This document shows positions 1 through 61,544 of a stretch of DNA of 61,544 nucleotides, piece after piece. Origin of the DNA: a virus (taxonomy: Duplodnaviria > Caudoviricetes). The notes under the pieces are model-generated. The model saw nothing but the letters and a program-made list of their open reading frames with translations, was not told where the DNA came from and did not search any database. How positions within the stretch are numbered: the first letter of the stretch is position 1; each line of letters starts with the position of its first letter. The stretch lies in IMG/VR virus record IMGVR_UViG_3300037010_000926, positions 1-61,544 of that record; one strand, written 5' to 3'. The position numbers and the translations under genes are program-made.

Positions 1-127
1 AAGGCCAAGGCCTTGCACGTCCACGAGCGCGAGGCCGCCATCGAGCACAACCGCAGGCTTGGTGGCCATGACCCGCTGCGCGTTGCCATCCCGGCAGTCT
101 GGGATGAGGCCAAGTACCTGCGCACCT
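1..127. repeat. Terminal direct repeat, copy 1 (identical to 61418-61544); circular assembly overlap
   Basis: First 127 nt equal the last 127 nt; an ORF runs across the junction. Confidence 0.95.
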
Positions 128-249
128 CCAAGCCCTTCCGTGTGCGGACCAAGCCCTTCGAGCTGAAGGTCAACGCCGATGACTGCGCCGCCCTGGCGAT
201 CCGGTCTGGCTGGCTCAACGTCCAGGTCACCGAGGACATCCGGGCATGA
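1..249 (+). CDS. 3' part of hypothetical protein starting at 61232 (spans the circular junction)
   Basis: Frame continuous with MAEVTFMVGG... from 61232; stop overlaps next ATG (ATGA). Confidence 0.75.
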   Translation, partial: KAKALHVHEREAAIEHNRRLGGHDPLRVAIPAVWDEAKYLRTSKPFRVRTKPFELKVNADDCAALAIRSGWLNVQVTEDIRA

Positions 250-401
250 GAGCGACCTACATCGGCGCCCGCAAGACATCCGCATTCACCAGCCTGTTCT
301 GGCTGGTGCTGTTCGCCGTCCATCAAGTGGTCGGCTTTGTCGGCTGGGCAGCCTTGGCTGCTTTGGCCATTCACCCCCTGCTTACCCACAGGAGTATTGC
401 C

Positions 402-620
402 ATGATTCCCTTGACCAGTGTTCAGTCGACGATGATCGACGGACAGGGCTATGACCCTGCCACCCAAACCCTCGCGCTGCGCTTCAAAGGCGGCAAGGTC
501 TACCACTACAAGGACGTGCCGCCCGAGACGGCGCAAGGCCTGGTGCAAGCCGAGTCGGCCGGCAAGTATTTCGGCGCCAACATCCGGGGCAAGTACAGCT
601 CCGAGGCAGTGGGCGAGTAA
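402..620 (+). CDS. KTSC domain protein (in-frame hydrophobic extension possible from 246)
   Basis: VQSTMIDGQGYDPATQTLALRFKGGKVYHYKDVP...AESAGKYFGANIRGKY fits the KTSC pattern; AGGAG RBS before 402. Confidence 0.85.
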   Translation: MIPLTSVQSTMIDGQGYDPATQTLALRFKGGKVYHYKDVPPETAQGLVQAESAGKYFGANIRGKYSSEAVGE

Positions 621-627
621 CGCTGCT

Positions 628-1131
628 GTGCGCTACGTCCCCCGCCTCAACAGTGCGATTCGCCGGCTGTGTGCCTACCTTGGCAAGCAGCCCGAAGGGT
701 ATGCCGTCAACGCTGCCATGGTGGTCACCATCACCGGCTCAGCCCAGGCGACGGTGTTCACCTCGGTGGACCACGCGGTCGAAGCGGGCTACCTGCGGGT
801 GGTGGATCGCAACCACTGGGCGCTGGGGCCGGTGCCAATGCCTGAGCCCAGGCCATTCGTGTCGCGCCCGGTCAAGGACGAATCGCACATGCACCTCAGG
901 GGCGCGCTGAAAGCCCTGGTCAGCCGCAGCAAGTCGGTGGACCGTGAGGAGTTCAGGCGCGGAATGGATGAGCTGCTGAAGGAGGCCGATGAGCTGATCT
1001 CTGCAGCACCAGCGCGTGGGCCAATTGGTGGCGCAGTCGTGGGGCTGGTGGTGGCCAATGAGCTGCGCACCGTGGCCCAGGTTGCCATCAAAGCCGCCTA
1101 CAAGCTGGCTGTGATGAAGGAGGCTCTGTGA
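628..1131 (+). CDS. Hypothetical protein, possible winged-helix N-terminus; start uncertain
   Basis: Open frame filling the gap; stop overlaps next GTG. Confidence 0.6.
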   Translation: MRYVPRLNSAIRRLCAYLGKQPEGYAVNAAMVVTITGSAQATVFTSVDHAVEAGYLRVVDRNHWALGPVPMPEPRPFVSRPVKDESHMHLRGALKALVSRSKSVDREEFRRGMDELLKEADELISAAPARGPIGGAVVGLVVANELRTVAQVAIKAAYKLAVMKEAL

Positions 1132-1790
1132 GCCACTACGACACACTGGGCTTGCGGCGTGATGCCACGCCCGAGCACATCGAGAAGGCCTGGAAGCGGG
1201 CCAGGAGCACGCTGCACCCTGACCGGCACCCCGACCTCAAAGGGGACGAGGTGCACTCCATGGCGGCAGCCTTTGCCCGCGCCAAGGACGCCTTCGATTG
1301 CCTGAGCGACCCAGCTCGACGAGCCGAGTACGACGCCACCGGCCGGGACAGCGGCAGTGCCGAGGACGCGGATGCGGGCGCGCGTAGCGTGCTGTGCACG
1401 CTGCTGATGCAGCACCTGGACTGCCAGGAGCCGCTGCTGCAGGTGGTGAACAGCCGACTCAAGGGCTCGATCTACGAGAAGGAGCAGCGGCTGGCCCAGA
1501 TGCGCAAGTCGCGCGAGCGCATGGTCATCAACCGTGGCGCTGTGACCCACAAGTCGGGTGGTGAAAACCTCATCCACTCCCTGGCCGACCAGGCGCTGGC
1601 CATGCTGGACGCGCATGTGGATCGCTCGGAAAAGAGTGTGGCCTTGCAGCGTCGTGCGCTGGCGCTGCTGGACGCCTACGAGGAGACGACTCGGATCGGT
1701 GGCGGCAGATCGCGTGGCATCACGCCCGAGATGATTGACAGCATGACCCAGGTCTTTGCGCAGGCCAACGCTGGCTGGGGTTCCCGATGA
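1128..1790 (+). CDS. DnaJ (J-domain) protein
   Basis: HYDTLGL...IEKAWKR...LHPDR (HPD motif)...LSDPARRAEYD. Confidence 0.9.
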   Translation: MSHYDTLGLRRDATPEHIEKAWKRARSTLHPDRHPDLKGDEVHSMAAAFARAKDAFDCLSDPARRAEYDATGRDSGSAEDADAGARSVLCTLLMQHLDCQEPLLQVVNSRLKGSIYEKEQRLAQMRKSRERMVINRGAVTHKSGGENLIHSLADQALAMLDAHVDRSEKSVALQRRALALLDAYEETTRIGGGRSRGITPEMIDSMTQVFAQANAGWGSR

Positions 1791-2026
1791 GCCCCGTGGT
1801 CGTCGCCTATGACGCCAACCGGCGCGACATCGCCAAGATGCTGCGCCAGGCGGCCAGCGCGCTGGAGATGGGCGAGTTCCCTGGTGCCCAGTCGGCAGCC
1901 TTGGTGCTGGACGGCCGGGAGATCCAGGTCTACGGGTTCGGCGCTGCCACCAGCGGCGAAACCCACCTCTTGCTGCACGCTGGCGCTGCCAAGCTGGTGC
2001 GGTCCACCCTGGGTCAGGAGGGATGA
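1787..2026 (+). CDS. Hypothetical protein
   Basis: ATGA-coupled on both sides. Confidence 0.7.
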   Translation: MSPVVVAYDANRRDIAKMLRQAASALEMGEFPGAQSAALVLDGREIQVYGFGAATSGETHLLLHAGAAKLVRSTLGQEG

Positions 2027-2370
2027 CCATGCAACGACGCAGTTTCCTCGGTGCCATGCTGGCTGCAGCCGCCGCGCCGGCCATCATCACCACGCCAGGC
2101 CTGCTGATGCCAGTCAAGAAGCTGGTGGTGCCGGGCAACATCCTCATCGGCCAGACCCAGCTCGACTGGCTCGCTTGGGTGGCCCGCAATGGCCAGGTGT
2201 GGATGAGCGAGTCTGGCCGGATTGAGCGGGTGGTGACCCGCGACGAGACGCGCCACGGCGGGCTCATCGCGGTGGACAGCACGTTCTACGACGGCTACGC
2301 CTGGTCCATCGACGAGAAGGGCGACATACGTGCCCAGAACATCCCATTCGCCCTATGGGAGGTTGCATGA
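2023..2370 (+). CDS. Hypothetical protein with twin-arginine (Tat)-like N-terminus
   Basis: MQRRSFLGAMLAAAAAPA; GGAGG RBS. Confidence 0.7.
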   Translation: MTMQRRSFLGAMLAAAAAPAIITTPGLLMPVKKLVVPGNILIGQTQLDWLAWVARNGQVWMSESGRIERVVTRDETRHGGLIAVDSTFYDGYAWSIDEKGDIRAQNIPFALWEVA

Positions 2371-2738
2371 CCCAGAAGTGGATGGTTACCCAGGATCCCA
2401 AGTCGCTGCGCCGCTTGGGCAAGCTGTCCGAGGAGCTGGGCGAGCTGCTGGCCGTGATCGGCCGCACCGTGATCCAGGGCATCGACGGGGTGGACCCAGC
2501 AACCAAACAGGTCAACCGCCTGCGCCTGCAGAACGAGATGGCCGACGTGCTGGCCCAGCTCCAGTTGACAGCCGAGCACTTCGACCTGGACGCCAAGGCG
2601 GCGAGCGAGCGAGTCGCAGCCAAGCTGGTGCTGATGGCCGAGTGGGAAGCCTTCTTTGGGGAGTCCCCAGTGCAGACCGCCGATCCTCATGGCCACTGGA
2701 ATAAGCCGCTGGCTGGCCAGCCACAGGAGACGGCATGA
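2367..2738 (+). CDS. MazG-like nucleotide pyrophosphohydrolase domain protein
   Basis: KLSEELGELL...LQNEMADVL (EExxE...ExxD). Confidence 0.7.
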   Translation: MTQKWMVTQDPKSLRRLGKLSEELGELLAVIGRTVIQGIDGVDPATKQVNRLRLQNEMADVLAQLQLTAEHFDLDAKAASERVAAKLVLMAEWEAFFGESPVQTADPHGHWNKPLAGQPQETA

Positions 2739-3454
2739 CTACCTGGGCTGACGAGTACGTGACGCAACTGGACGACTGCGAGCGGCGCAGCGAAAGGCTT
2801 TCCGACTGGGAATGCCAGTTGGGCGTCAGCGCTTACCGCCGCATCGCCGCTCTACCCAAGTTTGTAGCGTCAGGCCGGCAGCGGCAGCCTTTGCAAGCCA
2901 TTCGGCCTTGTCTGCCGGCGTCAACTTCAGTTGCACCCTGGCCGTTTTGCCTGCGCCATCGGGCAGGGGCTTGCGCCCAGGCTTGGCTTTCTCCGGGGCT
3001 TGCATCAGCCGTACACCCCGATGAGTTCCATCAGGCCCTGCTTCGTGAACAAGCCGTGCTTGCCTTCGACCTTGTACGCGGTCGCGCCGTTGACTTTGCT
3101 TGCCGACTTCGTGACAACCAGGCCAGCTTTCTTCGCGTCAGCCAGGACAACAGCGATGGTGGGTGCGTTCATGTTTCTCTCCGGTGGGTTGCTGCGGCGT
3201 CTTGCTGCAGTGGTGTTAATGTACTGCCAAAAATGCGTCGTGTCAAGCGTTATCGTACTGCCAGAAATGTAAAGTTGCAGCGCTCCGGCAAGAGCCGCCA
3301 AACCACAGCTCAGCCGGACTTGCCTGGCGGCAAGCCGGCTAGCATGCCGTTCGTTGACTCGCTGCGGCGCCAGATCACCGAGGGCCGCCGTCCAAGCGTC
3401 AAGCAGACCGAGACGCTGGGTAATGCGTGGGAGAAGGCGACCGCACGCGGTTGA
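2735..3454 (+). CDS. Small phage protein (62 aa when empty) interrupted in frame by a 531-bp attC cassette
   Basis: Removing 2819-3349 gives MTTWADEYVTQLDDCERRSERLSDWECQFVDSLRRQITEGRRPSVKQTETLGNAWEKATARG. Confidence 0.75.
   Translation: MTTWADEYVTQLDDCERRSERLSDWECQLGVSAYRRIAALPKFVASGRQRQPLQAIRPCLPASTSVAPWPFCLRHRAGACAQAWLSPGLASAVHPDEFHQALLREQAVLAFDLVRGRAVDFACRLRDNQASFLRVSQDNSDGGCVHVSLRWVAAASCCSGVNVLPKMRRVKRYRTARNVKLQRSGKSRQTTAQPDLPGGKPASMPFVDSLRRQITEGRRPSVKQTETLGNAWEKATARG
2826..3005 (-). CDS. Ribbon-helix-helix-like DNA-binding protein, 59 aa (not in the ORF track)
   Basis: MQAPEKAKPGRKPLPDGAGKTARVQLKLTPADKAEWLAKAAAAGLTLQTWVERRCGGKR; TGATG overlap with the upstream ORF. Confidence 0.7.
   Translation of the reverse strand: MQAPEKAKPGRKPLPDGAGKTARVQLKLTPADKAEWLAKAAAAGLTLQTWVERRCGGKR
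3005..3172 (-). CDS. Small hypothetical protein (55 aa), first gene of the cassette operon
   Basis: MNAPTIAVVLADAKKAG...; GGAG RBS; downstream of a consensus promoter. Confidence 0.7.
   Translation of the reverse strand: MNAPTIAVVLADAKKAGLVVTKSASKVNGATAYKVEGKHGLFTKQGLMELIGVYG
3218..3246 (-). promoter_or_regulatory. Sigma70 promoter of the cassette operon with direct-repeat operator
   Basis: TTGACA-N17-TACATT on the minus strand; GTACTGCCARAAATG at 3221-3235 and 3255-3269. Confidence 0.8.
3297..3355 (+). other. attC site of the solo cassette
   Basis: R'' GCCAAAC, arms CTCAGCCGGAC / GCCGGCTAGC, inner stem TTGCC-TGGC-GGCAA, R' GTTCGTT. Confidence 0.75.
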
Positions 3455-3459
3455 CACCC

Positions 3460-4323
3460 ATGCCAGGCAGTCCCAAGAAACGAGCCCGACGCCTTGCTGC
3501 AGCAGCAGCAAGCGAGGGCGCAGCTACACCTGTAGCGGCAAGTGACCCCCGTGAAGGGGTGAAGTCCTCACCGGACGGATTGTTGGACGGTGAGGCGGGT
3601 TCTTCCCCGGAGTGGGTTCCCGGGGCGGACGAGGCGAAGCCGAGGGCAGCACACAAGGCCAAGCCGAAGGGGACCGCAGCTCGATTGGTCGAGCAGGGCG
3701 CAGCAGTACGCGCCAAGGGTGCAGGTTCGATGCCTGCCGGTCCCGCCCCCAAACCCAAGGCGAACAAGGGTAAGGGTAAGACAGCGCCCCAGGATGAGCC
3801 CGAGGCGGTGGACGCGGACCCCCACACGCACGCACAGGCGAGCGCGCATGACGCGCCCCCGCGCGAGACAGCCCTGGTCTTGGCCTTCACCAGCAACAGG
3901 AAGCCAGGCCAGACGCTGGACCTGTCGGCCGAGTGGCCACAACTGCTTGACGCCCTGCATGAAGGGGAGTGGCTGGGCAAGCTGTGCCAGGCCATGAAAC
4001 TCAAGGTGAGGGAGGTCACTGACTGGATCCTGGCAGAGCCCTCGCGTGTGCGCGCGTATGACCTGGCGCTGGAGATGTCGGCCGAGGCCTTGCTGCAGAA
4101 GGCCACCGAGGCGTTGGACGGCGCCACGGTGACGACCACGGCCAAGGCCAGTGCCCAGGCTCACCACTTCCGCTGGCTGGCCAGCAAACGCAACGCGGCG
4201 AAGTTCGGCGACAAGCTGGACCTGACCAGCGGCAACAAGCCACTGGCACCGCGCACCCAAGCCGAGATCGACGCCGAGCTATTGGCCTTGGCCAACAAGG
4301 CACACAAGGGGAACCGAGCATGA
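3460..4323 (+). CDS. terS: Terminase small subunit with long low-complexity N-terminus
   Basis: C-terminal RWLASKRNAAKFGDKLDLTS typical of Sf6-like TerS; upstream of TerL. Confidence 0.75.
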   Translation: MPGSPKKRARRLAAAAASEGAATPVAASDPREGVKSSPDGLLDGEAGSSPEWVPGADEAKPRAAHKAKPKGTAARLVEQGAAVRAKGAGSMPAGPAPKPKANKGKGKTAPQDEPEAVDADPHTHAQASAHDAPPRETALVLAFTSNRKPGQTLDLSAEWPQLLDALHEGEWLGKLCQAMKLKVREVTDWILAEPSRVRAYDLALEMSAEALLQKATEALDGATVTTTAKASAQAHHFRWLASKRNAAKFGDKLDLTSGNKPLAPRTQAEIDAELLALANKAHKGNRA

Positions 4324-4544
4324 CCCTCAAGACCGACCTGGAGGAAGCCATCGCGGGCATCACGGCTGCGATCGACAAGAACCGGATGCTGTCGGAGCGC
4401 TACGCGGAGCAGGCCAAGTCCTACAAGGAGACGGCAGACCTCCACGCGGACATGGCGCGCGAGCTGGAAGCCAAGAAGGCTTTCACGCAGCAGCACCTGG
4501 ACGCTGAGGTTGCCCGCCTGGCCGCCGAGGAGCAGCAGCCATGA
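4320..4544 (+). CDS. Coiled-coil hypothetical protein
   Basis: ATGA-coupled ORF. Confidence 0.7.
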   Translation: MTLKTDLEEAIAGITAAIDKNRMLSERYAEQAKSYKETADLHADMARELEAKKAFTQQHLDAEVARLAAEEQQP

Positions 4545-4753
4545 CCGAGCTTGAGCGGATCCTGACCGAGACGGCCGACTCCCTGGCCCAGGACATCGCC
4601 GAGGCGCAGGGCGCATTGACAGGCAGCACCATGGAGCTGGAAAGGGCTCAGGCCCGCAACGATGCCCTGGCTGCCTCAGTGGTCAGCCTGACCCAGCGGC
4701 TGGCCGATGTGAACGCCCAGATCGCCGCCGAGCGGCAAAGGAATACCCCGTGA
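4541..4753 (+). CDS. Coiled-coil hypothetical protein
   Basis: ATGA-coupled ORF with GGAG RBS. Confidence 0.7.
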   Translation: MTELERILTETADSLAQDIAEAQGALTGSTMELERAQARNDALAASVVSLTQRLADVNAQIAAERQRNTP

Positions 4754-5034
4754 CGCTTTGTGTTGGTGACCGGGTGCGGTACTGGCCGCTGAAATTCGAG
4801 CGAACCATCCACGAGGCTCGCCCGCAGCCTTTCGCGGCCACGGTCACCCACGTCTGGGGTGTCGATGGCCAAGGTCAAATACACGCCAACGTCGTCGCCT
4901 TGCGTGATGACGGGCACCCACTCATCCGCTTGAGCGTGGTGATCGCTGCACCTGGTCAAGGCCAGCCAGGGCAGTGCGAGTTCGAGGCCATTCCCACAAC
5001 CCCACATCCCGTTCAACAGTTGAGGATCACATGA
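4750..5034 (+). CDS. Hypothetical protein (small beta domain)
   Basis: VGDRVRY...AATVTHVWG...ANV; coupled starts and stops. Confidence 0.7.
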   Translation: MTLCVGDRVRYWPLKFERTIHEARPQPFAATVTHVWGVDGQGQIHANVVALRDDGHPLIRLSVVIAAPGQGQPGQCEFEAIPTTPHPVQQLRIT

Positions 5035-5885
5035 AACCATTTACCGGCGCCAAGGTGCTGTTCTTCGCCGCCACGCTTGGCAATCTCGTGGCAGCCAAGC
5101 CTGTCGTTGGCTTTATCACCTGCGTCTGGAGCGACACCTGCGTCAACCTGCGGGTGGACAGCGGTGTGACCCACACCTCGGTCTACTTCCTCAGTGGTGA
5201 CTACGCGGGCGCGTGCCCCACGGGCTACTACTGCACGCTGACCGAAGACCAGGAGCCTGAGCGCCCCACAGTCGAGCCTGTCGACGCCACTGGTGCACTG
5301 GGCCAGGCCGTCCTCGACAAAATCAAGGCAGAGCTGCAGGACAGCAAGCTGGAGGGCATGGCCGGTGCTGGCGCTGCCTGTGGTGACACCAACCAGCAAA
5401 AGGGCCTGTCAGACATCACGGTGGGCCAGACGATCCGAGGCGACTTTGACAAGTCAATCCAAGCCGTGAATCGGGCGTGCGATGTGCTGGGCACCACTCG
5501 GACTACCGCTATGGACAGGGACCGTACCGAGCTGCAAACCCTGCGCGACGAGGTGACCAGCCTCAGGACCACGGTGGCCAACCTGTCGGCCCAGAACTAC
5601 AGCCTGGAAAAGGTACTGGCATTGGCCAGCGCAGCCGGCAACGAGGACTCCTGGCGCGTGCCCGACGCCCAATCCGAGGACACCAGCTCCAAAACCGTCA
5701 CGCTCGCCACCCTGGAAGTGATGATCGACAAGATCAGGTGCCTGCGCAGTGGGCGCGACGAGTTCGTCACGGCTCGGGCTCAGGCCCTGCTCCTGGGTGA
5801 GGGCATCGAGTTCGCGCTCAACGAGGTGAACGACGAGCTGGCCAGCCTGGAAGGCGACCTGACTGCCCTGGGCATCGTGGCCTGA
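5031..5885 (+). CDS. Hypothetical protein (beta domain plus coiled coil)
   Basis: GAGG RBS; VGFITCVWSDTCVNL. Confidence 0.7.
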   Translation: MKPFTGAKVLFFAATLGNLVAAKPVVGFITCVWSDTCVNLRVDSGVTHTSVYFLSGDYAGACPTGYYCTLTEDQEPERPTVEPVDATGALGQAVLDKIKAELQDSKLEGMAGAGAACGDTNQQKGLSDITVGQTIRGDFDKSIQAVNRACDVLGTTRTTAMDRDRTELQTLRDEVTSLRTTVANLSAQNYSLEKVLALASAAGNEDSWRVPDAQSEDTSSKTVTLATLEVMIDKIRCLRSGRDEFVTARAQALLLGEGIEFALNEVNDELASLEGDLTALGIVA

Positions 5886-5997
5886 CCATGGCTCAGGGGA
5901 GGTGGCTCAACCGCAACCTGGCCTGCGCTGTCCCGGCGCTGAAGCTGTGCCTGTCCGAGGCGGCTTTCAAGGCCGCTGATGTCACCACGACCTACCC

Positions 5998-7518
5998 ATG
6001 GCTGACATGACCCTTCCCTTGAGCCCTGCCGACATCATGCTGCTTGGCCCTGAGGACCGGCGCAGGGCGTTGGCGCTGCTCAAGGAGCGCGACCAGTGGA
6101 TCCAGCAGAACCGCTTCGCGCTGATGTTCCCGGACACTGGCCCGCTGGCCCGCGAGAAGTACGTCAAGCACCTGGCCTTCTTTGGCTACGGCTCCAAGTT
6201 CCGCGTGCGTGGCTTCATGGCCGGCAACCGGATCGGCAAGACCGAGGCCGCCGTCTACGAGCTGGTGTGCCACATGACGGGCGACTACCCGTGGTGGTGG
6301 ATTGGCAAGCGGTTTCATTCGCCTGTGCGTGTGTGGGTCGCGGGCGAGACGGCCAAGCTGGTACGGGAAGGCCTACAGGTCAAGCTGTTTGGCCAGTGGG
6401 GTGAGTTCGGCACGGGGATGATCCCGTTCGCCAAGCTCAACAAGTGGTCACCCAAACAGGGTGTGCCCGAGACGGTGGACACCTTCACCGTGCGCCACGC
6501 CACGGGTGGCCTGTCCCGAGGTGAGTTGAAGTCCTACGACCAGGGCGCCGGCTCATTCGCATCCGTTGAGCGCGAGGTGATCCTCCTGGACGAGGAGCCG
6601 CCCGAGGACGTGATGAATGAGTGCGTCATGCGGACCATGACGACGGACGGCATGGTGATGCTGTCCTTCACCCCGCTCAAGGGTGTGACGCGGGTGGTGC
6701 ACAAGTTCTACACCCAAGGCAAGCCGATCGAGGGGCCGGTCACCGATCCTGAGACTGGTCTGGCTATGCGTGCGCTGGTGATGGCCGGCTGGAAGGATGC
6801 ACCCCACCTCGGACCCAAGGAGATCGCTGAGCTGTCATCGCAGTACGCGAGCAAGCCCAGCGAGCTGAAAGCTCGGATGGACGGCATCCCGGAGCTGGGC
6901 TCAGGCCTGGTGTTCCCGGTGGCCGAGGCGTCGATCACCGTCGAGCCCTTCGAGATCCCAGCGAGCTGGCCACGCATCGCTGGCATTGACTTTGGCTGGG
7001 ATCACCCTACGGGTGCTGCGGAGCTGGCCTGGGACCGCGACAACGACCGGATCTACCTTGTGCGCGATCTGCAGGAGCGCGAGATGCCGCCGCTGCTGTT
7101 CGCCGCCGCCGTGCTGCCCTGGGGAAAGTGGTTGCCGTGGGCCTGGCCACACGACGGCAAGCAGTCCGGTGGCAAGTTCGACGCCAAGGACCAGCGCACC
7201 CTCAAGGACACCTACGCTGGCCACGGGCTGGACATGCTCAGTGACCACGCCCAGTTCCCTGATGGTGGCAACGGGGTCGAGGCCGGGATCCTGGAGATGA
7301 TGGAGCGAATGATGACGGGCCGCTGGAAGGTGTTCAACACCTGCGTCAAGTGGCTGGGCGAGTTCCGCACCTACCACCGCGAGAACGGGTTGATCGTCAA
7401 GATCGGCGACGACGTGATTTCAGCCAGCCGCTACGGCTACATGATGCGCCGCTACGCCAGGTGCAAGCCCAAGCCCAAGTCGACCCTCAAGGTAAAGACC
7501 AACTGGAGGACCGCATGA
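5998..7518 (+). CDS. terL: Terminase large subunit (P22 gp2-like)
   Basis: Walker A AGNRIGKT, Walker B ILLDEEP, SFTPLKG, nuclease GIDFGWDHP, C-terminal DDVISASRY. Confidence 0.95.
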   Translation: MADMTLPLSPADIMLLGPEDRRRALALLKERDQWIQQNRFALMFPDTGPLAREKYVKHLAFFGYGSKFRVRGFMAGNRIGKTEAAVYELVCHMTGDYPWWWIGKRFHSPVRVWVAGETAKLVREGLQVKLFGQWGEFGTGMIPFAKLNKWSPKQGVPETVDTFTVRHATGGLSRGELKSYDQGAGSFASVEREVILLDEEPPEDVMNECVMRTMTTDGMVMLSFTPLKGVTRVVHKFYTQGKPIEGPVTDPETGLAMRALVMAGWKDAPHLGPKEIAELSSQYASKPSELKARMDGIPELGSGLVFPVAEASITVEPFEIPASWPRIAGIDFGWDHPTGAAELAWDRDNDRIYLVRDLQEREMPPLLFAAAVLPWGKWLPWAWPHDGKQSGGKFDAKDQRTLKDTYAGHGLDMLSDHAQFPDGGNGVEAGILEMMERMMTGRWKVFNTCVKWLGEFRTYHRENGLIVKIGDDVISASRYGYMMRRYARCKPKPKSTLKVKTNWRTA

Positions 7519-7856
7519 CTGACACCGCCACAGCCAACACCGACATCCTGAACCCGCTGCGGCTGCGCACCCTAGCCGACGAGGTTGAAAAGCTGGAGCG
7601 GATGGAGGAGCACCGTAGCACCCTTCCTGATGCTCCCGTGCTGACTGTCAACTGGGTTTACGGACCAGCCATGGAGGGCTACTCCGAGCTGTGCTCGGCG
7701 CTGGCAGCCGAGATGACCAAGCGCTTCAACGAGTTGTGCGAGCGGGCCTTGGATGCCCAACGCACTGCAGTCGCTGTGGCCAAGATCGAAGCGTTGCAGA
7801 ACCGCCGCGCCATCGTCTACCCGGACGGCACGGTGAAGCCAGGGGATCCGCTATGA
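7515..7856 (+). CDS. Hypothetical protein
   Basis: GGAGG RBS; ATGA overlap with terL. Confidence 0.7.
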   Translation: MTDTATANTDILNPLRLRTLADEVEKLERMEEHRSTLPDAPVLTVNWVYGPAMEGYSELCSALAAEMTKRFNELCERALDAQRTAVAVAKIEALQNRRAIVYPDGTVKPGDPL

Positions 7857-8287
7857 GTGGTATTTTGTTGGGTGGGCCAAAGGCCTGGAAGGTGCGAGCC
7901 GTGGGTGACCTGGTGCTGGCGTACCACTGGTACAACGATGAGCCCACGATGTTCATCTACCCGCGCTACCGGCGCCTGCGGCTGACCAAGGCCACACCCT
8001 GGGGGCTGCCACTGACTGCGGCCCATGAGCTGGTCAACGCCGGCACCAAGGGGCACGGCGTCAACTCAGCAGAGCTGTTGGCCAAGTCCGAGCGCTGCGC
8101 CGAGCTGATGGGGTTCCAGAACGATCGCCAGGCGGTGTTCGCCATCGCTGACCTGATCCTGTCGGGGTTGACCGACCTCATCCACATGCCGCCAACGCCT
8201 GAGGCCTTCCTGCGCGAGGAGGCGCCCGTGGGCGGCACGATGCAGCTTGTGGTCGACGGCAAGACTGTGCTGGAGAAGGACGTATGA
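7853..8287 (+). CDS. Hypothetical phage protein
   Basis: ATGA-coupled ORF. Confidence 0.75.
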   Translation: MSGILLGGPKAWKVRAVGDLVLAYHWYNDEPTMFIYPRYRRLRLTKATPWGLPLTAAHELVNAGTKGHGVNSAELLAKSERCAELMGFQNDRQAVFAIADLILSGLTDLIHMPPTPEAFLREEAPVGGTMQLVVDGKTVLEKDV

Positions 8288-8553
8288 ACCTGAATGACCG
8301 CGCCCGGGAGGCCTTGCGCTACGGGGCTCAAGTCCCGTTCGACTGCGAGATTACTGGTGACCCCGACGAGTTCAAGCCACCCCGGGTCAAGGATTGGGCT
8401 GTGCGGGCCGCGCGTGGGGTCTGTGCTGAGCTGCAGGGCCGCGCCGGCATGAAGGAGATCATGGGCAACATCTACCCCACCCAGGCCCGCGACCTGGTGC
8501 AGGTGATCGCGGCCATCATCCGGGAGGCGGACAGGCGCCGCAAGAAACCCTGA
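8284..8553 (+). CDS. Hypothetical protein
   Basis: ATGA-coupled; AAGGA RBS. Confidence 0.7.
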   Translation: MNLNDRAREALRYGAQVPFDCEITGDPDEFKPPRVKDWAVRAARGVCAELQGRAGMKEIMGNIYPTQARDLVQVIAAIIREADRRRKKP

Positions 8554-8583
8554 CTATCCCATGAATTTGGGGGTTTCATTCGC

Positions 8584-8612
8584 TTACGTGGGGTATACGT
8601 CGCAGGTAGACT
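8584..8612 (+). promoter_or_regulatory. Putative sigma70 promoter overlapped by a 19-bp operator
   Basis: TTACGT-N17-TAGACT; GTATACGTCGCAGGTAGAC at 8593-8611. Confidence 0.5.
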
Positions 8613-8822
8613 CCCATCCAAGTTGTGCGGCCATAACACTATAAGAACGAGACAACGCAAGGCCTGAGCCCCGGGTCTATATGCCGAGCGGTGGCGACCA
8701 CGGAGCAGGGGAAAGCGGCCTGGCGGGTGAATACGAACAGGGCTAGGTAAGTAGTCAGGGGGGTGGGCGCTAACGCTTGACCGGGAGGTCGCGTTGCCCA
8801 TCTCCCTGGCAAAAGCTGAACA

Positions 8823-8850
8823 CTCCAACCTGGCGTCAATCATGGATCAT
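8823..8850 (+). promoter_or_regulatory. Putative late promoter (CTCCAACCT-N13-GATCAT)
   Basis: Same motif and spacing recur before several late genes. Confidence 0.6.
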
Positions 8851-8872
8851 CTTCCGTATACCGGAGATGCCC

Positions 8873-9952
8873 ATGTCATCCAGCAATCCCAGGCGCGACT
8901 TCCTCACAGGCCCCAGCAACGCCCAGCTTGACGCGGGTGCCATTGGCACCTTGGCGGCCGACTCATCGGGCAGGCTGGTCGACCTGGACGGCAATGTCAT
9001 GGGGGCGCCGGCCAGCTTCAACAGCTCGGGCCGGCTGATCCTTCCCAGTGGTGGCGTGGCAGGTGCGCCGCCTGCCAACGGTGAGGCCGATGTCTTGCGC
9101 CTGGCCCAGGGTGGCGCACGCGGCACGCTGGCGCTGAGCTGCTACTTCCCGCTCGATGACGGCACTGGCGCCACTGCCAATGGCTACCCCAATGACACCC
9201 CCTTGACGCTGGCCGGTGGCATTGGCTGGGGGCCACAGCGAGGGCTCAACTTCAACGGTGCTGGCTACGCCCAGGTCGACCCGTCTGTCTCGCAAACCCT
9301 GCTGCGCTCCATCTTCAACCTGGACAGCCTGACCACCAGCGAGATGGTGATGTTCTACGGGGTGTTCACCCACGGTCTGTCGCTCACCGGCACGTCCACG
9401 ATCTTCGCCTGGGGTCGCACAGCGGGGTCCAACCCAGAAGGCTGGGGCCTGGAGGTCACCAACGCGCTGAACATGCGCTTTCGCCATCAGGGGCTGGGTG
9501 GGTCGACGACGTTCATCGGGCTGGGCATGACCAACCTGAACCAGTCGGACGCCAGCAACAACAACACCCAGACCGCCATCGCGGGGGCGGTCAGCCGGGC
9601 CGCCAACGGTGACCTGGAGCTGATGATTGCCACGCGCTTCCTGTCCAACCCTGGTCCTCCGGTCGCCGGCCTACTTCCTGGCGGCGTGAACCGCACCCAG
9701 GTGCTCACCCCGCTGGCCAAGCCAGGTGGCGCCAGCCGGTCCTGCCGCTACGTCTCTGACGTGTCCTTGACCTTGGGTGCCTTCCCCGGCACCGGCCCAG
9801 CCAGTGTCAACAACATCATGCCGGCCGGCACCGCCCTCTACGGCTGGGGCTTCGATCGCCGGCCACGGCACCCGGCACTGCTCTATCGCGTCGTGCGTGA
9901 GCTGTCCCAGTCCACCTACATCCGCCCGGCCTCGGCCAACGTCATCTCCTGA
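8873..9952 (+). CDS. Putative virion protein with LamG/concanavalin-like domain
   Basis: YFPLDDGTGATA...GLNFNGAGYAQV; G/S/T-rich beta content. Confidence 0.55.
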   Translation: MSSSNPRRDFLTGPSNAQLDAGAIGTLAADSSGRLVDLDGNVMGAPASFNSSGRLILPSGGVAGAPPANGEADVLRLAQGGARGTLALSCYFPLDDGTGATANGYPNDTPLTLAGGIGWGPQRGLNFNGAGYAQVDPSVSQTLLRSIFNLDSLTTSEMVMFYGVFTHGLSLTGTSTIFAWGRTAGSNPEGWGLEVTNALNMRFRHQGLGGSTTFIGLGMTNLNQSDASNNNTQTAIAGAVSRAANGDLELMIATRFLSNPGPPVAGLLPGGVNRTQVLTPLAKPGGASRSCRYVSDVSLTLGAFPGTGPASVNNIMPAGTALYGWGFDRRPRHPALLYRVVRELSQSTYIRPASANVIS

Positions 9953-9961
9953 GGCTACGCC

Positions 9962-12073
9962 ATGCAAGCAAGCCGCCCCCTTCTGGTCTATTCCTGCACC
10001 CGGATCCAGACCGCGCTATCGCTGTCGGTCCTGCTGGGCTTCAACCCGGTGGACACCTTCTGCCTGGGCGACGACGTGTACCTGGAGCAGGTGTTCGGCT
10101 CGACCACCGACCACTTCTATGGCCGCTACAGCGACTCGATCAGCGCGCCAGCCGGCGCTGGTGTGGGGGTTACGGTGGGCGCGGCAGTCAATGGCGCGCT
10201 GCCTGCTGGCGCTGCCACGGTGATTGCGGGCGGCGCGGGCTATCCAGCCGCAGGCGCCATTGGCTCACTGTCGGGTTGCACGATCAGCGCCTTTTTCCTG
10301 CCCATCGGTGGCCTGCAGCCTGGCCAGATCCCGGCCTCAGGCACGATCACCACGGACGGCACGCGGGCTGTGGTGAGTGCCAACGTGTACCACGGAGGCA
10401 CGCTCTACGACAACGTGGGCAGCGCCACCCAGATGCGTGTGGTGGCGAGCTGCAACCGTGAATACTGGCCATTGAAGTGGGCTCACCAGAAGGCTGGCGC
10501 CGAATGGGCTTTGCTGCAGGCTATGCGTGCGGCGGGCATGAAGCTCTACTGCATGTTCGACGATCACGAGCTGATCTCGAACCTGACCTTCGCCTCCACT
10601 GATCTGACCAGCCGCAGCGGTGGCGGCGCCCCGTGGTGGCAAAGCATGAGTGGCCAGACCAACCTGCTCAACTTCTGGCGCGAAGCCGTGGCGGGCTTCG
10701 GGCTGACCAGCGCGCTCTACTACGACAACCCCACACCCCAAGACAACCCGACCGACATTCCGGCTGGCCTGGTGGGGGCGCCTGGCGTAACGCCCAACGA
10801 CTTCAAGATCCGTTACCACTACGTCGATTACGGGGCGAAGATGGTGCGCGGCGGCAAGCTGCTGCGTGTCATGCAGTTCGACACAATGAGCTTCAAGTCG
10901 CCTTACAACGCGACTGACGACGGCACGGGCACCAGCGGCAAGACCATGCTGGGCTTCACCCAGATGCGCTGGGCCATCGAGAAGACCAAGGAGGCCAAGG
11001 CCCTGGGCATGAGTGTGGTCTGGCTCATGCCCAAGGATCCCGCCAACTTCGACAACGGGGATTCGTGGCGCGGCACGGGCGGCGGCGCCCTGGGTTACAA
11101 CGGGGAGTGGAACTACCTGCTGGGCCAGATCGAAGCGCTGGATCTGCCGGTGGCAGCCGTCCTGGGCGGCGACAGGCACCAGCCGCACGCGGCCTGGTTC
11201 GACATCCGCAACGGTGACGCTGGCTCACTGCTGACGCTGTGCCCCTGCCCGCTGGGCGCCGACCCGGCCGGCATGTCACCCTACCCGCAAAACATCTACG
11301 TCAACCGCGACCCGGATGTGTGCGTGGCTGGCCTGGTGTCCTTGCTGGATGATGCGGTGCGGGTCCAGATCGTGGATGCCCACACCGGCAAAGAGATGTT
11401 CGGTGCCGATGTGCCGTTGGGCCAGCGCCGGCCGCGCGAGATCCGCTGCGTGTCCCCTGATCCGCAAAAGCCGCTGACCATCCCATCGGTTTACGCCTAT
11501 GAGGGCACCTGGGCGCTGCGGCCCACCTCAGGCATTGCGCTCAACGCCAAGGCCTATTTCCGCGACATCGGCCCCAACGGCAGTGTCTGGAGCTGGGACG
11601 GCACCTACTGGGCGCCTCTGCAGCCGGTGGTGCTCTACCGGGGTTCGGGCAACCTGGCCAACTACCTGGCCACCCTGAGTGCCGTATCTGGCACTTTTGT
11701 GGCACCCGGCAGCGTCCCGGCTGGAATGTTCATCAAGCCCGGCATGTGCCTGGAGGTGGACGCCGACCTGGTTCGCACGACCGCCATTGCCACCAGCGAC
11801 CTGAACGTGACACTGGGCGGTGTGATCGTCGAGACGTACACCACCACCGCCACCGCTAGCTTGCACGTTCGCCTCAACACCAACGTCTGGTGCCGTACCT
11901 CGGCATCGCAATTGGCTGAGGGCAACACCCCGCCCGGCGGATCCGGCGTGTCGACGTTCTCGGACAAGACGATCAACTTCGCCAACGCGGCGGCTTTCGC
12001 CTTGTCACTGGCCAACGCCAGTGCCAGCGACACCCACCGCCTGGTGACCTACAGCCTGATCCTCTACCCGTAA
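9962..12073 (+). CDS. PhoD-like metallophosphatase with fibre-like C-terminal domain
   Basis: LGDDVYLE, MFDDHE, FDTMSFKS, TMLGFTQMRW, DSW, GGDRH in PhoD motif order. Confidence 0.75.
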   Translation: MQASRPLLVYSCTRIQTALSLSVLLGFNPVDTFCLGDDVYLEQVFGSTTDHFYGRYSDSISAPAGAGVGVTVGAAVNGALPAGAATVIAGGAGYPAAGAIGSLSGCTISAFFLPIGGLQPGQIPASGTITTDGTRAVVSANVYHGGTLYDNVGSATQMRVVASCNREYWPLKWAHQKAGAEWALLQAMRAAGMKLYCMFDDHELISNLTFASTDLTSRSGGGAPWWQSMSGQTNLLNFWREAVAGFGLTSALYYDNPTPQDNPTDIPAGLVGAPGVTPNDFKIRYHYVDYGAKMVRGGKLLRVMQFDTMSFKSPYNATDDGTGTSGKTMLGFTQMRWAIEKTKEAKALGMSVVWLMPKDPANFDNGDSWRGTGGGALGYNGEWNYLLGQIEALDLPVAAVLGGDRHQPHAAWFDIRNGDAGSLLTLCPCPLGADPAGMSPYPQNIYVNRDPDVCVAGLVSLLDDAVRVQIVDAHTGKEMFGADVPLGQRRPREIRCVSPDPQKPLTIPSVYAYEGTWALRPTSGIALNAKAYFRDIGPNGSVWSWDGTYWAPLQPVVLYRGSGNLANYLATLSAVSGTFVAPGSVPAGMFIKPGMCLEVDADLVRTTAIATSDLNVTLGGVIVETYTTTATASLHVRLNTNVWCRTSASQLAEGNTPPGGSGVSTFSDKTINFANAAAFALSLANASASDTHRLVTYSLILYP

Positions 12074-12101
12074 CTCCAACCTCGTCACCTGCTGACATCA
12101 T
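12074..12101 (+). promoter_or_regulatory. Putative late promoter (CTCCAACCT-N13-CATCAT, extended -10)
   Basis: Directly upstream of the portal gene. Confidence 0.6.
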
Positions 12102-12126
12102 CCCCGTGTAAACCACGCGGGATGCT

Positions 12127-14349
12127 ATGTCTACCATTGAGGGCTACCAGGGGATCCAAAAGCCAGAGCCCAATCTGTTTGGGGACGCTACCTTGGACGA
12201 TGGGATGGACCAGCAGGAGGTCCAGGACGCCGACCTGGACAGCGAGGAATCCCAGGCGCTGCTGCGCCAAATCCTGACCTGGCTCGCTCACGAACGCGAT
12301 CGCCAGTCTGCCAACCGGGTCGAGATGGCCCGGGACCACGACTTCTACGATGGCCTGCAGTGGACCGAGGCTGATGCCCAGGTGCTCAGCGATCGCGGCC
12401 AGGCGCCGCTGGTGTTCAACCAGGTCAAGGTCGCTGTGGACTGGCTGCTGGGCAGCGAGAAGCGCAACCGCGTGGACTGGCGTGTGCTTCCCCGCGAGGA
12501 AGACGACTTCGAGATGGCCACGGTCAAGACCAAGGTCTTGAAATACGTCAGCGACGTGAACCTGCTGCCGTTCGCGCGCAGCCAGGCCTTCGCCGAGGCG
12601 GCCATCGCGGGCATGTCCTGGCTGGAGGACAGCCTCAACTCCGACGCCACGGGAGACATCCTCTACTCTGGTTACGAGTCCTGGCGCAACTGCCTGGGGG
12701 ATTCGCACTCCAGGCGGCTCGACTACAAGGACGGTCGCTACCATTTCCGCTGGAAAGTCATGGACCTGGACGTGGCCCAGGCCATGTTCAAGACGCGCAA
12801 GGGGCAACTGGCCAAGGCGGCAATGAGTGCGTCCCAGATCGCGTCCGAGCTGGACAAGGAGCTGTGGTATCTCGGGGAGAACCTGTCCGAGACGACCATG
12901 AACGCCTCGGGCGACCGTGCCTACAACTCCGACATCAACACCGGCAACAACCGGCGCACGCGGGTGCGCGTGTTCGAGTGCTGGTACAAGATGCCCGAGG
13001 AAGTGCAGACGGTGAGCGGCGGCACCTTCCACGGGGAAAAGTTCGACCCGCAGCACGCCGGCATGGCCAAGTCCATCGACCAGGGCTACGCCGAGGTCAT
13101 CAAGAGCACGCGCCTGGTGATGAAGGTGATCTTCTTCACTGAGCGCGACGTGCTGGCCATGGGCGACAGCCCGTTCAAGCACAACGACTTCCCATTCACC
13201 CCGGTCTACTGCTTCCGTCGTGGCCGCGACATGGCGCCCTACGGCTACGTGCGCAACATGCGCGATGCTCAGGATGACCTGAACAAGCGCATGAGCAAGT
13301 CGCTGTTCCTGCTGTCGGTAAACCAGATCATCACCGAGGTCAACGCCTTCGACACCGAGGGTGAGTACACCCTGGAAAACGCGATCGAGAACGCATCCAA
13401 CCCGCAGGGCGTGTTCGTCCTGAAGGATGGGAACAAGAAGTTCGAGATCCGCCGCGACTTCGCCGAGATCAATGGCCAGCACCAGCAGATCGAGCTGGAC
13501 ATGCGCTTCATGCAGACCGGCTCGGGCATCACCGATGAGCTGCTGGGCCGCAAGACCAACGCCGTGTCTGGCAAGGCGGTGGAGGCCCGCCAGGACCAGG
13601 GCTCGATGACCACTTCGGGCATCTTCGACACCTACCGGCTGGCCATCAACATCTCTGGCCAGAAGCAGCTCAGCAACAGCGAGAAGTTCTACAGCACGCC
13701 CAAGGTGATCCGGCTGACCCAGTGGGCGCCATCGGTCCCTGACCAGCCCACACCAGAGAACCCTAAGCCCGCCGGCACGGGGCTGGACTGGGTTCGCATC
13801 AATCAGCCCGAGGTGCAGCCTGACGGCAGCGTGCGCTTCCTCAATGACATGACCGCGAGCGTGGCTGACTTCATCGTGGACGAGCAGGACTTCCGGGCCA
13901 ACATGCGCCAGGCGATGTTCGAGAGCCTGTCGGCCATGCTCGACACGATCGGCAAGTTCTCGCCGCAATTCGCCGTCTCGATGCTGGACATGGTGGTCGA
14001 CCTGGCCGACTTCCCTGGCAAGGAGGGCATGGTCCAGCGGCTCAAGCAGCTCATCGCCGAGGCGCGTGGCGAGACGCCGGCTGCGCAGCAGGCTGCCGTG
14101 GCGCAGCAGGCTGAGCTGGCCAAGAAGTCCAACCTCCAGGACCAGGCCACCGCGACCTCGATCGTCAAGGATCAGACCGCTGCTGACCTGAACGATGCCA
14201 AGGCCGACCAGATCCGCACCTCGCTGATCCCGGGCGCTGTGGCGCTGGATCCGCAGCGCACGCCTGAGCCCACGGCGGGGGCTGCGTCCGCGTCCACCCC
14301 GACGCCTACCCCGACGCCTACCCCGGCGCCACCGCCGCAGGTAGCTTGA
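12127..14349 (+). CDS. Portal protein (P22-like)
   Basis: DHDFYDGLQW...RGQAPLVFNQVK, PYGYVRNMRDAQDDLNKR, NAVSGKAVEARQDQG. Confidence 0.9.
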   Translation: MSTIEGYQGIQKPEPNLFGDATLDDGMDQQEVQDADLDSEESQALLRQILTWLAHERDRQSANRVEMARDHDFYDGLQWTEADAQVLSDRGQAPLVFNQVKVAVDWLLGSEKRNRVDWRVLPREEDDFEMATVKTKVLKYVSDVNLLPFARSQAFAEAAIAGMSWLEDSLNSDATGDILYSGYESWRNCLGDSHSRRLDYKDGRYHFRWKVMDLDVAQAMFKTRKGQLAKAAMSASQIASELDKELWYLGENLSETTMNASGDRAYNSDINTGNNRRTRVRVFECWYKMPEEVQTVSGGTFHGEKFDPQHAGMAKSIDQGYAEVIKSTRLVMKVIFFTERDVLAMGDSPFKHNDFPFTPVYCFRRGRDMAPYGYVRNMRDAQDDLNKRMSKSLFLLSVNQIITEVNAFDTEGEYTLENAIENASNPQGVFVLKDGNKKFEIRRDFAEINGQHQQIELDMRFMQTGSGITDELLGRKTNAVSGKAVEARQDQGSMTTSGIFDTYRLAINISGQKQLSNSEKFYSTPKVIRLTQWAPSVPDQPTPENPKPAGTGLDWVRINQPEVQPDGSVRFLNDMTASVADFIVDEQDFRANMRQAMFESLSAMLDTIGKFSPQFAVSMLDMVVDLADFPGKEGMVQRLKQLIAEARGETPAAQQAAVAQQAELAKKSNLQDQATATSIVKDQTAADLNDAKADQIRTSLIPGAVALDPQRTPEPTAGAASASTPTPTPTPTPAPPPQVA

Positions 14350-14350
14350 G

Positions 14351-14770
14351 ATGCCGCAGGTTTTCCTGGCCCGATCCTCATGGCCAAACTCACCCTACCT
14401 GGGCACCCAGGTCACGGTCTTCGACGAGAACGACGTGCCAGGCCTGTGGACGGGTCGCGGCTACGCGCCCGAGGATTCGACCCAGGCCATCCCGCTGTAT
14501 GGCGACTACGCCCTCAAGGCGACGGATGCTGACAGCAGGTTTGCCGCCATGGTGGCGTTGACCTTGACCATCCCGGCGGGGCTGTCACCCATGCCGAGCT
14601 GCATCGTGTTGGCTCCCCCTGATCCCGGGATCGTGACGCTCAATTTCACGGGCGGCGCCAAGGGCAACGGCAGCGTGGCATCCATCGGGCGTATGCGCAA
14701 CGCCAACCCGGCCGGCGTGGGCATCGTGGCGCTCTACGAACAAGACCAGTACGGCATCACCGGGGTCTGA
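14351..14770 (+). CDS. Hypothetical (virion-associated?) protein
   Basis: ORF directly after the portal. Confidence 0.7.
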   Translation: MPQVFLARSSWPNSPYLGTQVTVFDENDVPGLWTGRGYAPEDSTQAIPLYGDYALKATDADSRFAAMVALTLTIPAGLSPMPSCIVLAPPDPGIVTLNFTGGAKGNGSVASIGRMRNANPAGVGIVALYEQDQYGITGV

Positions 14771-14772
14771 TC

Positions 14773-16791
14773 GTGGGCAAAAAGATCGACCGGCTGCTGC
14801 TGACGCTGCTGGACACGCCAGTGGTCCAGGTCGACTTTTCCCAGGTCCACCAGCAGCCGCTGCTGCACAGCCGCCTGGGCTTTGCCCAGAACCTGCTCAG
14901 CCTGGGTGGCCTGCTGGAGGGCTCTGTGCCCTACCTGCTGGCGCTGGGTGCCAACCACTTCTGCGGTGCGGCCGAGGGGGACGCCTACTTCAAGAACGGC
15001 CCGATTTTCCTGCCGTTCCTGAACGCGACCTATGACGTGACCGGGCGCGCGATCTCCATGACCACGACGCCTCCGAGCTTGGTCACCGACTGGCCCACGA
15101 TGTTGCGGGCCATTGGTTGCCGGGCTGGCATCGAGATCATTGGCGAGACGCCACAGACACAGCGCCTGTACTCCAGCGGCGCCAGGCGTCACCCGGATTG
15201 CGTTGACATCGCCAGCAGCGCCGCCACCTGGGCGCAGTTCATCAAGTACGGCAACTGGAACGTGTACGTTGACTGGTTCATCGGCAACGAGTGGTTGCGG
15301 ACCATGCTCGACATCGACCAGGGCATCGGCTTCAACACGGACGGCAGCACCTACACCTTTGCCGAGACGGTTGACCAGTACACCCTGCGCCGCCAAACCA
15401 TGAAGGAGCTGGCTGTCACAGTGGAGGGCGCCAAGTTTCTGGGCATGTACTCAACGGCTGGTGGCCTGGGCGTAGGCAAGTGGAGCACCGCCAACGCGGG
15501 GCCGCACGTCAACGGTGACCAGCGCACTTTCAGCGACAGGTCCATGCTCGATGGCCGCTCGGCCCGCAAGGGCTGGTGGGACTTCTACAACGCCAACATC
15601 CTGACAGCCAGCCAGGTGGCGCTGGCTGCGTATGTGGCCTGCAACGACTTCAAGAACCGCGCCAACAACATGGTGGCCGGTGACGTGAATGACTTCGGCG
15701 GCCTGGACGTGCTGTTCTACATCACGCAATGCGCGCCGTCGCTGCTGAAGGTCACCACCGCTGACGACGACGGTGGCGGTGAGGGCGGCCCACCGTCCTC
15801 CGACACACGCATGGGGCCGGCGTGCGAGATGCTGACGATGATGGCGGCCGACACCTGGCTCAGCGCCCTGTCTGTTCGCTGCTGGTCCTACTGGGTGGGG
15901 GGCCAGGATGCCTTCCTGACCTACGTCAGCCCAGGCGTCTACACCATCAACCACCGCTACACCGCGATGCAAATGTGGGTCAGCGTGCCGTCGCGCCGCG
16001 TGCCCGTGACCAAGGTGTGCCAGGTGCCGCTGGCCGATGGCAGCCTCTACGGGGTGCAAGGTTTGATGGGCGTAGCCGGCATCGACCCTGGTGGCCAGAC
16101 CGCTTCCATCCTGCTGTGGAACGAGGGCAAGACCTCGGTGACGGTCAAGCTGCAGCCGATGTCTTTGCCTGGCCCGCTGGCTGGAGCAACACCCAGCCAC
16201 ATGGTCCTGGACGAGGACCACGCCCTGGGCACCAGCGGCACCTGGGATGGCGGCCCCATCACCTTGGCGCCGCGCACCATCCACCGCATCACCTGGAGTG
16301 TGGGCACCAGCCCGCACACCCGCCGCGATCCGCTGGACGACGGGGTGCACCTGCCGGTGTTCCAGCGCCGCTCGGATGCGTACAAGCGGCCCAAGGTGGC
16401 TGCCGCCAATACCTGCGCCGTCACGGGGGAGGCTTGGGTAATGCCCACCTCATCCAACTCAACGGCAATGGCAACGGGGGCGGCCTGGTCCAACGCGCCT
16501 GACAGCGTATGGCTGACCCTGTGGGTCCACAACCTGGACCTCGGATCGGCCCAGGTCAAGGCCACCTGCGACTACGGCAGCGGCCCGGTGACTTTGCTGA
16601 ACACCACCGCCGGGGCGATCGCCGCCGGCCAGGTGACCCAGCTCAATCTTCTGGCCAGCGCGCCTGGTGGCTGGGCGGCTGGTGCGCGTGAGGCCGACAT
16701 CCAAGTGTCGTTGGGGGGTTCTTGCAACCAGCGCCTGGAGTGCTGGTTCAGCGGCACCCAGACCAAAGCAAATGCAGTGAAAGGGGCATGA
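14773..16791 (+). CDS. Putative glycoside-hydrolase-like virion protein
   Basis: WFIGNE (NE motif of clan GH-A); C-terminal beta-sandwich pattern ASILLWN...ITLAPRTIHRITW. Confidence 0.45.
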   Translation: MGKKIDRLLLTLLDTPVVQVDFSQVHQQPLLHSRLGFAQNLLSLGGLLEGSVPYLLALGANHFCGAAEGDAYFKNGPIFLPFLNATYDVTGRAISMTTTPPSLVTDWPTMLRAIGCRAGIEIIGETPQTQRLYSSGARRHPDCVDIASSAATWAQFIKYGNWNVYVDWFIGNEWLRTMLDIDQGIGFNTDGSTYTFAETVDQYTLRRQTMKELAVTVEGAKFLGMYSTAGGLGVGKWSTANAGPHVNGDQRTFSDRSMLDGRSARKGWWDFYNANILTASQVALAAYVACNDFKNRANNMVAGDVNDFGGLDVLFYITQCAPSLLKVTTADDDGGGEGGPPSSDTRMGPACEMLTMMAADTWLSALSVRCWSYWVGGQDAFLTYVSPGVYTINHRYTAMQMWVSVPSRRVPVTKVCQVPLADGSLYGVQGLMGVAGIDPGGQTASILLWNEGKTSVTVKLQPMSLPGPLAGATPSHMVLDEDHALGTSGTWDGGPITLAPRTIHRITWSVGTSPHTRRDPLDDGVHLPVFQRRSDAYKRPKVAAANTCAVTGEAWVMPTSSNSTAMATGAAWSNAPDSVWLTLWVHNLDLGSAQVKATCDYGSGPVTLLNTTAGAIAAGQVTQLNLLASAPGGWAAGAREADIQVSLGGSCNQRLECWFSGTQTKANAVKGA

Positions 16792-17030
16792 CCATGTTCG
16801 ACCAGGTTTTCTTGAATTGGCTGTTTGTAGCGGTGGGCGCAATGGGGGGATTCATCCTCAAAGCTACCTGGGACGCACTGGTCCAACTGCGTGAAGACAT
16901 GAGTGCGCTGCAAAAGTCCATTGCCGAAAGTTACGTCCGTCGAGACGATTTCAAGGACCACGCCCAGCGAGTGGTTGGCTTGCTCGATCGGATTTACGAA
17001 AAGCTGGAACACAAGGCGGACAAGCAATGA
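16788..17030 (+). CDS. Small membrane protein (holin/antiholin-like)
   Basis: One N-terminal TM segment, coiled coil, YVRRDDF...KLEHKADK; first gene of the lysis cluster. Confidence 0.65.
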   Translation: MTMFDQVFLNWLFVAVGAMGGFILKATWDALVQLREDMSALQKSIAESYVRRDDFKDHAQRVVGLLDRIYEKLEHKADKQ

Positions 17031-17965
17031 AACGACTCATTCGCGACGTTTGGCGCACCGTGGCGCCTATCCTGGCCGGCGTGGCACTGATGCACTGGGC
17101 TGAGCCTGTCGGCTTGGCCACTGGCATCTCCAGCCTGGCCCCATTGATGATGATGACGGGGCTGTCGCTTGGCGCCATCGGCGCTGTTCACCCGCTGCGC
17201 AGGCTGCTGTTCATGGGCCTGGACATGCGCGAGTTCGCCAGCAAGGCCAAGGAGACGCCGATCTCCTCGGCGCTGGTGTTCGTGGGTATGTGCATCGTGG
17301 TGGCGGCGATGCTGTCGGTGCTAGGCCCCTCGGCCCGAGCCGCTGAGCTGCCGCCCAACGCCAGGCTGTACCTGCCGGTGCTGATCCAGGAGCAACAGCA
17401 GTGGTGGTCACTGGGCGACGTGAGTGTGATGGCTGCTCAGGTGGAGCAGGAAACGTGCATCACCCTCAAGCACAGCAAGTGCTGGAGCCCGCGTGCTGAG
17501 CTGCGCACCTCGCGCGAGCGAGGGGTGGGCCTGGGGCAGATCACCAAGACGGCTCGCTTCGACGCGCTGGCTGAGATGCGTGCAGCCAACCCGCAGGCGC
17601 TGGCGGCCTGGTCCTGGGACTCGCCCAACCTGTATGACCCACGGCTGCAGCTCACCGCCCTGGTGCTGATGGACCGGCGCAACTACACCACCATCCAGGG
17701 CGCCGCCACCGAGCTGGACCACCAGGCAATGATGCTGGTGGCATACAACGCCGGCCCGGGGCGCGTCATCAGCGACCGAGCCATGTGTGGGGCAACGCCT
17801 GCCTGCGACAGGCGCCGCTGGTTCGACAACGCCGAGCACACCTCGGTGCTGCCCAAGCAGCCCGCCTCAGGGTATGGCCAGAGCTTCTACGCAATTTCAC
17901 GCCACTACCCGCGCGCCATCCTGTTCGATCGCCGGCCACGCTACGTCCAAGGGGATGTGCTGTGA
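17027..17965 (+). CDS. Endolysin: lytic transglycosylase with multi-TM N-terminus
   Basis: AAQVEQET (catalytic E), GVGLGQIT, VAYNAGPG; three hydrophobic segments in the first ~100 aa. Confidence 0.8.
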   Translation: MKRLIRDVWRTVAPILAGVALMHWAEPVGLATGISSLAPLMMMTGLSLGAIGAVHPLRRLLFMGLDMREFASKAKETPISSALVFVGMCIVVAAMLSVLGPSARAAELPPNARLYLPVLIQEQQQWWSLGDVSVMAAQVEQETCITLKHSKCWSPRAELRTSRERGVGLGQITKTARFDALAEMRAANPQALAAWSWDSPNLYDPRLQLTALVLMDRRNYTTIQGAATELDHQAMMLVAYNAGPGRVISDRAMCGATPACDRRRWFDNAEHTSVLPKQPASGYGQSFYAISRHYPRAILFDRRPRYVQGDVL

Positions 17966-18468
17966 CCGGCTTTGCTGTGAGGGCTGTGCTGGCGCTGGTA
18001 GCCAGCCTGCTGCTGGGCTCAGGCCTGGCCTACGTAGCCCATCAGCAGCGCGACATCGGCCGCGCCGAGATCCAGTCCCAGTGGGATGCAGCCAAGGCCA
18101 AGGCCAACGCTGACGCCCTTATCCAGACCCAGCAATGGGCCGCCAACCAGAAGGAGATCCAACGTGTTACTTCGCTCTCTCGCACTCTTGCTGATGATGA
18201 TGCTCGTGCTGCCGCTGCTGTCAGCTTGCGGCACATCGCCGCCGACTTCGCCGCCCGATCTGCAGCCAGTCGCCCCGCCCCTGAGCCCGGAATCGCGCCA
18301 GCCGCCCCTCCCGAAGTGGTGCTCGCCGACGTGCTCGGCGGGGTTGATGAAGCTGCGGGAGAGCTGGCGCACTCGCTTGACCTTGCCTACGTCGCGGGAG
18401 TGAGCTGCGAGCACGAATACAGCTCGGCAACTTCACGACTCCAACCTCAGCCAGGTTCGGGACACTGA
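17962..18468 (+). CDS. Rz-like inner-membrane spanin
   Basis: N-terminal TM, helical body, C-terminal AGVSCEHEY. Confidence 0.8.
   Translation: MTGFAVRAVLALVASLLLGSGLAYVAHQQRDIGRAEIQSQWDAAKAKANADALIQTQQWAANQKEIQRVTSLSRTLADDDARAAAAVSLRHIAADFAARSAASRPAPEPGIAPAAPPEVVLADVLGGVDEAAGELAHSLDLAYVAGVSCEHEYSSATSRLQPQPGSGH
18164..18403 (+). CDS. Rz1-like outer-membrane lipoprotein spanin, nested in Rz
   Basis: AAGGAG RBS, lipobox LSAC, Pro-rich mature part, +1 frame inside Rz. Confidence 0.85.
   Translation: MLLRSLALLLMMMLVLPLLSACGTSPPTSPPDLQPVAPPLSPESRQPPLPKWCSPTCSAGLMKLRESWRTRLTLPTSRE
18439..18466 (+). promoter_or_regulatory. Putative late promoter (CTCCAACCT-N13-GACACT)
   Basis: Upstream of the scaffold-region genes. 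Confidence 0.6.
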
Positions 18469-18485
18469 GGTTTTTGGAGTGCGTC

Positions 18486-18710
18486 ATGGGTAAATCAAAT
18501 GCTGTAGCAGTCGAAGGTCCAGACAACTGGCAAGCCAGGATGGACTGCGACACCCTGATCTCGGCTGAGCAGATCACCATGGACAAGAAGCGCTACAAGG
18601 CCGCCCTGGCTGAGGCCAAGAAGCGCCAGGTGGCGCTGGCCGACGTGCTCGACGACGAGGCCGAGGAAAACTCCGAAAGCTCCAGCACCTCCAAGAAATC
18701 CGCCGGCTGA
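18486..18710 (+). CDS. Small hypothetical head-region protein
   Basis: GGAG RBS; WQARMDCDTLISAEQI. Confidence 0.75.
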   Translation: MGKSNAVAVEGPDNWQARMDCDTLISAEQITMDKKRYKAALAEAKKRQVALADVLDDEAEENSESSSTSKKSAG

Positions 18711-18754
18711 GCCGGGCGCACCGGGCGCTTCCCGGACCAATGTGAAGGACTCAC

Positions 18755-19714
18755 ATGGCAAAGCATGAAGGGCTGACCTCAGCCGAGCAGGAAGCCATCG
18801 GCGACGACTCCGATGCAGACACCGAGATCGCCGCCATCAAGGCGCTGGCCAACAAGCTGGACAAGGATGACGACGACGACCAGGCAACCGGCGCCACCGG
18901 CACTGCCGATGACGACGCTGCCGCAACCGCTGCAGCCGCCGCAGGTAGCACCAAGGACGATGCTGCTGGCGCTGGTGACCAGGCCAACGATGAGGCGACC
19001 GACATTGTGGTTGCTGAGCCGTTTACCGCCACGCTGCCGACCGGCGATGTCAGCAAGTACGAGGAGGAGCGCAGCGCCCTGCTCGACGAGCGCAAGGCGC
19101 TGCGTGCCAAGCACAAGAACGGCGAGCTGGCCGAGGACGACTTCGAGGCCGCCTTCGACGACGTGACCGACCGCATTGGCAGGCTCGACACGGCCCATGC
19201 CGTGGCCCAGAGCCAGGCGGCCAGCAACGAGAGCCTGGGCCAGCAGAAGTGGCTGTGGACCGTGGGCATGTTCAAGCAGACCCTGCGCGACCAGGGCGGC
19301 ATTGACTACGACGCGAACGATGGCGCCCGCTCGATCTGGGACCACCACGTCAAGGCGCTGGCTGCCAAGGACGAGAACCGCACCAAGCCTGGCAACTGGT
19401 TCCTGTCCGAGGCCCACAAGCTCACCTTGCGTGACATCCGCGCCACTGCCGAGTCTTTGGGCATGAAAGCCGGTGCGCCGGCCACTCCCGCCCCCGCCCC
19501 CGCCCCAGGCGCAGTCAAGGCAGCCGTGGACGCGCGTCGGCCCAAGGTCGACGCCACTCCGTCGCTGGCCAACGTACCCACCTCGGGTGCGGCCGACGAC
19601 GGCGCCGCCTCCACCGAGTTCGCTTACCTGGACAGCCTCAGCGGCATGGCGCTGGAACGCGCCCTGGCCAAGCTGCCCGAGGAAGCGCGAGACCGCTGGC
19701 TGGAGGCGCGATGA
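18755..19714 (+). CDS. Capsid scaffolding protein (putative)
   Basis: Acidic, helical protein upstream of the major capsid gene. Confidence 0.7.
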   Translation: MAKHEGLTSAEQEAIGDDSDADTEIAAIKALANKLDKDDDDDQATGATGTADDDAAATAAAAAGSTKDDAAGAGDQANDEATDIVVAEPFTATLPTGDVSKYEEERSALLDERKALRAKHKNGELAEDDFEAAFDDVTDRIGRLDTAHAVAQSQAASNESLGQQKWLWTVGMFKQTLRDQGGIDYDANDGARSIWDHHVKALAAKDENRTKPGNWFLSEAHKLTLRDIRATAESLGMKAGAPATPAPAPAPGAVKAAVDARRPKVDATPSLANVPTSGAADDGAASTEFAYLDSLSGMALERALAKLPEEARDRWLEAR

Positions 19715-19908
19715 CAGGCAAGGTGGTGGTCGTTGATCTGCGTGTGGACCAGTCCATGCGCGTGGGTGATTCGACCATCACCTTGCGCGAGAAGTCGGGC
19801 CGCCGCGTCAAGCTGGTGATCGAGGCCAGGCCAGGTGTGGTGATCGAGACACCCCGCGATGTTGACCTGGCCAGGTCTGGTGTTGGAGATCCGCTCCAAC
19901 CTCGTTGA
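19711..19908 (+). CDS. CsrA-like small beta protein
   Basis: VVVDLRVDQSMRVGDSTITLREKSGRRVKLVIEARPGVVI resembles the CsrA pattern. Confidence 0.55.
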   Translation: MTGKVVVVDLRVDQSMRVGDSTITLREKSGRRVKLVIEARPGVVIETPRDVDLARSGVGDPLQPR

Positions 19909-19921
19909 GCGGTGACAAGAT
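19894..19921 (+). promoter_or_regulatory. Putative late promoter of the major capsid gene (CTCCAACCT-N13-CAAGAT)
   Basis: Preceded by inverted half GTTGGAG at 19882-19888. Confidence 0.6.
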
Positions 19922-19997
19922 AGTCAAAACGGTGCCGGGCCTTATCCCGGTGGATGGAGCGCAAGACGTGCTCGAACTGTGAAAGCAGGAGCACGTC

Positions 19998-21137
19998 ATG
20001 GCACGGACCATTGTTGGCTTGGGTGACCCGAAAGCAGTACGCAAGTACAGCGCCTTCCTCGCGCTGGACGTGGGTCGCATCAGCTACTTCAACAAGAAAT
20101 TCATGGGTGTCGGCGTTGACGCGCAGACCCCGATCCAGATGCTCCCGCAACTGGAGAATGACGCTGGCGACAGTATTTCCTACGACCTCGTGCTGCAACT
20201 CCGTATGCAGCCCATCGAAGGTGACAACACCCTCGAAGGCAACGAGGAGGACATGAAGTTCTACAGCGATGCGGTCTTCATCGACCAGGCTCGCGGTGGT
20301 GTGAACACGGGTGGCCGCATGACCCGTAAGCGCACTCTGCACGACTTGCGCAAGATTGCGCGGGCACGCCAGGGTGAATGGTGGGCGCGGATCTTTGACG
20401 AGCTGCTGTTCCTGTACCTGTCTGGCGGTTTCCGCACCTCGGGCTCGGGCGCTTGCAACTTCGTCAACGGTGACTACACCTACGGTTCCGGGTATCCCGG
20501 CTTCGCCACCAACACCTTCGTCGCACCGGATTCGCTGCACAGCTACGTCTCGAACAAGAAGACGTTTGGCACGATCCTGGCCAGCGACAAGATGACGCTG
20601 ACGGACATCGACCGCTGCGTGGCCAACGCCTCGACGCTGGGCGGTGGCACCTCGGGTGTGCCGGCGATCCAGCCCTGCTCGATCGACGGCGAGGACACCT
20701 ACATCACGGTCATGCACCCGTGGTCGGAGTTCGACGTTCGCACCAACGCCGGCTCTGGCCAGTGGCTGGACATCCAGAAGGCGGCTGCTGCGGCCGAGGG
20801 CCGCAACAACCCGATCTTCAAGGGTGCCTTGGGCATGTACAACGGGGTGGTGATGCACAAGCATCGCGGCGTGCTGAACCGCACGGACGGCGGCGCGAGC
20901 AGCAACATCTCGGTGGTGCGCAACCTGTTCATGGGTCGCCAGGCTGGCGTGGTCGCCTTCGGTTCTCCGGGCACCGGCCTGCGCTTCGACTGGAACGAGG
21001 AGTCGCGCGACAACGGCAACCAAGCCGTCATCACCACCAGCTCGATCTTCGGCGTGAAGAAGACCAGCTTTGCGATCGACGGCACGAGCTACGACTTCGG
21101 CACCTACACCATCGACAGCGCTGCTGTGGCGCCCTGA
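19998..21137 (+). CDS. Major capsid protein (N4-gp56 family)
   Basis: LENDAGDSISYDL, LEGNEE, IDQARGGV...MTRKRTLHDLRKIAR, NPIFKGALGMYNGVVMH. Confidence 0.92.
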   Translation: MARTIVGLGDPKAVRKYSAFLALDVGRISYFNKKFMGVGVDAQTPIQMLPQLENDAGDSISYDLVLQLRMQPIEGDNTLEGNEEDMKFYSDAVFIDQARGGVNTGGRMTRKRTLHDLRKIARARQGEWWARIFDELLFLYLSGGFRTSGSGACNFVNGDYTYGSGYPGFATNTFVAPDSLHSYVSNKKTFGTILASDKMTLTDIDRCVANASTLGGGTSGVPAIQPCSIDGEDTYITVMHPWSEFDVRTNAGSGQWLDIQKAAAAAEGRNNPIFKGALGMYNGVVMHKHRGVLNRTDGGASSNISVVRNLFMGRQAGVVAFGSPGTGLRFDWNEESRDNGNQAVITTSSIFGVKKTSFAIDGTSYDFGTYTIDSAAVAP

Positions 21138-21182
21138 TCGGCGGGCGTCCTTTCCTGATCCCTTCGGCTACTGGAGAACACG

Positions 21183-21710
21183 ATGGCCACCCTGTACAAA
21201 ACCGACTTCGCCACCGGCAAGAAGACGCTCCCCAACGCGCAGGGCCGCGAGGTCTTGTCCGCCAAGATGGACTTTGCCGTCAGCACCGCGATGGTCAACT
21301 ACTTGGGCGCTGTGGCTGCGGCCTTGACGACCAACGACGTGATCGAGTTCGGTCGGCTGCCGGCGGGCCATGTGCTGACCAACATCGAGCTGGTGAGCGA
21401 CGACATCGACAGCAACGGTTCGCCTGCGGCGCTGATGTCGGCGGGCATCTTGAACAGCGGCAAGACCGGCCTGTCCACTGATGCCAACGGGGACGGCGGC
21501 AACATCTCGGGCACCCTCATCTCTGGCTCGAACGTGGGCCAGACTGGCGGTAACGCGCGGCCTGCGGCCACGAACACGTCGATGTGGCGCCTCAAGCCGC
21601 TGGAGACGGATCGCTCGGTGGGTGTCTTGATTGGCACCGTGCCGGCGACCCAGCAGTCCGGGACCATCTCGCTGGTCATCAGCTACCGCGCCAGCCTCTA
21701 CGGTCTGTGA
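21183..21710 (+). CDS. Capsid decoration/cement-like protein
   Basis: Follows MCP; NDVIEFGRLPAG...GTISLVISY beta pattern. Confidence 0.65.
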   Translation: MATLYKTDFATGKKTLPNAQGREVLSAKMDFAVSTAMVNYLGAVAAALTTNDVIEFGRLPAGHVLTNIELVSDDIDSNGSPAALMSAGILNSGKTGLSTDANGDGGNISGTLISGSNVGQTGGNARPAATNTSMWRLKPLETDRSVGVLIGTVPATQQSGTISLVISYRASLYGL

Positions 21711-21747
21711 TCCAGGTGCGGGCAGGACGCCCGCCTGAGGAGTGTTC

Positions 21748-22239
21748 ATGCGAATCGAGTGTACGATCCCTGAGATCGACAACCATGTCACGCTGGACGG
21801 CGTGACGTACAAGTTTGAGCGGCGCAGCGGCAATCGGTCTACCCCCATGCTGGCCACCGTGGACAACGACACCCACGCAGCCGACATCCTCAGCCGGCCT
21901 GGCTTCAGCGCCTGGCGCGACTCGGACGGCGCGCTGAGCGACAGCGACGACGAGCTGCCCCCGGATGATGAGGACGAGCTGCCGCCCGATGAGGACGACG
22001 CTCTGCCGCCTGACGCCGCCACGGGTCAAGCCCCGCAGACTGCACCGGCTGCACCGGCCGAGCAAACGGTTGCTGGCGCTGGCCAACAGGGTGACAGCAC
22101 GCCGCCTGACCGCTTCGAGAACATGACCTTCGACGAGCTGAAGGATGAATACAAGCGGGCCTTCCACCGTGCCGCACCCACCCAGGCCAAGTACGAGACG
22201 CTGCTCAACCGACTGCATGAAGCGGCCGGCAAGGTGTGA
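21748..22239 (+). CDS. Hypothetical virion-region protein with acidic repeats
   Basis: GAGGAG RBS; DDELPP repeats. Confidence 0.7.
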   Translation: MRIECTIPEIDNHVTLDGVTYKFERRSGNRSTPMLATVDNDTHAADILSRPGFSAWRDSDGALSDSDDELPPDDEDELPPDEDDALPPDAATGQAPQTAPAAPAEQTVAGAGQQGDSTPPDRFENMTFDELKDEYKRAFHRAAPTQAKYETLLNRLHEAAGKV

Positions 22240-22245
22240 TGACAC

Positions 22246-23001
22246 ATGCCCTCTGCCCTGGTCAAGGATGTCCTCTACCGGGCTGGCGTGCTGTTGAACG
22301 ATGCCGCTCCCGCGCAGTACACCTCATTCCCCGAGATTGATCTCGTCCAGACGCTGAACGACGCCCAGGTAGCGGTCTGCAAGATCGCCCCCTGGGCTTC
22401 GTCGCGCGTTGATTCGATCAAGCTCACCGCGAACAAGTCGCGCCAGCACATCAGTTCGATCGCGTCCGCCAACATGATCCCCATGGACGGCAGCGCGTCC
22501 GTCACGGTGAGGGGCATGTTCCTCACGAGCCTGATCTGCAACATGGGCTCGGACGGCCTGACCGAGGGAAGCGCGATCCGCCTGGTGTCGCTTGACACCG
22601 CCACGGCAGCCAACCCCGATTGGCCAACGCAGTCCTCGGACATGGTTGAGGAGTACGTGTTCGATGCACGCTACCCCCAGGTGTTCCTGACCCTGCCCAA
22701 GCCCAACGCGGCGATCTGGGTGTTGGCGGCTTACCAGTCCTTGCCGGTGGCCATCCCTGCGGGGGGCAACCCAGGGGCTGAGGTTTACGCCTTTGGCGGC
22801 TCCTCGACACAGACCATCACGATCGACGACCGCTACGTGGACGACCTGGTGCACTACGTCGTGGGCCGCACGCTGCTGGAGCAAGTCGAACAGGCTGCCG
22901 ACCAGCCGCGCGGCGAGTTCTTCTTTGGTCTGTTTGGTAGCTCACTCAAGGCTCACGCCGACATGATGCGCGCCATGGATCCGTCGCTGGCCAGGAGCTG
23001 A
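22246..23001 (+). CDS. Head-tail adaptor protein (putative)
   Basis: LVQTLNDAQ...IDDRYVDDLVHYVVGR; position after the capsid genes. Confidence 0.65.
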   Translation: MPSALVKDVLYRAGVLLNDAAPAQYTSFPEIDLVQTLNDAQVAVCKIAPWASSRVDSIKLTANKSRQHISSIASANMIPMDGSASVTVRGMFLTSLICNMGSDGLTEGSAIRLVSLDTATAANPDWPTQSSDMVEEYVFDARYPQVFLTLPKPNAAIWVLAAYQSLPVAIPAGGNPGAEVYAFGGSSTQTITIDDRYVDDLVHYVVGRTLLEQVEQAADQPRGEFFFGLFGSSLKAHADMMRAMDPSLARS

Positions 23002-23003
23002 GC

Positions 23004-23654
23004 ATGACCTTGTGGAAAGCTCTGCGCACCGACCTCCTGCCCGACGCGAGTGGGTGCCCTGTGGCCAAGGTCGACGATGCCGTCAAGCGCACCGTGATCG
23101 AGTGGTGCAAGAAGACCCGCTGCTACCGGCTGCGCGGATCCGTGGCCGACGCGGGTGGCCTGGGCGCACGCGCGAACCCCAACCCCCTGGTGCCGGCCGG
23201 CACGCGCCTGGTGTCCATCATTGCCGCGTCCTGGCTGGGCAAACCGCTGCTGCCCAAGAGCGAAGCCTACATGGTGGACCTGTATGGCGAGTGGGCCGCC
23301 AGGCAGGGCGTGCCGCTCTACCTGGTGCGTGAGCGCGCCGACGTGGCGGCTGGCCAGTTCTGGCTGGCGCCTGCGCCCGCTGATGCCACCACCACCAGTC
23401 TGGTGATGACCGTGGCGCTGACGCCCACCGAGGACGCCACAGGCGTGGATGACAGCGTGCTCGACGAGTACCGGGAGGACATCATCGTGGGCGCCCTGGC
23501 ACGGCTGCTGAGCATGTCCGACCGCCCCTGGTCCCAGGCTGGCCTGGCCGCCAGCAAGCGCGATGAGTTCATGCGCCGCATGGCCGCCACCAGGATCAGC
23601 GCCGACCGTGGGGTCGACAGCCAGCCGCTGACGACCAAGCCTTACCCGTTCTGA
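23004..23654 (+). CDS. Head-tail adaptor/closure protein (putative)
   Basis: VALTPT...YREDIIVGALARLLSMSDRPWS. Confidence 0.65.
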   Translation: MTLWKALRTDLLPDASGCPVAKVDDAVKRTVIEWCKKTRCYRLRGSVADAGGLGARANPNPLVPAGTRLVSIIAASWLGKPLLPKSEAYMVDLYGEWAARQGVPLYLVRERADVAAGQFWLAPAPADATTTSLVMTVALTPTEDATGVDDSVLDEYREDIIVGALARLLSMSDRPWSQAGLAASKRDEFMRRMAATRISADRGVDSQPLTTKPYPF

Positions 23655-23661
23655 GGCCGCC

Positions 23662-25278
23662 ATGCTGCTTCAGTTCTCAGGCTTCAAGGGTGCAGCCACC
23701 AAGGAGTCGGCACGCCTGCTGCCTGTACAGATCGGTGTGGACAGCCAGAACCTGCGGCCCGACTTTGTAGACTTCCGCCCCTGGGGTGCACCCACCAACA
23801 AGGCCACGGTCCCGGCCAGCCAGAAAACGATCTACCGGCTGGGCCGAGACGCCCCCAGCGACACCGCCTACTGGTGCTCCTGGGGTGCGGATGTGGATGC
23901 GGTCACGGGATTCCTGGGGTCGGACTCCGCTGAGCGCACCTTCATCACAGGCGACGGCATCCCCAAGTGGTTTGACAACACCATGCTGGGTGGTGGCCCA
24001 CCCTATCCGGTCACCTCGCGCCCACTGGGGATGCCGCCCCCCATCAACCCGCCGCTGCCCAGCATCACCGTGGCCGGCACGGGAGACGCTGAAACCCGCT
24101 ACTACCTGGCTACCTGGGTCAGCGACAAAAGGGAGGAGTCGGCCCCGTCTCCTGTGTCGATCAAGCTGACGTGCAACACCGACGCCGAGGTGTCGATCAA
24201 CAGGGTTTCGACCGTGCCGTCTGATGGCCGGGTGTACACCACCTGGCGCCTGTACCGAACCCAGCCCAACGCCAACGGGGCGGCCACTTTCTACTTCCAG
24301 GCCGAGCTTCCGGTGGCTACCAGCACCTACACCGAGGCGGCCGGCAGTGCGAGCTTTGTGGAGACGCTGCCCTCGCTGTACTGGGACATGCCTGACCCTG
24401 GGCTCACGGGCATCACTGCCTTGTGGGACGGGATCTTTGCGGCCTTCGTTGGCAAGAAGCTGTACTTCTGTGAGGCCTACCGGCACTTCGCCTGGCCCAA
24501 TGCGTATGCGTTGTCCACCAAGGACACCATCGTCGGCCTGGGGGTGTGGAACAAGAACCTGATCGTGCTGACCACTGGCCAGCACTACGTCGTGACCGGC
24601 GGCATCCCATCGTCGATGTCGATGGCGCCACTCAGGTTCAAGCAGGCCTGCGTGTCCAAGCGCTCGATCGTCAGCTCGGCCATGGGGGTTGTCTGGGCTT
24701 CGCCGGCCGGGCTGGTGATGGTGGGCGACAACGGGGGCGTCGTGCTGACCGACGCGGTGCTGAGCCTGCAGCAGTGGACGGCCTTGGCGCCCAGCACCAT
24801 GCGTGCCGCCCAGCTCCTCAACACGCTCTACGTGGCTTCGTACACGGTGTCCGGTGAGGACCACAGCTTTGTCATCGACCTGGCCAACCCGGGCGGGATC
24901 TACTACTACACCACCGGCTTTGCCGACCTGTACTGGGACGAGATCCAGGCCGCGCTGTTCGTGCTGAGTGGCACCAATGTGCAAAAGTGGGACACCGGAG
25001 CGCTGCTCACCGGCCTGCACAAGAGCGGTGTGCGTCGCGCTGAAAAGCCCACTCACTTCAAGCTGGTCCAGGTGATCGCCGACAGCTACCCGGTCACGGT
25101 GACGGTATGGAATGACGGGGTGGCTCTGGTCACCAACAAGACCATCCCCAGTCGCGCAGCCCAGAAGCTGCCCCCCGGCCTTCTTTGCGATGAGTGGCAG
25201 GTGTCACTGTCTGGCGCCACGGGTGTGCAAGTGGTCAACCTGGCCACGGGGATCGGTGAGCTGAAGGCGATCAAGTGA
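23662..25278 (+). CDS. Tail nozzle/stabilisation protein (podovirus)
   Basis: LYFCEAYRHFAWP, QACVSKRSIVS...VVWASPAGLV beta-propeller-like repeats. Confidence 0.7.
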   Translation: MLLQFSGFKGAATKESARLLPVQIGVDSQNLRPDFVDFRPWGAPTNKATVPASQKTIYRLGRDAPSDTAYWCSWGADVDAVTGFLGSDSAERTFITGDGIPKWFDNTMLGGGPPYPVTSRPLGMPPPINPPLPSITVAGTGDAETRYYLATWVSDKREESAPSPVSIKLTCNTDAEVSINRVSTVPSDGRVYTTWRLYRTQPNANGAATFYFQAELPVATSTYTEAAGSASFVETLPSLYWDMPDPGLTGITALWDGIFAAFVGKKLYFCEAYRHFAWPNAYALSTKDTIVGLGVWNKNLIVLTTGQHYVVTGGIPSSMSMAPLRFKQACVSKRSIVSSAMGVVWASPAGLVMVGDNGGVVLTDAVLSLQQWTALAPSTMRAAQLLNTLYVASYTVSGEDHSFVIDLANPGGIYYYTTGFADLYWDEIQAALFVLSGTNVQKWDTGALLTGLHKSGVRRAEKPTHFKLVQVIADSYPVTVTVWNDGVALVTNKTIPSRAAQKLPPGLLCDEWQVSLSGATGVQVVNLATGIGELKAIK

Positions 25279-27035
25279 GCACCGACATCCCCGATCTCCC
25301 ATCGGTCGATCGTCAGGACTTCACGACCGACAACGCTTATGCCTTCGCCCGCGCGCTGACCGAGATGCTGCAGGTGCGCTGCGGCCTGCGCGGCAAGCCT
25401 GATGCGCAGATGATCCTGCGGCGCGACCTGATCGCCCTGGGCTACATCAAGGAGATCGGCGGCGGCACCATCAGCACCGGGGGCGGGATTGAGGTGGGGG
25501 AGGGCGGCCCACCAGATAGCTCGCCACCCACCCCCATCACGGGCTTGGCGGTGACCAGCTTGTTTGCTGGTGCGTTTGTGAAATGGGATGCTCCGACCTA
25601 CACCCAAGGGGGAGGCAACGCCATCACCGAGGTCTATGAGGCGGTGTACTCGGGCAGCGGCCCGCTGCCCACCTTCGGTGACGCCATCCTGATCGGCTCG
25701 GCCGCGCTGTCTACCAATTCTTTCATTGCCGCCGGGCGGCTAGGTACACGGCGCCACTACTGGGTCAAGGCGGTGACGGCTGGCAATGTGAGCCAGGCCA
25801 CCCCCACAGGTGGAACGAATGGCGTGTCCATCGTCATTGGCCAGGTAGGCAACTCTGACCTGGGTGCGCAGATCGTTGAGGCCCAGAACATCGCGGACGG
25901 CAACATCACGCCGATCAAGTTCGCCACCGGCACGAACCCCGTGTTCATGGTGGCGTTACTGCCCGCGCTGCCCAGTGCGACTTACCCGCCGGGCACCATT
26001 GCTGTCAACACCACCGACACCAAGGTCTACCGGGTGGACGCAGCCGGCACGACCTGGACGGCGCAGCAGGACGGCGCCGACATCGTGGCCGGCACGATTG
26101 CAGCAGCCAGCCTGATCGCCGGCACCATCACCGCCGGCTCGGGCGTGATCGCCAATGCGGCTATCAGCACGGCCATGATCCAGACCTTGGCGGTCACCGA
26201 CGCATTGATCGCCTCCTGCAACATCAACAAGCTGGAGGCCGGCTCGCTGCAGGTGGGTGCCTACCTGGACAGTTCCAACTACGTGGGTGGCACGGCCGGC
26301 TTCTACCTGGGCGCCACCGGCTACGCCGAGTTCAACGACGTGGTGGTGCGCGGTACGGTCTATGCAAGCGCGGGGACGTTTGCCGGTTCGCTCAGCGCTG
26401 CCACCGGCAGCTTTGCTGGCAGCCTGTCGGCCGCCACCGGGAGTTTTGCTGGCAGCCTGTCGGCCGCCACCGGGAGTTTTAACGGTACTGTCCAGGTGGG
26501 GTCATCCCCGCTGGTTTCTGGCACATCCATGACCGGCACCGGGGCAGTATTTAACCCGTCTGGCACCTGGGCCGCAGGTAATAGCACCAAGAATATCAGC
26601 TTCAACGGCACCACAGTAACCATCAATGGCGCGCTGGTAGTTACCGACAATTTGGTGCCGGAGGCCGTCACTGTACAGGCGGCTGCCTATACAACCGGAA
26701 GTGCCATTGGAACCATAGGGTATTGGACAACCATTCAGTCGGTGACCATAGATTCAACTGGCGCAGTTGTTCTCTTGCTGGCTGGGTTTGTCACGGACAT
26801 TCCGTTCGATGGTACCTATGCTTGGAAATTGAGCCGCGACGGCACAGTGGTATTTCGCGTCGGCGGCGGGTCGCCTGGTATCGGACAAATAGGCGGTGGA
26901 AGTATGCCGCCATTCACTGATCTACCGGGCGCCGGATCGCATACCTACACCCTGGAGGTGTATGACAACGGTGATGGGACATACCCACTCTATTGCTGTA
27001 ATCGGGGCCTGTACGCCATCGAGGTTAAAAGATGA
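25275..27035 (+). CDS. Tail fibre / host-specificity protein
   Basis: Fn3-like segment (RRHYWVKAV), SSNYVGGTAGF, GYAEFNDVVVRGTVYASAGTFAG. Confidence 0.8.
   Translation: MSTDIPDLPSVDRQDFTTDNAYAFARALTEMLQVRCGLRGKPDAQMILRRDLIALGYIKEIGGGTISTGGGIEVGEGGPPDSSPPTPITGLAVTSLFAGAFVKWDAPTYTQGGGNAITEVYEAVYSGSGPLPTFGDAILIGSAALSTNSFIAAGRLGTRRHYWVKAVTAGNVSQATPTGGTNGVSIVIGQVGNSDLGAQIVEAQNIADGNITPIKFATGTNPVFMVALLPALPSATYPPGTIAVNTTDTKVYRVDAAGTTWTAQQDGADIVAGTIAAASLIAGTITAGSGVIANAAISTAMIQTLAVTDALIASCNINKLEAGSLQVGAYLDSSNYVGGTAGFYLGATGYAEFNDVVVRGTVYASAGTFAGSLSAATGSFAGSLSAATGSFAGSLSAATGSFNGTVQVGSSPLVSGTSMTGTGAVFNPSGTWAAGNSTKNISFNGTTVTINGALVVTDNLVPEAVTVQAAAYTTGSAIGTIGYWTTIQSVTIDSTGAVVLLLAGFVTDIPFDGTYAWKLSRDGTVVFRVGGGSPGIGQIGGGSMPPFTDLPGAGSHTYTLEVYDNGDGTYPLYCCNRGLYAIEVKR
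26373..26483 (+). repeat. 33-bp tandem repeats encoding GSFAGSLSAAT (about 3 copies)
   Basis: Repeated TTTGCTGGCAGCCTGTCGGCCGCCACCGGGAG. Confidence 0.85.
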
Positions 27036-27625
27036 CTATTCACCGCTCCATCATTGACGCCATGGGTGAACTGGTCAAAACCCTGCGCTGCGGAACGCAG
27101 GAAACGCTTGCCCTGAACACCCCGCCAGACTGCACTGACGTGGACCCCTGCCCGGACACGCTTGATGCCTGGTGGGATGGCGGCCAGTGGGTGGCCAAGG
27201 GTGATCGCCCTGAGCCCTGGGCGGTGTGGGACGTGCAAGGCAAGCAGTGGGTGGACCCACGCGACTTGCCAGCGATCAAGGCGGCGCAGTGGGAGGCGAT
27301 CAAGGCTGAGCGCGCGGCCCGTGAGTACAGCACGTACGCCTGGGATGGGTCCGAGTTCGACTGTGACCGGGACAGCACGGCCAAGGTGATGGGCGCCGTG
27401 CAAACAGCCATGCTCGCAGCGCAAGCCGGGCAGTCGTTTTCGATTGACTGGACGCTGGCTGACAACACGGAGCGAACCCTGTCAGGTGCCGACATGATCG
27501 GCGCCGGCCTGGCGCTGTCAGCACAGGTCAGCGCGATCTATGACACGGCCCGCGCGCTACATAAACAGATCGATACCGCCACTACAGCGCAGGAAGTGCT
27601 GGCCATCACCTGGCCAGGCGCCTGA
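27032..27625 (+). CDS. Tail fibre assembly protein (DUF4376-like)
   Basis: WEAIKAER...FDCDRDS...IDWTLADN...AITW. Confidence 0.8.
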   Translation: MTIHRSIIDAMGELVKTLRCGTQETLALNTPPDCTDVDPCPDTLDAWWDGGQWVAKGDRPEPWAVWDVQGKQWVDPRDLPAIKAAQWEAIKAERAAREYSTYAWDGSEFDCDRDSTAKVMGAVQTAMLAAQAGQSFSIDWTLADNTERTLSGADMIGAGLALSAQVSAIYDTARALHKQIDTATTAQEVLAITWPGA

Positions 27626-27696
27626 AGGTGGCGGGCTTTACGCTGGACGCCATCCACTCCGAAGGCCCGGTCGGCGGCTCCGAGTGAAGCTGACCA

Positions 27697-27724
27697 CTCC
27701 AACCTGAGCACTCGCTGCTACTTT
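27697..27724 (+). promoter_or_regulatory. Putative late promoter (CTCCAACCT-N13-TACTTT), probably giving a leaderless mRNA
   Basis: ATG lies 7 nt after the -10 hexamer. Confidence 0.6.
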
Positions 27725-27730
27725 GCCAGG

Positions 27731-28201
27731 ATGGACGACCTGATCCTTCCTGACGCCCTGCAGCCCATGCTGCCCAAAGTCCCCACGATCGCCCAGATTC
27801 GGCGGCTGGAGGAGTACATCGCGTCCGATCTGCCTGAGGTGGCCACGGTCACCCGCCACCACTTCGCGCCTGGCATTTACCTGCGCGAGCTGGAGATCCC
27901 GGCTGGCACGCTGCTGACCGGGCGGACCCACACGACCGAGCACTACTGCATCGTGTCCAAGGGCCGGATCGCTGTGTGGACCGAGCAGGGCATGAAGATG
28001 CTGGAGGCGGGTGCACACCTGCCGTCCTACCCGGGCGCCAAGCGCGTAGGCCTGACGCTGGAGCACACGGTCTGGACCACCATTCACCTGAACCCGGACG
28101 ATGAGCAAGACCTGGCGGTGATCGAGGCCAAGCTGTTTGCGGAGCCCATGTATGTGCGGCCAGCGCCCCCCATTGAGGCGCTTGAGATGTTGGAGGACTG
28201 A
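27731..28201 (+). CDS. Cupin-like phage protein
   Basis: HHFAPGIYLRELEIPAGTLLTGRTH...GAKRVG...WTTIH. Confidence 0.75.
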   Translation: MDDLILPDALQPMLPKVPTIAQIRRLEEYIASDLPEVATVTRHHFAPGIYLRELEIPAGTLLTGRTHTTEHYCIVSKGRIAVWTEQGMKMLEAGAHLPSYPGAKRVGLTLEHTVWTTIHLNPDDEQDLAVIEAKLFAEPMYVRPAPPIEALEMLED

Positions 28202-29338
28202 ATGGCTGGGGCTTTCATTGCGGGTGGTTTGGTGGGTGGCCTGGTGCTGGGGGCGATGTCTGGCGGCGGCGGCTCGGGCGCGGCTGACGCTGCCTCGCAG
28301 GCCAACTACCAGCTCGGCCGGGACCAGCTCAGCTTCAACAAGCAGCAGTACCAGGACCAGAAGGATTACCTGGCCAAGCTGCAGCCCTACATCGACAAGT
28401 ACATGGAGTCCAACCAGACCAATCTGGGATACACGGACGCCCTGAACAAGCAGAACTTCGAGAACCAGACGAACATCTTTCAGCCCAACCTGGAGGCGTA
28501 CTCCAAGGATGTGGCTGAGATGGGGTCGTCGGCCCGCCAGGAGCAGGCCGCTGCCACGGCTGGCTCTGGGGTCCAGTCCCAGATCGACGCCCAGCGCGGC
28601 GCCACCGAGCGCTACCAGGCTTCGATGGGGGTGGCCCCTGACTCCGGTGCCGCCACCTCGGCCAACCGTGTGCAGGACGTGCTGGGTGCCGCCGCTCGCG
28701 CTGGCGCTGAAAACTCGGCTCGAATTGGCGAGCAGCAACGCGGCGTGGCGGCCCGTGCCGGCTTGATCGGCGTGGGCCAGGGTCAGGCCTCGACGGCATT
28801 GGCCGGCGTGCAGGTGGGCAACCAGACGGCTGGATCCGGGACAGGCATTGGCTCGACCCCAATCAACCTGAACGGCGGCATTGGCCAGCAGTACACCAGC
28901 GGCCAACTGGGCGCTTCGAGCATGTTCAATTCGTCGGGGCAACTTGGCCTGGCCAGCGACCAGTTCGGGATGCAGTCTGACCAGAACACCATGAAAGGCC
29001 TGGGCAGCATCGCCGCGCTGTTCGCCAGCAAAGGGGTGTTCCCGTCCGACGAAAACATCAAGACGGGCAAGGCGCCGATCGAGGGCCGCAAGCTGACCAA
29101 GGCCATCAAGTCCATGCGCCTGGAACGCTGGACCTACATGCCAGGGTTTGGCGATGAGGGTGAGCACATCGGCACCTATGCCCAGGACTTTGCCAAGGCC
29201 ACGGGTGTGGGCGACGGCAAGACGATCAGCATCATCGACGCCATCGGTGTGCTGCAGGGCGCGCTCAAGCAGAACATCGAAGACGTGGAGCGGCTGCAGC
29301 GCAGCAACCGCAGCGTTGCCATCACGGGAGTCAACTGA
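28202..29338 (+). CDS. Ejection/pilot protein with C-terminal S74-like autocleavage chaperone domain
   Basis: Gly-rich hydrophobic N-terminus, Q-rich helices, SDENIK...WTY...HIGTYAQDF. Confidence 0.7.
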   Translation: MAGAFIAGGLVGGLVLGAMSGGGGSGAADAASQANYQLGRDQLSFNKQQYQDQKDYLAKLQPYIDKYMESNQTNLGYTDALNKQNFENQTNIFQPNLEAYSKDVAEMGSSARQEQAAATAGSGVQSQIDAQRGATERYQASMGVAPDSGAATSANRVQDVLGAAARAGAENSARIGEQQRGVAARAGLIGVGQGQASTALAGVQVGNQTAGSGTGIGSTPINLNGGIGQQYTSGQLGASSMFNSSGQLGLASDQFGMQSDQNTMKGLGSIAALFASKGVFPSDENIKTGKAPIEGRKLTKAIKSMRLERWTYMPGFGDEGEHIGTYAQDFAKATGVGDGKTISIIDAIGVLQGALKQNIEDVERLQRSNRSVAITGVN

Positions 29339-30939
29339 TGGGCATCCAGCTTGGTTCCTTCATGGATGGCTACGAGGAGACTGGCCGCTACCTCGATTCG
29401 CGGGCAGCCTCCAAGGGAGTCTCCGATGCACGCAAGATCCAGAACGAGCTGGATCAGCGCCGGCTTGATTCAGAAAAGGCCTCGGACAGCTACCTCAACG
29501 CCGCGACCAAGAGCAGCAACAGCGCGGCTGCCAGCGGCGTGGATGGCCCCGGTGTGCCGGTGGCCAGCGGCAGCGCCGCCAGCCGCCCCCAGGGCACTGC
29601 GCAGGATGAGTCGAGCTTCGACGGCGTGAACCCGACCGGCAGCAACGCCGAGGCGGTGCGCTCCTACGGTGTCAACTCGGGCAGCGTGGCCGCGCGCGAC
29701 CTGTCCGACCAGGCGCCCCCGCCGCCCGCCCCTGCTCCTGCGCCAATGGCCCAGCCTGCCGCAGCGGACAGCAGCACACCCACCGCGCCCACCGCACCGC
29801 CGCCCACTGCGCCCATGGCCTCCATGGGGGTCCAACCCCAGGCCGACATCCCCAACCCCGGTCAGGCCAGCTCGTCGCCCCTGGTGCAGGCGGTGACCAC
29901 GGGCCAGGCGCCCGGTGCCCGCGCACCTGCGCCGGCACCCGATCCGTTGGCCAACTACAAGACTGCCATCGACAACGCCTTGCGTGACGGCAACGGCAAG
30001 GCCGCCGAGAGCCTACGCCGCCGCTACACCGCCGAGCTGGCCAACAGCCTGGAGACGGCCAACCTGGAGTTCAAGAAAAAGATCCAGCCGCTGCTGGAAG
30101 GCGAGAACCACGATCAGGTGGTTCATGCCGTGATGACTGGGCCAGCAGCCCGTAGCCAGGCCGCACTGGGCAGCGCTTTGCTGGCGCTGCAGACCGACCC
30201 CGATTCCGACGCCACCAAGAGCTTGGTCAAAAACGTCTTCCATAACGACCAGATCGCCGGCATTCGCTACGCCCCCGACAAGGAGAGCGGCCAGATCATG
30301 GCGGTGATGGTGGACAAGAAGGGCAAGCCCATCATGGACCAGAGTGGCCAGCCTGTGGCCAGGCCCGCTGACCTGGTGCGCAAGCTGGCCATGTCCGCGC
30401 CTGGTGGTCAGGTGCTCGCGCCGCAGATGGTCGACACCAAGGTGACCTCGCTGGGCGACGGCAGCGCGGCGGTCTACAACGGGCAGCACCCGCTGGGGAC
30501 GGCTCCGTCCGTCAACGTGGTGGGCGCAGCGCCTGGTGGCCTGCGTGATGAACGCATCGCTTCTTTGCGCGAGAAGGCGGTGGCGCCAGCACTGAAGACC
30601 CTGGACACCCGGATGCGTCAGCCTCCTGGCCCGATGCAGTCCATTGGCGCGGTCAAGCCTGAGTACAGCGACCTGTACGAGTCGGCGCAGGCGCTGGCCG
30701 AAAAGATGGCGCTGCAGTCCAGTCAGAGTGGTCAGTCCCAGGTACAGCCCCAGGCGATCGCCAGCTCCATCGGCAAGTTGCTGGACCGCGTGCTCGCCAT
30801 GCGCAAGACCAGCCCCAAGTACAGCTTGGAGGATGCCATGCGCGATAGCGGCACCCAGCCCGGTGCAGCTCCCGCCGCTCCCACCCAAGGGGGCACGCCC
30901 CCCACTGCTGCGGACGTGCAAAGCAAGTTCGGCTTCTGA
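29338..30939 (+). CDS. Internal virion (ejection) protein, putative
   Basis: Position between the pilot and giant proteins; A/P/S-rich. Confidence 0.65.
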   Translation: MGIQLGSFMDGYEETGRYLDSRAASKGVSDARKIQNELDQRRLDSEKASDSYLNAATKSSNSAAASGVDGPGVPVASGSAASRPQGTAQDESSFDGVNPTGSNAEAVRSYGVNSGSVAARDLSDQAPPPPAPAPAPMAQPAAADSSTPTAPTAPPPTAPMASMGVQPQADIPNPGQASSSPLVQAVTTGQAPGARAPAPAPDPLANYKTAIDNALRDGNGKAAESLRRRYTAELANSLETANLEFKKKIQPLLEGENHDQVVHAVMTGPAARSQAALGSALLALQTDPDSDATKSLVKNVFHNDQIAGIRYAPDKESGQIMAVMVDKKGKPIMDQSGQPVARPADLVRKLAMSAPGGQVLAPQMVDTKVTSLGDGSAAVYNGQHPLGTAPSVNVVGAAPGGLRDERIASLREKAVAPALKTLDTRMRQPPGPMQSIGAVKPEYSDLYESAQALAEKMALQSSQSGQSQVQPQAIASSIGKLLDRVLAMRKTSPKYSLEDAMRDSGTQPGAAPAAPTQGGTPPTAADVQSKFGF

Positions 30940-30951
30940 CCTGGAGCAGGC

Positions 30952-33900
30952 ATGGATCTCGACCTGTCGAACCTCTCGACGACCTATGACCCGTACAGCG
31001 CGCCGGCCCCGCAGCCGGCGCCTGCTGCTGCGCCCGCTGCTACCCCACTCCAGGCCGGCACGTCCAACATCGACGACCTGATCCGCCAGGAGGGCGCCGA
31101 CAAGTACGCGCCCGTGATCCGTGCCCTGTATGGTCAGGAGTCTGGCTCGGGCGCCAACGCCAAGACCTCGGTGGACGGCGCACAAGGCGGGATGCAGGTG
31201 CTGCCCAAAACCTTCAAGGCCATGCTGCCTGACGGTGACCCCAACAACCCGACGCACCAGATCATTGCCGGGATCCGCTACGCCAAGATGTTGGGCGACA
31301 GGACCAACGGGGATCCAGCACGCATGGCCGCCGGCTACTTCAGCGGCCCCGGCAACATCAACGCCAAAGGGGGCACCCCGTTCATCCATGACGCGGTGGA
31401 CGGCAACGGCAAGTCGGTGTCGAGCTATGTGGCCGACGTGCTGGGCCGCATTGACAAGGGGGATGCGCCGGCTGCTGGCGCTGCCCCATCCCAGCCGCCG
31501 CAGTGGTCTGCCATCGCGGCTGATCCTGATTTCAATCGGCTCAGCGACGACGACCAGGAGCAGGTGCGCCAGAACTACCTGAACAAGGTGGTGCTGCCCA
31601 CGGTGCCAACCGACCAGATTGGCGCTGTCACAGAGCTGTTCAACAAGCGCACGGCGCCGTCCATGGTGGCGGGCGCCCTGCGGGTGGCCAAGGATCTGGG
31701 GATCGACGCTGCCAGCCAGGTGGTGGGCAACGTCGGCGGCAGCCTGGTGCGCGGGGTGGGCTCGATGATGGCCGACCCCTCGAACACCGAGGCTGAGCTG
31801 GCACAGCAGCCTGACCAGGCCAGCCAGCAAGCTGCCAAGGAGCTGAAGGACCGGCGCGAGTCTGGTGTGGCCAACACTGTCGGAGAGTGGTTGAAATCGC
31901 GCGGCCAAAACGCCCAGGCCTTTGGCGCGCTGATGCGCGAACAGATGTCCGACAAGGGGCAGCGAGAGGCCGCCAAGTCGGCGGTGGAGGGGAGCATCCT
32001 CAAGGGGGAGTTCCACGTCAACCCGGATGCCTCGGCGGAAACCTACGCCCACATTTTTCCTGGCCTGTTGGGCTCCTTGGCGGACATCGTGGTGGGTGGC
32101 GCTGTGGCTGGCCCACCAGGAGCGATGGCTGTAGGGGCAGCCCAGATGAGTGGGCAAGCCCAGGAGGCTGCTGATGCAGTCACTGACCAGCAGCTCAGGG
32201 ATACCCCGATGTACAAGGGGTTGGTTGAGTCCGGGGCGAGCACCGACAGTGCGCTGAGTGACACGCGGGCGTTGGTGACGCAAGCGGCTGGCCGCTCCGG
32301 TGAGGTCATGGGTGCAGCCGGCGGGGGCTTGCTCACCGATATATTCAGCAAGGCGGGGGCGAGCTGGCTGCTCAACCACATCAAGGGCACAGCCTCCCGG
32401 TTCGCGGCCAGGACCGCCGCTGGCTCGGCCGAGGGTTCAGCCTTCATGGTGGGACAGGGTGTGGCCACCAACGAGTCCATGAACCAGGCCGCCGGCTCGC
32501 AGCTTGTGGATCCCGGCCAGGGCTCGGCGCAAAACCTGGCGCTGGGCGCTGCGATGGGGCCGCTCGCTGGTATGCGCGAGCTGCATGGTGGCGCCAAGCC
32601 AGCCCCGGGCGATGCGATCCCCGCCAAGGACGTGATCGACAACCCACCCGAAGGGGGTGCGCCTCGGCTCGAAGCTCCGGTAGTGCGCCCCGACTGGGAG
32701 GTGGTGGACGGCCAGCAGCAGCTTGGCGGCCCACCCGGCGATCAGGGCGGAGGCCCGGGCATTGATCCCAATGCTCCGCGCCTGCCACCCCCTGATGCCA
32801 GCAGCCGCACGATCGTGGCCAACGAGGCGGGTGACGCCCGGGTGATGTCAGCCGCTCAGGTGGCTGAGCTGCACAACCAGTGGGTTGAGCGCGAGATCGC
32901 GGCGGCCCAGGGCCAGTCCACGCGCCAGACGGCCCGCCAGCAGCGTGCCGAGATGGGCCTGACGGATGACGTGCTGCAGGCCCAGCATCGCCGCGACCAG
33001 TCACAGGAGGTGACCGATGTCCCCAGCAAAGAAGTTGCGCCAAAGCCTGAAGCGCCAGCTCCCCGGGTGGCTGAGGCGCCCAGTGGAGGCGCGGCAGATG
33101 AGTCTGGCCGAGGCCAGGTATCTCCTGTGGTGGCGGACGAACACACCTCAGGGGGAAAGCCTGGCGCTCCCCAGGGTGCTGCAGCGGGCAGCGGGGAGGT
33201 TGTATCTGATGGAGCAGGACGCGGCGAACAAGCTGCCCCTGTAGCTGGTGACGCGGCTGGCGAGCACCCCTTTGTGGGCAGCGTGGTGAGCTTCCGCTAC
33301 CGGGGCAAGACCATCCGTGGCCGGGTTGCTTCTGTCGACGACAACAACCGCGCCAACGTGATGCTGGGTGAGGAGCCCATCGGCAACGCGCCAGGCTACC
33401 GGGCCGGGATGCAGGTGCCGCTGACGCGCTTGAAGAAGATCGGCTTCAGTGCCTTTGACCTGTCCATGCCCGAGGGCAAGGCGGTGGGGGCCGACGACGC
33501 TGGCGCTGCCCACACGGTCAGCACTTTCCGCGACACCTTCCCGGGCGCCGACAAGCTCGACGTGCAGTTGGTGCGCAGTGAGGCTGATGTGCCCGATGGT
33601 GCGGTCAGGTCCAACAACACCGAGGCCTGGTATGACCGTGCCACCGGCAAGGTGACCGTGGTGCTGGACGCGATCGGCGGCAAGGATGAGGCCACGCGCC
33701 AGCGCCGCCTGGCCGAGGTGCTGGCCCATGAGGTGGTGGGCCACCACGGCATGGAAAGCCTGCTGATGGCCAAGGATCCCAGCGGTGCGCTGCTGCGCCG
33801 CACGCTGGCCGACGTGAGCCGCGTGCTCAGCGATGAGGTGCAGCCCAGTGACCTGGGCTCGGACGGCCAGGTCAAGATCGGCAACCCTCGCTACGTCAGC

Positions 33901-36900
33901 ACCGAGGCGGTGCGCCTGATGTACCCGGACGCCACCCCTAACGAGGTGGCCATGGAGACGCTGGCCAGGGCTGCTGAGATGGGCATCAAGCCCGGCCTGG
34001 TCGATTCGCTGGTCACCGCCGTCCGCCAGGCGCTGCGCCCGCTGCTGAACAAGCTGGGCATCAAGCTGGCCTTCAGCCGGGCCGAGATCCTGAGCCTGGT
34101 GCAGGCCGCCCGCAAGCATGTCCAGGAGCGTGCCAACAAGGTGCTGTCCAAAAACCAGGCCGCCAAGGTCAGCGAGATCCAGGGCGACACCCAGGTCGCG
34201 TCCCAGCGCGCACCCAAGGACGACAAGGTGGCCATCAACCTGTCGGCCGCAACCGACACCATCCCGGGGCTCAAGCAGGCCCGGGAGCGGGCCAATGCCG
34301 GCGTGCCTGGCGCAGCCGAGCACCTGAACGCCATCGCTAAGAACGCCATCGAGCACCTGACCTCGGGCATCAAGGGTGTCAAGATCGCCTTCCATGACAA
34401 CAAGGGGCTGTACTTCGGCGAGCTGGAACCCAGCCTGGGCATGGAGCTGAGCTTCCCCCCAGAGTCGCGCGGGCAGGTGCTCGCGGCCATGGCGCGTTTC
34501 GCCGATAATTTCAACCAGCAGCAGATCCATGTGCTGCAACCCGCCAAGGAGATCGAGGGCACCACCCACCCTGACGGATCCTTCAACACCGTGGTGCGGC
34601 GCATCGACCTGGCCAAACCACTGGAGCGCAGCCGCGTCCAGCAGGTGATTGACGAGTCCGGTCTGGGTGGCTTGAACTTCAGCGGCAAACACATTGAGGC
34701 CTACTATGTCGGCGACCCCGAAAAATCAGACGCCATCACCGAGTTCGAGCACGGATTCGACCGAGCAGTTGCCGCTGTTGGCGCAGATGGCGCGAGCACA
34801 CGACGAGCGGTTGCGCGCCTCTGGCGTTACGGTGAACCTGGAGACGCCAGCGACCGAGGAGTCATCCCCTACGCAGACATTGCGGGCGATGTTCGTCCCC
34901 GGCAAGCGCTCGCCAGCGAAACCGCCAAGCGGGTCGCCCAGCAGCTCCACGGGCAAGAAGTAAAGCCGGCCGACACCCGCGAGATCACGCCCGAGCAGCG
35001 CAAGCTGCATAAGCGCATCGCCGCCGACTACGAGGCGATGCCGCAGGATGACCTGGCCAACCCGCTGGTGCGCAAGGCCTACGCCGCGTTGGGCAAGGAG
35101 GTCAAGCGTCAGTACGATGCGCTGCCCATCAAGGTCGAGGTCTACAAGGGTGACGGTGAGCCCTACGCCAATTCCCAGGCCATGCGTCAGGACGTGGCTG
35201 ACCACAACCACCTGTTCATCTACGGCACCGACAAGGACAGCTTCGGCCCGCCCGGCGTCAAGTACGACAACCACCCACTGCTCAAGGCCTCGGGGCGCAA
35301 GGACATCAACGGTGTCCCGCTGCTCAACAACGACTTGCTGCGGGCGGTGCACGACTACTTCGCCCACAACGTCAGCGATGCCCAGTTCGGCCCCAAGGGG
35401 GAGGAGGCCGCCTGGCGCAACCACATGGCCATGACCAACGATCCGCTGGCCCGCTGGGCGCTGACCAGCGAGACGCGGGGCCAGAACTCCTGGGTGAATT
35501 TCAGCGGTGACCGCACGGGTGAGCGCGGCGCCGGCCCGCTGATCGAACGTGGCTTTGCCGAGCAGAAGGTGGGCCTGCTGCCCATCGAGCACGCCATGAC
35601 CGGGGACGCTTCGGTGGACGCCGGGATGCGTGAGCTGGAGCGCTCGCTGCCGGCCAAGGACAAGCAGGGCTCGCTGGGCAAGACGGTCGAGTCGCGTGGC
35701 GCCAAGGACCGCGAGGAGTACGACGCCTTCAACCTGGACCGCGATCTCACCGATAAGGTCAAGGACAAGAAGCCAGGCCTGTCCAAAGACGACAAGATCG
35801 CGCTGCAATCCGAGCTGCAAGCCCAACAGTCGGGCTTCAACGACATGGACCTGGCACGCCAGGCCGCCAAGGATGTGCAGCAGATCAGCGACGACAAGAT
35901 CGCTGCGATGGGCGTGCACGCTGAGGACGCCTTTCCGAAGCTCAAGTTCACCAAGAGCAAGGACGGAGACGAATACGAGAAGTGGACCGCGCCGCTGTGG
36001 ATCCAGGGTCACCCCGACGAGGGGCAGATCATCCAGCGGATGGGCAAGAAGTCCTGGAATGCTGCGCCACCCACTCTCCTGGGCGCTGGCCATGCACTGA
36101 GCCTGCTGGGGCTTGAGACGGTCAAGGCGGGCCAAGCGTACATCCAGCGCATTGCCGCCTCGGTCGAATTGTTCCGGCGTGGCTATGACCTGTTGAGCAG
36201 CGTGGACAGCAAAGCGGTGACCCGGCTGACCAAGGCCTGGCGCCAGATCGCAGCCAACCGGGGTGCCTTCGAGTTTTCCGGCAGGATGTCGCAGGCTGAG
36301 GGCAGCACCACGCTGGAAGTGATGAACGACGTGGGCGAACAGTTGCTGCTGGGGACCGGGTACAGGCTCAATGTTGAGCGTGCAGGCTCGCATCACTTCG
36401 AGGTGACCATCCGCGACCTCAAAGGGGTGACTCACGAGGCCAGTTTGGAGCACCGTGGCGCGGGCGCACATGCCAACTTCGTGGTCCACGCTGCCGGCCT
36501 GGATCGCGGCACTGGCGCTGGCAAGGTGCTGTACCAGTTCGCTCAGGCGGTAGCTGACGAGTACCACATGAAGATCCTGCCTGACCCCAACGGGTTGACC
36601 GGCGTGAACACCTACCGGCGCACCGAGCAGATGTTCAGCGGCGCAGCCAGGCTAGGCAAGTCCGGGCCGATGCAGCCTGGCGTTGGCCAACGCATCTACG
36701 GCTGGGACAGCAAGGCCACCACGGCCAAAGCGCACGAGGCAAACTTCGCGCGCCTGGCGTTGGCCATCAAGCGCAACGTGGGTGAGCTGGTCCCGGAGTT
36801 TCGCGCGGGCGACATCCACTACGACCCCACCAAGGATGTGTTCACCCAGGACGGCAAGGACGCCGAGCCGCTTGTCAAGGAGATCCTGGCCAGGCCCGAC

Positions 36901-39900
36901 GTGCGGGCTGCGAGCGTGAGCCGCAGCACACTGGCTCGCGCCGCGATCACTGCCGACGCGCTCGAAGGGAACATGCCGATCAAGGCCCGTGAGCCGCTTA
37001 AAAGGCCGGTGCTCTACAGCAAGGGTGCCGCCGAGCGCGAGGCGCCACCCACCAAGCGCAGCATTGCTGACTTCGTGAAGCGCGCCTGGAACATGAAGTC
37101 CCACGACCAGACGGGTGCAGTCATTGCTGACCAGGCGCCACACGCCGCCTATCTGATGGGGGAGAAAAGCCTGGGCGCTCGCCAGCCTTGGGTCATCACC
37201 CGCGACGTGGTGAACCACATCCGCACCCGGCACGCCGATGACGGGGTGACTGAGGCGATGCTGTCCAACCTGCCAGACCTCCTGAACCGCCCGCGTGCGG
37301 TGATCTATACCGAGGATGGGGTGAGTGTGTTGCTGCCTGCGCGTGACGCCAAGGGGGCGCCAATGCTGGCGCACTTCAAGCGTGAGACGTTGAGCAATGG
37401 GGACCGGCAAATGAAGCTGGTCCGCATGGCCTCGGTCTACCCCAAGGAGAACTCGGCGAGCTACCTGGCCAGCGCAATGAAGGACGGCAGCCGGATGTGG
37501 CTGCCGTCAGGGGAGTTGTCTCGGGCCAGGGCACTTCTACAGGAGGGGCCTGATGCCCATCAACCCGGCGATCAACCGGGGCTATCCCAACCTGAGTCCA
37601 GCTCTCCACCTGTTCAGGCGGCGCAACGAACCCCAAAGACAACGGACGCCAGTGTACTGTCCGACGAGGCGCTGCGCAAGTTTAGGGAGGGCGAGAAAGA
37701 CTGGGCCAAGGCTGTTGAAAACATCAGTGTCCCGAATGATGCGCCGGCTCGCTTGCGGGGCGTGAACTTTTCCAAGGGTGCCGGCGAGCGCGAGGCTGAC
37801 TACAGCTCCGGTCCCCTGGACTGGATCATGAAGAAGGCCGGCGGCAGCCTGGTGCGGGACTGGGTGACCAACCCGGTGTTCGACCTGGCCAGCAAGCTGG
37901 TGGACAAGGTGGTGCCCGAGCGGGTCAAGATGGGCCTGGTGTCCGACTTCGGCCTGGACAGGCCCTACCTGGACGCCAGGCTGGACCGGGACATCGGGAT
38001 CCACAAGGAGCTGCGCCGGGCCACCAAGACCCTGGACGGCCTGGCTGACCTGAGCCGCGATGAGTCCCGGGTGGCCTACCTGTGGATGCAGCAGGAGCCC
38101 AACACCAAGCTCGAAGCCGAGCTGCTGGCTAAGCTGCCTGAGGCATCGCGCCTGCGGCTGCAGCAGATGCGCAGCACCATCGACAACCTGGGCCGCGAGG
38201 CGGTGGCCGCCGGCCTGCTGACGCAGGACAGCTATGCCCGCAACAAGCTGGCCTACCTGCACCGCTCCTACGCTGAGCACGAGGCGCTGAAAGCCAGGGC
38301 TGGCTCGGTGTCGTCGCGCCAGGCGGCCACGGTGCGGGCTGACACCTACAAGGGGCGCGGGATCCGCGACGACGTGGCCCAGGAGAAGCTGATCCAGCAT
38401 GTCGACGAGATCAAGGCAGGCGACAAGCTGCTGCGCGTGGAGCGCCGCGACAGTACCGGCCGGGTCAACAAGGTCGAGTACATCCGGCCCGACGACAAGG
38501 TTCCGATCGGATTTACGCCAGAGCACATCTGGGAAGCCCGTTGGCTGGGTGGCCCTTCGGCCACCAAGGTGGGCCTGTGGCGCGACCTGACGCCCGAGGA
38601 GCGCCAGCGCCTGGGGGAGATCGACGAGGTGCGCTTTGCCTTTGCCAAGACCGTGCTGGGTGCCACGCGCGACATCGAGAACCAAAAGTTCCTGGGCTGG
38701 ATCGCCGACACCTACGGCAAGGACACCGTGCCCGAGGACAAGATCGCCAGCGGCGCGGACACCTACCTCAGCTCCAAGGCCTACAAGCTCGACGAGTTTG
38801 TCAAGGTGCCTGACACCACGATCGCCAAAACCGGCGGGCTCAAGAAATACGGGCGGGCCGCCGGCAAGTACGTCCCAGCGGTGGTCTGGAATGACATGCG
38901 CAACCGGATGGCTGTGCCTGAGTCTGAGCTGGCCCAGTGGTGGCACAGCCTGACCCGGGCCTGGAAGATCAGCAAGACGGCGCTGAGCCCGGCTGTGCAC
39001 ATGAATAACGTGATGTCCAACGTCATCATGGCCGACATGGCAGACCTGGGCGCGCACCACATTCTAAGCTCGCTCAAGACGCTTGTGGACGCGCACCGGG
39101 GCAAGGCTGAGGCCCAGGCCCTGCTGGAGCGCTACGAGGATTCTGGGGCCGAGCTGGGTTCGATGGCTGCCCGCGAGCTGAACCTGCGCTTCATTGAGCC
39201 TTTGCTGGCTGAGCTGGAAGCCAAGCAGGCCGACGAGCTGGGCATGACGCGGCTGAGCCAGATCATCAACATGGCGGCCCACGGCAGGATCAGTGAGGCT
39301 TTCACGGCACTGGGCGCCAGGAAGGAGGTGCGCCTGGCCGCGCTGCCCTTCAAGAAAATGGTCCAAGTCTACCAGGCCGAGGACGGCGTGTTCCGCCTGG
39401 CCAAGTTCCTGCGTGAGGTGGAGGCTGGCCGGTCGGACAAGGACGCCGGCACTGCCGCGCGTGAGGCCTTCCTCGACTACAACATCAACGCGCCCTGGGT
39501 CCAGACCCTGCGCAAGACCGGGCTGCCCTTCGTGGCCTTCAGCTACCGTGCCATCCCGCTGGTGGTCAACGCGCTGCGCGGGAAGCCCTGGAAAATCGCC
39601 AAGTACATGGCCACCGCCGCTGCGCTCAACGCGATGTTCTACGCCATGCTGGGGATGTCCAAGGAGGACGCGGACAAGGAGCGCAAGCGCAACCTGCCGC
39701 CCGAGCTGCAGGGCTCTACCTGGGGCGTGTTCCCGCGTGCGATGCGGATGCCTTGGAATGACAAGAACGGCCAGCCCGTGTTCCTGGACACCCGGCGCTG
39801 GGTTCCGGCGGCTGACGTGTTCGATCTGCAGGGCAACCACTCAGCGCTGCCGATCCCTGGCTGGCTGCAGGCCGCCGGCCCGCTGGCGCTATTCGGCGAG

Positions 39901-40383
39901 CTGATGCTCAACAAGTCCAGCTTCACCGGCCAACCCATCATCCTGGACACCGACACGCCGGCCGAGGCGACGGCCAAGGTCGCCGACTACCTGTTCAAGT
40001 GGATGGCGCCCAACCTACCGCTGCCTGGGCCTGGCTACCTCATCCCTGGCACCGACAGTGGGCAGATGCAGACCTACTCCTGGCAGTCGATGATGAACGC
40101 GGGCAAGGGCAAGACGGACCCCTTTGGTCGGGAGCAGAGCCTGCCCCAAGCCATGGCCAGCTCAATCGGCGTCAAGGTCAAGACCTACCCCGAGGACACT
40201 GCCAGGCTGCGCCTGGTGCAGAAGCTGTCCAGTGACACCAGCGAGATCCAGCGCAACATGAGTTCGATCGCCCGCCAGTACGGCACCAACGGCATCGACA
40301 AAGAGGAGTTCGATTCCCGCATGAAGCGCCAGACTGACAAGCTGGAGAAGGCCACCAAGGAAGCGAAGGAGGCGCTGGACTGA
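30952..40383 (+). CDS. Giant polyvalent internal virion protein (3143 aa): N-terminal lytic transglycosylase, metallopeptidase-like motif, further domains
   Basis: QESG...GGMQVLPKT...AAGYFSGPG (SLT); LAHEVVGHHG; RAVHDYFAH; GTGAGKVLYQ; NHIRTRH; C-terminal LPD-like region. Confidence 0.85.
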   Translation: MDLDLSNLSTTYDPYSAPAPQPAPAAAPAATPLQAGTSNIDDLIRQEGADKYAPVIRALYGQESGSGANAKTSVDGAQGGMQVLPKTFKAMLPDGDPNNPTHQIIAGIRYAKMLGDRTNGDPARMAAGYFSGPGNINAKGGTPFIHDAVDGNGKSVSSYVADVLGRIDKGDAPAAGAAPSQPPQWSAIAADPDFNRLSDDDQEQVRQNYLNKVVLPTVPTDQIGAVTELFNKRTAPSMVAGALRVAKDLGIDAASQVVGNVGGSLVRGVGSMMADPSNTEAELAQQPDQASQQAAKELKDRRESGVANTVGEWLKSRGQNAQAFGALMREQMSDKGQREAAKSAVEGSILKGEFHVNPDASAETYAHIFPGLLGSLADIVVGGAVAGPPGAMAVGAAQMSGQAQEAADAVTDQQLRDTPMYKGLVESGASTDSALSDTRALVTQAAGRSGEVMGAAGGGLLTDIFSKAGASWLLNHIKGTASRFAARTAAGSAEGSAFMVGQGVATNESMNQAAGSQLVDPGQGSAQNLALGAAMGPLAGMRELHGGAKPAPGDAIPAKDVIDNPPEGGAPRLEAPVVRPDWEVVDGQQQLGGPPGDQGGGPGIDPNAPRLPPPDASSRTIVANEAGDARVMSAAQVAELHNQWVEREIAAAQGQSTRQTARQQRAEMGLTDDVLQAQHRRDQSQEVTDVPSKEVAPKPEAPAPRVAEAPSGGAADESGRGQVSPVVADEHTSGGKPGAPQGAAAGSGEVVSDGAGRGEQAAPVAGDAAGEHPFVGSVVSFRYRGKTIRGRVASVDDNNRANVMLGEEPIGNAPGYRAGMQVPLTRLKKIGFSAFDLSMPEGKAVGADDAGAAHTVSTFRDTFPGADKLDVQLVRSEADVPDGAVRSNNTEAWYDRATGKVTVVLDAIGGKDEATRQRRLAEVLAHEVVGHHGMESLLMAKDPSGALLRRTLADVSRVLSDEVQPSDLGSDGQVKIGNPRYVSTEAVRLMYPDATPNEVAMETLARAAEMGIKPGLVDSLVTAVRQALRPLLNKLGIKLAFSRAEILSLVQAARKHVQERANKVLSKNQAAKVSEIQGDTQVASQRAPKDDKVAINLSAATDTIPGLKQARERANAGVPGAAEHLNAIAKNAIEHLTSGIKGVKIAFHDNKGLYFGELEPSLGMELSFPPESRGQVLAAMARFADNFNQQQIHVLQPAKEIEGTTHPDGSFNTVVRRIDLAKPLERSRVQQVIDESGLGGLNFSGKHIEAYYVGDPEKSDAITEFEHGFDRAVAAVGADGASTRRAVARLWRYGEPGDASDRGVIPYADIAGDVRPRQALASETAKRVAQQLHGQEVKPADTREITPEQRKLHKRIAADYEAMPQDDLANPLVRKAYAALGKEVKRQYDALPIKVEVYKGDGEPYANSQAMRQDVADHNHLFIYGTDKDSFGPPGVKYDNHPLLKASGRKDINGVPLLNNDLLRAVHDYFAHNVSDAQFGPKGEEAAWRNHMAMTNDPLARWALTSETRGQNSWVNFSGDRTGERGAGPLIERGFAEQKVGLLPIEHAMTGDASVDAGMRELERSLPAKDKQGSLGKTVESRGAKDREEYDAFNLDRDLTDKVKDKKPGLSKDDKIALQSELQAQQSGFNDMDLARQAAKDVQQISDDKIAAMGVHAEDAFPKLKFTKSKDGDEYEKWTAPLWIQGHPDEGQIIQRMGKKSWNAAPPTLLGAGHALSLLGLETVKAGQAYIQRIAASVELFRRGYDLLSSVDSKAVTRLTKAWRQIAANRGAFEFSGRMSQAEGSTTLEVMNDVGEQLLLGTGYRLNVERAGSHHFEVTIRDLKGVTHEASLEHRGAGAHANFVVHAAGLDRGTGAGKVLYQFAQAVADEYHMKILPDPNGLTGVNTYRRTEQMFSGAARLGKSGPMQPGVGQRIYGWDSKATTAKAHEANFARLALAIKRNVGELVPEFRAGDIHYDPTKDVFTQDGKDAEPLVKEILARPDVRAASVSRSTLARAAITADALEGNMPIKAREPLKRPVLYSKGAAEREAPPTKRSIADFVKRAWNMKSHDQTGAVIADQAPHAAYLMGEKSLGARQPWVITRDVVNHIRTRHADDGVTEAMLSNLPDLLNRPRAVIYTEDGVSVLLPARDAKGAPMLAHFKRETLSNGDRQMKLVRMASVYPKENSASYLASAMKDGSRMWLPSGELSRARALLQEGPDAHQPGDQPGLSQPESSSPPVQAAQRTPKTTDASVLSDEALRKFREGEKDWAKAVENISVPNDAPARLRGVNFSKGAGEREADYSSGPLDWIMKKAGGSLVRDWVTNPVFDLASKLVDKVVPERVKMGLVSDFGLDRPYLDARLDRDIGIHKELRRATKTLDGLADLSRDESRVAYLWMQQEPNTKLEAELLAKLPEASRLRLQQMRSTIDNLGREAVAAGLLTQDSYARNKLAYLHRSYAEHEALKARAGSVSSRQAATVRADTYKGRGIRDDVAQEKLIQHVDEIKAGDKLLRVERRDSTGRVNKVEYIRPDDKVPIGFTPEHIWEARWLGGPSATKVGLWRDLTPEERQRLGEIDEVRFAFAKTVLGATRDIENQKFLGWIADTYGKDTVPEDKIASGADTYLSSKAYKLDEFVKVPDTTIAKTGGLKKYGRAAGKYVPAVVWNDMRNRMAVPESELAQWWHSLTRAWKISKTALSPAVHMNNVMSNVIMADMADLGAHHILSSLKTLVDAHRGKAEAQALLERYEDSGAELGSMAARELNLRFIEPLLAELEAKQADELGMTRLSQIINMAAHGRISEAFTALGARKEVRLAALPFKKMVQVYQAEDGVFRLAKFLREVEAGRSDKDAGTAAREAFLDYNINAPWVQTLRKTGLPFVAFSYRAIPLVVNALRGKPWKIAKYMATAAALNAMFYAMLGMSKEDADKERKRNLPPELQGSTWGVFPRAMRMPWNDKNGQPVFLDTRRWVPAADVFDLQGNHSALPIPGWLQAAGPLALFGELMLNKSSFTGQPIILDTDTPAEATAKVADYLFKWMAPNLPLPGPGYLIPGTDSGQMQTYSWQSMMNAGKGKTDPFGREQSLPQAMASSIGVKVKTYPEDTARLRLVQKLSSDTSEIQRNMSSIARQYGTNGIDKEEFDSRMKRQTDKLEKATKEAKEALD
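33017..33244 (+). CDS. Candidate nested +1-frame ORF inside the giant gene
   Basis: AGGAGGT 5 nt before the ATG; lies in a low-complexity linker of the host frame. Confidence 0.5.
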   Translation: MSPAKKLRQSLKRQLPGWLRRPVEARQMSLAEARYLLWWRTNTPQGESLALPRVLQRAAGRLYLMEQDAANKLPL

Positions 40384-40599
40384 TCGCGGAATCGCGCCAG
40401 CGCTATCGCGGAATCCATCGCGGAATGGGACCATTCCAGCCCTTTATAGACCACTTCACCGGGCCACCCCACCGGGCTACGGTGGTCTGCAGCGGGCTCG
40501 CTTTGGGGTTCGATTCCCTTCACCCGCTCCAGTCAAGCCGTTGATTCACAACGGTTTTCCCTGACTGGCCGCTGAGCTATCGCGGTCCTATCGCGGAAT
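40383..40599. other. attP region with integrase arm-type repeats
   Basis: ATCGCGGAAT at 40383, 40405, 40417, 40590 and variant ATCGCGGTCC at 40579, flanking the core; IHF-like AATCAACGGCTTG (minus strand, 40534-40546). Confidence 0.85.
40506..40531 (+). other. attP core: 3' end of a tRNA-Gly (T arm and acceptor), not a full tRNA
   Basis: GGGTTCGATTCCCTTCACCCGCTCCA next to the integrase 3' end. Confidence 0.85.
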
Positions 40600-41815
40600 C
40601 GGGCTCGACCCCGCCACCCAGCGCGGCATTCACGGCAGCCAGGTTGCGCCCTCGATCGGCCTTGGGGATCCAGCCGGCGTAGTCCTTCATCATGGTCTGG
40701 ACCGAGTGGCCATGCTGCCTGGCCACCCAGTACGGATCCGCCCCGGCTGCCAGCGCCATGGTCACCGAGGTATCGCGCAGCTCCTTGGGCGGCCGGTGGC
40801 GCACGCCCACGCGGCGCAGGCTGGCCTGCCACTCGCGGCGCTGCTCCTCCCCGGTGTTCCAGGGCCGATCGGTAAAGGGGTTGAGGAACACCAGGCCCTC
40901 GGGGCGCATCTGCGTGCGGGCGCGCTGGCGCTCCACCACTGACCAGGCCAGGTCATTCAGCTCGACGGTGCGGGCGGTGTGGGTCTTGGTGCGCTCCTTG
41001 GTCTGCTTGAGCACACTGGAGCGGCTGACCCGGGCGGTGCGTTGCCTGAAGTCCACGTCGACCCAGCGCAGCGCGATCTGTTCGCTGGGCCGCAGGCCGG
41101 CGTAAGCGGCGAAGGCGTAGTAGTCGGTCAGGGCCAACGCCTGCTCCTGGCTCATCTTGCCGCGTGGCCGGCGAAGGTCGGCCAGGATCAGCTCGATCTC
41201 CTGGGGTGTAAAAGGATCCGGGGCGCCCCCCTGGACTTTCAGGCACTTGATGCCGTCCGTGGGGTTGGGCATGGCCAGCGACTTGCAGATCAGCTCGAAC
41301 ACAGCACGCAACGGGATCAGGATGTTGTTCTGGGTCTTGCGGCTGAGCCCTTTGGTGGTGAGCCCCGTCTGGTCATCGAACTTGTCCGTCGCCAAGGCTG
41401 ATAGCCTGGTGAGCACCATCTCGTGGCTGATCTTGCGCGGCGCCAGCGAGCCCCAGGCCGAGGTCCAGTAGGCGGCCAGGTGGGTGCGGTAGATTTTGAT
41501 GGTGGAGTGCTCCAGGTCGCGCGCCGCGAGCTGGCCCCACAGCTCAGCCCATTGGCCAAAGCTGCGGGTGCTAGCGCTGTCGGTGGCCTGGTGGCGATCG
41601 GCGAAGCGGTAGTCGGGGAAATAGTCGGCCAACCTGAAGGTGCCGGCCTTAATTGCGTCCTGGATGGTCTGACGTAGGCGCTGGGCATGGCGTAGGTTGG
41701 CAGCGGTGGGCTTGAGGTCCAGGGTGGGTCGCAGATCCTGGCCCTGCCATGTGAAGCGCACGGTGATGCGGTCGCCTGCCGGTACTACCCCGCCCGTCGT
41801 TGGCCTTCTACCCAT
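40577..41815 (-). CDS. int: Phage tyrosine integrase with arm-binding N-terminal domain
   Basis: ITVRFTWQG...LADYFPD arm domain; AGLRPSE, KT, KELRDT, QHGHS, DY. Confidence 0.95.
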   Translation of the reverse strand: MGRRPTTGGVVPAGDRITVRFTWQGQDLRPTLDLKPTAANLRHAQRLRQTIQDAIKAGTFRLADYFPDYRFADRHQATDSASTRSFGQWAELWGQLAARDLEHSTIKIYRTHLAAYWTSAWGSLAPRKISHEMVLTRLSALATDKFDDQTGLTTKGLSRKTQNNILIPLRAVFELICKSLAMPNPTDGIKCLKVQGGAPDPFTPQEIELILADLRRPRGKMSQEQALALTDYYAFAAYAGLRPSEQIALRWVDVDFRQRTARVSRSSVLKQTKERTKTHTARTVELNDLAWSVVERQRARTQMRPEGLVFLNPFTDRPWNTGEEQRREWQASLRRVGVRHRPPKELRDTSVTMALAAGADPYWVARQHGHSVQTMMKDYAGWIPKADRGRNLAAVNAALGGGVEPDSAIGPR

Positions 41816-42033
41816 CGCTCGTACCCCACCAGATCCACCAGCACGTTGCCATCTGGGGCGCGAATGTACTCATACCCCTCCAGCCAGACGCCACGCTTGA
41901 TCTTGGTCTGTATCGCCTCAATGGTGTAGCCCGTGGCCGCTTGGGCGGTGGCTAGGCGCACATAGCGGGACGGGCTCACCGGCAGGTAGGCCACGCGAGC
42001 CTTGCGATCATCGGGGGTGTCCGGGTTGGGCAC
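41785..42033 (-). CDS. xis: Excisionase
   Basis: YVRL...TGYTIEAIQTKIKRGVWLEG...APDGNVLVDLVGYERWVE; overlaps the int start. Confidence 0.85.
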   Translation of the reverse strand: MPNPDTPDDRKARVAYLPVSPSRYVRLATAQAATGYTIEAIQTKIKRGVWLEGYEYIRAPDGNVLVDLVGYERWVEGQRRAG

Positions 42034-42068
42034 AGCTTACACCTCACTGGTAGACGACTCAAGGTGTC

Positions 42069-42149
42069 GCATAACCTGGTCAATCTTGGTCTGACGCCCG
42101 GGGCGGCGACGTGTTACACAACAGGGTTGTCGTAGAACTTGTGTTAGGC
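42069..42149 (+). other. attC-like site 1 (degenerate arms; left boundary)
   Basis: GCATAAC ... GTTAGGC with weak L-box pairing. Confidence 0.45.
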
Positions 42150-42150
42150 C

Positions 42151-42414
42151 CTAGAGCCCGTTTCGCAGTTCGGCCACGATAGGGTCAATCTGCTGGCGGT
42201 TGTAGTCGTTGCGGTGCCACTCCACGATCTGCACTGCCCGCGCCTTGCACCGCTCGCGCTCTGCGGCAACTGCTGCGTCGAGCGCGGAGCGCATGTCTCT
42301 TTCCCATGCCGGATAAGTTCCATGCTCGATAGCCATCCCCCACTTCTGGCTGAACTCCACTACTGGGCCTAACAGGTCGTTCGAGGCCACAGCCTTCGGT
42401 ACGTTGTCGTTCAT
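42151..42414 (-). CDS. Cassette 1 hypothetical protein
   Basis: RBS GAAAGGA and ATG lie inside attC2; AVAAERERC motif. Confidence 0.75.
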   Translation of the reverse strand: MNDNVPKAVASNDLLGPVVEFSQKWGMAIEHGTYPAWERDMRSALDAAVAAERERCKARAVQIVEWHRNDYNRQQIDPIVAELRNGL

Positions 42415-42456
42415 CGTTAGTCCTTTCGAGGCTGGGCCTCAACTCCGAAGTTGGGC
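42367..42456 (+). other. attC site 2
   Basis: GCCTAAC-AGGTC-GTTCGAGGCC...GGCCTCAAC-TCCGAA-GTTGGGC. Confidence 0.9.
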
Positions 42457-42665
42457 GTCTTGCTGCACGCCGCCGCCGGGTATTCCAGCGCATCGGTCGG
42501 GTGGTACAGGTGAGATCGCTTGCCGCCAGGAATCCACAGCCGCAAGTACTGGCCGCGTGAACCGACGATGCGCGCTTGAATGCGCGCGCCGTCACCGACA
42601 ATCGTGACGGTCATTCCGCGCTTGGCCGGAACCTTGTAGGCTCTGCGGATGTAGTCCATGCTCAT
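42417..42665 (-). CDS. Cassette 2 hypothetical protein b
   Basis: MSMDYIRRAYKVPAKRG...YHPT; C-terminus reads through attC2. Confidence 0.75.
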   Translation of the reverse strand: MSMDYIRRAYKVPAKRGMTVTIVGDGARIQARIVGSRGQYLRLWIPGGKRSHLYHPTDALEYPAAACSKTPNFGVEAQPRKD

Positions 42666-42880
42666 CACCGGCTCCCGCAGCGCCAGCATCCGGCCACCTT
42701 GCCCCAAGCGCACTCGTGGCAACCTGCCGAGCGCACGGGGCCAGCGTTGGGGCCGCTGGAAATCAGGCGCGCTCGCTGTTCAGGCGTCAGCGTGCCGGCG
42801 CTGGCGCGCTGTTCCACCGGCCGCCCAACCCCTCGCTCGAAAGGAGGCGCAACGGCCGGTGTCTCGTTTTCGGGCTTCAT
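42665..42880 (-). CDS. Cassette 2 hypothetical protein a (CxxC...CxxC)
   Basis: ATG inside the attC3 loop after GAAAGGTG. Confidence 0.6.
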   Translation of the reverse strand: MKPENETPAVAPPFERGVGRPVEQRASAGTLTPEQRARLISSGPNAGPVRSAGCHECAWGKVAGCWRCGSR

Positions 42881-42910
42881 CGCGCGCACCTTTCAGCTCG
42901 AACGTTATGC
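42823..42910 (+). other. attC site 3
   Basis: GCCCAAC-CCCTC-GCTCGAAAGG...CCTTTCAGC-TCGAAC-GTTATGC. Confidence 0.9.
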
Positions 42911-43186
42911 AGCACCAACAGCCGCATCCCACTGCCGCCGCATCTTGTCCAGCATCTCCACGTCGTCGCTGGTTAGTGCGTGGCCTGGCTTCTGCGCCAG
43001 GTTGTAGGCAAAGTTCGCCAGCAGTCCGCCGGCTGACCTCGCGACAGCGTGCCGCTTGTCGCACCCAGCTATCGCCAGCGCTTCCACGCGCTGCGCGAAC
43101 GCATGCACCGTTCGGCCGGTCGGTGCGCCTTCCGGGGCGCCTCGCGTCACATCGCGCCATTCCCTGTTCGCCGTCTTTCTGTCCAT
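42905..43186 (-). CDS. Cassette 3 hypothetical protein
   Basis: GAAAGGA RBS; TAA stop supplied by R' GTTA. Confidence 0.75.
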   Translation of the reverse strand: MDRKTANREWRDVTRGAPEGAPTGRTVHAFAQRVEALAIAGCDKRHAVARSAGGLLANFAYNLAQKPGHALTSDDVEMLDKMRRQWDAAVGAA

Positions 43187-43226
43187 CTCAGTTCCTTTCG
43201 TTGTTGCCCAGCATGGGCCGGGCGCT

Positions 43227-43292
43227 GCCTAACATCCGCTCAACCTGACCCATCCGGCAAGCCGGCCGTGCTGGTTAGCTCAATCGTTAGGC
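43227..43292 (+). other. attC site 4
   Basis: GCCTAAC-ATCC-GCTCAACC...CCGGCAAGCCGG...GGTTAGC-TCAATC-GTTAGGC. Confidence 0.92.
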
Positions 43293-43586
43293 CACGCACT
43301 CTGTCGGCGGCGTCACTTCGCGGTTTGCTCTGAGCCTGTCGATGGTGCGCTGAAGATTGACGGCTTCAGCTTCGCGCTTCTCCGCTTGAATTCGCACCGC
43401 ATCGTGTAGCCAGTCGAGCCGACGCCCCAGGCCCTCTACGATGTTGTTCGCGTTTTCACGCGCATACGATCCCGGCTCCAACAGTTGCGCCATGCTGCTC
43501 ACGGCAAACTTGAGGCGGTCAAGCTCAGAGAGCACTTCATTTGGCCCGTAGAACTCATTCCCGAGGGTTCTGTTTCGCTGCCCCAT
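43287..43586 (-). CDS. Cassette 4 hypothetical coiled-coil protein
   Basis: GAAAGGA RBS; TAA stop supplied by R'. Confidence 0.7.
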   Translation of the reverse strand: MGQRNRTLGNEFYGPNEVLSELDRLKFAVSSMAQLLEPGSYARENANNIVEGLGRRLDWLHDAVRIQAEKREAEAVNLQRTIDRLRANREVTPPTECVA

Positions 43587-43609
43587 CTGCTTCCTTTCCG
43601 GCCAACGTG

Positions 43610-43696
43610 GCCTAACTGGTAGTTGCATCGGACCCGCATCGCGGGCATTGGTTACTCGGTCGGGTCAGCGGCGGGCCGCTGAACTCCACGTTATCC
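43610..43696 (+). other. attC site 5
   Basis: GCCTAAC...GTTGCATCGGACCCGC...GCGGGCCGCTGAAC-TCCAC-GTTATCC. Confidence 0.85.
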
Positions 43697-44137
43697 AGAC
43701 ACCAATACCGGCTCGTCATCGGCTCCAGCGCTTTGCGGGGCCTTGGTGGTGTCCACGTCAAAGGCCAGCCGCATGAACCGCGCCGCCGCAGCATTGGCCG
43801 CGTCGTGCGGCGCCCCCTCGTCCATCATCGAAACCGCGACGTTGCAATGCCAAGTCCACGCATAGTGCGGGTCGTCACGCATCGCGCTCTTGATGATGTT
43901 CATGGTTTCGCCGCACGGTGAGGCTGCCCTGCCAGGTCTGCACCGTGCAGGCCACTGGAAGAAAGGATCGCAGGCCTGGTCCACGCCGCGCAGCGTGAGA
44001 AACGCTTTCACGGCATCGGCGGCTGGTGCTGCGTCGTCGGTGGCTGAAAGCGTGATGCGCTCATCGCGGGTTGTCAAAAAACCGGCAAAGTCGTAGATCG
44101 CGCCAGAAACAATATGGTCAAGGCTTTCAATGCTCAT
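43691..44137 (-). CDS. Cassette 5 hypothetical protein (two-domain appearance)
   Basis: SGAIYDFAGFLTTR and YAWTWHCNVAVSMMDEG blocks; stop in R'. Confidence 0.75.
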   Translation of the reverse strand: MSIESLDHIVSGAIYDFAGFLTTRDERITLSATDDAAPAADAVKAFLTLRGVDQACDPFFQWPARCRPGRAASPCGETMNIIKSAMRDDPHYAWTWHCNVAVSMMDEGAPHDAANAAAARFMRLAFDVDTTKAPQSAGADDEPVLVSG

Positions 44138-44174
44138 TGGATTTCCATTCGCTTGCCAGCATTTACAGGGTGCT

Positions 44175-44235
44175 GGCTAACCCTTCGTTTAAGGCCCGAC
44201 TGCCTTCGGCAGCGGCCTTAACTCAATCGTTCGGC
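44175..44235 (+). other. attC site 6
   Basis: GGCTAAC-CCTTC-GTTTAAGGCC-CGACTGCC-TTC-GGCAGCG-GCCTTAAC-TCAATC-GTTCGGC. Confidence 0.92.
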
Positions 44236-44236
44236 C

Positions 44237-44563
44237 TCACGCGGCGCGGTCCAGCCGCTCAATCTCGGCGACGATCAGCGCGCCAGCCCGCACCAGGTCT
44301 GCACGCGGGTTTTTCGGCTTGAGCCATTGCAAGGACCATCCAGACCAGCGCCAGATCAAACGCTGCAGGTCTGACCCTGCGGTGTAGGGTCCAACGGCAT
44401 ACGATGCGGCGGCAACAGCCATGTTGCCGGCCATGTGCTTGTCATCGTGCTCGGGCGTCCAGCCCTCAACCTCGATCTGCCGTCGCCGCTCGGTAGCAAT
44501 GTCGCGCAGGGCATCCGATCCCCAAGCAATCGGGGGCGGTGCTTCGTGTGTTCCTTGGTCCAT
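44237..44563 (-). CDS. Cassette 6 conserved phage-type hypothetical protein
   Basis: ERRRQIEVEGWTPEHDD...LVRAGALIVAEIERLDR; start inside the attC7 loop. Confidence 0.8.
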   Translation of the reverse strand: MDQGTHEAPPPIAWGSDALRDIATERRRQIEVEGWTPEHDDKHMAGNMAVAAASYAVGPYTAGSDLQRLIWRWSGWSLQWLKPKNPRADLVRAGALIVAEIERLDRAA

Positions 44564-44613
44564 CGTCTTTCCTTTCGTGTCGGCCACAAGCGGGCCTAAT
44601 TCAAACGTTGGGC
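44514..44613 (+). other. attC site 7 (left arm degenerate)
   Basis: Right arm GGGCCTAAT-TCAAAC-GTTGGGC intact; R'' eroded to TCCGATC. Confidence 0.6.
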
Positions 44614-44617
44614 AGCA

Positions 44618-44803
44618 TCAGTCTTCGGTGCTGTCGCAGCTTAGGCACTCAACGTCGTCGCCCATGTCGCACATGCAGCACTTCTCTGCACCGCAATGCG
44701 GGCATTCATCAAGTCCCTGTGGCTCGTTCGGTTTGTTGTGCTTTCGGTCGTGCGTAGTAGCGCCACAGCTTGGGCATTCATCATCGGTTTCGCGGTAGTT
44801 CAT
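44618..44803 (-). CDS. Cassette 7 Cys-rich zinc-finger-like protein
   Basis: CPSC, CPHC, CCMC, CLSC. Confidence 0.75.
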   Translation of the reverse strand: MNYRETDDECPSCGATTHDRKHNKPNEPQGLDECPHCGAEKCCMCDMGDDVECLSCDSTED

Positions 44804-44824
44804 GTTTTTCCTTCCGGGCGTGCT

Positions 44825-44884
44825 GCCCAATAGTTCAATCAAGCCGACCTCCCTGCGGTCGGCAACTTATCTCAGGCGTTGTGC
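44825..44884 (+). other. attC site 8
   Basis: GCCCAAT-AGTTC-AATCAAG-CCGACC...GGTCGG-CAACTTATC-TCAGGC-GTTGTGC. Confidence 0.88.
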
Positions 44885-45357
44885 CCTACTACCACGAAGC
44901 CGAGGCCGCTTTGCCTGAGTGCGTCCAGGTTCGCGCTTCCGTAGGCCACCAGTGCTATCGGGGCGCCGCTGTTGAAATCCGCCCGCCGTCCGTCCACGTA
45001 GTGGAAGTGCGGGCGCCCTTTGAGGAACAGCACGCCGTCTGCCGCTCCCCAGATCGTTTCGTAAAACATCGCCGTCTCGGTGCGCGCCGGAATCAAGGCC
45101 ACCCCGTTCCCGTGGTCGCGCATCTTCCGAAGCCACTTCACGGCCTCGCGCCCGAATGGTGGGTTGCACCACACGCGGCCAAACCACGGCAACGCCAGCC
45201 CATCGTCGTGCGCCGTGTAGTGCTGTGCCGCCGTTTCCCAAGGCCGCACCACTGGCGCGCACGGGTCAAGATCGAAGGCGCCTAGCGCCCGCAGGATCTC
45301 CGGTGGAGTCAGCCATTCGTCGTGTCCGCCATTCTTCTGGTGCGCGCTCAAACCCAT
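44872..45357 (-). CDS. Cassette 8 phage-type DNA N6-adenine methyltransferase
   Basis: DEWLTPP, FDLDPCA, DDGL, VWCNPPFG, ALIPART, LKGRPHF. Confidence 0.88.
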   Translation of the reverse strand: MGLSAHQKNGGHDEWLTPPEILRALGAFDLDPCAPVVRPWETAAQHYTAHDDGLALPWFGRVWCNPPFGREAVKWLRKMRDHGNGVALIPARTETAMFYETIWGAADGVLFLKGRPHFHYVDGRRADFNSGAPIALVAYGSANLDALRQSGLGFVVVGHNA

Positions 45358-45376
45358 CTCACTTGTCCCCCGTGTG

Positions 45377-45446
45377 GCACAACCTGTCGCGCGAAGGGAC
45401 GCGCCGCGATGAAGCTGCGTCGCGCCCCTCCACTCTGTCGGTAGGC
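45377..45446 (+). other. attC site 9 (R' mutated to GGTAGGC)
   Basis: GCACAAC...GAAGGGACGCG...CGCGCCCCTCC...GGTAGGC. Confidence 0.75.
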
Positions 45447-45450
45447 CCGC

Positions 45451-45687
45451 TCAAGTGAAGGCGCTCCACCCGTTGTCCGGGTCGTACTCGCCGCCGTCCT
45501 CGGACAAGCCGCCTTCCGACTGGAACCAGCCAAGCTCGCACATGCGCTGCTGGTCTGCTGGCGTCAGGGGCTTGTCGGTCTTGTAGGCGTAAAACTGGTC
45601 GTGCTCGGCGCCGATGTGGAAGCCGTCGCCGTCCGTGTAGTACGGGCGCAGCGTGTTCAGGCCGTCAATGAATTTGCTCAGTCTCAT
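45451..45687 (-). CDS. Cassette 9 hypothetical protein
   Basis: GAGG RBS; GAEHDQFY...LGWF. Confidence 0.8.
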   Translation of the reverse strand: MRLSKFIDGLNTLRPYYTDGDGFHIGAEHDQFYAYKTDKPLTPADQQRMCELGWFQSEGGLSEDGGEYDPDNGWSAFT

Positions 45688-45709
45688 GCTTTTCCTCTCC
45701 AGCCCGCAG

Positions 45710-45805
45710 GCCTAACTGGTCGCTCAAGCGGCGCGCTGCCGGCGTGCTGTCGTTGTCCATCATTCCTCCTGTGCGGGCAGCGCCCGCTTAGCTCCAAAGT
45801 TGGGC
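45710..45805 (+). other. attC site 10
   Basis: GCCTAAC-TGGTC-GCTCAAGCGG-CGCGCTGCC...GGCAGCG-CCCGCTTAGC-TCCAAA-GTTGGGC. Confidence 0.92.
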
Positions 45806-45924
45806 GGCTTGCTGCGGGGCCAGCAGGGCACCAGCTCATCCGGCACGTCCGCAGAGCCCCAACAGCAGGCACGGCCTGAGCTGGCCCAGGGTCATCAACC
45901 CGGCGCGGTTGATGGGCGTGGTGC

Positions 45925-46797
45925 TCACGCCGCCACCTTGCGGATGGACACGGACTCCTTGAACTCGGCGTGGCAGCCGGGCACCTTGAAGTTTTCGCGC
46001 TGCAGATCGGCCAGCTTGTTCAGGGCCGACTGGTCCACGCTCAGCACACCGACCAGCGAGAGGTCACCCTTCTCGATCAGCACGGCCACATGGGCGATCA
46101 GCTTCGGGGCATTGGTGCACTCAGCCACATACTTGCCACGCACACCTTTGGTTTTGGGTGCTGCGTGCCCGCCGCCGCTGCTGTAGCTGACAACCTTCTG
46201 GGCCTGATGCAGCGCCGTGTCGGACGCCACTGCAGCGCGCTCCATCAGATCGTTGGCGGCGACCACGCTGCCCGCCTGGCGCGCTTCCTGGGCCTGCTGA
46301 GCCAGGTTCAGCGCCTCGGTCTGGGCTGCGGCCTCAACCAAAGCAGCGGCGGCCACCGCTTCCTCGTGCGCCTTGCGCTCGATCTCTGCCTGCTCGGCGG
46401 CCTTGCGCTGCACCTCCTTGTTGTAGCCGAGGATCTTGGTCTTGGTGCCGTCGACCTTGGTGTTGATGAAGGTGCCGGCCGCGTTGTAGCCGTCGTTGAT
46501 GCGGGAGGCCAGGTCGCGCAGGGGCTTGGTGCGCTCCAGGCGCTCCTTCTCGATCGCGACTGAGACGCCAGACAGGCGGCCCGCCATTTGCTGGGCCTCG
46601 GCCAGCATCTCGGGCGAGTCGATGATGATGGCGTCGATCACCTCCAGGTCGGGACCGATACGGTTGACGTATTCCTGCAGCCCCGGACTGACGATGGTGA
46701 TGCTGCTCGGCTCGGCGAGCACCTTGGCCACCAGGGCTTGCAGATCGGCCATCGGGCCGGTGGTGGCGAGGGTGGCGACGGTGATGTCTTGTGTCAT
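45925..46797 (-). CDS. Coiled-coil protein of the recombination module
   Basis: IEKERLERTKPL...INDGY, C-terminal KVPG; coupled to the exonuclease gene. Confidence 0.75.
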   Translation of the reverse strand: MTQDITVATLATTGPMADLQALVAKVLAEPSSITIVSPGLQEYVNRIGPDLEVIDAIIIDSPEMLAEAQQMAGRLSGVSVAIEKERLERTKPLRDLASRINDGYNAAGTFINTKVDGTKTKILGYNKEVQRKAAEQAEIERKAHEEAVAAAALVEAAAQTEALNLAQQAQEARQAGSVVAANDLMERAAVASDTALHQAQKVVSYSSGGGHAAPKTKGVRGKYVAECTNAPKLIAHVAVLIEKGDLSLVGVLSVDQSALNKLADLQRENFKVPGCHAEFKESVSIRKVAA

Positions 46798-47384
46798 GAC
46801 TTGCTCCAGCGGTAGACGTTAAGGAGGGAGCAGAACGCCGGCCAGTCGGCCGGGTTGTCCCACGAGAGAAATCGGTAGCGGCCATCGGGCCTGAGCTGCA
46901 CCGAGCCGCGCCTGGCGCGGATGTAGCGCGGATCCTGGTTGGCACGCATGGCCCGGTAGGCTGCGGTCTGCATCCCCCAGGCCTTGTGGTCTTGCAGGCT
47001 GCTCTTGATGTCGATGACCCAGGGCTCAGGCTCGCCGTCCAGCGTGCCGGTGCGGTCCCAGGTGCCGGCAAACCCGGCGTCGTGGTAGTCGCGCTCCTCG
47101 ACCGAATCCCAGACCGGCTTGCGGTCGCGGATAAAGGCCTTCCACGCCTTGAGGTAGCCCATGTACAGGCCGTCCTCCATCAAGGCCAGCGCCTCCTCGT
47201 CCAGCTCACCCAGGTCATAGGCCTCGGTCATGGCGTGCACAAACGTGCCCCGCTCCTGGGCCACTTCGAGGATGTGCTTGGGCACACCCGCGAAAGGCTG
47301 CAGCAGATTCAGCACCTGGGTCACGCTGGGCACCACCTGTCCGTGCCAGCGGTAGGTGTGCGAGGAGGGCTCGAAGGTCAGCAT
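46794..47384 (-). CDS. PD-(D/E)XK (Cas4-like) exonuclease
   Basis: PSVTQVL, RGTFVH, FAGTWDR, VIDIKS, QTAAY. Confidence 0.85.
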   Translation of the reverse strand: MLTFEPSSHTYRWHGQVVPSVTQVLNLLQPFAGVPKHILEVAQERGTFVHAMTEAYDLGELDEEALALMEDGLYMGYLKAWKAFIRDRKPVWDSVEERDYHDAGFAGTWDRTGTLDGEPEPWVIDIKSSLQDHKAWGMQTAAYRAMRANQDPRYIRARRGSVQLRPDGRYRFLSWDNPADWPAFCSLLNVYRWSKS

Positions 47385-48565
47385 CAGGCGAGCCGGCGGC
47401 GCAGTTTGGCGAAGTCATCCTGGGTCAAGCCTTCCAGGGTGACGGGATCCTTCACCGAGGTGATGCCCAGCTCATCAAGCACCGTGATGAGGTCGAGCGA
47501 CTTGACGCGCGCCTTGACCCGGATGTTGGCCTTTTCACCGTCACTGGCCAGCGGGCTACCCTCGGCCACCGCCGGTTCGTCAGGTGCTGGCGCTGGCGTA
47601 GGGGATGGAGCCGGCGCCGGGGAGGGGGCAGCAACGGGCTCAGCGGCCTGCACGGGGGCCGCATCGGCGGCTGGTGCAGGGGTGGGTGCCTGAGCGGGCT
47701 CGGACGCCACAGCGGGCTCAGGAGCCGGCGCCGGGGCGTCGGCCTTCTTGCGCGGCACGGCCGGCGCCTGGCTGGCCTGGGGTTCCTCGGCGCCCTCCAT
47801 GGCAAAGGCACGCTCGGGCGTGGTGTCGCCTTCACGCAGCGAGGTCAAGATGCCGCGCAGGGTGACCAAGTTGTCCAGGCTGATGTCGTCGATGCCGGCG
47901 ATGCCCAGGAAGGAGTAGACCGTGGTGGGCTGCACGCCAAAGCGCAGCAGATCCTGCATGGCGTTGGCCCGGCGGGTGCCCAGGGTCTTGAAGTCGCCCA
48001 TGGCGCACTCTCTGGCGGCGGTTTGCAGGTCAGCCCAGAAGGCCTTGGGCACCCCCTTGAGCGCCGCGTTGCGCAGGGCGATCGAGCTGGCGGCGTTGCC
48101 GGTGACGCCGATCATGTCGGCGCTGAAGCGCCGACCCTCCGCGTCCACGATGCGGCGCTGCACCTCGTAGGTGATGGCCACGTTGCGCTCCAGGTCGTGA
48201 AACACGCCCTGGGCGGTGATGTAGTCACCCTGGTCGCTGACCACACGGGCGCCAGCACGGCAGTTGCCCCAGGCGCTGAGCACGATCTCGGCAAAGCGAG
48301 CGCTCGGGCCTTCGATGCTGACATCGACGTAGCGGCGCGTCACCTTGTCGTACTTCTTGCGCGGGAGCACGTAGAAGCACTCGGACGCGATCACCTCGTT
48401 GAGGGTGACCATTTGCAGCGCCTCGTCGCGGAAGCGTTTGATGGAGCGTGGCCACTTCTTGGCCGTGCTGATCTGCATGTCGATCTCGCCGCGATTGAGT
48501 AGCGCGACCGTGCCACTCTCAGCAACCAGATGTTCCCGGGCAGAGCCGGTGCTGTCGTCGTCCAT
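47384..48565 (-). CDS. Putative ssDNA-annealing (RecT-like) protein
   Basis: AKKWPRS...FYVLPR...IEGPSARFAE...WGN, ALRNAAL; next to the exonuclease. Confidence 0.6.
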   Translation of the reverse strand: MDDDSTGSAREHLVAESGTVALLNRGEIDMQISTAKKWPRSIKRFRDEALQMVTLNEVIASECFYVLPRKKYDKVTRRYVDVSIEGPSARFAEIVLSAWGNCRAGARVVSDQGDYITAQGVFHDLERNVAITYEVQRRIVDAEGRRFSADMIGVTGNAASSIALRNAALKGVPKAFWADLQTAARECAMGDFKTLGTRRANAMQDLLRFGVQPTTVYSFLGIAGIDDISLDNLVTLRGILTSLREGDTTPERAFAMEGAEEPQASQAPAVPRKKADAPAPAPEPAVASEPAQAPTPAPAADAAPVQAAEPVAAPSPAPAPSPTPAPAPDEPAVAEGSPLASDGEKANIRVKARVKSLDLITVLDELGITSVKDPVTLEGLTQDDFAKLRRRLA

Positions 48566-48606
48566 GGGTTCTCCTAGTAACTCGTCTGGGTTGACGGTGT
48601 ACCTAG

Positions 48607-48635
48607 AAGGTATACCAAATGCCGACAGAGGTCAA
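48607..48635 (-). promoter_or_regulatory. Early-left promoter (pL-like) with operators
   Basis: TTGACC-N17-TACCTT; operator GTGTACCTAGAAGGTATAC at 48597-48615. Confidence 0.7.
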
Positions 48636-48654
48636 CCATTTTGGATTAAAGGTT

Positions 48655-49002
48655 TTAGGGATTGGAGGCCAGCCGCCGACAGGTTTGCAACAGCGTTGTG
48701 CGCTGCTGCACAGCCAGCTTGGTCAGGGCGTCTGCCATGGCCAGCGAGGTGTCGTGGATCACGGGCACCTGCTGGTCCATGGGACTGTCGGCTTGCAGGG
48801 CCGCCTGTTGGGCCTGGTAGAGCAGGACCAGGGCGCTGCGCTCCTGGTCTTGCCGGTAGGCCAGCTCAGCCAGGGCAGGGTGGCTGAGCAGTTGCTCTGG
48901 GGTGCTGTGGGCGCAGGGATCCTCCTGGTGCCGGCTCCGGTCGGCCCAGCCCACCAGGACGGCAAAGGCTGCCCAGGCTGCCAGGCTATAGGCGCACCGC
49001 AT
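48655..49002 (-). CDS. Putative exported/membrane protein downstream of cI
   Basis: Hydrophobic N-terminus YSLAAWAAFAVLVGWA; overlaps the cI end. Confidence 0.55.
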   Translation of the reverse strand: MRCAYSLAAWAAFAVLVGWADRSRHQEDPCAHSTPEQLLSHPALAELAYRQDQERSALVLLYQAQQAALQADSPMDQQVPVIHDTSLAMADALTKLAVQQRTTLLQTCRRLASNP

Positions 49003-49657
49003 TGAAGGCTGCCACGACGCGCCCGATGATCGCCATGCCGGATTCGGCGGGGTTGTCGACGATCTGCTGGGGGTAGGCGCTGTTGTCACTGATGAGCAGG
49101 AGGGATCCGTCCAGGCGCCGGGAGATGCGCTTGACAAACACCTCCTCACCACTGTGGAAGGCATACACCGCGTCAGCACTGGTGTGCCGCACACCCCGGT
49201 CGACCAGCAGGATCGCACCATCGCTCAAGGTTGGAGACATCCCATCCCCGGCGTAGGTCATCAGCGCGAGCTTTTCCAGGTTGGGCGTGTTGCACAGCGA
49301 CTTGAGCCAGTCCTTCGAGGCCCTGGCCATCAACATCCCGGGCGGTGGCAGCTTGAGTTCCACCAGGGTTGTGGACCCGGATTTATCCAGGGCCACCAGG
49401 TCGATGCTGACCTCATCCTCGCGGCCCGCCTCCAGTTCGTTGTGCTCACGGTCCAGCCAGCCCGTGGGTTTATCGAAGGCCTGCTCGAAACGCCTAGCCA
49501 CGGCATTGCCGATCCCCTTGATCGGGCTCTTGCCGATGTAGTGGTTCAGGAGCTGCTTTTTCATGCCCAGGCGCATGGCCAGGCGAGTCTGATCGCCCTG
49601 CTCTGATCCGCACAATTCGCGTGCGTTGGCCAGGCGGATCTCATGGATCGTTTTCAT
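48986..49657 (-). CDS. cI: CI-type repressor (HTH plus S24 peptidase)
   Basis: IRLANAR...IGNAVARRFE...GWLD; GDGMSPTL, VFVKRI, ISDN. Confidence 0.9.
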   Translation of the reverse strand: MKTIHEIRLANARELCGSEQGDQTRLAMRLGMKKQLLNHYIGKSPIKGIGNAVARRFEQAFDKPTGWLDREHNELEAGREDEVSIDLVALDKSGSTTLVELKLPPPGMLMARASKDWLKSLCNTPNLEKLALMTYAGDGMSPTLSDGAILLVDRGVRHTSADAVYAFHSGEEVFVKRISRRLDGSLLLISDNSAYPQQIVDNPAESGMAIIGRVVAAFNAVRL

Positions 49658-49752
49658 GCCACGATCTTGCGGTATCCGTGGTGGTTGACGGGTGTCCAAA
49701 TGGGTTGTCATTTGCCCTCCAACCTGGACACCAGATGGGTAGACTGGTGGCC

Positions 49753-50001
49753 ATGGAAATACGCGATGTCTGGAAAACCTTCGATGAGCCGGCGCGTCAG
49801 CGCTTCCTGCGCAAGGCCGGGACGACCGAGGGCTACGTGGAAAAGCTCAACGGTGGCTACTGCTGTCCCAGCCTGGAGATGGCTGCGAAGCTGATAGCGG
49901 CCGACCGGCGCTTGACCTATGAGGGGTTCTTGGTTTCCCGGCGCCGCCGCCTTGCGGCCGACCGGGAGCGAGAGAAGAAGCGCAAACCGGAGACTGTGTG
50001 A
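49753..50001 (+). CDS. cro: Cro-like repressor
   Basis: Divergent from cI; AGTTEGYVEKL...PSLEMAAKL. Confidence 0.7.
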   Translation: MEIRDVWKTFDEPARQRFLRKAGTTEGYVEKLNGGYCCPSLEMAAKLIAADRRLTYEGFLVSRRRRLAADREREKKRKPETV

Positions 50002-50110
50002 CCCTGGAATGCGCCAGGTTGAGTGGCGCATTGATATACCCCTGAGGTGGAAAACGCCACCACATTGGGGCCAATCGACCTGGACCGGGAAAGAATTTCT
50101 AGGGATACGG

Positions 50111-50139
50111 TTGACACCTAGTTTGTATACCTGTACGGT
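50111..50139 (+). promoter_or_regulatory. Early-right promoter of the replication operon with operator
   Basis: TTGACA-N17-TACGGT; operator-like 50112-50130. Confidence 0.7.
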
Positions 50140-50198
50140 TGACGCATTTGCTACCCAACAAGCTCGTTTGGGTGCGCGTTCAACGGGAAGGGCGGGTC

Positions 50199-50963
50199 AT
50201 GATGGCCAATCGCGTAGTCAGGGATGGGGTGCTCGATTCGGAGCGGTATCTGGGGTTGGCACACGACTCTGAGCGCTTGCTCTTTTTGGAGCTGCTGCTG
50301 TTGGCCGATGACTTCGGCCTGGTGCCCACCAACTTCATCTTCCTATCGCGCAAGGCGGCTTCGTGTCTGGGCAAGGGGGACGGCGCGGTGGCCGCCATGG
50401 TCAGCGCGCTGGCCGACAAGGACTTGCTGCGGTGCTACACCAGCGAGAGCGACACGCGGCACGGCTGGATCCCGCGCTTTCGCAATCCGCCACGAGCGCG
50501 AAAACCCAAGTTCGCGCTGCCGCCACGCACCCCTGCGTTTGAGGAGGTGCACAAGCTGATCGAGAGCCGCGCCCTGGCCGAGGGGGAGGACATCTTGACC
50601 GAGGGCGGCGGCAAGAAGGGGGCGGTGCCGACGTGCCCCCACAAGGAGATCGTCGACCTGTACATGCAGATCCTGGGCAAGTCTCTGGGAGAGGTCCGGT
50701 CCTGGCATGACGCTCGGCGCAAAGCGCTTCACGCCAGGTGGGAGTGGGTGGCCAAGCGCAAGGGCTGGACCAGCGCCGAGGAAGGGGTGGAGTGGTTCAA
50801 GCTGTTCTTTGAAGCCGTCACCGAGGACGACTTCCTGATGGGCCGCACCAAGCCTGGCCAAGGCCACGCCAACTGGCGAGCCACGATCGACTACCTGCTG
50901 AGCCCCAAGGGCTTCTTGCGCGTATTCGAGGGCCACGGCAGGCGCCAGGCGGTGGCTGCATGA
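50199..50963 (+). CDS. Replication initiator-like protein
   Basis: MANRVVRDG...LLADDFG N-terminus; CPHKEIVDLY...FLMGR...WRATIDYLL C-terminus; upstream of dnaB. Confidence 0.75.
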   Translation: MMANRVVRDGVLDSERYLGLAHDSERLLFLELLLLADDFGLVPTNFIFLSRKAASCLGKGDGAVAAMVSALADKDLLRCYTSESDTRHGWIPRFRNPPRARKPKFALPPRTPAFEEVHKLIESRALAEGEDILTEGGGKKGAVPTCPHKEIVDLYMQILGKSLGEVRSWHDARRKALHARWEWVAKRKGWTSAEEGVEWFKLFFEAVTEDDFLMGRTKPGQGHANWRATIDYLLSPKGFLRVFEGHGRRQAVAA

Positions 50964-52291
50964 CCCCCGACTTCGACCCCGCCACGCTGCCGTGGAACGA
51001 GATGGCCGAGCGCGCCGTGCTCGGGTCCATGATGATCGACCCCGACGCCTTCGACCGGGCTGGCCCGCTGCAACGCCGCAGCTTCTACGATAGCCGCAAC
51101 GGCATGATCTACGCGGCGATCGCGGTGCTGGCGCTGGCCCGCAAGGCGGTGGATCCGCTGACGGTGCTGGACAAGCTGGGCGATGAGGCTCACGAGTGTG
51201 GCGGCCTGAGTTACCTCAACGAGCTGATGCAGGGTGTGGGCAGCACCCGCAGCGTGGACACCTACGCCGAGCTGGTGCGCGAGCGTGCGGCCCACCGGGC
51301 GCTGATCGAGACGGCCGACGAGGCGCTGGAGTTGGCGCGCGGCACCATGCTGCTGGAGGACAAGCTCGACCGCATCCTGGGCTGGTTCATGAAGCTGCAG
51401 CGCCAGGGCATGAAGAAGGCGCCCGTGCTGCTGAGCGAGCTGGTGATGCAGCGCGTCGACCACATCACCGCGCTGGCCAATGGCGAGATCCAGCCAGGCT
51501 GGCGCACCCACATCCCTCGGCTGACGCGGATGCTGTCGGGTGGCCTGCGGCCTGGCCTGACCTACATCGTCGCGGCCCGGCCGTCCATCGGCAAGTCCAG
51601 CTTTGCCCAGGATCTAGGCATCGCCCTGGCCCAGGATGGCCTGCCCACGCTGATGCTCAGCATGGAGATGCCCGACACCCAGGTGGCCGACCGGGGCATC
51701 TCGCGGCTGGGCCAGGTCCACAACGATGCCGTCCTGACGGGCCGACTGTCCAACGATGAGTGGGGCAGGATCACCAAGGCCTGCGATGCCACCATAGACC
51801 TCCCGTTCTACGTCGATGACACCCCGGCGCTGCGCCTGGCTGACATCCGCGCCAAGGCCCGCCAGGTGCCCGGCCTGAAGGTGTTGATCCTGGACTACCT
51901 GCAGCTCAGCAAGGGCAACGGTGGGTCCAACCGCAACGCCGATCTGGAGGAGATCAGCCGGGGCATGAAGGAGCTGGCCAAGGAGCTGGGCATCGCGGTG
52001 ATCGAGCTGTCCCAGCTCAACCGCGCAGTAGAGGGCCGGGCCGACAAGCGGCCGATGCTGGCCGACTTGCGCGACTCGGGCGCCATCGAGCAGGACGCCG
52101 ACGTGGTGCTGCTGATGTGGCTGGCCAGGGAGTTCGAGATCGACGGGCTGAGGATCATCGGCTGCGACATCGCCAAGAACCGCGAGGGTGCTGTGGGCGC
52201 CTTCTGCCTGGGCTTCCATGGCCCCACCCACACCTGGCAGGAAACCGACCACAGCGTTGAGGTGAACAACACCGGGGGGACCAGGTTGTGA
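50960..52291 (+). CDS. dnaB: Replicative DNA helicase, DnaB family
   Basis: AARPSIGKS, SMEM, ILDYLQL, LSQLNR, DLRDSGAIEQDAD, KNREG. Confidence 0.97.
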   Translation: MTPDFDPATLPWNEMAERAVLGSMMIDPDAFDRAGPLQRRSFYDSRNGMIYAAIAVLALARKAVDPLTVLDKLGDEAHECGGLSYLNELMQGVGSTRSVDTYAELVRERAAHRALIETADEALELARGTMLLEDKLDRILGWFMKLQRQGMKKAPVLLSELVMQRVDHITALANGEIQPGWRTHIPRLTRMLSGGLRPGLTYIVAARPSIGKSSFAQDLGIALAQDGLPTLMLSMEMPDTQVADRGISRLGQVHNDAVLTGRLSNDEWGRITKACDATIDLPFYVDDTPALRLADIRAKARQVPGLKVLILDYLQLSKGNGGSNRNADLEEISRGMKELAKELGIAVIELSQLNRAVEGRADKRPMLADLRDSGAIEQDADVVLLMWLAREFEIDGLRIIGCDIAKNREGAVGAFCLGFHGPTHTWQETDHSVEVNNTGGTRL

Positions 52292-52476
52292 GCGAGCCCT
52301 TGCCCTGTGATGGCAAGAAGCTCTACCTGACCAAGGTGGCGGCCGACAAGGCTGCCAAGTACACGCGCCGGCTGCGCGAGTACCCCCACATGGCCTACCA
52401 CTGCAACCACTGCCACGGCTGGCATGTGGGCTCATCTGAAGGACGCAATCGTGCCCACCGTCGACCAGGACAGTGA
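52288..52476 (+). CDS. Small zinc-binding hypothetical protein
   Basis: CDGKK...YHCNHCHGWHV. Confidence 0.7.
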   Translation: MSEPLPCDGKKLYLTKVAADKAAKYTRRLREYPHMAYHCNHCHGWHVGSSEGRNRAHRRPGQ

Positions 52477-52483
52477 CCAAGCG

Positions 52484-52933
52484 GTGACGCTGCTGATGTC
52501 TTCCCCTGAGGAAGCGCACCAGCACGTCACCGAGCTGTACCGCAACTTGCTCAAGCCCATGACCGCACGCGGCAAGGTGATGCAGGTGACGGCGTGCGAG
52601 GCCGAGGACAACCGCAGCGTCCTGGCCAACCGCTACTACTGGGGCTTCGTGCTCAAGGACATCAGCGAGCAGGGCGCCATTGAGGGGCAGCGCTGGGCGG
52701 TGGAGGCCTGGCATGAGCTGTTCAAGCGCCAGTTCCTGGGCTACCGGGTGCGCAAGTTCAAGGTGGCCGGCAGCAAGCGGGTGAGGGTGGTGCGCGAGCT
52801 GCGCTCGACCACCGACCTGAAGACCCGCGCCTGGCACAAGTACCTGGACCAGCTCATGGCGTTTGCGGCCAACGAGCTGGGCGTGGTGTTCTCCTCCCCT
52901 CCCGCCTACTGGAGTCAAGATGACCGGCGATGA
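52484..52933 (+). CDS. ninB: NinB-like recombination protein (start uncertain)
   Basis: RSVLANRYYWG...WHELFKRQFLG...STTDL...AANELGVVF. Confidence 0.75.
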   Translation: MTLLMSSPEEAHQHVTELYRNLLKPMTARGKVMQVTACEAEDNRSVLANRYYWGFVLKDISEQGAIEGQRWAVEAWHELFKRQFLGYRVRKFKVAGSKRVRVVRELRSTTDLKTRAWHKYLDQLMAFAANELGVVFSSPPAYWSQDDRR

Positions 52934-53114
52934 CTTGCTGATGACCGTGGCCGACCAAGCCAACCAGATCCGCCTGATGCGCAATGAGCTGATGAACCTG
53001 AGCCAGGCCAACCAGATCCTGACCAGGGACAAGAAGGCGCTGGAGCAGCAGCTCCAGAAATTTGACCACGCCGATGTTCAAGCGCAAGACCCCAACAAGG
53101 CCTACGCGACCTGA
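52920..53114 (+). CDS. Small coiled-coil protein
   Basis: GGAG RBS. Confidence 0.6.
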   Translation: MTGDDLLMTVADQANQIRLMRNELMNLSQANQILTRDKKALEQQLQKFDHADVQAQDPNKAYAT

Positions 53115-53529
53115 TCGCAGCGAGGAGTTCGCCTCCTGGCAACCCAAGGCATCACCCACACGGGCGGTGATGGCCAGGATCGACGACACGCCGCCGGCCA
53201 AGGCTGCGCCGCCCAAGCTGGAGCGCCGCATGCAGCAGAGCATCCGCGACTCGGCCAAGGGGGAGGCCTGCCTGGTGCGCTTGCCCATGGTGTGCGCCAA
53301 CGACAGCGCGTACACGATCTGGAGCCACGCCCCGTTCAAGGCGGCCGGCAAAGGTATGGGCATCAAAGCGCTGGACCTGTGTGGTGCCTACGCTTGCACA
53401 CGTTGCGATGCAGTGATCGACCGGCAGGCGCCGCTGCCCATGGGCATGTCACGCGAGCAGGTGGAGATCGCCTGGTTCATGGGGCACCTGCGGTCGCTGG
53501 TGCGGCTGAGAGAGCTGGGATTGGTGTAG
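53074..53529 (+). CDS. DUF1364/YbcO-like putative nuclease
   Basis: SAKGEACLVRLPMVC...GMGIKALD...YACTRCD. Confidence 0.8.
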   Translation: MFKRKTPTRPTRPDRSEEFASWQPKASPTRAVMARIDDTPPAKAAPPKLERRMQQSIRDSAKGEACLVRLPMVCANDSAYTIWSHAPFKAAGKGMGIKALDLCGAYACTRCDAVIDRQAPLPMGMSREQVEIAWFMGHLRSLVRLRELGLV

Positions 53530-53608
53530 CGCGAACAGGTGACCCGCGTTGCACGGGCTGCGCTTGGTAAACCAAGAAGGTATACTTTGCACCCCAAGAG
53601 GTGGTGCA

Positions 53609-53890
53609 ATGAGTAAACCGGCATTCTTGGCAGCCATCGAACCCATGGTCGACAGGGACCAGTGGTTCGATGCCTTCATGGTGTCATGCGGCCTGAAGCT
53701 GCAGCCAGACACCGAGACAGTGAAGTGGGTCAGCCAGAACCTGGCCAACCTCGGGCGCTTCGGCCACCTGGAGAGGCGCGAGGTGGAGGCCCAAGGCAAT
53801 GCGCGCAATCGGTACGAGTACCGCATCACACGCCAGCCTCAGGAGTCCACCTCGGCGCCCGCTTCCTGGATCCCGTTCGGGATCATCTGA
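53609..53890 (+). CDS. Hypothetical, possibly winged-helix protein
   Basis: GAGGT RBS; operator and TATACT upstream. Confidence 0.55.
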   Translation: MSKPAFLAAIEPMVDRDQWFDAFMVSCGLKLQPDTETVKWVSQNLANLGRFGHLERREVEAQGNARNRYEYRITRQPQESTSAPASWIPFGII

Positions 53891-54090
53891 CCGCACGTAG
53901 GGCACACCGCCGAGCACTGACCCAACAGCTTCAGCCGCGCCCGAGACATCCCCGACAGACTGACCCGATTGGCCTTGGCCGCCGTGCGCCACGGCTGCCC
54001 CTCCACCAGCACCAGGCGCAACGCCGCACGCATCCGGTGACTGAGCCGGATCCGCTTGGCCCGAGCGTCGAACTCCCGCCCGGCGATCAT
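53839..54090 (-). CDS. Small HTH (TrfB/KorA-like) protein with CPTC
   Basis: ALRLVLVEGQPWRTAAKANRVSLSGMSRA. Confidence 0.65.
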   Translation of the reverse strand: MIAGREFDARAKRIRLSHRMRAALRLVLVEGQPWRTAAKANRVSLSGMSRARLKLLGQCSAVCPTCGQMIPNGIQEAGAEVDS

Positions 54091-54977
54091 GCGACCTCCG
54101 CAACCCGCAGGCACGCTTCGAGCGTCAGCAGGTGCAGGTACAGCACCGGGCCAATGTCGCCGGCCTCGTCACGGGCATAGCCGCCGGCCAGGTTCCAGAC
54201 CAGGCCATAACCGTACTGGGCTTGGTGCTTGAACACCGTGGCATCGCGTTCTGCCATGCCAACGGTGTCCAGCAAGCCGCCCAGCGGGTCGTCCTTGTGC
54301 ATGTCGGCGCCAGCCTGGTAGAGCACCAGGTCGCAGCCCGCCATGTCATCCAGGGCGCGGTTGAGCCAGCCACGGAAGCCCCGAGCGGTTTGCAGGTGCT
54401 CGGATCCGATGCTGCGGTGCACGATGGTGTCGTTGCACAGCAGTGCGCCGGCATCGGTCATGCGGTCCAGGATGTCCTGGGTGCCGTTGCCCTCGTGGAA
54501 GTCACAGTCCAGGATGCCGACCTTGATGGCCCGGCCCTCGGCCAGCATCTGCAGCGCGGCGACCATGAGCCCGTTGAAGGTGCAGAAGCCCTCAGCGTGG
54601 TTCCAGCCGGCGTGGTGGAAGCCGCTGGTGGGCGAGCAGGCCACGTTGCTGGAGCGCCGACGCTTCACGCCAGGGGCATCCGTGGCCCAGCGGGCGGCGC
54701 ACACCATCGAGCCCACCGTCCAGGGCAGCGAGTCCGCCACCGAACGGCAGGTGTTGTGGAACCCGTTGGGGATGGTGCAGTTCATCACGCCACGGATGTA
54801 GTCAATGTCATGTGCCCAGCGCAGTTGGTCCTCGGTTGCCGGGGTGACGGGCTCGATGCGGATGGCGTCGGGGTGGTGGCGCAGCCAGTGGTTGACCACA
54901 CGCGCCGGCTTGGCTGCACTGGGCGAAAAGCTCTTGGCTTGTGCCGTCATGCGGGTGTCGAAAAAGACGGGAATCAT
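54087..54977 (-). CDS. Histone-deacetylase family (AcuC/HDAC-like) Zn amidohydrolase
   Basis: GFHHA, GFCTFN, ILDCDFHEGNGT, YQAGADMHKDDPLG, AGGY. Confidence 0.92.
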   Translation of the reverse strand: MIPVFFDTRMTAQAKSFSPSAAKPARVVNHWLRHHPDAIRIEPVTPATEDQLRWAHDIDYIRGVMNCTIPNGFHNTCRSVADSLPWTVGSMVCAARWATDAPGVKRRRSSNVACSPTSGFHHAGWNHAEGFCTFNGLMVAALQMLAEGRAIKVGILDCDFHEGNGTQDILDRMTDAGALLCNDTIVHRSIGSEHLQTARGFRGWLNRALDDMAGCDLVLYQAGADMHKDDPLGGLLDTVGMAERDATVFKHQAQYGYGLVWNLAGGYARDEAGDIGPVLYLHLLTLEACLRVAEVA

Positions 54978-55036
54978 GAGAACCCTCCTTGACTATGGTA
55001 GATCGCCCCCGGCCACAAGGCCAGGGGCAGCGTGGC

Positions 55037-56110
55037 TTAGGCGGCGAGCACCAGAGCCTTGGCGTTGGACACTGCATTCCAGTCACGCTGGGGCAGCTCG
55101 ATCAGCCGGTAGCCCAGCGTCTCGATCTCGGTGGCCCGGTCGTAGGATTCAATGTCCTCGGCGGTGCGGGTCACCGCATTGGCCAGGCCATAGCGGCTCA
55201 GGTCACCGCCCTGGATCAGGTGGCGCAGCACCGACTGGCGCTCACCCACTTGCAGGCCCAGGGTCGGCCCCAGCGCCTCGACGGCGGCGTTGACATCGCC
55301 CTCGATCACCTGCTTGGTGGTGTTGCCCAGCTCGTCCAGGAACTTGCGGAAAGCCGCCTCGTTGAAGGCATGGGAGATCACGTCCCGGACCTTACGCAGG
55401 ACCACCTCGTCCTCCATGCGGCGGGTCTTGTCGGACAGCAGGCCCTCCAGGTCCATGTCGATGCGCCGGCCGACGTGAGCGGCACGCAGGCCACCCTTGT
55501 CACGCACCATGCCGTTGGTGCAGACCAGGAAGTGAGCGAACGGCTTGATGCTCACCGCACCCAGGCCCACCTCGCTGTTCTGGATCAGCACACCCGTCTC
55601 GACCAGATCCCCCACCCGGCGGCTGCCAGGCACCGGGAGCTGCAGGTTGGACGACACCGCCTTGATGTACAGGCGGGACTCGGTGACTGCCGAGGACACG
55701 ATCTGCAGGCCGGGGATGTCGGACAGCACGTTGAGTGCCACCTCGGCCACTTCCAGGTTGTCCACACGCTGGTAGCGATCGGACAGCAGGGCACGGACCT
55801 GGCCATTCAGGGTGCGGACCATGCGCCGCTCGCTGGCTTTGTCCTTCAGCCAGCGGTTGACGTTGCTGGCCAGCAGGGCTTGGTCGTTGCTGCGCAGCCG
55901 GTCGTAGTAGGCGGCGGGGATGCCGGTGAACTCGCCCAGTTGCTTGTGGCCCAGGTTGGTGGAGGTCGCACTGGTGATCGAGCCGGCCACGGTGATCGTG
56001 GCGTCGTCATTCATCTGCACGGTCCCCACGGGGGCAACGTAGTCGGCCTTGGTCGCAGCCTGGTCCTGGAGGGTGGCGGCGAGTTGGCTCAGGGACAGCA
56101 TTTGCTTCAT
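55037..56110 (-). CDS. DUF932-family protein
   Basis: RALLSDRYQRVDN, IQNSEVGLG, LVCTNGM, YGLANAVTRTA. Confidence 0.8.
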   Translation of the reverse strand: MKQMLSLSQLAATLQDQAATKADYVAPVGTVQMNDDATITVAGSITSATSTNLGHKQLGEFTGIPAAYYDRLRSNDQALLASNVNRWLKDKASERRMVRTLNGQVRALLSDRYQRVDNLEVAEVALNVLSDIPGLQIVSSAVTESRLYIKAVSSNLQLPVPGSRRVGDLVETGVLIQNSEVGLGAVSIKPFAHFLVCTNGMVRDKGGLRAAHVGRRIDMDLEGLLSDKTRRMEDEVVLRKVRDVISHAFNEAAFRKFLDELGNTTKQVIEGDVNAAVEALGPTLGLQVGERQSVLRHLIQGGDLSRYGLANAVTRTAEDIESYDRATEIETLGYRLIELPQRDWNAVSNAKALVLAA

Positions 56111-56135
56111 GGTGAACTTTCAAAGTTGCGGGAAC

Positions 56136-56159
56136 AAAAAAGCCACCCGAAGGTGGCTT
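56136..56159 (-). terminator. Intrinsic terminator-like hairpin upstream of the DUF932 gene
   Basis: Minus strand AAGCCACC-TTCG-GGTGGCTTTTT. Confidence 0.7.
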
Positions 56160-56183
56160 GGTGGGTCGGGATGACCTCACTCG

Positions 56184-56426
56184 TCAGCGCCCCGGGGTGG
56201 GGCGCTGCACGGCTGGGGTCGCACACTGAAGCGAGGTGAGGGTGGGTCCAGGCAGACCCACACAAGGGCGGTGGAGCCGGTCAATGGACCCTGGGTGCCA
56301 CTTGCTGGGTTCGCTTGGCAGGCTGTGGGTGGACACCGTAATTTGCTCGCCGTTCGTGGCCTTGGCCTGGATCCTGGATGGCAGCCGAGCTGTGTACGGC
56401 ATGTATCGCGTCGTGATCGTTTGCAT
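56184..56426 (-). CDS. Hypothetical early protein
   Basis: AGGAG RBS; MQTITTRY...SRIQAKA. Confidence 0.6.
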   Translation of the reverse strand: MQTITTRYMPYTARLPSRIQAKATNGEQITVSTHSLPSEPSKWHPGSIDRLHRPCVGLPGPTLTSLQCATPAVQRPTPGR

Positions 56427-56533
56427 AAAAACTCCTGGTGTGAATAGTTCAGCCTCAGGCATTTACCTGGGTGGCCGGCTCTGGGGTGAATAGTTCGGCG
56501 GTGGCCACAAACAGAGCGCCGCGATCGACCAGA

Positions 56534-56809
56534 TCACGGATGTGTGCGCCCATTGCCTGCTCCATGAAAAAGCCAACCCACCCGGATCGCCATGCGGGGG
56601 TAAAACTCACACACAAAGCCCAGCTTGCTGGCGCTGTCCATCACCCCTTGCTGGCTGCTGTTGCCATAGCTGCCGGCGTTGGCGATCAGGTTGGCCACTA
56701 CGGTGCAGATCGAGCTGACCGCCCCATCGCTCTTGCAGAGCTTGGCGGCGTCGGCCAGATCAGCCAGCGTGGCCTGCAGCACGTCATCGTGCAAAGTCAC
56801 TTTGGGCAT
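56534..56809 (-). CDS. Hypothetical early protein
   Basis: AAGGAG RBS. Confidence 0.6.
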   Translation of the reverse strand: MPKVTLHDDVLQATLADLADAAKLCKSDGAVSSICTVVANLIANAGSYGNSSQQGVMDSASKLGFVCEFYPRMAIRVGWLFHGAGNGRTHP

Positions 56810-57032
56810 CTCGCACTCCTTTGTTGAAGACCATGGCGTTGACCACGCCGGTCAGGTTCTGATTGCTGACCTTCAGCGATGCGCCCAAGCCCTCCATGGC
56901 CAGGCGAATCGTTTTTGGTTCCAGCGTCTTGGTGCCGGCGATGTTGGCCAGCGCTTTGGCGTGGTCGTTGACCGGGTACAGCCGCCAGACCCCGTAGGTT
57001 TGACGGGGCTCGATGTAGACGGTGATGGGCAT
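56784..57032 (-). CDS. Hypothetical early protein
   Basis: AAGGAGG RBS; YG...YPVNDHAKALANIAGTKTL. Confidence 0.75.
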   Translation of the reverse strand: MPITVYIEPRQTYGVWRLYPVNDHAKALANIAGTKTLEPKTIRLAMEGLGASLKVSNQNLTGVVNAMVFNKGVRDAQSDFAR

Positions 57033-57229
57033 CAGCCCTCCTTGTGAATGACGGGGTCGCCCTTCACCTCGTAGCCAATCTGACGCAGGATGCGTCTGGC
57101 TTCGAGGATGTTTTGGCGATCGGTGTTCGTGGCCCCGAGCATCAGGTCGAAGTCGCGGGCCTTGAACGGGTTGTGGGACTCAGGCTGTTTCACCTGAGCG
57201 GTGACGCGGCGTGATGTGACGTGGCTCAT
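57032..57229 (-). CDS. Hypothetical early protein
   Basis: TGATG-coupled to the next gene. Confidence 0.6.
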   Translation of the reverse strand: MSHVTSRRVTAQVKQPESHNPFKARDFDLMLGATNTDRQNILEARRILRQIGYEVKGDPVIHKEG

Positions 57230-57388
57230 TGCCGGCACCGCCACGCCGAGCCGGGCACCAGCACCTTGAGCGTCACCTCCAGCGGGATGCCTTGCTTGCG
57301 CATCGCCTTGGCGGTGGCTAGGGTGCCGCAGGTGATCTGGCGGTTGCGCCACTTGTAGAGCAGCACCAGGGCTGCCTGGATCACAGCG

Positions 57389-57658
57389 TCAGCCCGCATG
57401 GCTCGGCTGCTCCAGCGGGGTCACGGAGCGACCACTGACAAGGTGGATGACCCACGCCACTGGAACCATCTCGCTCAGCTTGCCGACGTTCACGGTGTTG
57501 GGGTGCAGGGCGTTGATCGCCGTCATGGCCCCGGTGAAAAACTCGATCTCGGCCCGCTTATAGGCCATGGTGTTGGGGGCGAGGCCTCGCGCCTTGGCGC
57601 GGCTGTGCCAAGTGTTTTCGATGTCCAGTTGCAGCCTGGCTTTATCGGGTGTTGACAT
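57389..57658 (-). CDS. Hypothetical early protein
   Basis: AAGGAG RBS after a hairpin element. Confidence 0.7.
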   Translation of the reverse strand: MSTPDKARLQLDIENTWHSRAKARGLAPNTMAYKRAEIEFFTGAMTAINALHPNTVNVGKLSEMVPVAWVIHLVSGRSVTPLEQPSHAG

Positions 57659-57891
57659 GAACTCTCCTTGTCGTGCGGGGATCGCACTCGCAAGCCCACC
57701 GAGGTGGGCAAGCGGCTGAGATCGGTAGACGGTCAGCCTGTCAGGTAGACCTTAGGGCGTGGGCAAGCTGTAGAAGGCTGCTGCGATCGAGCCACCAAAC
57801 ACGGCCAGCACAATCACAGCGTCGACCACCGTGGCAGCGGCTTCCATCAGCCGCTCGGCCCAGTCGTCTTCCTCGGGTTTGTAGTCATCAA

Positions 57892-58371
57892 TCACAGCCA
57901 GCCCTCCTTCGAGCTGAAGCCCAGACCCATGGCGCCTTTGTGCTGGCCGTTCTTGGGCTGGAAAAACGCCTCCCCGTTGCTGAAGGTGCCTTGCTTGACC
58001 AGATCCTGGCCAAACACGCCTGACACCGTGGCGGTGAACTTGGGACCGATCGAGTCGATCCAGCGGTCCCGCAGGCCTTCCCAGCCGGGCCGCTCACACC
58101 AGTCGGGCTCCTTGGGGACCACCCAGATGGCCACCAGGCCGTAGTATTCGCTCACACCAAAGTAGGCGAAGCTGTTGCCGGCAATAGCGCGGTCCTCGCG
58201 GTCCAGCCAGCGGTCGTCGGGGGAGACGCTGGCAAAGGTGGCGCACAGGGCATCGCGCAAATCACCCAGCTTGAATCGGAAAACGTAGCTGGCGCAGTCG
58301 TCGTCCTCACACTCAAAGGACTGGTAAACGACGTGCCGGGCGTCGGTTGGGGTTGAAACTGATCGGCCCAT
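57892..58371 (-). CDS. Conserved phage hypothetical protein
   Basis: AAGGAG RBS; MGRSVSTP...GVSEYYGL...GTFSNGEAFF. Confidence 0.75.
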   Translation of the reverse strand: MGRSVSTPTDARHVVYQSFECEDDDCASYVFRFKLGDLRDALCATFASVSPDDRWLDREDRAIAGNSFAYFGVSEYYGLVAIWVVPKEPDWCERPGWEGLRDRWIDSIGPKFTATVSGVFGQDLVKQGTFSNGEAFFQPKNGQHKGAMGLGFSSKEGWL

Positions 58372-58445
58372 AGGGGTTCTCCTTATATGGCGATGCACAG
58401 CGCATCGGTCAGCGCTCCTGGGTGAAGCGCTGCACCGATGGGTTG

Positions 58446-58679
58446 TCAGTTGAAGGGCACCCAGGTGCCATCGGCGTAGTGGCCTGCGGTGCCGGCTATC
58501 ACCAGTGGCAGGGTGTTGAAGCCGCCACTGGCGTCCATGCACAACCTGTAGCCAGCCAATGGGCCATTGAGGCAAAAGACCATGCGGCGGCTGATGCGGC
58601 GGGTGCGGACCACCCTGGGTGGGCTCATCTTCCTGCCCACTCGGCCGGTGTAGATGCAGGGGTTGCGGGGGCGTCTCAT
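58446..58679 (-). CDS. Hypothetical early protein
   Basis: AAAGGAG RBS. Confidence 0.6.
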   Translation of the reverse strand: MRRPRNPCIYTGRVGRKMSPPRVVRTRRISRRMVFCLNGPLAGYRLCMDASGGFNTLPLVIAGTAGHYADGTWVPFN

Positions 58680-58742
58680 CGGGGCTCTCCTTTCGACGTG
58701 GTGACACTGGTCAGCGCCCCGCAAGGCGCTGCACCGCTGTCA

Positions 58743-59027
58743 TCAGAGGAAGTCGGGGCCGACGATGAAGCCGGCGTCACGCAGGGCGTGGCCCACCTCA
58801 CCAGGCAAGGCCATGGCCCCGTCGAAGTCGGTCAGCTCATTGCCGTTGAACCACAGGCCGCCGCCACACTCATCGCCGCGCTGCTTGTGCTCAAAGTGAC
58901 CGTGGCCTTCGGCCTGGTCGACCTTGATGGTGAAGTTCGCTGTCGAGCAGTCACGCTCAGGCAACATCGACGCCAGCGCTTGCGCCGCTGGGTGTTCGAC
59001 GTTCTTGTGTGCAGGGATATGGAACAT
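58743..59027 (-). CDS. Hypothetical early protein
   Basis: AGGAG RBS; GLWFNGNELTDFDG. Confidence 0.7.
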   Translation of the reverse strand: MFHIPAHKNVEHPAAQALASMLPERDCSTANFTIKVDQAEGHGHFEHKQRGDECGGGLWFNGNELTDFDGAMALPGEVGHALRDAGFIVGPDFL

Positions 59028-59089
59028 GGCATCTCCTGGTGATGTGCGGGGATCGCACTCACTTGGGCTGGTTGCCCAAGTGGCTGAGA

Positions 59090-59302
59090 TCAAGCGGTGG
59101 TGGGGGCCGAGCGGATGGCGGCAGCCTCGGCGGCGTACTTCTCGAACAGGTCCGGGAAGGCGTCGTGTAGGCGCTGCTGGTTGTAGGCATCGGCATACAG
59201 GAGGGCCGAGCCGATGTTGTGAGCGAAGCTGCCACCGCCGGTCTTCATGAGCTGGGCGGCACGCAGCGCTACGTCAAACTGCTGGCTGGTCATGCGGGAC
59301 AT
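59090..59302 (-). CDS. Hypothetical early protein
   Basis: AAGGAG RBS; GGSFA...ADAYNQQRLHDAFPDLFEKY. Confidence 0.75.
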   Translation of the reverse strand: MSRMTSQQFDVALRAAQLMKTGGGSFAHNIGSALLYADAYNQQRLHDAFPDLFEKYAAEAAAIRSAPTTA

Positions 59303-59522
59303 CGCTACTCCTTGGGGTTGAGGGCAGCACCACCTCCTTGAGGAGGTCTACTGCCATGGCCGGGCTGTGACCGTTGCCCAGAAGGCGCCGGTAGAAAGGC
59401 TCAACGGCATCCCGGATGCGCCGCTGGGTTTGGGGATCGCGCTGGTCCAGGTCACGCAGCGAGTGCATCGCTACGTTGGCCTGGATCAGGATGAAAGCGT
59501 CGGTGTCTTGCAGTCGCTGCAT
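59274..59522 (-). CDS. Hypothetical early protein
   Basis: AGGAGG RBS. Confidence 0.65.
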   Translation of the reverse strand: MQRLQDTDAFILIQANVAMHSLRDLDQRDPQTQRRIRDAVEPFYRRLLGNGHSPAMAVDLLKEVVLPSTPRSSDVPHDQPAV

Positions 59523-59767
59523 GGCGCCTCCTGGCTCAGGGGTTGGACCAGATGCCGCATCGCTGAGCCGATGTGGTCATCGTTGAGGTAGGGGTACAGC
59601 TCGCTGCACACAAAGGGGATCAGGCCGGCGGCACGCAGCAGATCCCAGTGATAGCGAAGGTCGCTGAGGTTGGAGGCCACATACCCCGCACGGTTTGCTG
59701 GGGTGTCCAGGGGCTTGATCGCTTCCTGGATCCGGGCCTGGTGCTCGGGGGTCATCTTCAGAGCCAT
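59486..59767 (-). CDS. Hypothetical early protein
   Basis: AGGAG RBS; RYHWDLL...LYPYLNDDHI. Confidence 0.7.
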   Translation of the reverse strand: MALKMTPEHQARIQEAIKPLDTPANRAGYVASNLSDLRYHWDLLRAAGLIPFVCSELYPYLNDDHIGSAMRHLVQPLSQEAPCSDCKTPTLSS

Positions 59768-59823
59768 GCGTTCTCCTGTTGATCGCACTCACCAGCCCAC
59801 CGTGATGGGCTGCGTGGCTGAGA

Positions 59824-60114
59824 TCAGTGCTGGAGCTGGGCAGCCAGCTCACCGAGGGACTTCTTGCCCTTGCCCTTGGCCACCGCAGGGGTGGGTGCCG
59901 GGGCAGGGGCAGGGGCCGCCTCGACAGCGGCACCGTTGACCCAGCCGTCGACCAGCGCCTGGTGCTCACCAGCCTTCACGGCACGGATGGCACGGCGGGG
60001 GGACTCGGCACAGGCATGGACCAGGTGGCGATAGTCCCGGTCGGTGAAGTGGGGGACGATGTGACCGACGTGGCGACGAACACGGGCGGTCTTGGAGGCA
60101 AGCAGAGTGGCCAT
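59824..60114 (-). CDS. Hypothetical early protein (first of the leftward operon)
   Basis: AAGGAG RBS. Confidence 0.65.
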   Translation of the reverse strand: MATLLASKTARVRRHVGHIVPHFTDRDYRHLVHACAESPRRAIRAVKAGEHQALVDGWVNGAAVEAAPAPAPAPTPAVAKGKGKKSLGELAAQLQH

Positions 60115-60513
60115 GTGATGGCTCCTTGAGTGGGTGACAGTGCGGATCGCACTCACAAGCCCAGCGAGCTGGGCAAGTGGCTGAAATCAGCCTCGCTGCG
60201 TCTCCACCACTCATCCCGAGCGGCACGCAGCCCCACCAGTCACATCGGTGGGGGGGGGTGTCCTTGATTCGTTGGTCCCAAGTTGTGGGATCACCTCTCG
60301 CCACGGGCCAGGGCCTTGGGCTTCCCTTCGGTCACATGACCTCCGGAGTCCGACGATTGCTGCGCCGTTCAGGTCGGTACGTTCGGTTCGCTGCAGGTGG
60401 TGGGCTCTGCTTCGCTCGGCTTCAGGTGCTGCCTCACTCGGCCTATCGGCGCCACCAGGCTGGTCCCAGCTACTGGCCGTCTCATTCAGCGTTGCCGCCG
60501 AATCGACGACCAA

Positions 60514-60543
60514 ATTGTCTGCCGAAAAGGTATACCGAGTCAA
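60514..60543 (-). promoter_or_regulatory. Leftward early promoter with operator
   Basis: TTGACT-N18-GACAAT; operator GTCTGCCGAAAAGGTATAC at 60517-60535. Confidence 0.6.
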
Positions 60544-60673
60544 CCAAAACGAAACGACGGCAACCCCCTAAAGGGGCAATTCCCGACTGGTTTGGAGGGG
60601 CAATCCGAAGGATTCAGATGCGCGATCACGTCGCACAAGGCCTGGATACCCAGATGGTGTACATGATGCGTGA

Positions 60674-60895
60674 CAAGCACTTAGCGCATTTCTGCAGTGC
60701 ATCTGCGCAGCAGGTTTGGGCCTGTGTACAAGTTGTGCACACCTTATCAACAAGTAATGGAATCAAGCACTTAGGCGATTTCTGCAGTGCATCTGCGTGC
60801 AAGTCTGTTACGCTGACAGTAACTAATCGTTTCAAAATCTGTGGATAACTTATCCACAACGCGCGCCTGACAACAACTTAGGCCATTTCTGCACA
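60674..60895. repeat. Non-coding repeat region with IHF-like site and inverted DnaA-box pair
   Basis: CAAGCACTTAG...ATTTCTGCAGTGCATCTGCG twice plus a partial copy; AATCAAGCACTTA at 60761; TGTGGATAA-C-TTATCCACA at 60840-60858. Confidence 0.7.
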
Positions 60896-60988
60896 CGAAA
60901 CCGATACATAGGTAAGGTGTTCTTCCTACGTCAGAACCCCTTACCCGTCGACTGGCGTCGACCGGCTGGAGCTTTGGTTGACAAAAGG

Positions 60989-61016
60989 TTGACAAATTGC
61001 ACCGCGCAGGTAGACT
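60989..61016 (+). promoter_or_regulatory. Rightward sigma70 promoter with operator
   Basis: TTGACA-N16-TAGACT; operator-like 60997-61015. Confidence 0.65.
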
Positions 61017-61023
61017 GCGCAGC

Positions 61024-61239
61024 ATGTTGACCGTTTCGTCTACCTCACCGACGGATGCCAGGGAGCAGTGCTACTGGCTTTTGACCAAGGAATCCCCTCG
61101 CCGGGTGGTCGTTGACAGCGACCTGGGGCCTGGCCAGTGGTACGTGGTCCGGGCACCGTCCGAGTACGAGCTGGCCGCCGCGCGGCGCCTGAACGGGGTG
61201 CAAGGCACCACTCAGGCTCAGGAGCCGGCCCATGGCTGA
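61024..61239 (+). CDS. Hypothetical protein (probably leaderless)
   Basis: ATG 8 nt after the -10 hexamer. Confidence 0.55.
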   Translation: MLTVSSTSPTDAREQCYWLLTKESPRRVVVDSDLGPGQWYVVRAPSEYELAAARRLNGVQGTTQAQEPAHG

Positions 61240-61544
61240 GGTCACGTTCATGGTCGGTGGCCGGGAGGTCACAGCCGGTGATCTGGCCAAGGTGGCGGCG
61301 GCCCAACCCAAGGCCAAGCGGGCGCCATCGGATCGACCCAAGAAGGTGGCCAACCGCGCTGACGCGAAGTACAGCATGGGCTTCCTGGTCACCGGCTTCA
61401 CCCGCGAGCACATCGAGAAGGCCAAGGCCTTGCACGTCCACGAGCGCGAGGCCGCCATCGAGCACAACCGCAGGCTTGGTGGCCATGACCCGCTGCGCGT
61501 TGCCATCCCGGCAGTCTGGGATGAGGCCAAGTACCTGCGCACCT
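61232..61544 (+). CDS. 5' part of hypothetical protein continuing to position 249
   Basis: AGGAG RBS; frame open through the circular junction. Confidence 0.75.
   Translation, partial: MAEVTFMVGGREVTAGDLAKVAAAQPKAKRAPSDRPKKVANRADAKYSMGFLVTGFTREHIEKAKALHVHEREAAIEHNRRLGGHDPLRVAIPAVWDEAKYLRT
61418..61544. repeat. Terminal direct repeat, copy 2
   Basis: Identical to 1-127. Confidence 0.95.

What the first reader, a model, noticed from the sequence alone, without database searches (positions are those of the whole stretch)
2735..3454. A solo attC cassette inserted in frame at a GTT inside a phage gene
Seen: the 239-aa ORF is a 62-aa gene split by 531 bp (exactly 177 codons, no in-frame stop). 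Junctions are GAATGCCAG|TTGGGC and ...ATGCCG|TTCGTTGAC. The insert ends in an attC (3297-3355) whose R'' region GCCGCCAAAC pairs at 8 of 10 positions with the left junction GTTGGGCGTC. Excision at G|TT restores ...DWECQFVDSLRRQ.... Established: integron integrases can insert cassettes at secondary GTT-containing sites. Inference: this is a second, independent IntI-type event far from the array. It shows how phage cassette arrays could be seeded, and it may be a reversible switch for the interrupted gene.
Basis: partly seen in the sequence, partly recalled or inferred. Interest (0 to 1): 0.9.

Follow-up and report, generated by a model that had tools for sequence, protein, structure and literature searches.

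The report
Integron cassette inserted inside a phage gene
A 531-bp integron gene cassette carrying two small genes of its own has landed at a G|TT site in the middle of a small accessory gene of a 61.5-kb phage, a clean natural example of a known bacterial gene-capture reaction acting on phage DNA.

Summary
ORF 2735-3454 (239 aa) is a 62-aa phage gene split by exactly 531 bp (2819-3349), in frame and without a stop.

- **Split gene:** 27 of 38 database relatives match only residues 1-27 and 205-239. None spans the insert. Contiguous copies occur in 66 of 79 related viral loci.
- **Cassette identity:** the insert is an integron cassette. The same unit lies in attC arrays elsewhere (metagenome locus L085, several IMG/VR contigs). 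Homology starts at the left G|TT in six loci and ends at the right one in L085 and L099.
- **attC site:** its 3' end (3297-3355) has attC architecture, with R'' GCCAAAC, two bulged bases 6 bp apart and cleavage at G|TT. Eight orthologous attCs keep the hairpin through compensatory changes.
- **Against:** two covariance models built from related attCs miss the solo site at E<=10. Its R' box is now a hybrid with phage sequence.
- **Integrase:** the phage encodes no integron integrase, so a host IntI acting in trans is inferred.
- **Cargo:** a self-promoted, inverted two-gene operon (55-aa protein plus a NikA-like ribbon-helix-helix protein).
- **Reversible switch:** I found no evidence for it. 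Contigs of four runs show only the occupied site.

This is a new member of a known kind (attC x secondary-site or 'attG' insertion, a SALIN), here in a phage.

The parts
2735..2818 (+). 5' part of the interrupted 62-aa phage gene (codons 1-28, ends ...DWECQ)
   Evidence: Matches residues 1-27 of the 62-aa homologs. blastn to viral loci stops at 2811-2815.
2819..3349 (+). Inserted integron gene cassette, 531 bp. Top strand reads TTGGGCG...attC...G. The boundary is ambiguous within the GTT shared by both junctions.
   Evidence: Length and frames. 82% identical to L085:4193-3679 over window 2818-3337. Homology starts at the left GTT and ends at the right GTT. The left start recurs in 5 of 11 further viral loci. 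7 copies in all share the first bases with unrelated DNA upstream.
2826..3005 (-). Cargo gene 2: 59-aa ribbon-helix-helix protein (NikA-like). Its stop codon lies 5 nt from the cassette boundary.
   Evidence: Pfam PF21983 E 6.1e-5, 23.5 bits, below the 27-bit cut-off. A relative, P0116, passes at 29.9 bits. 52 relatives in metagenomes. Against L085, 18 synonymous and 6 non-synonymous codon differences in 60 codons.
3005..3172 (-). Cargo gene 1: 55-aa protein of unknown family, helix-strand-strand-helix, overlapping gene 2 by its stop/start
   Evidence: 40 relatives at 69-96% identity. 12 synonymous and 5 non-synonymous codon differences in 56 codons against L085. AlphaFold2 mean pLDDT 86.8. 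No Pfam, PHROG or NCBIfam family. No PDB fold match at E<=0.001.
3218..3246 (-). Sigma-70-like promoter of the cargo operon (TTGACA, 17 nt, TACATT)
   Evidence: 10 of 12 consensus matches. 1 site found in 2600-3600 against 0.1 expected in shuffles. The region is conserved in L085 and L088.
3215..3269 (.). Two 21-nt direct repeats (3215-3235 and 3249-3269, 34 nt apart) flanking the -35 and overlapping the -10. Candidate operator for the RHH protein.
   Evidence: Repeats found. The operator role is an inference.
3297..3355 (+). attC site of the cassette. R'' 3297-3303 (GCCAAAC), spacer 3304-3307, L'' 3308-3310, bulged C 3311, 6-bp stem 3312-3317, bulged A 3318, 6-bp stem 3319-3324, loop 3325-3328, return arms 3329-3340, L' 3341-3343, spacer 3344-3348, hybrid R' 3349-3355 (GTTCGTT; cleavage G3349|T3350).
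   Evidence: Folds (-19.9 kcal/mol, z -2.99). Strict descriptor hit. 9 of 9 stem pairs, with compensatory changes across 9 orthologous sites. Not found by covariance models R1 and R2 at E<=10.
3350..3454 (+). 3' part of the interrupted gene (codons 29-62, FVDSLRRQ...ARG, and stop). It ends 5 nt before the ATG (3460) of the small terminase gene.
   Evidence: Matches residues 28/29-62 of the homologs. blastn resumes at 3349/3350. The next gene is Sf6-type TerS.

Best explanation
The 531 bp at 2819-3349 are one integron gene cassette. It was inserted, as a circular cassette, by recombination between its attC site and a G|TT secondary ('attG'-type) site inside a non-essential 62-aa accessory gene of the phage.

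Shown:
- The gene is split exactly there.
- The unit has cassette boundaries at G|TT on both sides.
- The same unit sits in attC arrays elsewhere.
- Its 3' end has attC architecture in top-strand orientation.
- Its cargo is a self-promoted two-gene operon on the opposite strand (55-aa protein, then a NikA-like RHH protein).

Inferred:
- The enzyme was an integron integrase of the bacterial host acting in trans on the prophage or on replicating phage DNA, because the phage encodes none.
- The RHH protein autoregulates through the two 21-nt repeats at the promoter.
- The in-frame, stop-free state is chance, or was mildly favoured because it lets ribosomes read through to the stop 5 nt before the terS start codon.

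The element is best called a SALIN (single attC site lacking an integron integrase) in a phage genome. It now looks fixed rather than switching.
For: 1. Split gene. 27 of 38 phmmer hits match only query 1-27 plus 204/206-239. All 14 aligned homologs lack the 177 residues. In 10 of 83 viral loci both halves abut at the DNA level. 68 contiguous sites were read in 66 of 79 loci.

2. Cassette unit. L085 is 82% identical over window 2818-3337. The pairwise alignment starts at GTTGGGCGTC and ends at the right GTT. The L085 copy is 537 nt from G|TT to G|TT. It lies between two attCs of an array of 9 sites found by a model built only from this phage's array (L085:4187-4242 E 2.4e-8; its own attC 3650-3718 E 2.6e-7). 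In 5 of 11 further viral loci homology also starts at 2817/2818, and in L099 it runs to 3351. 7 copies share the first bases with unrelated upstream DNA.

3. attC architecture. R'' is 6 of 7 to RYYYAAC. The reconstituted R' (left junction) is GTTGGGC. Bulged C and A lie 6 bp apart on the top-strand 5' arm. The strict descriptor gives 5 hits in the window (solo plus 4 array sites, all + strand) against 0.10 per Markov-1 control. 9 orthologous sites keep 7-9 of 9 pairs with different sequences (GCT/AGC, GGT/ACC, CAT/ATG; AGCCGG/CCGGCT, AACCGG/CCGGTT, CAACGG/CCGTTG, AAGCGG/CCGCTT).

4. Hybrid R'. Only the window copy has R' = GTTCGTT, which is the phage codons F-V. The 8 others have GTT followed by purine-rich R'-like sequence.

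5. Real DNA. Contigs of 4 runs bridge both junctions with 0 differences. Two of the runs may be the source.

6. Known mechanism. IntI inserts cassettes at 5'-GWT-3' genomic sites with cleavage after the G. Isolated cassettes (SALINs) are common in bacterial genomes (preprint 10.1101/2022.09.11.507474, passages read).
Against: - Covariance models R1 (8 array attCs) and R2 (13 attCs of the window and L085, ortholog left out) do not report 3297-3355 at E<=10 with filters off. R2 does find four L085 attCs it was not built from, at E 0.00029 to 1.4e-6.
- The solo site has a 4-nt rather than 5-nt 5' spacer, lacks the family's conserved bases next to L', and has a hybrid R'.
- No integron integrase is in the phage, and the host is unknown, so the catalyst is not shown.
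- The looser descriptor has a background of 2.1 hits per control sequence.
- The standard attC model of IntegronFinder could not be run.
Confidence: 0.87

Rival explanations
1. The cassette is of integron origin but entered the phage without IntI. Routes could be illegitimate or microhomology-mediated recombination, template switching at the attC hairpin, or the phage's own arm-type integrase.
For: No IntI gene is in the phage. The phage integrase lies next to the large attC array. Qi et al. 2023 (PMC9892861, passages read) propose off-target homologous or illegitimate recombination at GTTRRRY-like motifs for some phage arrays.
Against: Exactly one cassette unit was inserted, with both boundaries at the canonical G|TT cleavage point and no extra or missing bases. 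That is the signature of the IntI reaction. The arm-type integrase scores 20.4 bits against the 265-bit cut-off of the integron-integrase model.
Confidence: 0.07
2. The insertion is a functional, reversible switch. IntI excises and reinserts the cassette to turn the 62-aa gene, or translation into terS, on and off.
For: The insertion is in frame and stop-free. Genome-inserted cassettes were excised at the insertion point in an E. coli assay, notably in 2 of 24 clones (preprint 10.1101/2022.09.11.507474).
Against: No contig joins across the insert in 4 runs (contigs cannot exclude rare forms). R''/R' complementarity fell from 6 of 7 to 4 of 7 after insertion. The attC models miss the site. The open frame is nearly intrinsic to the cassette: the L085 copy has a length divisible by 3 and 1 stop in that frame. 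13.7% of such frames are open in this genome.
Confidence: 0.08
3. There is no insertion. The 239-aa ORF is the ancestral gene, or the junctions are an assembly chimera.
For: The long ORF is uninterrupted.
Against: None of the 38 database hits spans the middle 177 residues as part of the gene, and the longest is 111 aa. The middle is coding on the opposite strand, with synonymous changes dominating (30 synonymous, 11 non-synonymous). Independent contigs in 4 runs bridge both junctions.
Confidence: 0.02

Closest known systems
attC x attG (secondary-site) cassette insertion and SALINs in bacterial genomes (Loot et al., preprint 10.1101/2022.09.11.507474; abstract and passages read)
   Same: A single cassette with one attC and no nearby integrase. 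The target has only a G|WT core, with cleavage after the G. The R' box becomes a hybrid. Insertion can fall inside coding sequences.
   Different: Here the target is a phage genome, inside a phage accessory gene, and the same genome also carries a large attC array. The cargo is inverted and self-promoted, rather than promoterless and dependent on a resident promoter. The right-hand hotspot motif CRGM at positions 6-9 is absent (the target reads TGAC there).
CALINs and integrons in bacteriophage genomes (Qi et al. 2023, PMC9892861; abstract and passages read)
   Same: attC sites and cassettes carried by phages. That paper showed phage attCs to be usable by IntI1.
   Different: That survey required at least two attC sites within 3 kb, so solo cassettes were not scored. 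No insertion with a demonstrable empty site inside a phage gene appears in the passages I read.
aadB cassette inserted at a secondary site of plasmid RSF1010 (Recchia and Hall, 1995; recalled, not read here)
   Same: Precise insertion of one cassette at a GTT-type secondary site outside an integron, leaving a hybrid site.
   Different: That case is a plasmid with a resistance gene expressed from a plasmid promoter. This one is a phage with cargo of unknown function and its own promoter.
Self-promoted, inverted toxin-antitoxin cassettes of sedentary chromosomal integrons (recalled; PMC13108822 seen only in the search listing)
   Same: A two-gene operon with its own promoter, oriented against the attC top strand, with a small RHH-type DNA-binding partner.
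   Different: No toxin family could be assigned. The 55-aa protein has no Pfam, PHROG, NCBIfam or PDB match. The weak fold resemblance to dsRBD and HicA-like folds has E 0.47-2.7 and is only a lead.

Membership tests
Integron gene cassette / attC site | R'' (RYYYAAC) and R' (GTTRRRY) boxes that are mutually complementary | tested here: met
   R'' is GCCAAAC, 6 of 7 to the consensus. The left-junction R' is GTTGGGC, 7 of 7, and complementary to R'' at 6 of 7. The present R' is the expected hybrid, GTTCGTT. The consensus strings are recalled.
Integron gene cassette / attC site | Imperfect hairpin with an unpaired spacer and two extrahelical bases on the bottom strand (extra C and A on the top-strand 5' arm, about 6 bp apart) | tested here: met
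   The folds show bulged C3311 and A3318 separated by a 6-bp stem. The array attCs a and i have the same layout, and so do 8 orthologous sites. The canonical layout is recalled from the aadA-type attC.
Integron gene cassette / attC site | Recombination point between G and TT, with the unit bounded by G|TT on both sides | tested here: met
Integron gene cassette / attC site | The same unit occurs as a member of attC arrays elsewhere | tested here: met
   In L085 it lies between attCs 4187-4242 and 3650-3718 in an array of 9. In L101 and L104 it is preceded by attC hits, and its own attC is found in L098, L099, L100, L101, L102, L104 and L106.
Integron gene cassette / attC site | Recognition by an attC covariance model | tested here: not met
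   R1 and R2, built here from related attCs, do not list 3297-3355 at E<=10. The curated IntegronFinder/HattCI models were not available, so this is a failure of home-made, sequence-heavy models with 14 base pairs, not of the standard test.
Integron gene cassette / attC site | Recombination by an integron integrase (bottom-strand specific) | not testable with these tools
   This needs a suicide-conjugation attC x attI or attC x attG assay.
SALIN / attG insertion | Single attC with no other attC and no integron integrase nearby | tested here: met
   The nearest other attC is at 42367. There is no IntI in the 61.5-kb genome.
SALIN / attG insertion | Target with a 5'-GWT-3' core, shown by an empty site | tested here: met
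   The flanks read CAG|...|TTC. Relatives have the contiguous codons GGN TTY at that point. No empty site of this very phage was found.
Complete integron | intI gene plus attI next to the cassettes | tested here: not met
   The best match to TIGR02249 is the phage integrase, at 20.4 and 11.4 bits against the 265-bit cut-off. Pfam gives Arm-DNA-bind_2 plus Phage_integrase.
HicAB-like or other toxin-antitoxin pair (cargo) | Sequence or fold membership of a toxin family | tested here: not met
   No Pfam, NCBIfam or PHROG hit. No PDB sequence hit below E 0.2. No Foldseek match at E<=0.001; a chain of the HicAB complex entry 6g26 ranks 34th at E 2.7.

The most novel reading that the evidence does not exclude
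Host integron integrases act on phage DNA often enough to be a regular route of gene gain for a group of environmental phages.

- This genome records two separate acquisitions, a roughly 3.7-kb array beside int/xis and this solo cassette 39 kb away.
- Related cassettes with the same boundary circulate in attC arrays on other IMG/VR contigs that lack IntI.
- The solo attC would be a landing pad from which a second array could grow.
- Only in-frame, stop-free insertions may survive at this spot, because they keep ribosomes running up to the terS start.
Probability: 0.25. Interest if true: 0.7.

Novelty: new member of a known kind. Interest (0 to 1): 0.55.

Why it matters
This is a natural, base-pair-resolved example of an integron cassette inserted at a secondary G|TT site in a phage genome. 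The empty site is documented in relatives, and the donor-type cassette is documented in arrays.

It links two recent observations: attG or SALIN insertions in bacterial chromosomes, and attC arrays in phages. It suggests that phages are direct substrates of IntI. That would make phages both recipients and vehicles of the cassette pool.

It also gives a small, testable system: one attC, one defined target, and a two-gene self-regulated cargo of unknown function that recurs in phage-borne arrays.

Neither the mechanism nor the idea of cassettes in phages is new, so the surprise for a specialist is moderate.

Tried and rejected
- **GenBank phages:** blastn of 2300-3900 against the phage collection gave no match.
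- **Neighbours as handles:** TerS gave no viral relatives. MazG gave 4 distant loci without useful synteny. tblastn of 10 neighbouring window proteins against 86 loci holding the 62-aa gene gave 0 hits at E<=1e-3 (control). The small gene therefore travels alone. In two relatives its neighbours are a C5 methylase, a dNMP kinase and an exonuclease.
- **55-aa protein:** no relatives in GTDB genome contigs or IMG/VR. It was found only in metagenomes.
- **attC covariance models:** R1 and R2 miss the solo site.
- **Loose attC descriptor:** rejected as evidence, since its background is 2.1 per control. It also hit 36603-36688 (-), which I take as chance.
- **Intein reading:** considered because the insert is in frame and 177 codons long. 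I rejected it because the insert codes on the opposite strand and its ends carry no intein-like residues (my reading of the translation).
- **IS or MITE reading:** rejected. There are no terminal inverted repeats at the ends and no transposase.
- **Cargo function:** the Atlas search gave scores below 0.8. There was no fold match and no profile match.
- **Empty site of this phage in reads:** the four runs are held as contigs only. None skips the insert, which says nothing about rare forms.
- **Right flank of the large array:** no viral relatives, so the array's empty site could not be defined.
- **Truncated variants:** proteins P0019, P0025 and P0032 diverge from the 62-aa family right after residues 29-31. 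P0025 relatives in IMG/VR are all contiguous. Their DNA could not be fetched, so I cannot say whether they are other insertions.
- **IntI search:** the L085 and L086 records are not held. Five IMG/VR records have no match above the cut-off.
- **Papers:** the supplementary files of both papers were closed. Supplementary Tables S1 and S2 of PMC9892861 may list phage attCs relevant to solo sites. The journal version of the attG paper is recalled and was not read.
- **Not-in-print check:** None of the listed titles or read passages describes one.
Full report
**Setting.** The window is a complete 61,544-bp IMG/VR virus record with direct terminal repeats. The finding lies between a MazG-like pyrophosphohydrolase gene (2355-2738) and an Sf6-type small terminase gene (ATG at 3460), followed by the large terminase.

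**Observation.** ORF 2735-3454 is 239 aa. The stretch 2819-3349 is 531 nt with no stop in the host frame. The 10-nt R'' region is complementary to the left junction at 8 of 10 positions, and the 7-nt box at 6 of 7.

**The gene is split.**
- phmmer of the 239-aa ORF against 1.84 billion representative proteins gave 38 hits. 27 match as two stretches, query 1-27 and 204/206-239. Many are exactly 62 aa, and the longest hit is 111 aa.
- The other 11 hits are the window's own 73-aa gene call, one ORF on the opposite strand of a relative of the 55-aa gene (P0010), and 9 truncated or divergent variants.
- In an alignment, 14 of 14 contiguous homologs lack the 177 residues.
- 79 distinct IMG/VR loci encode the contiguous protein.
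- blastn of the window against 83 loci stops at 2811-2815 and resumes at 3349/3350. In 10 loci the two halves abut.
- The contiguous codons (for example GAC TGG GAA TGC GGG TTC GTG GAC) were read 68 times in 66 of 79 loci.
- Reading the two flanks together gives E-C-Q-F-V-D, which fits the family (position 28 is variable).

**The insert is an integron cassette.** The phage carries an array of attC sites at about 42.1-45.8 kb, which I read from the sequence and folded.

- A covariance model (R1) built from eight of these sites finds nine attCs in metagenome locus L085.
- L085 holds the same two-gene unit at 82% identity over window 2818-3337.
- The pairwise alignment begins at GTTGGGCGTC and ends at the GTT of the right junction.
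- The L085 unit is 537 nt from G|TT to G|TT. It lies between attC 4187-4242 and its own attC 3650-3718 (E 2.6e-7).
- Eleven IMG/VR loci encode relatives of the RHH protein. In five of them DNA homology again starts at 2817/2818, and in L099 it runs to 3351.
- Seven copies (the window and six loci) share the same first bases after the G, with unrelated DNA before it. In three loci that DNA looks by eye like the 3' end of another attC.

**attC anatomy.** The site 3297-3355 reads: R'' GCCAAAC, a 4-nt spacer, 3 bp, bulged C, 6 bp, bulged A, 6 bp, a 4-nt loop, the return arms, a 5-nt spacer, then G|TT.

- This is the layout of array sites a and i, and, from memory, of the aadA-type attC. The extra bases sit on the top-strand 5' arm, which fixes the orientation.
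- A strict descriptor of this layout hits five places in the window: the solo site and four array attCs, all on the + strand. Markov-1 controls give 0.10 hits per sequence (127 of 1334 with any hit).
- The solo hit's GTT is the junction that homology defines independently.
- Across nine orthologous sites the 9 descriptor pairs are kept at 9, 9, 8, 9, 8, 8, 9, 9 and 7 of 9, while the paired bases differ on both sides. That is covariation in favour of the hairpin.
- Only the window copy has R' = GTTCGTT, which is the phage's F-V codons, as expected after attC x secondary-site recombination.

**Evidence against.**
- R1 does not list the solo site at E<=10 with filters off.
- R2 does not either. 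It was built from 13 sites of the window and L085 without the ortholog. It does find four L085 sites that it was not built from.
- These home-made models have only 14 base pairs and much family-specific sequence. The solo site has a shorter spacer and a hybrid R' that pairs with R'' at 4 of 7 positions. Still, by this test the site is not a recognised member, and I could not run the curated attC model.
- A looser descriptor has a background of 2.1 per control and is worthless on its own.

**Who did it.**
- The phage has no integron integrase. Its 412-aa integrase has an arm-binding domain plus a phage-integrase catalytic domain.
- It scores 20.4 and 11.4 bits against the 265-bit cut-off of TIGR02249.
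- A host IntI acting in trans is therefore an inference from the G|TT signature.
- The reaction itself is established. IntI1, IntI2 and IntI3 insert cassettes at 5'-GWT-3' sites across the E. coli genome, and isolated cassettes (SALINs) outnumber CALINs in RefSeq (preprint 10.1101/2022.09.11.507474, passages).
- attC arrays in phages have been described. There were 17 CALINs in 10,705 phage genomes, with at least two attCs required (PMC9892861).

**Cargo.**
- Two overlapping minus-strand genes are under purifying selection. Against L085 there are 12 synonymous and 5 non-synonymous differing codons of 56, and 18 and 6 of 60.
- They have 40 and 52 close relatives in metagenomes.
- Gene 2 is a NikA-like RHH protein.
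- Gene 1 folds confidently as helix-strand-strand-helix (pLDDT 86.8) but matches no family or solved fold.
- A promoter matching 10 of 12 consensus positions and two 21-nt direct repeats lie upstream.
- In other loci the RHH gene and the promoter region are kept while the stretch between them differs. In L086 the 55-aa gene pairs with another small gene beside a prophage integrase.
- A self-regulated, possibly addiction-like or regulatory pair is my guess. The probability is low and it is untested.

**In frame, and a switch?**
- 13.7% of 531-nt frames in this genome are open.
- The L085 copy also has a length divisible by three, with a single stop in that frame.
- The in-frame, open state therefore needs little more than the right codon phase.
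- It may have been favoured because the small gene's stop lies 5 nt before the terS ATG. That is an inference.
- Contigs of four runs (two possibly the source) bridge both junctions without differences, and none skips the insert. Contigs cannot show rare excision.

**Verdict.** The observation and its core reading are right. The element is a solo integron cassette (a SALIN) inserted at a secondary G|TT site in a phage gene. It is a new member of a known kind. The 'switch' and 'seeding' ideas remain untested.

Noticed in passing
window 42143-45805: The large array starts with GTG|TTAGGC at about 42143, with no attC before it. This looks like another secondary-site junction beside xis/int. It holds 8 attCs found by the covariance model plus a 20-nt R''/R' remnant at 44594-44613. 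A long minus-strand ORF fills every cassette and several start inside an attC, so the cargo looks inverted relative to the attC top strand, as in the solo cassette. Coding strand was not tested.
   Followed up: partly
L098, L099, L101, L104, L107 (IMG/VR contigs): Other viral contigs carry long attC arrays of the same attC family. R2 gave 45 hits at E<=0.1 in 11 loci, all on one strand, with 16 in the 8 kb of L098. None of the 5 records searched has an integron integrase above the cut-off. One record is rated 100% complete.
   Followed up: partly
L098:3581-4186, L099:3572-4185 and similar: This is a cassette family with a conserved RHH gene, promoter region, attC and boundary. The stretch where the window has its 55-aa gene gave no blastn match in these loci and is longer in L098 (254 nt against 167 nt). 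The 55-aa family was not found in IMG/VR.
   Followed up: partly
L086:4356-6365: A 54-aa relative of cargo gene 1 sits beside a 404-aa tyrosine-recombinase-like ORF (named from its sequence; no family search was run). A different 68-aa gene follows it, and no attC was found there at E<=0.1. The gene therefore also occurs outside cassettes.
   Followed up: no
proteins P0019, P0025, P0032: Three relatives of the 62-aa protein diverge into unrelated sequence right after residues 29-31, next to the insertion point seen here. They could be other insertions, mosaic joints or frameshifts. Their DNA could not be fetched.
   Followed up: partly
L006:3001-3186 and 4218-4420; L009:164 and 3070: Two paralogous copies of the 62-aa gene lie in one phage contig.
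   Followed up: no
run X1, record 2: A 1.3-kb contig in the same sample matches 2729-2761. It then continues with a different homolog of the small gene, so a second, related phage is present in the sample.
   Followed up: no

What the first reader, a model, noticed from the sequence alone, without database searches (positions are those of the whole stretch)
42069..45805. Integron-type attC cassette array inside a temperate phage, with no intI and all ORFs inverted
Seen: ten RYYYAAC...GTTRRRY hairpins with attC-like L boxes and unpaired bases (42069, 42367, 42823, 43227, 43610, 44175, 44514, 44825, 45377, 45710). They delimit nine units: 42144-42450, 42451-42904, 42905-43286, 43287-43690, 43691-44229, 44230-44607, 44608-44878, 44879-45440, 45441-45799. 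Each unit's first bases pair with its own downstream R'': GTTAGGCCACG/CGTGGCCTAAC, GTTGGGCAGCA/TGCTGCCCAAT, GTTGTGCC/GGCACAAC, GTTGGGC/GCCCAAC, GTTATGCAGC/GCTGCCTAAC. Established: this complementarity is the signature of circular cassettes inserted by IntI at G|TT, and cassette ORFs normally lie on the attC top strand. Here every ORF is on the opposite strand, in line with the phage early-left operon (RecT-like, exo ... xis, int), and the cargo is phage-type. Inference: the phage uses integron recombination, probably with host IntI in trans, to build and reshuffle a variable early-gene region read from its own pL. SOS induces both IntI and prophages, which could couple the two.
Basis: partly seen in the sequence, partly recalled or inferred. 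Interest (0 to 1): 0.96.

Follow-up and report, generated by a model that had tools for sequence, protein, structure and literature searches.

The report
Reversed integron cassette array in phage
This temperate phage carries a real array of integron-type gene cassettes with no integron integrase of its own, and every gene lies on the strand opposite to the one used in bacterial integrons, a back-to-front design shared by many other phage sequences.

Summary
The observation largely holds. A covariance model built only from 14 canonical attC sites of IntI-linked integrons hits 7 of the 10 proposed sites (20-41 bits, all on the + strand, all within 42367-45806). It hits nothing else significant in the 61.5-kb genome. 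Of the other three sites:
- S8 is eroded: its R' box reads GGT.
- S6 is only a half site.
- Site 0 is not an attC. It is an attI-like junction homologous to the attI of phage integrons that do encode IntI.

No IntI gene is present. All ten cassette ORFs lie on the attC bottom strand, in line with xis and int.

The design is not peculiar to this phage. In 241 inter-attC intervals from viral contigs, 121 had bottom-strand ORFs, 7 had top-strand ORFs and 113 were ambiguous. Related temperate phages carry complete integrons in the order cassettes, attI, intI, phage int. Identical cassettes sit in different arrays with borders exactly at the R' box.

Best reading: an IntI-built, hairpin-first cassette array of a phage-type integron that has lost intI.

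Phage attC clusters are already in print (Qi et al. 2023). I found no paper on the reversed polarity. This scan has noted the same design before on other phage DNA.

The parts
40577..41815 (-). Phage integrase (lambda type, 412 aa). It is not an integron integrase.
   Evidence: Pfam Arm-DNA-bind_2 plus Phage_integrase. TIGR02249 gives no match in the genome.
41785..42033 (-). Probable excisionase (82 aa), in the slot where related phages carry intI.
   Evidence: No Pfam hit. A homologous pair of this ORF and int lies next to an attC array in L187 (tblastn). Related phages have intI between attI and int.
42100..42149 (+). attI-like junction ending in the R' box G|TTAGGC (42143-42149). This is the left end of the array and has no hairpin.
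   Evidence: The core TGTCGTAGAACTT..GTTAGG aligns with the attI regions next to intI in L219, L272, L273, L274 and L275. R1 scores only 8 bits here as an attC.
42367..42457 (+). attC S1. Its loop holds the ribosome-binding site and the start codon of g1 on the bottom strand.
   Evidence: R2 34.4 bits. Anatomy.
42823..42911 (+). attC S2. Its loop holds the ribosome-binding site and the start codon of g3.
   Evidence: R2 27.5 bits. The g3 homologue in L177 also starts inside an attC.
43227..43293 (+). attC S3.
   Evidence: R2 38.6 bits.
43610..43697 (+). attC S4. The extra base in L'' is G.
   Evidence: R2 20.2 bits.
44175..44236 (+). attC S5, a 62-nt site very like the aadA-type attC.
   Evidence: R2 29.0 bits. 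Compare the real attC sequences.
44580..44614 (+). Half attC (only L', spacer and R'). It fuses the g7 and g8 units.
   Evidence: R1 12.4 bits at 44594-44614. R2 does not list it. Sequence read.
44825..44885 (+). attC S7.
   Evidence: R2 33.4 bits. A homologous hairpin lies upstream of the g8 homologue in L229.
45377..45447 (+). Eroded attC S8. Its R' box reads GGTAGGC instead of GTT, so it is probably inactive.
   Evidence: R2 13.8 bits, E 0.22. Sequence.
45710..45806 (+). attC S9, a complete site at the right end of the array. Its loop holds a strong ribosome-binding site and a short leader ORF.
   Evidence: R2 41.0 bits. Sequence.
42151..42414 (-). g1, 87 aa, unknown function.
   Evidence: Ribosome-binding site GAAAGGA and coding GC pattern. 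No family match.
42417..42880 (-). g3 (42665-42880, 71 aa) and g2 (42417-42665, 82 aa). Their stop and start codons overlap, and both sit in one unit.
   Evidence: g2 matches phrog_2730. The g2 homologue in L229 is 89% identical, and the DNA match ends at 42450, the G of R' of S1.
42905..43186 (-). g4, 93 aa. Its stop codon is the TTA of G|TTATGC.
43287..43586 (-). g5, 99 aa. Its stop codon is the TTA of G|TTAGGC.
43691..44137 (-). g6, 148 aa, a family widespread in viral contigs.
   Evidence: 42 homologues. DNA homology to L001, L076 and L077 runs only from 43689 to 44183-44187.
44237..44563 (-). g7, 108 aa, a domain also found at the C-terminal end of larger phage proteins.
   Evidence: phrog_11504 and eight further PHROG families.
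44618..44803 (-). g8, 61 aa, Cys-rich.
   Evidence: phrog_5584. The L229 homologue is 81% identical.
44872..45357 (-). g9, 161 aa, an orphan N6-adenine DNA methyltransferase.
   Evidence: Pfam PF05869, phrog_111, PADLOC oMTase.
45451..45687 (-). g10, 78 aa, unknown function.
   Evidence: GC3 is 0.87.

Best explanation
The stretch 42100-45806 is an integron cassette array of a phage-specific, reversed design. It has an attI-like entry site next to xis, then nine units bounded by attC sites. Seven of these sites are intact.

Each unit was inserted by an integron integrase (IntI) at G|TT of the R' box on the + strand. Read in the direction of the gene, a unit therefore consists of the attC hairpin first, then the ribosome-binding site and the gene, and it ends in RYYYAA, often with the stop codon inside that box. 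Because the genes lie on the attC bottom strand, the whole array is read with the phage's leftward early operon towards attI, xis and int.

This phage has no intI. Related temperate phages carry intI exactly between attI and the phage int. The array was therefore most likely built by a phage-borne IntI that this lineage lost or exchanged for xis. It can now be reshuffled only by an IntI supplied in trans, from a host integron or from a co-resident phage.

Status of each step:
- Shown: the identity and polarity of the sites, the strand of the ORFs, the absence of intI, and the unit borders in relatives.
- Inferred: the transcription, present-day mobility, the source of IntI and the function of the cargo.
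For: (1) Site identity. Model R2, built from 14 canonical attC sites, finds 7 sites, all on the + strand and all inside the array. In the other direction, model R1, built from the phage sites, finds 5 attC sites of a class 1 integron on the strand of their genes. It also finds 5 of 5 attC sites running away from intI in two chromosomal integrons.

(2) Reversed genes. My ORF classifier gave:
- bottom strand in 9 of 9 window units;
- top strand in 3 of 3 and 4 of 4 units of canonical control arrays;
- top strand 6, bottom strand 0 in control L270.

(3) Unit ends are complementary beyond the box in 8 of 8 own pairs, against 1 of 9 same-hairpin pairs.

(4) Array ends are asymmetric in the canonical way. 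The left end has an attI-like core without a hairpin. The right end is a complete attC.

(5) Relatives.
- In L219, L268 and L274 the order is cassettes, attI, intI (428 bits in G043/L268 and 476 bits in G061/L219, cut-off 265; the L274 intI was found as a 66% identical tblastn relative of the L219 IntI), then phage int.
- In L219, L268, L272, L274 and L275, cassette ORFs were bottom strand in 12 intervals and top strand in 0.
- These IntI proteins are ordinary ones, 55-59% identical to IntI1.

(6) Mobility at R'.
- Of 54 internal ends of blocks at least 93% identical among array loci, 21 lie within 12 nt of the R' G, 4 lie near R'' and 29 lie elsewhere.
- Three single cassettes (98%, 100% and 100% identical) sit in different arrays with borders exactly at ..AAC.
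- For the window itself, the g2 match to L229 ends at 42450, the G of R' of S1. The g8 homologue keeps a homologous upstream hairpin. The g3 homologue in L177 also starts inside an attC.

(7) Spread. A pattern search gave 80 viral loci holding 331 R1 hits. IntI scored over the cut-off in 4 of the 80. Of 241 intervals, 121 were bottom strand, 7 top strand and 113 ambiguous.
Against: - The g6 unit does not behave as this model predicts. Its DNA match to L001, L076 and L077 stops at R'' of S5 (44183-44187), so the upstream hairpin that should travel with the gene is not shared.
- One indel (L192 against L240), and one end of a 93% identical block (L215 against L235), also map to R''.
- 29 of 54 block ends lie away from any listed site. 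Some of these may sit at sites the model missed.
- 113 of 241 intervals could not be assigned a strand.
- The 80 survey loci were picked with a pattern taken from this window's own site type, and the sites in them were called with a model built from this window. The survey is therefore not an unbiased census.
- IMG/VR contigs may include host DNA. L238 is a provirus whose end carries a canonical integron.
- No recombination was observed in this phage. The joints seen in the laid contigs had short sides (20-47 nt) and are not evidence.
- Two of the nine unit borders are already dead (S6, S8), which fits decay.
Confidence: 0.8

Rival explanations
1. Frozen relic. The array was assembled by IntI in an ancestor but no longer moves in this lineage. 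The hairpins are kept because they now serve the phage operon, as translation start regions, mRNA structures or spacers between genes.
For: - No intI is in the genome.
- S6 is a half site and S8 has lost the GTT of R'.
- The loops of S1, S2 and S9 carry a ribosome-binding site and a start codon on the coding strand. A related site in L076 has a leader ORF whose stop overlaps the next start.
- In three of the four runs laid, long contigs identical to the window cover the array, without unit differences.
Against: - Seven sites still score as full attC sites with intact R boxes.
- The same site types move between arrays at 98-100% identity in related contigs, so the system is active in this phage world.
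- Minor contigs in the same samples share S2 and then diverge at 42907, inside its R' box (table 8).
Confidence: 0.3
2. The units move in the opposite way, gene first and hairpin behind. In that case the crossover is at the R'' box, that is, recombination of the folded top strand.
For: - The g6 match to three contigs ends at R'' of S5.
- The downstream hairpins of the window and L076 share L-box letters.
- The L192/L240 indel maps to the first 20 nt of the site.
Against: - 21 block ends lie at R' against 4 at R'', which is about the chance level.
- Three identical cassettes start with the hairpin.
- In complete phage integrons the array starts without a hairpin at attI next to intI and ends with a full attC, and the window shows the same asymmetry.
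- g1 and g3 start inside the upstream hairpin, so a crossover at R'' would split them.
- The L-box type GTTCAGCGG also occurs in unrelated arrays such as L039 and L040.
Confidence: 0.07
3. A piece of a host chromosomal integron was picked up en bloc by the phage, as described for Vibrio anguillarum phages. It happens to lie backwards in the operon.
For: Such captures are in print (Qi et al. 2023, PMC9892861, section 3.1, read). In the survey, provirus L238 carries a canonical integron at its end.
Against: - The genes lie on the strand that bacterial cassettes do not use.
- The cargo is phage-type.
- The same slot and the same polarity recur in many viral contigs, including complete genomes with terminal repeats.
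- The left end matches the attI of phage-borne integrons.
Confidence: 0.04
4. The hairpins are ordinary phage intergenic structures (terminators, processing sites or boundary sequences for homologous exchange) with only a chance likeness to attC.
For: - Simple motif counts are not striking. RYYYAAC and GTTRRRY are not enriched per 4 kb.
- A loose hairpin scan also hits shuffled sequence 1-5 times.
- Related contigs L081 and L082 swap a gene at plain 26-nt repeats without any hairpin.
Against: Models built in both directions cross-detect the phage sites and bona fide attC sites with strand specificity. No T-tract terminators were found above chance. IntI genes sit next to such arrays in relatives.
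Confidence: 0.02

Closest known systems
CALINs (clusters of attC sites lacking an integron integrase) in phage genomes; Qi et al. 2023, Front Microbiol, PMC9892861 (outline and sections 3, 3.1, 3.4 read; text search for orientation terms)
   Same: attC sites and cassettes in phage genomes without intI. DNA methyltransferases are among the cargo. That paper shows that phage attC sites are recombined by IntI1.
   Different: - That paper reports 17 CALINs in 10,705 phage genomes. For TJE1 and PH101 it describes the typical bacterial layout.
- The main text does not mention genes lying on the attC bottom strand.
- Here there are seven to eight sites, an attI-like end and a fixed slot upstream of xis and int, and every gene is reversed.
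Classical integrons, for example the class 1 integron (IntI1, attI1, aadA-type attC)
   Same: - Same attC architecture and near-identical box layout. Compare S5 with the aadA1 and aadA2 sites.
- Same G|TT border and the same complementarity of cassette ends.
- In relatives, the same intI-attI-attC geometry and an IntI 55-59% identical to IntI1.
   Different: - Genes lie on the bottom strand, so the hairpin precedes its gene.
- The array is read towards attI and intI, not from a Pc promoter beside attI.
- The unit nearest attI is the last to be transcribed, not the first.
- There is no intI in this genome.
[quoted passage not shown]
   Same: In both designs intI and the cassette genes point the same way.
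   Different: There, intI is turned round and the cassettes keep normal polarity. Here, in L219, L268 and L272-L275, intI and the attC sites have the regular divergent geometry and it is the genes inside the cassettes that are turned.
Reverse-oriented cassettes in sedentary chromosomal integrons (toxin-antitoxin cassettes with their own promoters); recalled, with only the abstract of PMC13108822 seen in a search listing
   Same: Single cassettes whose ORF lies opposite to the array direction.
   Different: Those are a minority inside normal arrays and carry their own promoter. Here the whole array is reversed, as are whole arrays in many phages, and no internal promoters were seen above chance.

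Membership tests
attC site (integron cassette recombination site) | R''-L''...L'-R' imperfect inverted repeat with RYYYAAC and GTTRRRY boxes, unpaired spacers and extra base(s) on the R''/L'' arm. | tested here: met
   7 of 10 proposed sites score at E <= 0.003 with model R2, built from 14 canonical attC sites. The extra base lies on the left arm of the + strand in 8 of 8 aligned sites.
attC site (integron cassette recombination site) | Recombined by IntI as a folded bottom strand, with the crossover at G|TT. | not testable with these tools
   Indirect only. Block borders fall at the R' box in related arrays, and the g2 match ends at 42450.
CALIN (Cury et al. 2016 term, as used in PMC9892861) | Two or more attC sites close together in one orientation, with no integron integrase nearby. 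| tested here: met
   Seven sites lie within 3.4 kb, all on the + strand. TIGR02249 is absent from the whole genome.
Complete integron | An intI gene with the IntI-specific domain next to the array. | tested here: not met
   0 matches in the 61,544-bp record. The only tyrosine recombinase found is a lambda-type Int.
Complete integron | An attI site at the integrase-proximal end of the array. | tested here: inconclusive
   Window 42117-42149 shares the core TGTCGTnGAAyTT..G|TTA with the regions between intI and the first cassette in L219, L272, L273, L274 and L275. Function was not tested.
Complete integron | Cassette ORFs on the attC top strand, expressed from Pc near attI. | tested here: not met
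   ORFs lie on the bottom strand in 9 of 9 units. No promoter match was found on the + strand in 41800-50300.
Reversed-polarity phage integron (no published name found; also noted earlier by this scan) | attC bottom strand is the coding strand. The array sits upstream of attI, then intI or xis, then phage int, at the end of the leftward early operon. | tested here: met
   Window layout. The same order is seen in L219, L268 and L274 and in L187 with xis and int.

The most novel reading that the evidence does not exclude
Temperate and other phages keep their own mirror-image integron system. Their cassettes are built with the attC in front of the gene on the coding strand. Arrays are therefore read from the phage early promoter towards attI, intI and int.

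Three consequences would follow. IntI would be made as part of early phage transcription, not only under a LexA-controlled promoter. Transcription would leave the recombinogenic bottom strand as the displaced strand. And phages would draw on a cassette pool of their own, with methyltransferases and probably other counter-defence genes, separate from the bacterial pool although run by an ordinary IntI.
Probability: 0.5. Interest if true: 0.9.

Novelty: new variant of a known kind. Interest (0 to 1): 0.78.

Why it matters
Integrons are seen as bacterial devices in which new cassettes land next to a promoter and are read away from the integrase. Here the same enzyme family and the same sites are used with the genes turned round and placed inside a phage operon. 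Three things follow.

- Expression logic changes. All units are read in one operon, and the newest unit is read last.
- The origin of cassettes can be examined. A second class with opposite polarity constrains models of how attC sites become joined to genes.
- Phage variable regions gain a mechanism. A precise, enzyme-driven way to swap early genes, including anti-restriction methyltransferases, would help explain mosaicism next to int.

There is also a practical point. Pipelines that call every CDS between attC sites a cassette gene without regard to strand would not notice this class.

Tried and rejected
- Plain motif counts. GCCTAAC occurs 6 times against 3.3 expected, which is not significant, although all 6 copies lie in the array. 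RYYYAAC and GTTRRRY densities per 4 kb are not raised.
- My own strict hairpin scan found only 4 of the sites, and shuffled sequence gave 1-5 hits. I dropped it in favour of covariance models.
- Searches for relatives with the 290-aa protein and with Int as single queries found none in viral or genome contigs. DNA search of the phage collection found only a 102-nt match in int.
- A strand classifier based on GC phase failed on 2 of 3 units of the lower-GC control L166. I replaced it with the classifier based on ribosome-binding site plus ORF coverage.
- The idea that the phage's own Int runs the array: 0 of 5 other array-bearing viral records, one of them complete, hold any PF00589 recombinase. 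Int is therefore not a general partner.
- Laid contigs. The joints had sides of only 20-47 nt at 85% likeness, and I do not count them. Parts without cover say nothing.
- Model R1 on Shewanella phage M16-3, the published phage integron, gave only 15-16-bit hits. Its polarity rests on its annotation alone.
- The L081/L082 gene indel is flanked by plain repeats, not attC sites.
- L070, a contig of a bacterial MAG that also holds a canonical integron, could not be shown to be phage.
- Pfam, PHROG, PADLOC and NCBIfam name only the methyltransferase among the cargo.
- Literature. Five searches and text look-ups in PMC9892861, PMC9024848 and PMC13323075 gave no description of bottom-strand cassette arrays. 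Supplements were closed, so tables of phage CALINs that might show gene strands were not seen.

Full report
**What the window is.** The window is a whole IMG/VR virus record of 61,544 bp with direct terminal repeats and about 65% G+C. Its only DNA match in the phage collection is a short stretch of int in two Acidovorax phages. On the - strand lies a leftward operon:
- an S24 repressor (48986-49711);
- a 393-aa and a 290-aa protein;
- a PD-(D/E)XK nuclease;
- ten small ORFs (42151-45687);
- a probable xis (41785-42033);
- a lambda-type integrase (40577-41815).

The finding concerns the small-ORF region.

**Are the sites attC sites?** All ten proposed places hold hairpins. Eight of them align end to end on the + strand as RYYYAAC, a 5-nt spacer ending in TC, an L'' box with one extra base, a variable loop, L', a 6-nt spacer beginning with TC, and GTTRRRY.

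I fetched a real class 1 integron (E. coli phage P1 isolate, MH445380) and read the attC sites behind aadA1, aadA2, cmlA1 and psp. They have the same layout, nearly letter for letter in the boxes.

Two covariance models gave reciprocal tests.
- R1 was built from the eight phage sites. In the window it scores only those sites, at 50-69 bits on the + strand. The same places score at most 11.6 bits on the - strand, and the best hit elsewhere scores 11.2 bits. R1 finds five attC sites of the class 1 integron on the strand of their genes. It also finds 5 of 5 sites running away from intI in two chromosomal integrons of bacterial MAGs.
- R2 was built only from 14 canonical sites of IntI-linked arrays. 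It finds S9, S3, S1, S7, S5, S2 and S4 (41.0 to 20.2 bits, E <= 0.003), all on the + strand. S8 scores 13.8 bits (E 0.22), and the best hit outside the array scores 13.9 bits.

So seven sites are sound. S8 is eroded (R' reads GGT). The site at 44514-44614 is a right half only. The site at 42069-42150 is not an attC.

**Polarity and genes.** Both models fix the + strand as the canonical top strand. The ten ORFs are on the - strand. They have GAAAGGA-type ribosome-binding sites and the GC3 > GC1 > GC2 pattern of this genome's genes, whereas the long + strand frames lack it. A classifier based on ribosome-binding site plus ORF coverage gave:
- bottom strand in 9 of 9 window units;
- top strand in 3 of 3 and 4 of 4 units of two canonical controls.

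Three stop codons are the TTA of G|TTA in the R' box. The loops of S1 and S2 hold the start of g1 and g3, and the loop of S9 holds a short leader ORF.

Among the cargo, g9 is an orphan adenine methyltransferase. g2, g7 and g8 match PHROG families of unknown function. g6 belongs to a family common in viral contigs.

**The cassette signature.** The R' box at the start of each unit is complementary to that unit's own downstream R'' box, beyond the 7-nt box, in 8 of 8 testable pairs. Runs reach 8-11 bp. The two boxes of one physical hairpin match beyond the box in only 1 of 9 cases. Real cassettes show the same feature, for example aadA2 and the G007 cassettes. This is the mark of circular units inserted at the box. 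It would look the same whichever hairpin belonged to the unit, so it does not by itself give the polarity.

**Which hairpin belongs to which gene?** Known IntI chemistry puts the crossover at G|TT of R' on the top strand. In the direction of the gene, the hairpin therefore precedes its gene. Several results support this.
- The array ends are asymmetric in the expected way. The left end has G|TTAGGC without a hairpin and the right end has a full attC.
- The left end shares the core TGTCGTnGAAyTT..G|TTA with the stretch between intI and the first cassette in five viral contigs that encode IntI.
- Among array-bearing loci, 54 internal ends of blocks at least 93% identical were placed. Of these, 21 lie within 12 nt of the R' G, 4 near R'' and 29 elsewhere. 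Each event is counted from both partners.
- Three single cassettes (L180/L219 at 98%, L221/L226 at 100%, L218/L227 at 100%) sit between different neighbours. Their identity starts at ..AAC before the hairpin and stops at the next ..AAC.
- For the window's own genes: the g2 match to L229 (83% DNA identity) ends at 42450, the G of R' of S1. The g8 homologue there keeps a homologous upstream hairpin. The g3 homologue in L177 also begins inside an attC.

Against this stands g6. Its match to L001, L076 and L077 (78-84%) runs only from R' of S4 to R'' of S5, so its upstream hairpin has been exchanged. The L192/L240 indel maps to the R'' end of the site, as does one end of a 93% identical L215/L235 block. 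I have no shown mechanism for these. Rare top-strand events or short-homology exchange are guesses.

**Relatives and spread.**
- Loci were fetched through the g6 family. In them, 26 of 26 R1 hits at E < 0.01 in L001-L003 and L076-L080, and 20 of 20 hits in 144 further loci, lie on the strand opposite to the gene.
- A gapped pattern taken from S9 gave 98 viral stretches. The 80 listed hold 331 R1 hits.
- IntI scored over the NCBIfam cut-off in 4 of the 80 records. Several records without it are complete genomes.
- Of 241 non-duplicate intervals between sites, 121 had bottom-strand ORFs, 7 had top-strand ORFs and 113 were ambiguous. The one clearly canonical locus is a provirus with IntI at its very end.
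- Two IntI-bearing records, and contigs found with their IntI, are complete integrons with regular intI-attC geometry. All 18 of 18 sites upstream of intI are on the opposite strand. Their cassette ORFs nevertheless point towards intI: bottom strand 12, top strand 0, against top 6, bottom 0 in the canonical control.
- In L219, L268 and L274 the order is cassettes, attI, intI, phage int. L274 then has a tail gene, which is the same neighbourhood as in the window, where xis stands in place of intI.
- These IntI proteins are 55-59% identical to IntI1, so they are ordinary enzymes.
- Five other array-bearing viral records have no tyrosine recombinase at all.

**Limits of the survey.** The loci were chosen with a pattern from this window, and sites were called with a model from this window. 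Duplicates were removed only by identity of the first 80 nt. Nearly half of the intervals were ambiguous. IMG/VR contigs can include host DNA.

**Reads.** Four metagenome runs, kept as contigs, hold the stretch. Three of them may be the source of this DNA. In those three runs, long contigs identical to the window cover the array. Minor contigs share 42842-42907 and then leave the reference inside R' of S2, or share 44095-44183 and leave at R'' of S5. The core of the S8 hairpin occurs in other contigs with other R boxes. The listed joints have short sides and are not used as evidence.

**How it most likely works.** The array was assembled unit by unit by an IntI at attI or at attC sites. It is read with the early leftward operon. 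No promoter or terminator matches above chance lie inside it, so this step is inferred. It is now without its own integrase. About seven units (g1; g3+g2; g4; g5; g6; g7+g8; g9+g10) could still be moved by an IntI in trans. The host, the source of IntI, the transcription and the function of the cargo are not shown.

**Known or new.** attC clusters and integrons in phages are published (Qi et al. 2023, PMC9892861). My five searches and three text look-ups found no account of arrays whose genes all lie on the attC bottom strand, nor of the cassettes-attI-intI-int order. Supplements were closed. Earlier notes of this scan describe the same reversed design on other phage DNA. They are unchecked AI notes that agree with what I found here independently. 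I file this as a new variant of a known kind.

Noticed in passing
window 45392-45430 (core of S8): In runs X1, X2 and X4 this hairpin core lies in other contigs, one of them at much higher depth in X4. There it has different R boxes (GCCCAAC ... GTTAGCC) and is followed by AGGAGG on the top strand, as in a canonical cassette. This may be the same hairpin in a bacterial integron of the community (tables 4, 7 and 8).
   Followed up: no
window 42414-42367, 45763-45660; L076 1240-1340: The long attC loops encode short leader ORFs on the coding strand that begin M-N/D-D/N-N/D. In L076 the leader's stop overlaps the start of the next gene (ATGA). This looks like translational coupling through the attC.
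   Followed up: partly
window 44181-44140 and the matching places in L001, L076, L080: Directly after the R'' box of the g6 unit lies a small stem (GCCAGC ... GCTGGC) with a variable loop, kept in four contigs. Similar short stems that include the variable part of R'' follow other units.
   Followed up: no
L219 3733-4479; L274 6175-6927: In two phage integrons a PAPS-reductase-like gene is among the cassettes next to attI: the nearest one in L219, with one more ORF between it and intI in L274.
   Followed up: no
L081 766-792 / L082 291-549: Two contigs that are 98% identical differ by one small gene flanked by 26-nt direct repeats spanning the ribosome-binding site and start codon. This is gene swapping without any hairpin, in phages that carry the N-terminal half of the g6 family.
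   Followed up: partly
G007 (L166 10715-13324 and L070): One bacterial MAG holds a canonical integron (intI, attI and three top-strand cassettes). On another contig it holds a g6-family gene beside attC sites of opposite polarity. This could be a host-phage pair.
   Followed up: partly
window 3670-3747: ARAGORN reports a tRNA-like gene with a four-base anticodon loop reading (cagt) and no assigned amino acid.
   Followed up: no
window 30952-40383: A 3143-aa ORF ends 190 nt from int. Its counterpart next to int in L274 is a tail protein (Phage-tail_3).
   Followed up: no
L039 1-1500 / L040 4800-5900: Two low-GC phage contigs that are 97.6% identical over 3.4 kb carry different sets of small genes upstream. 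These genes are separated by nearly identical 55-60-nt attC sites, each followed by the same GTTATGTGAAAAGGAA leader.
   Followed up: partly
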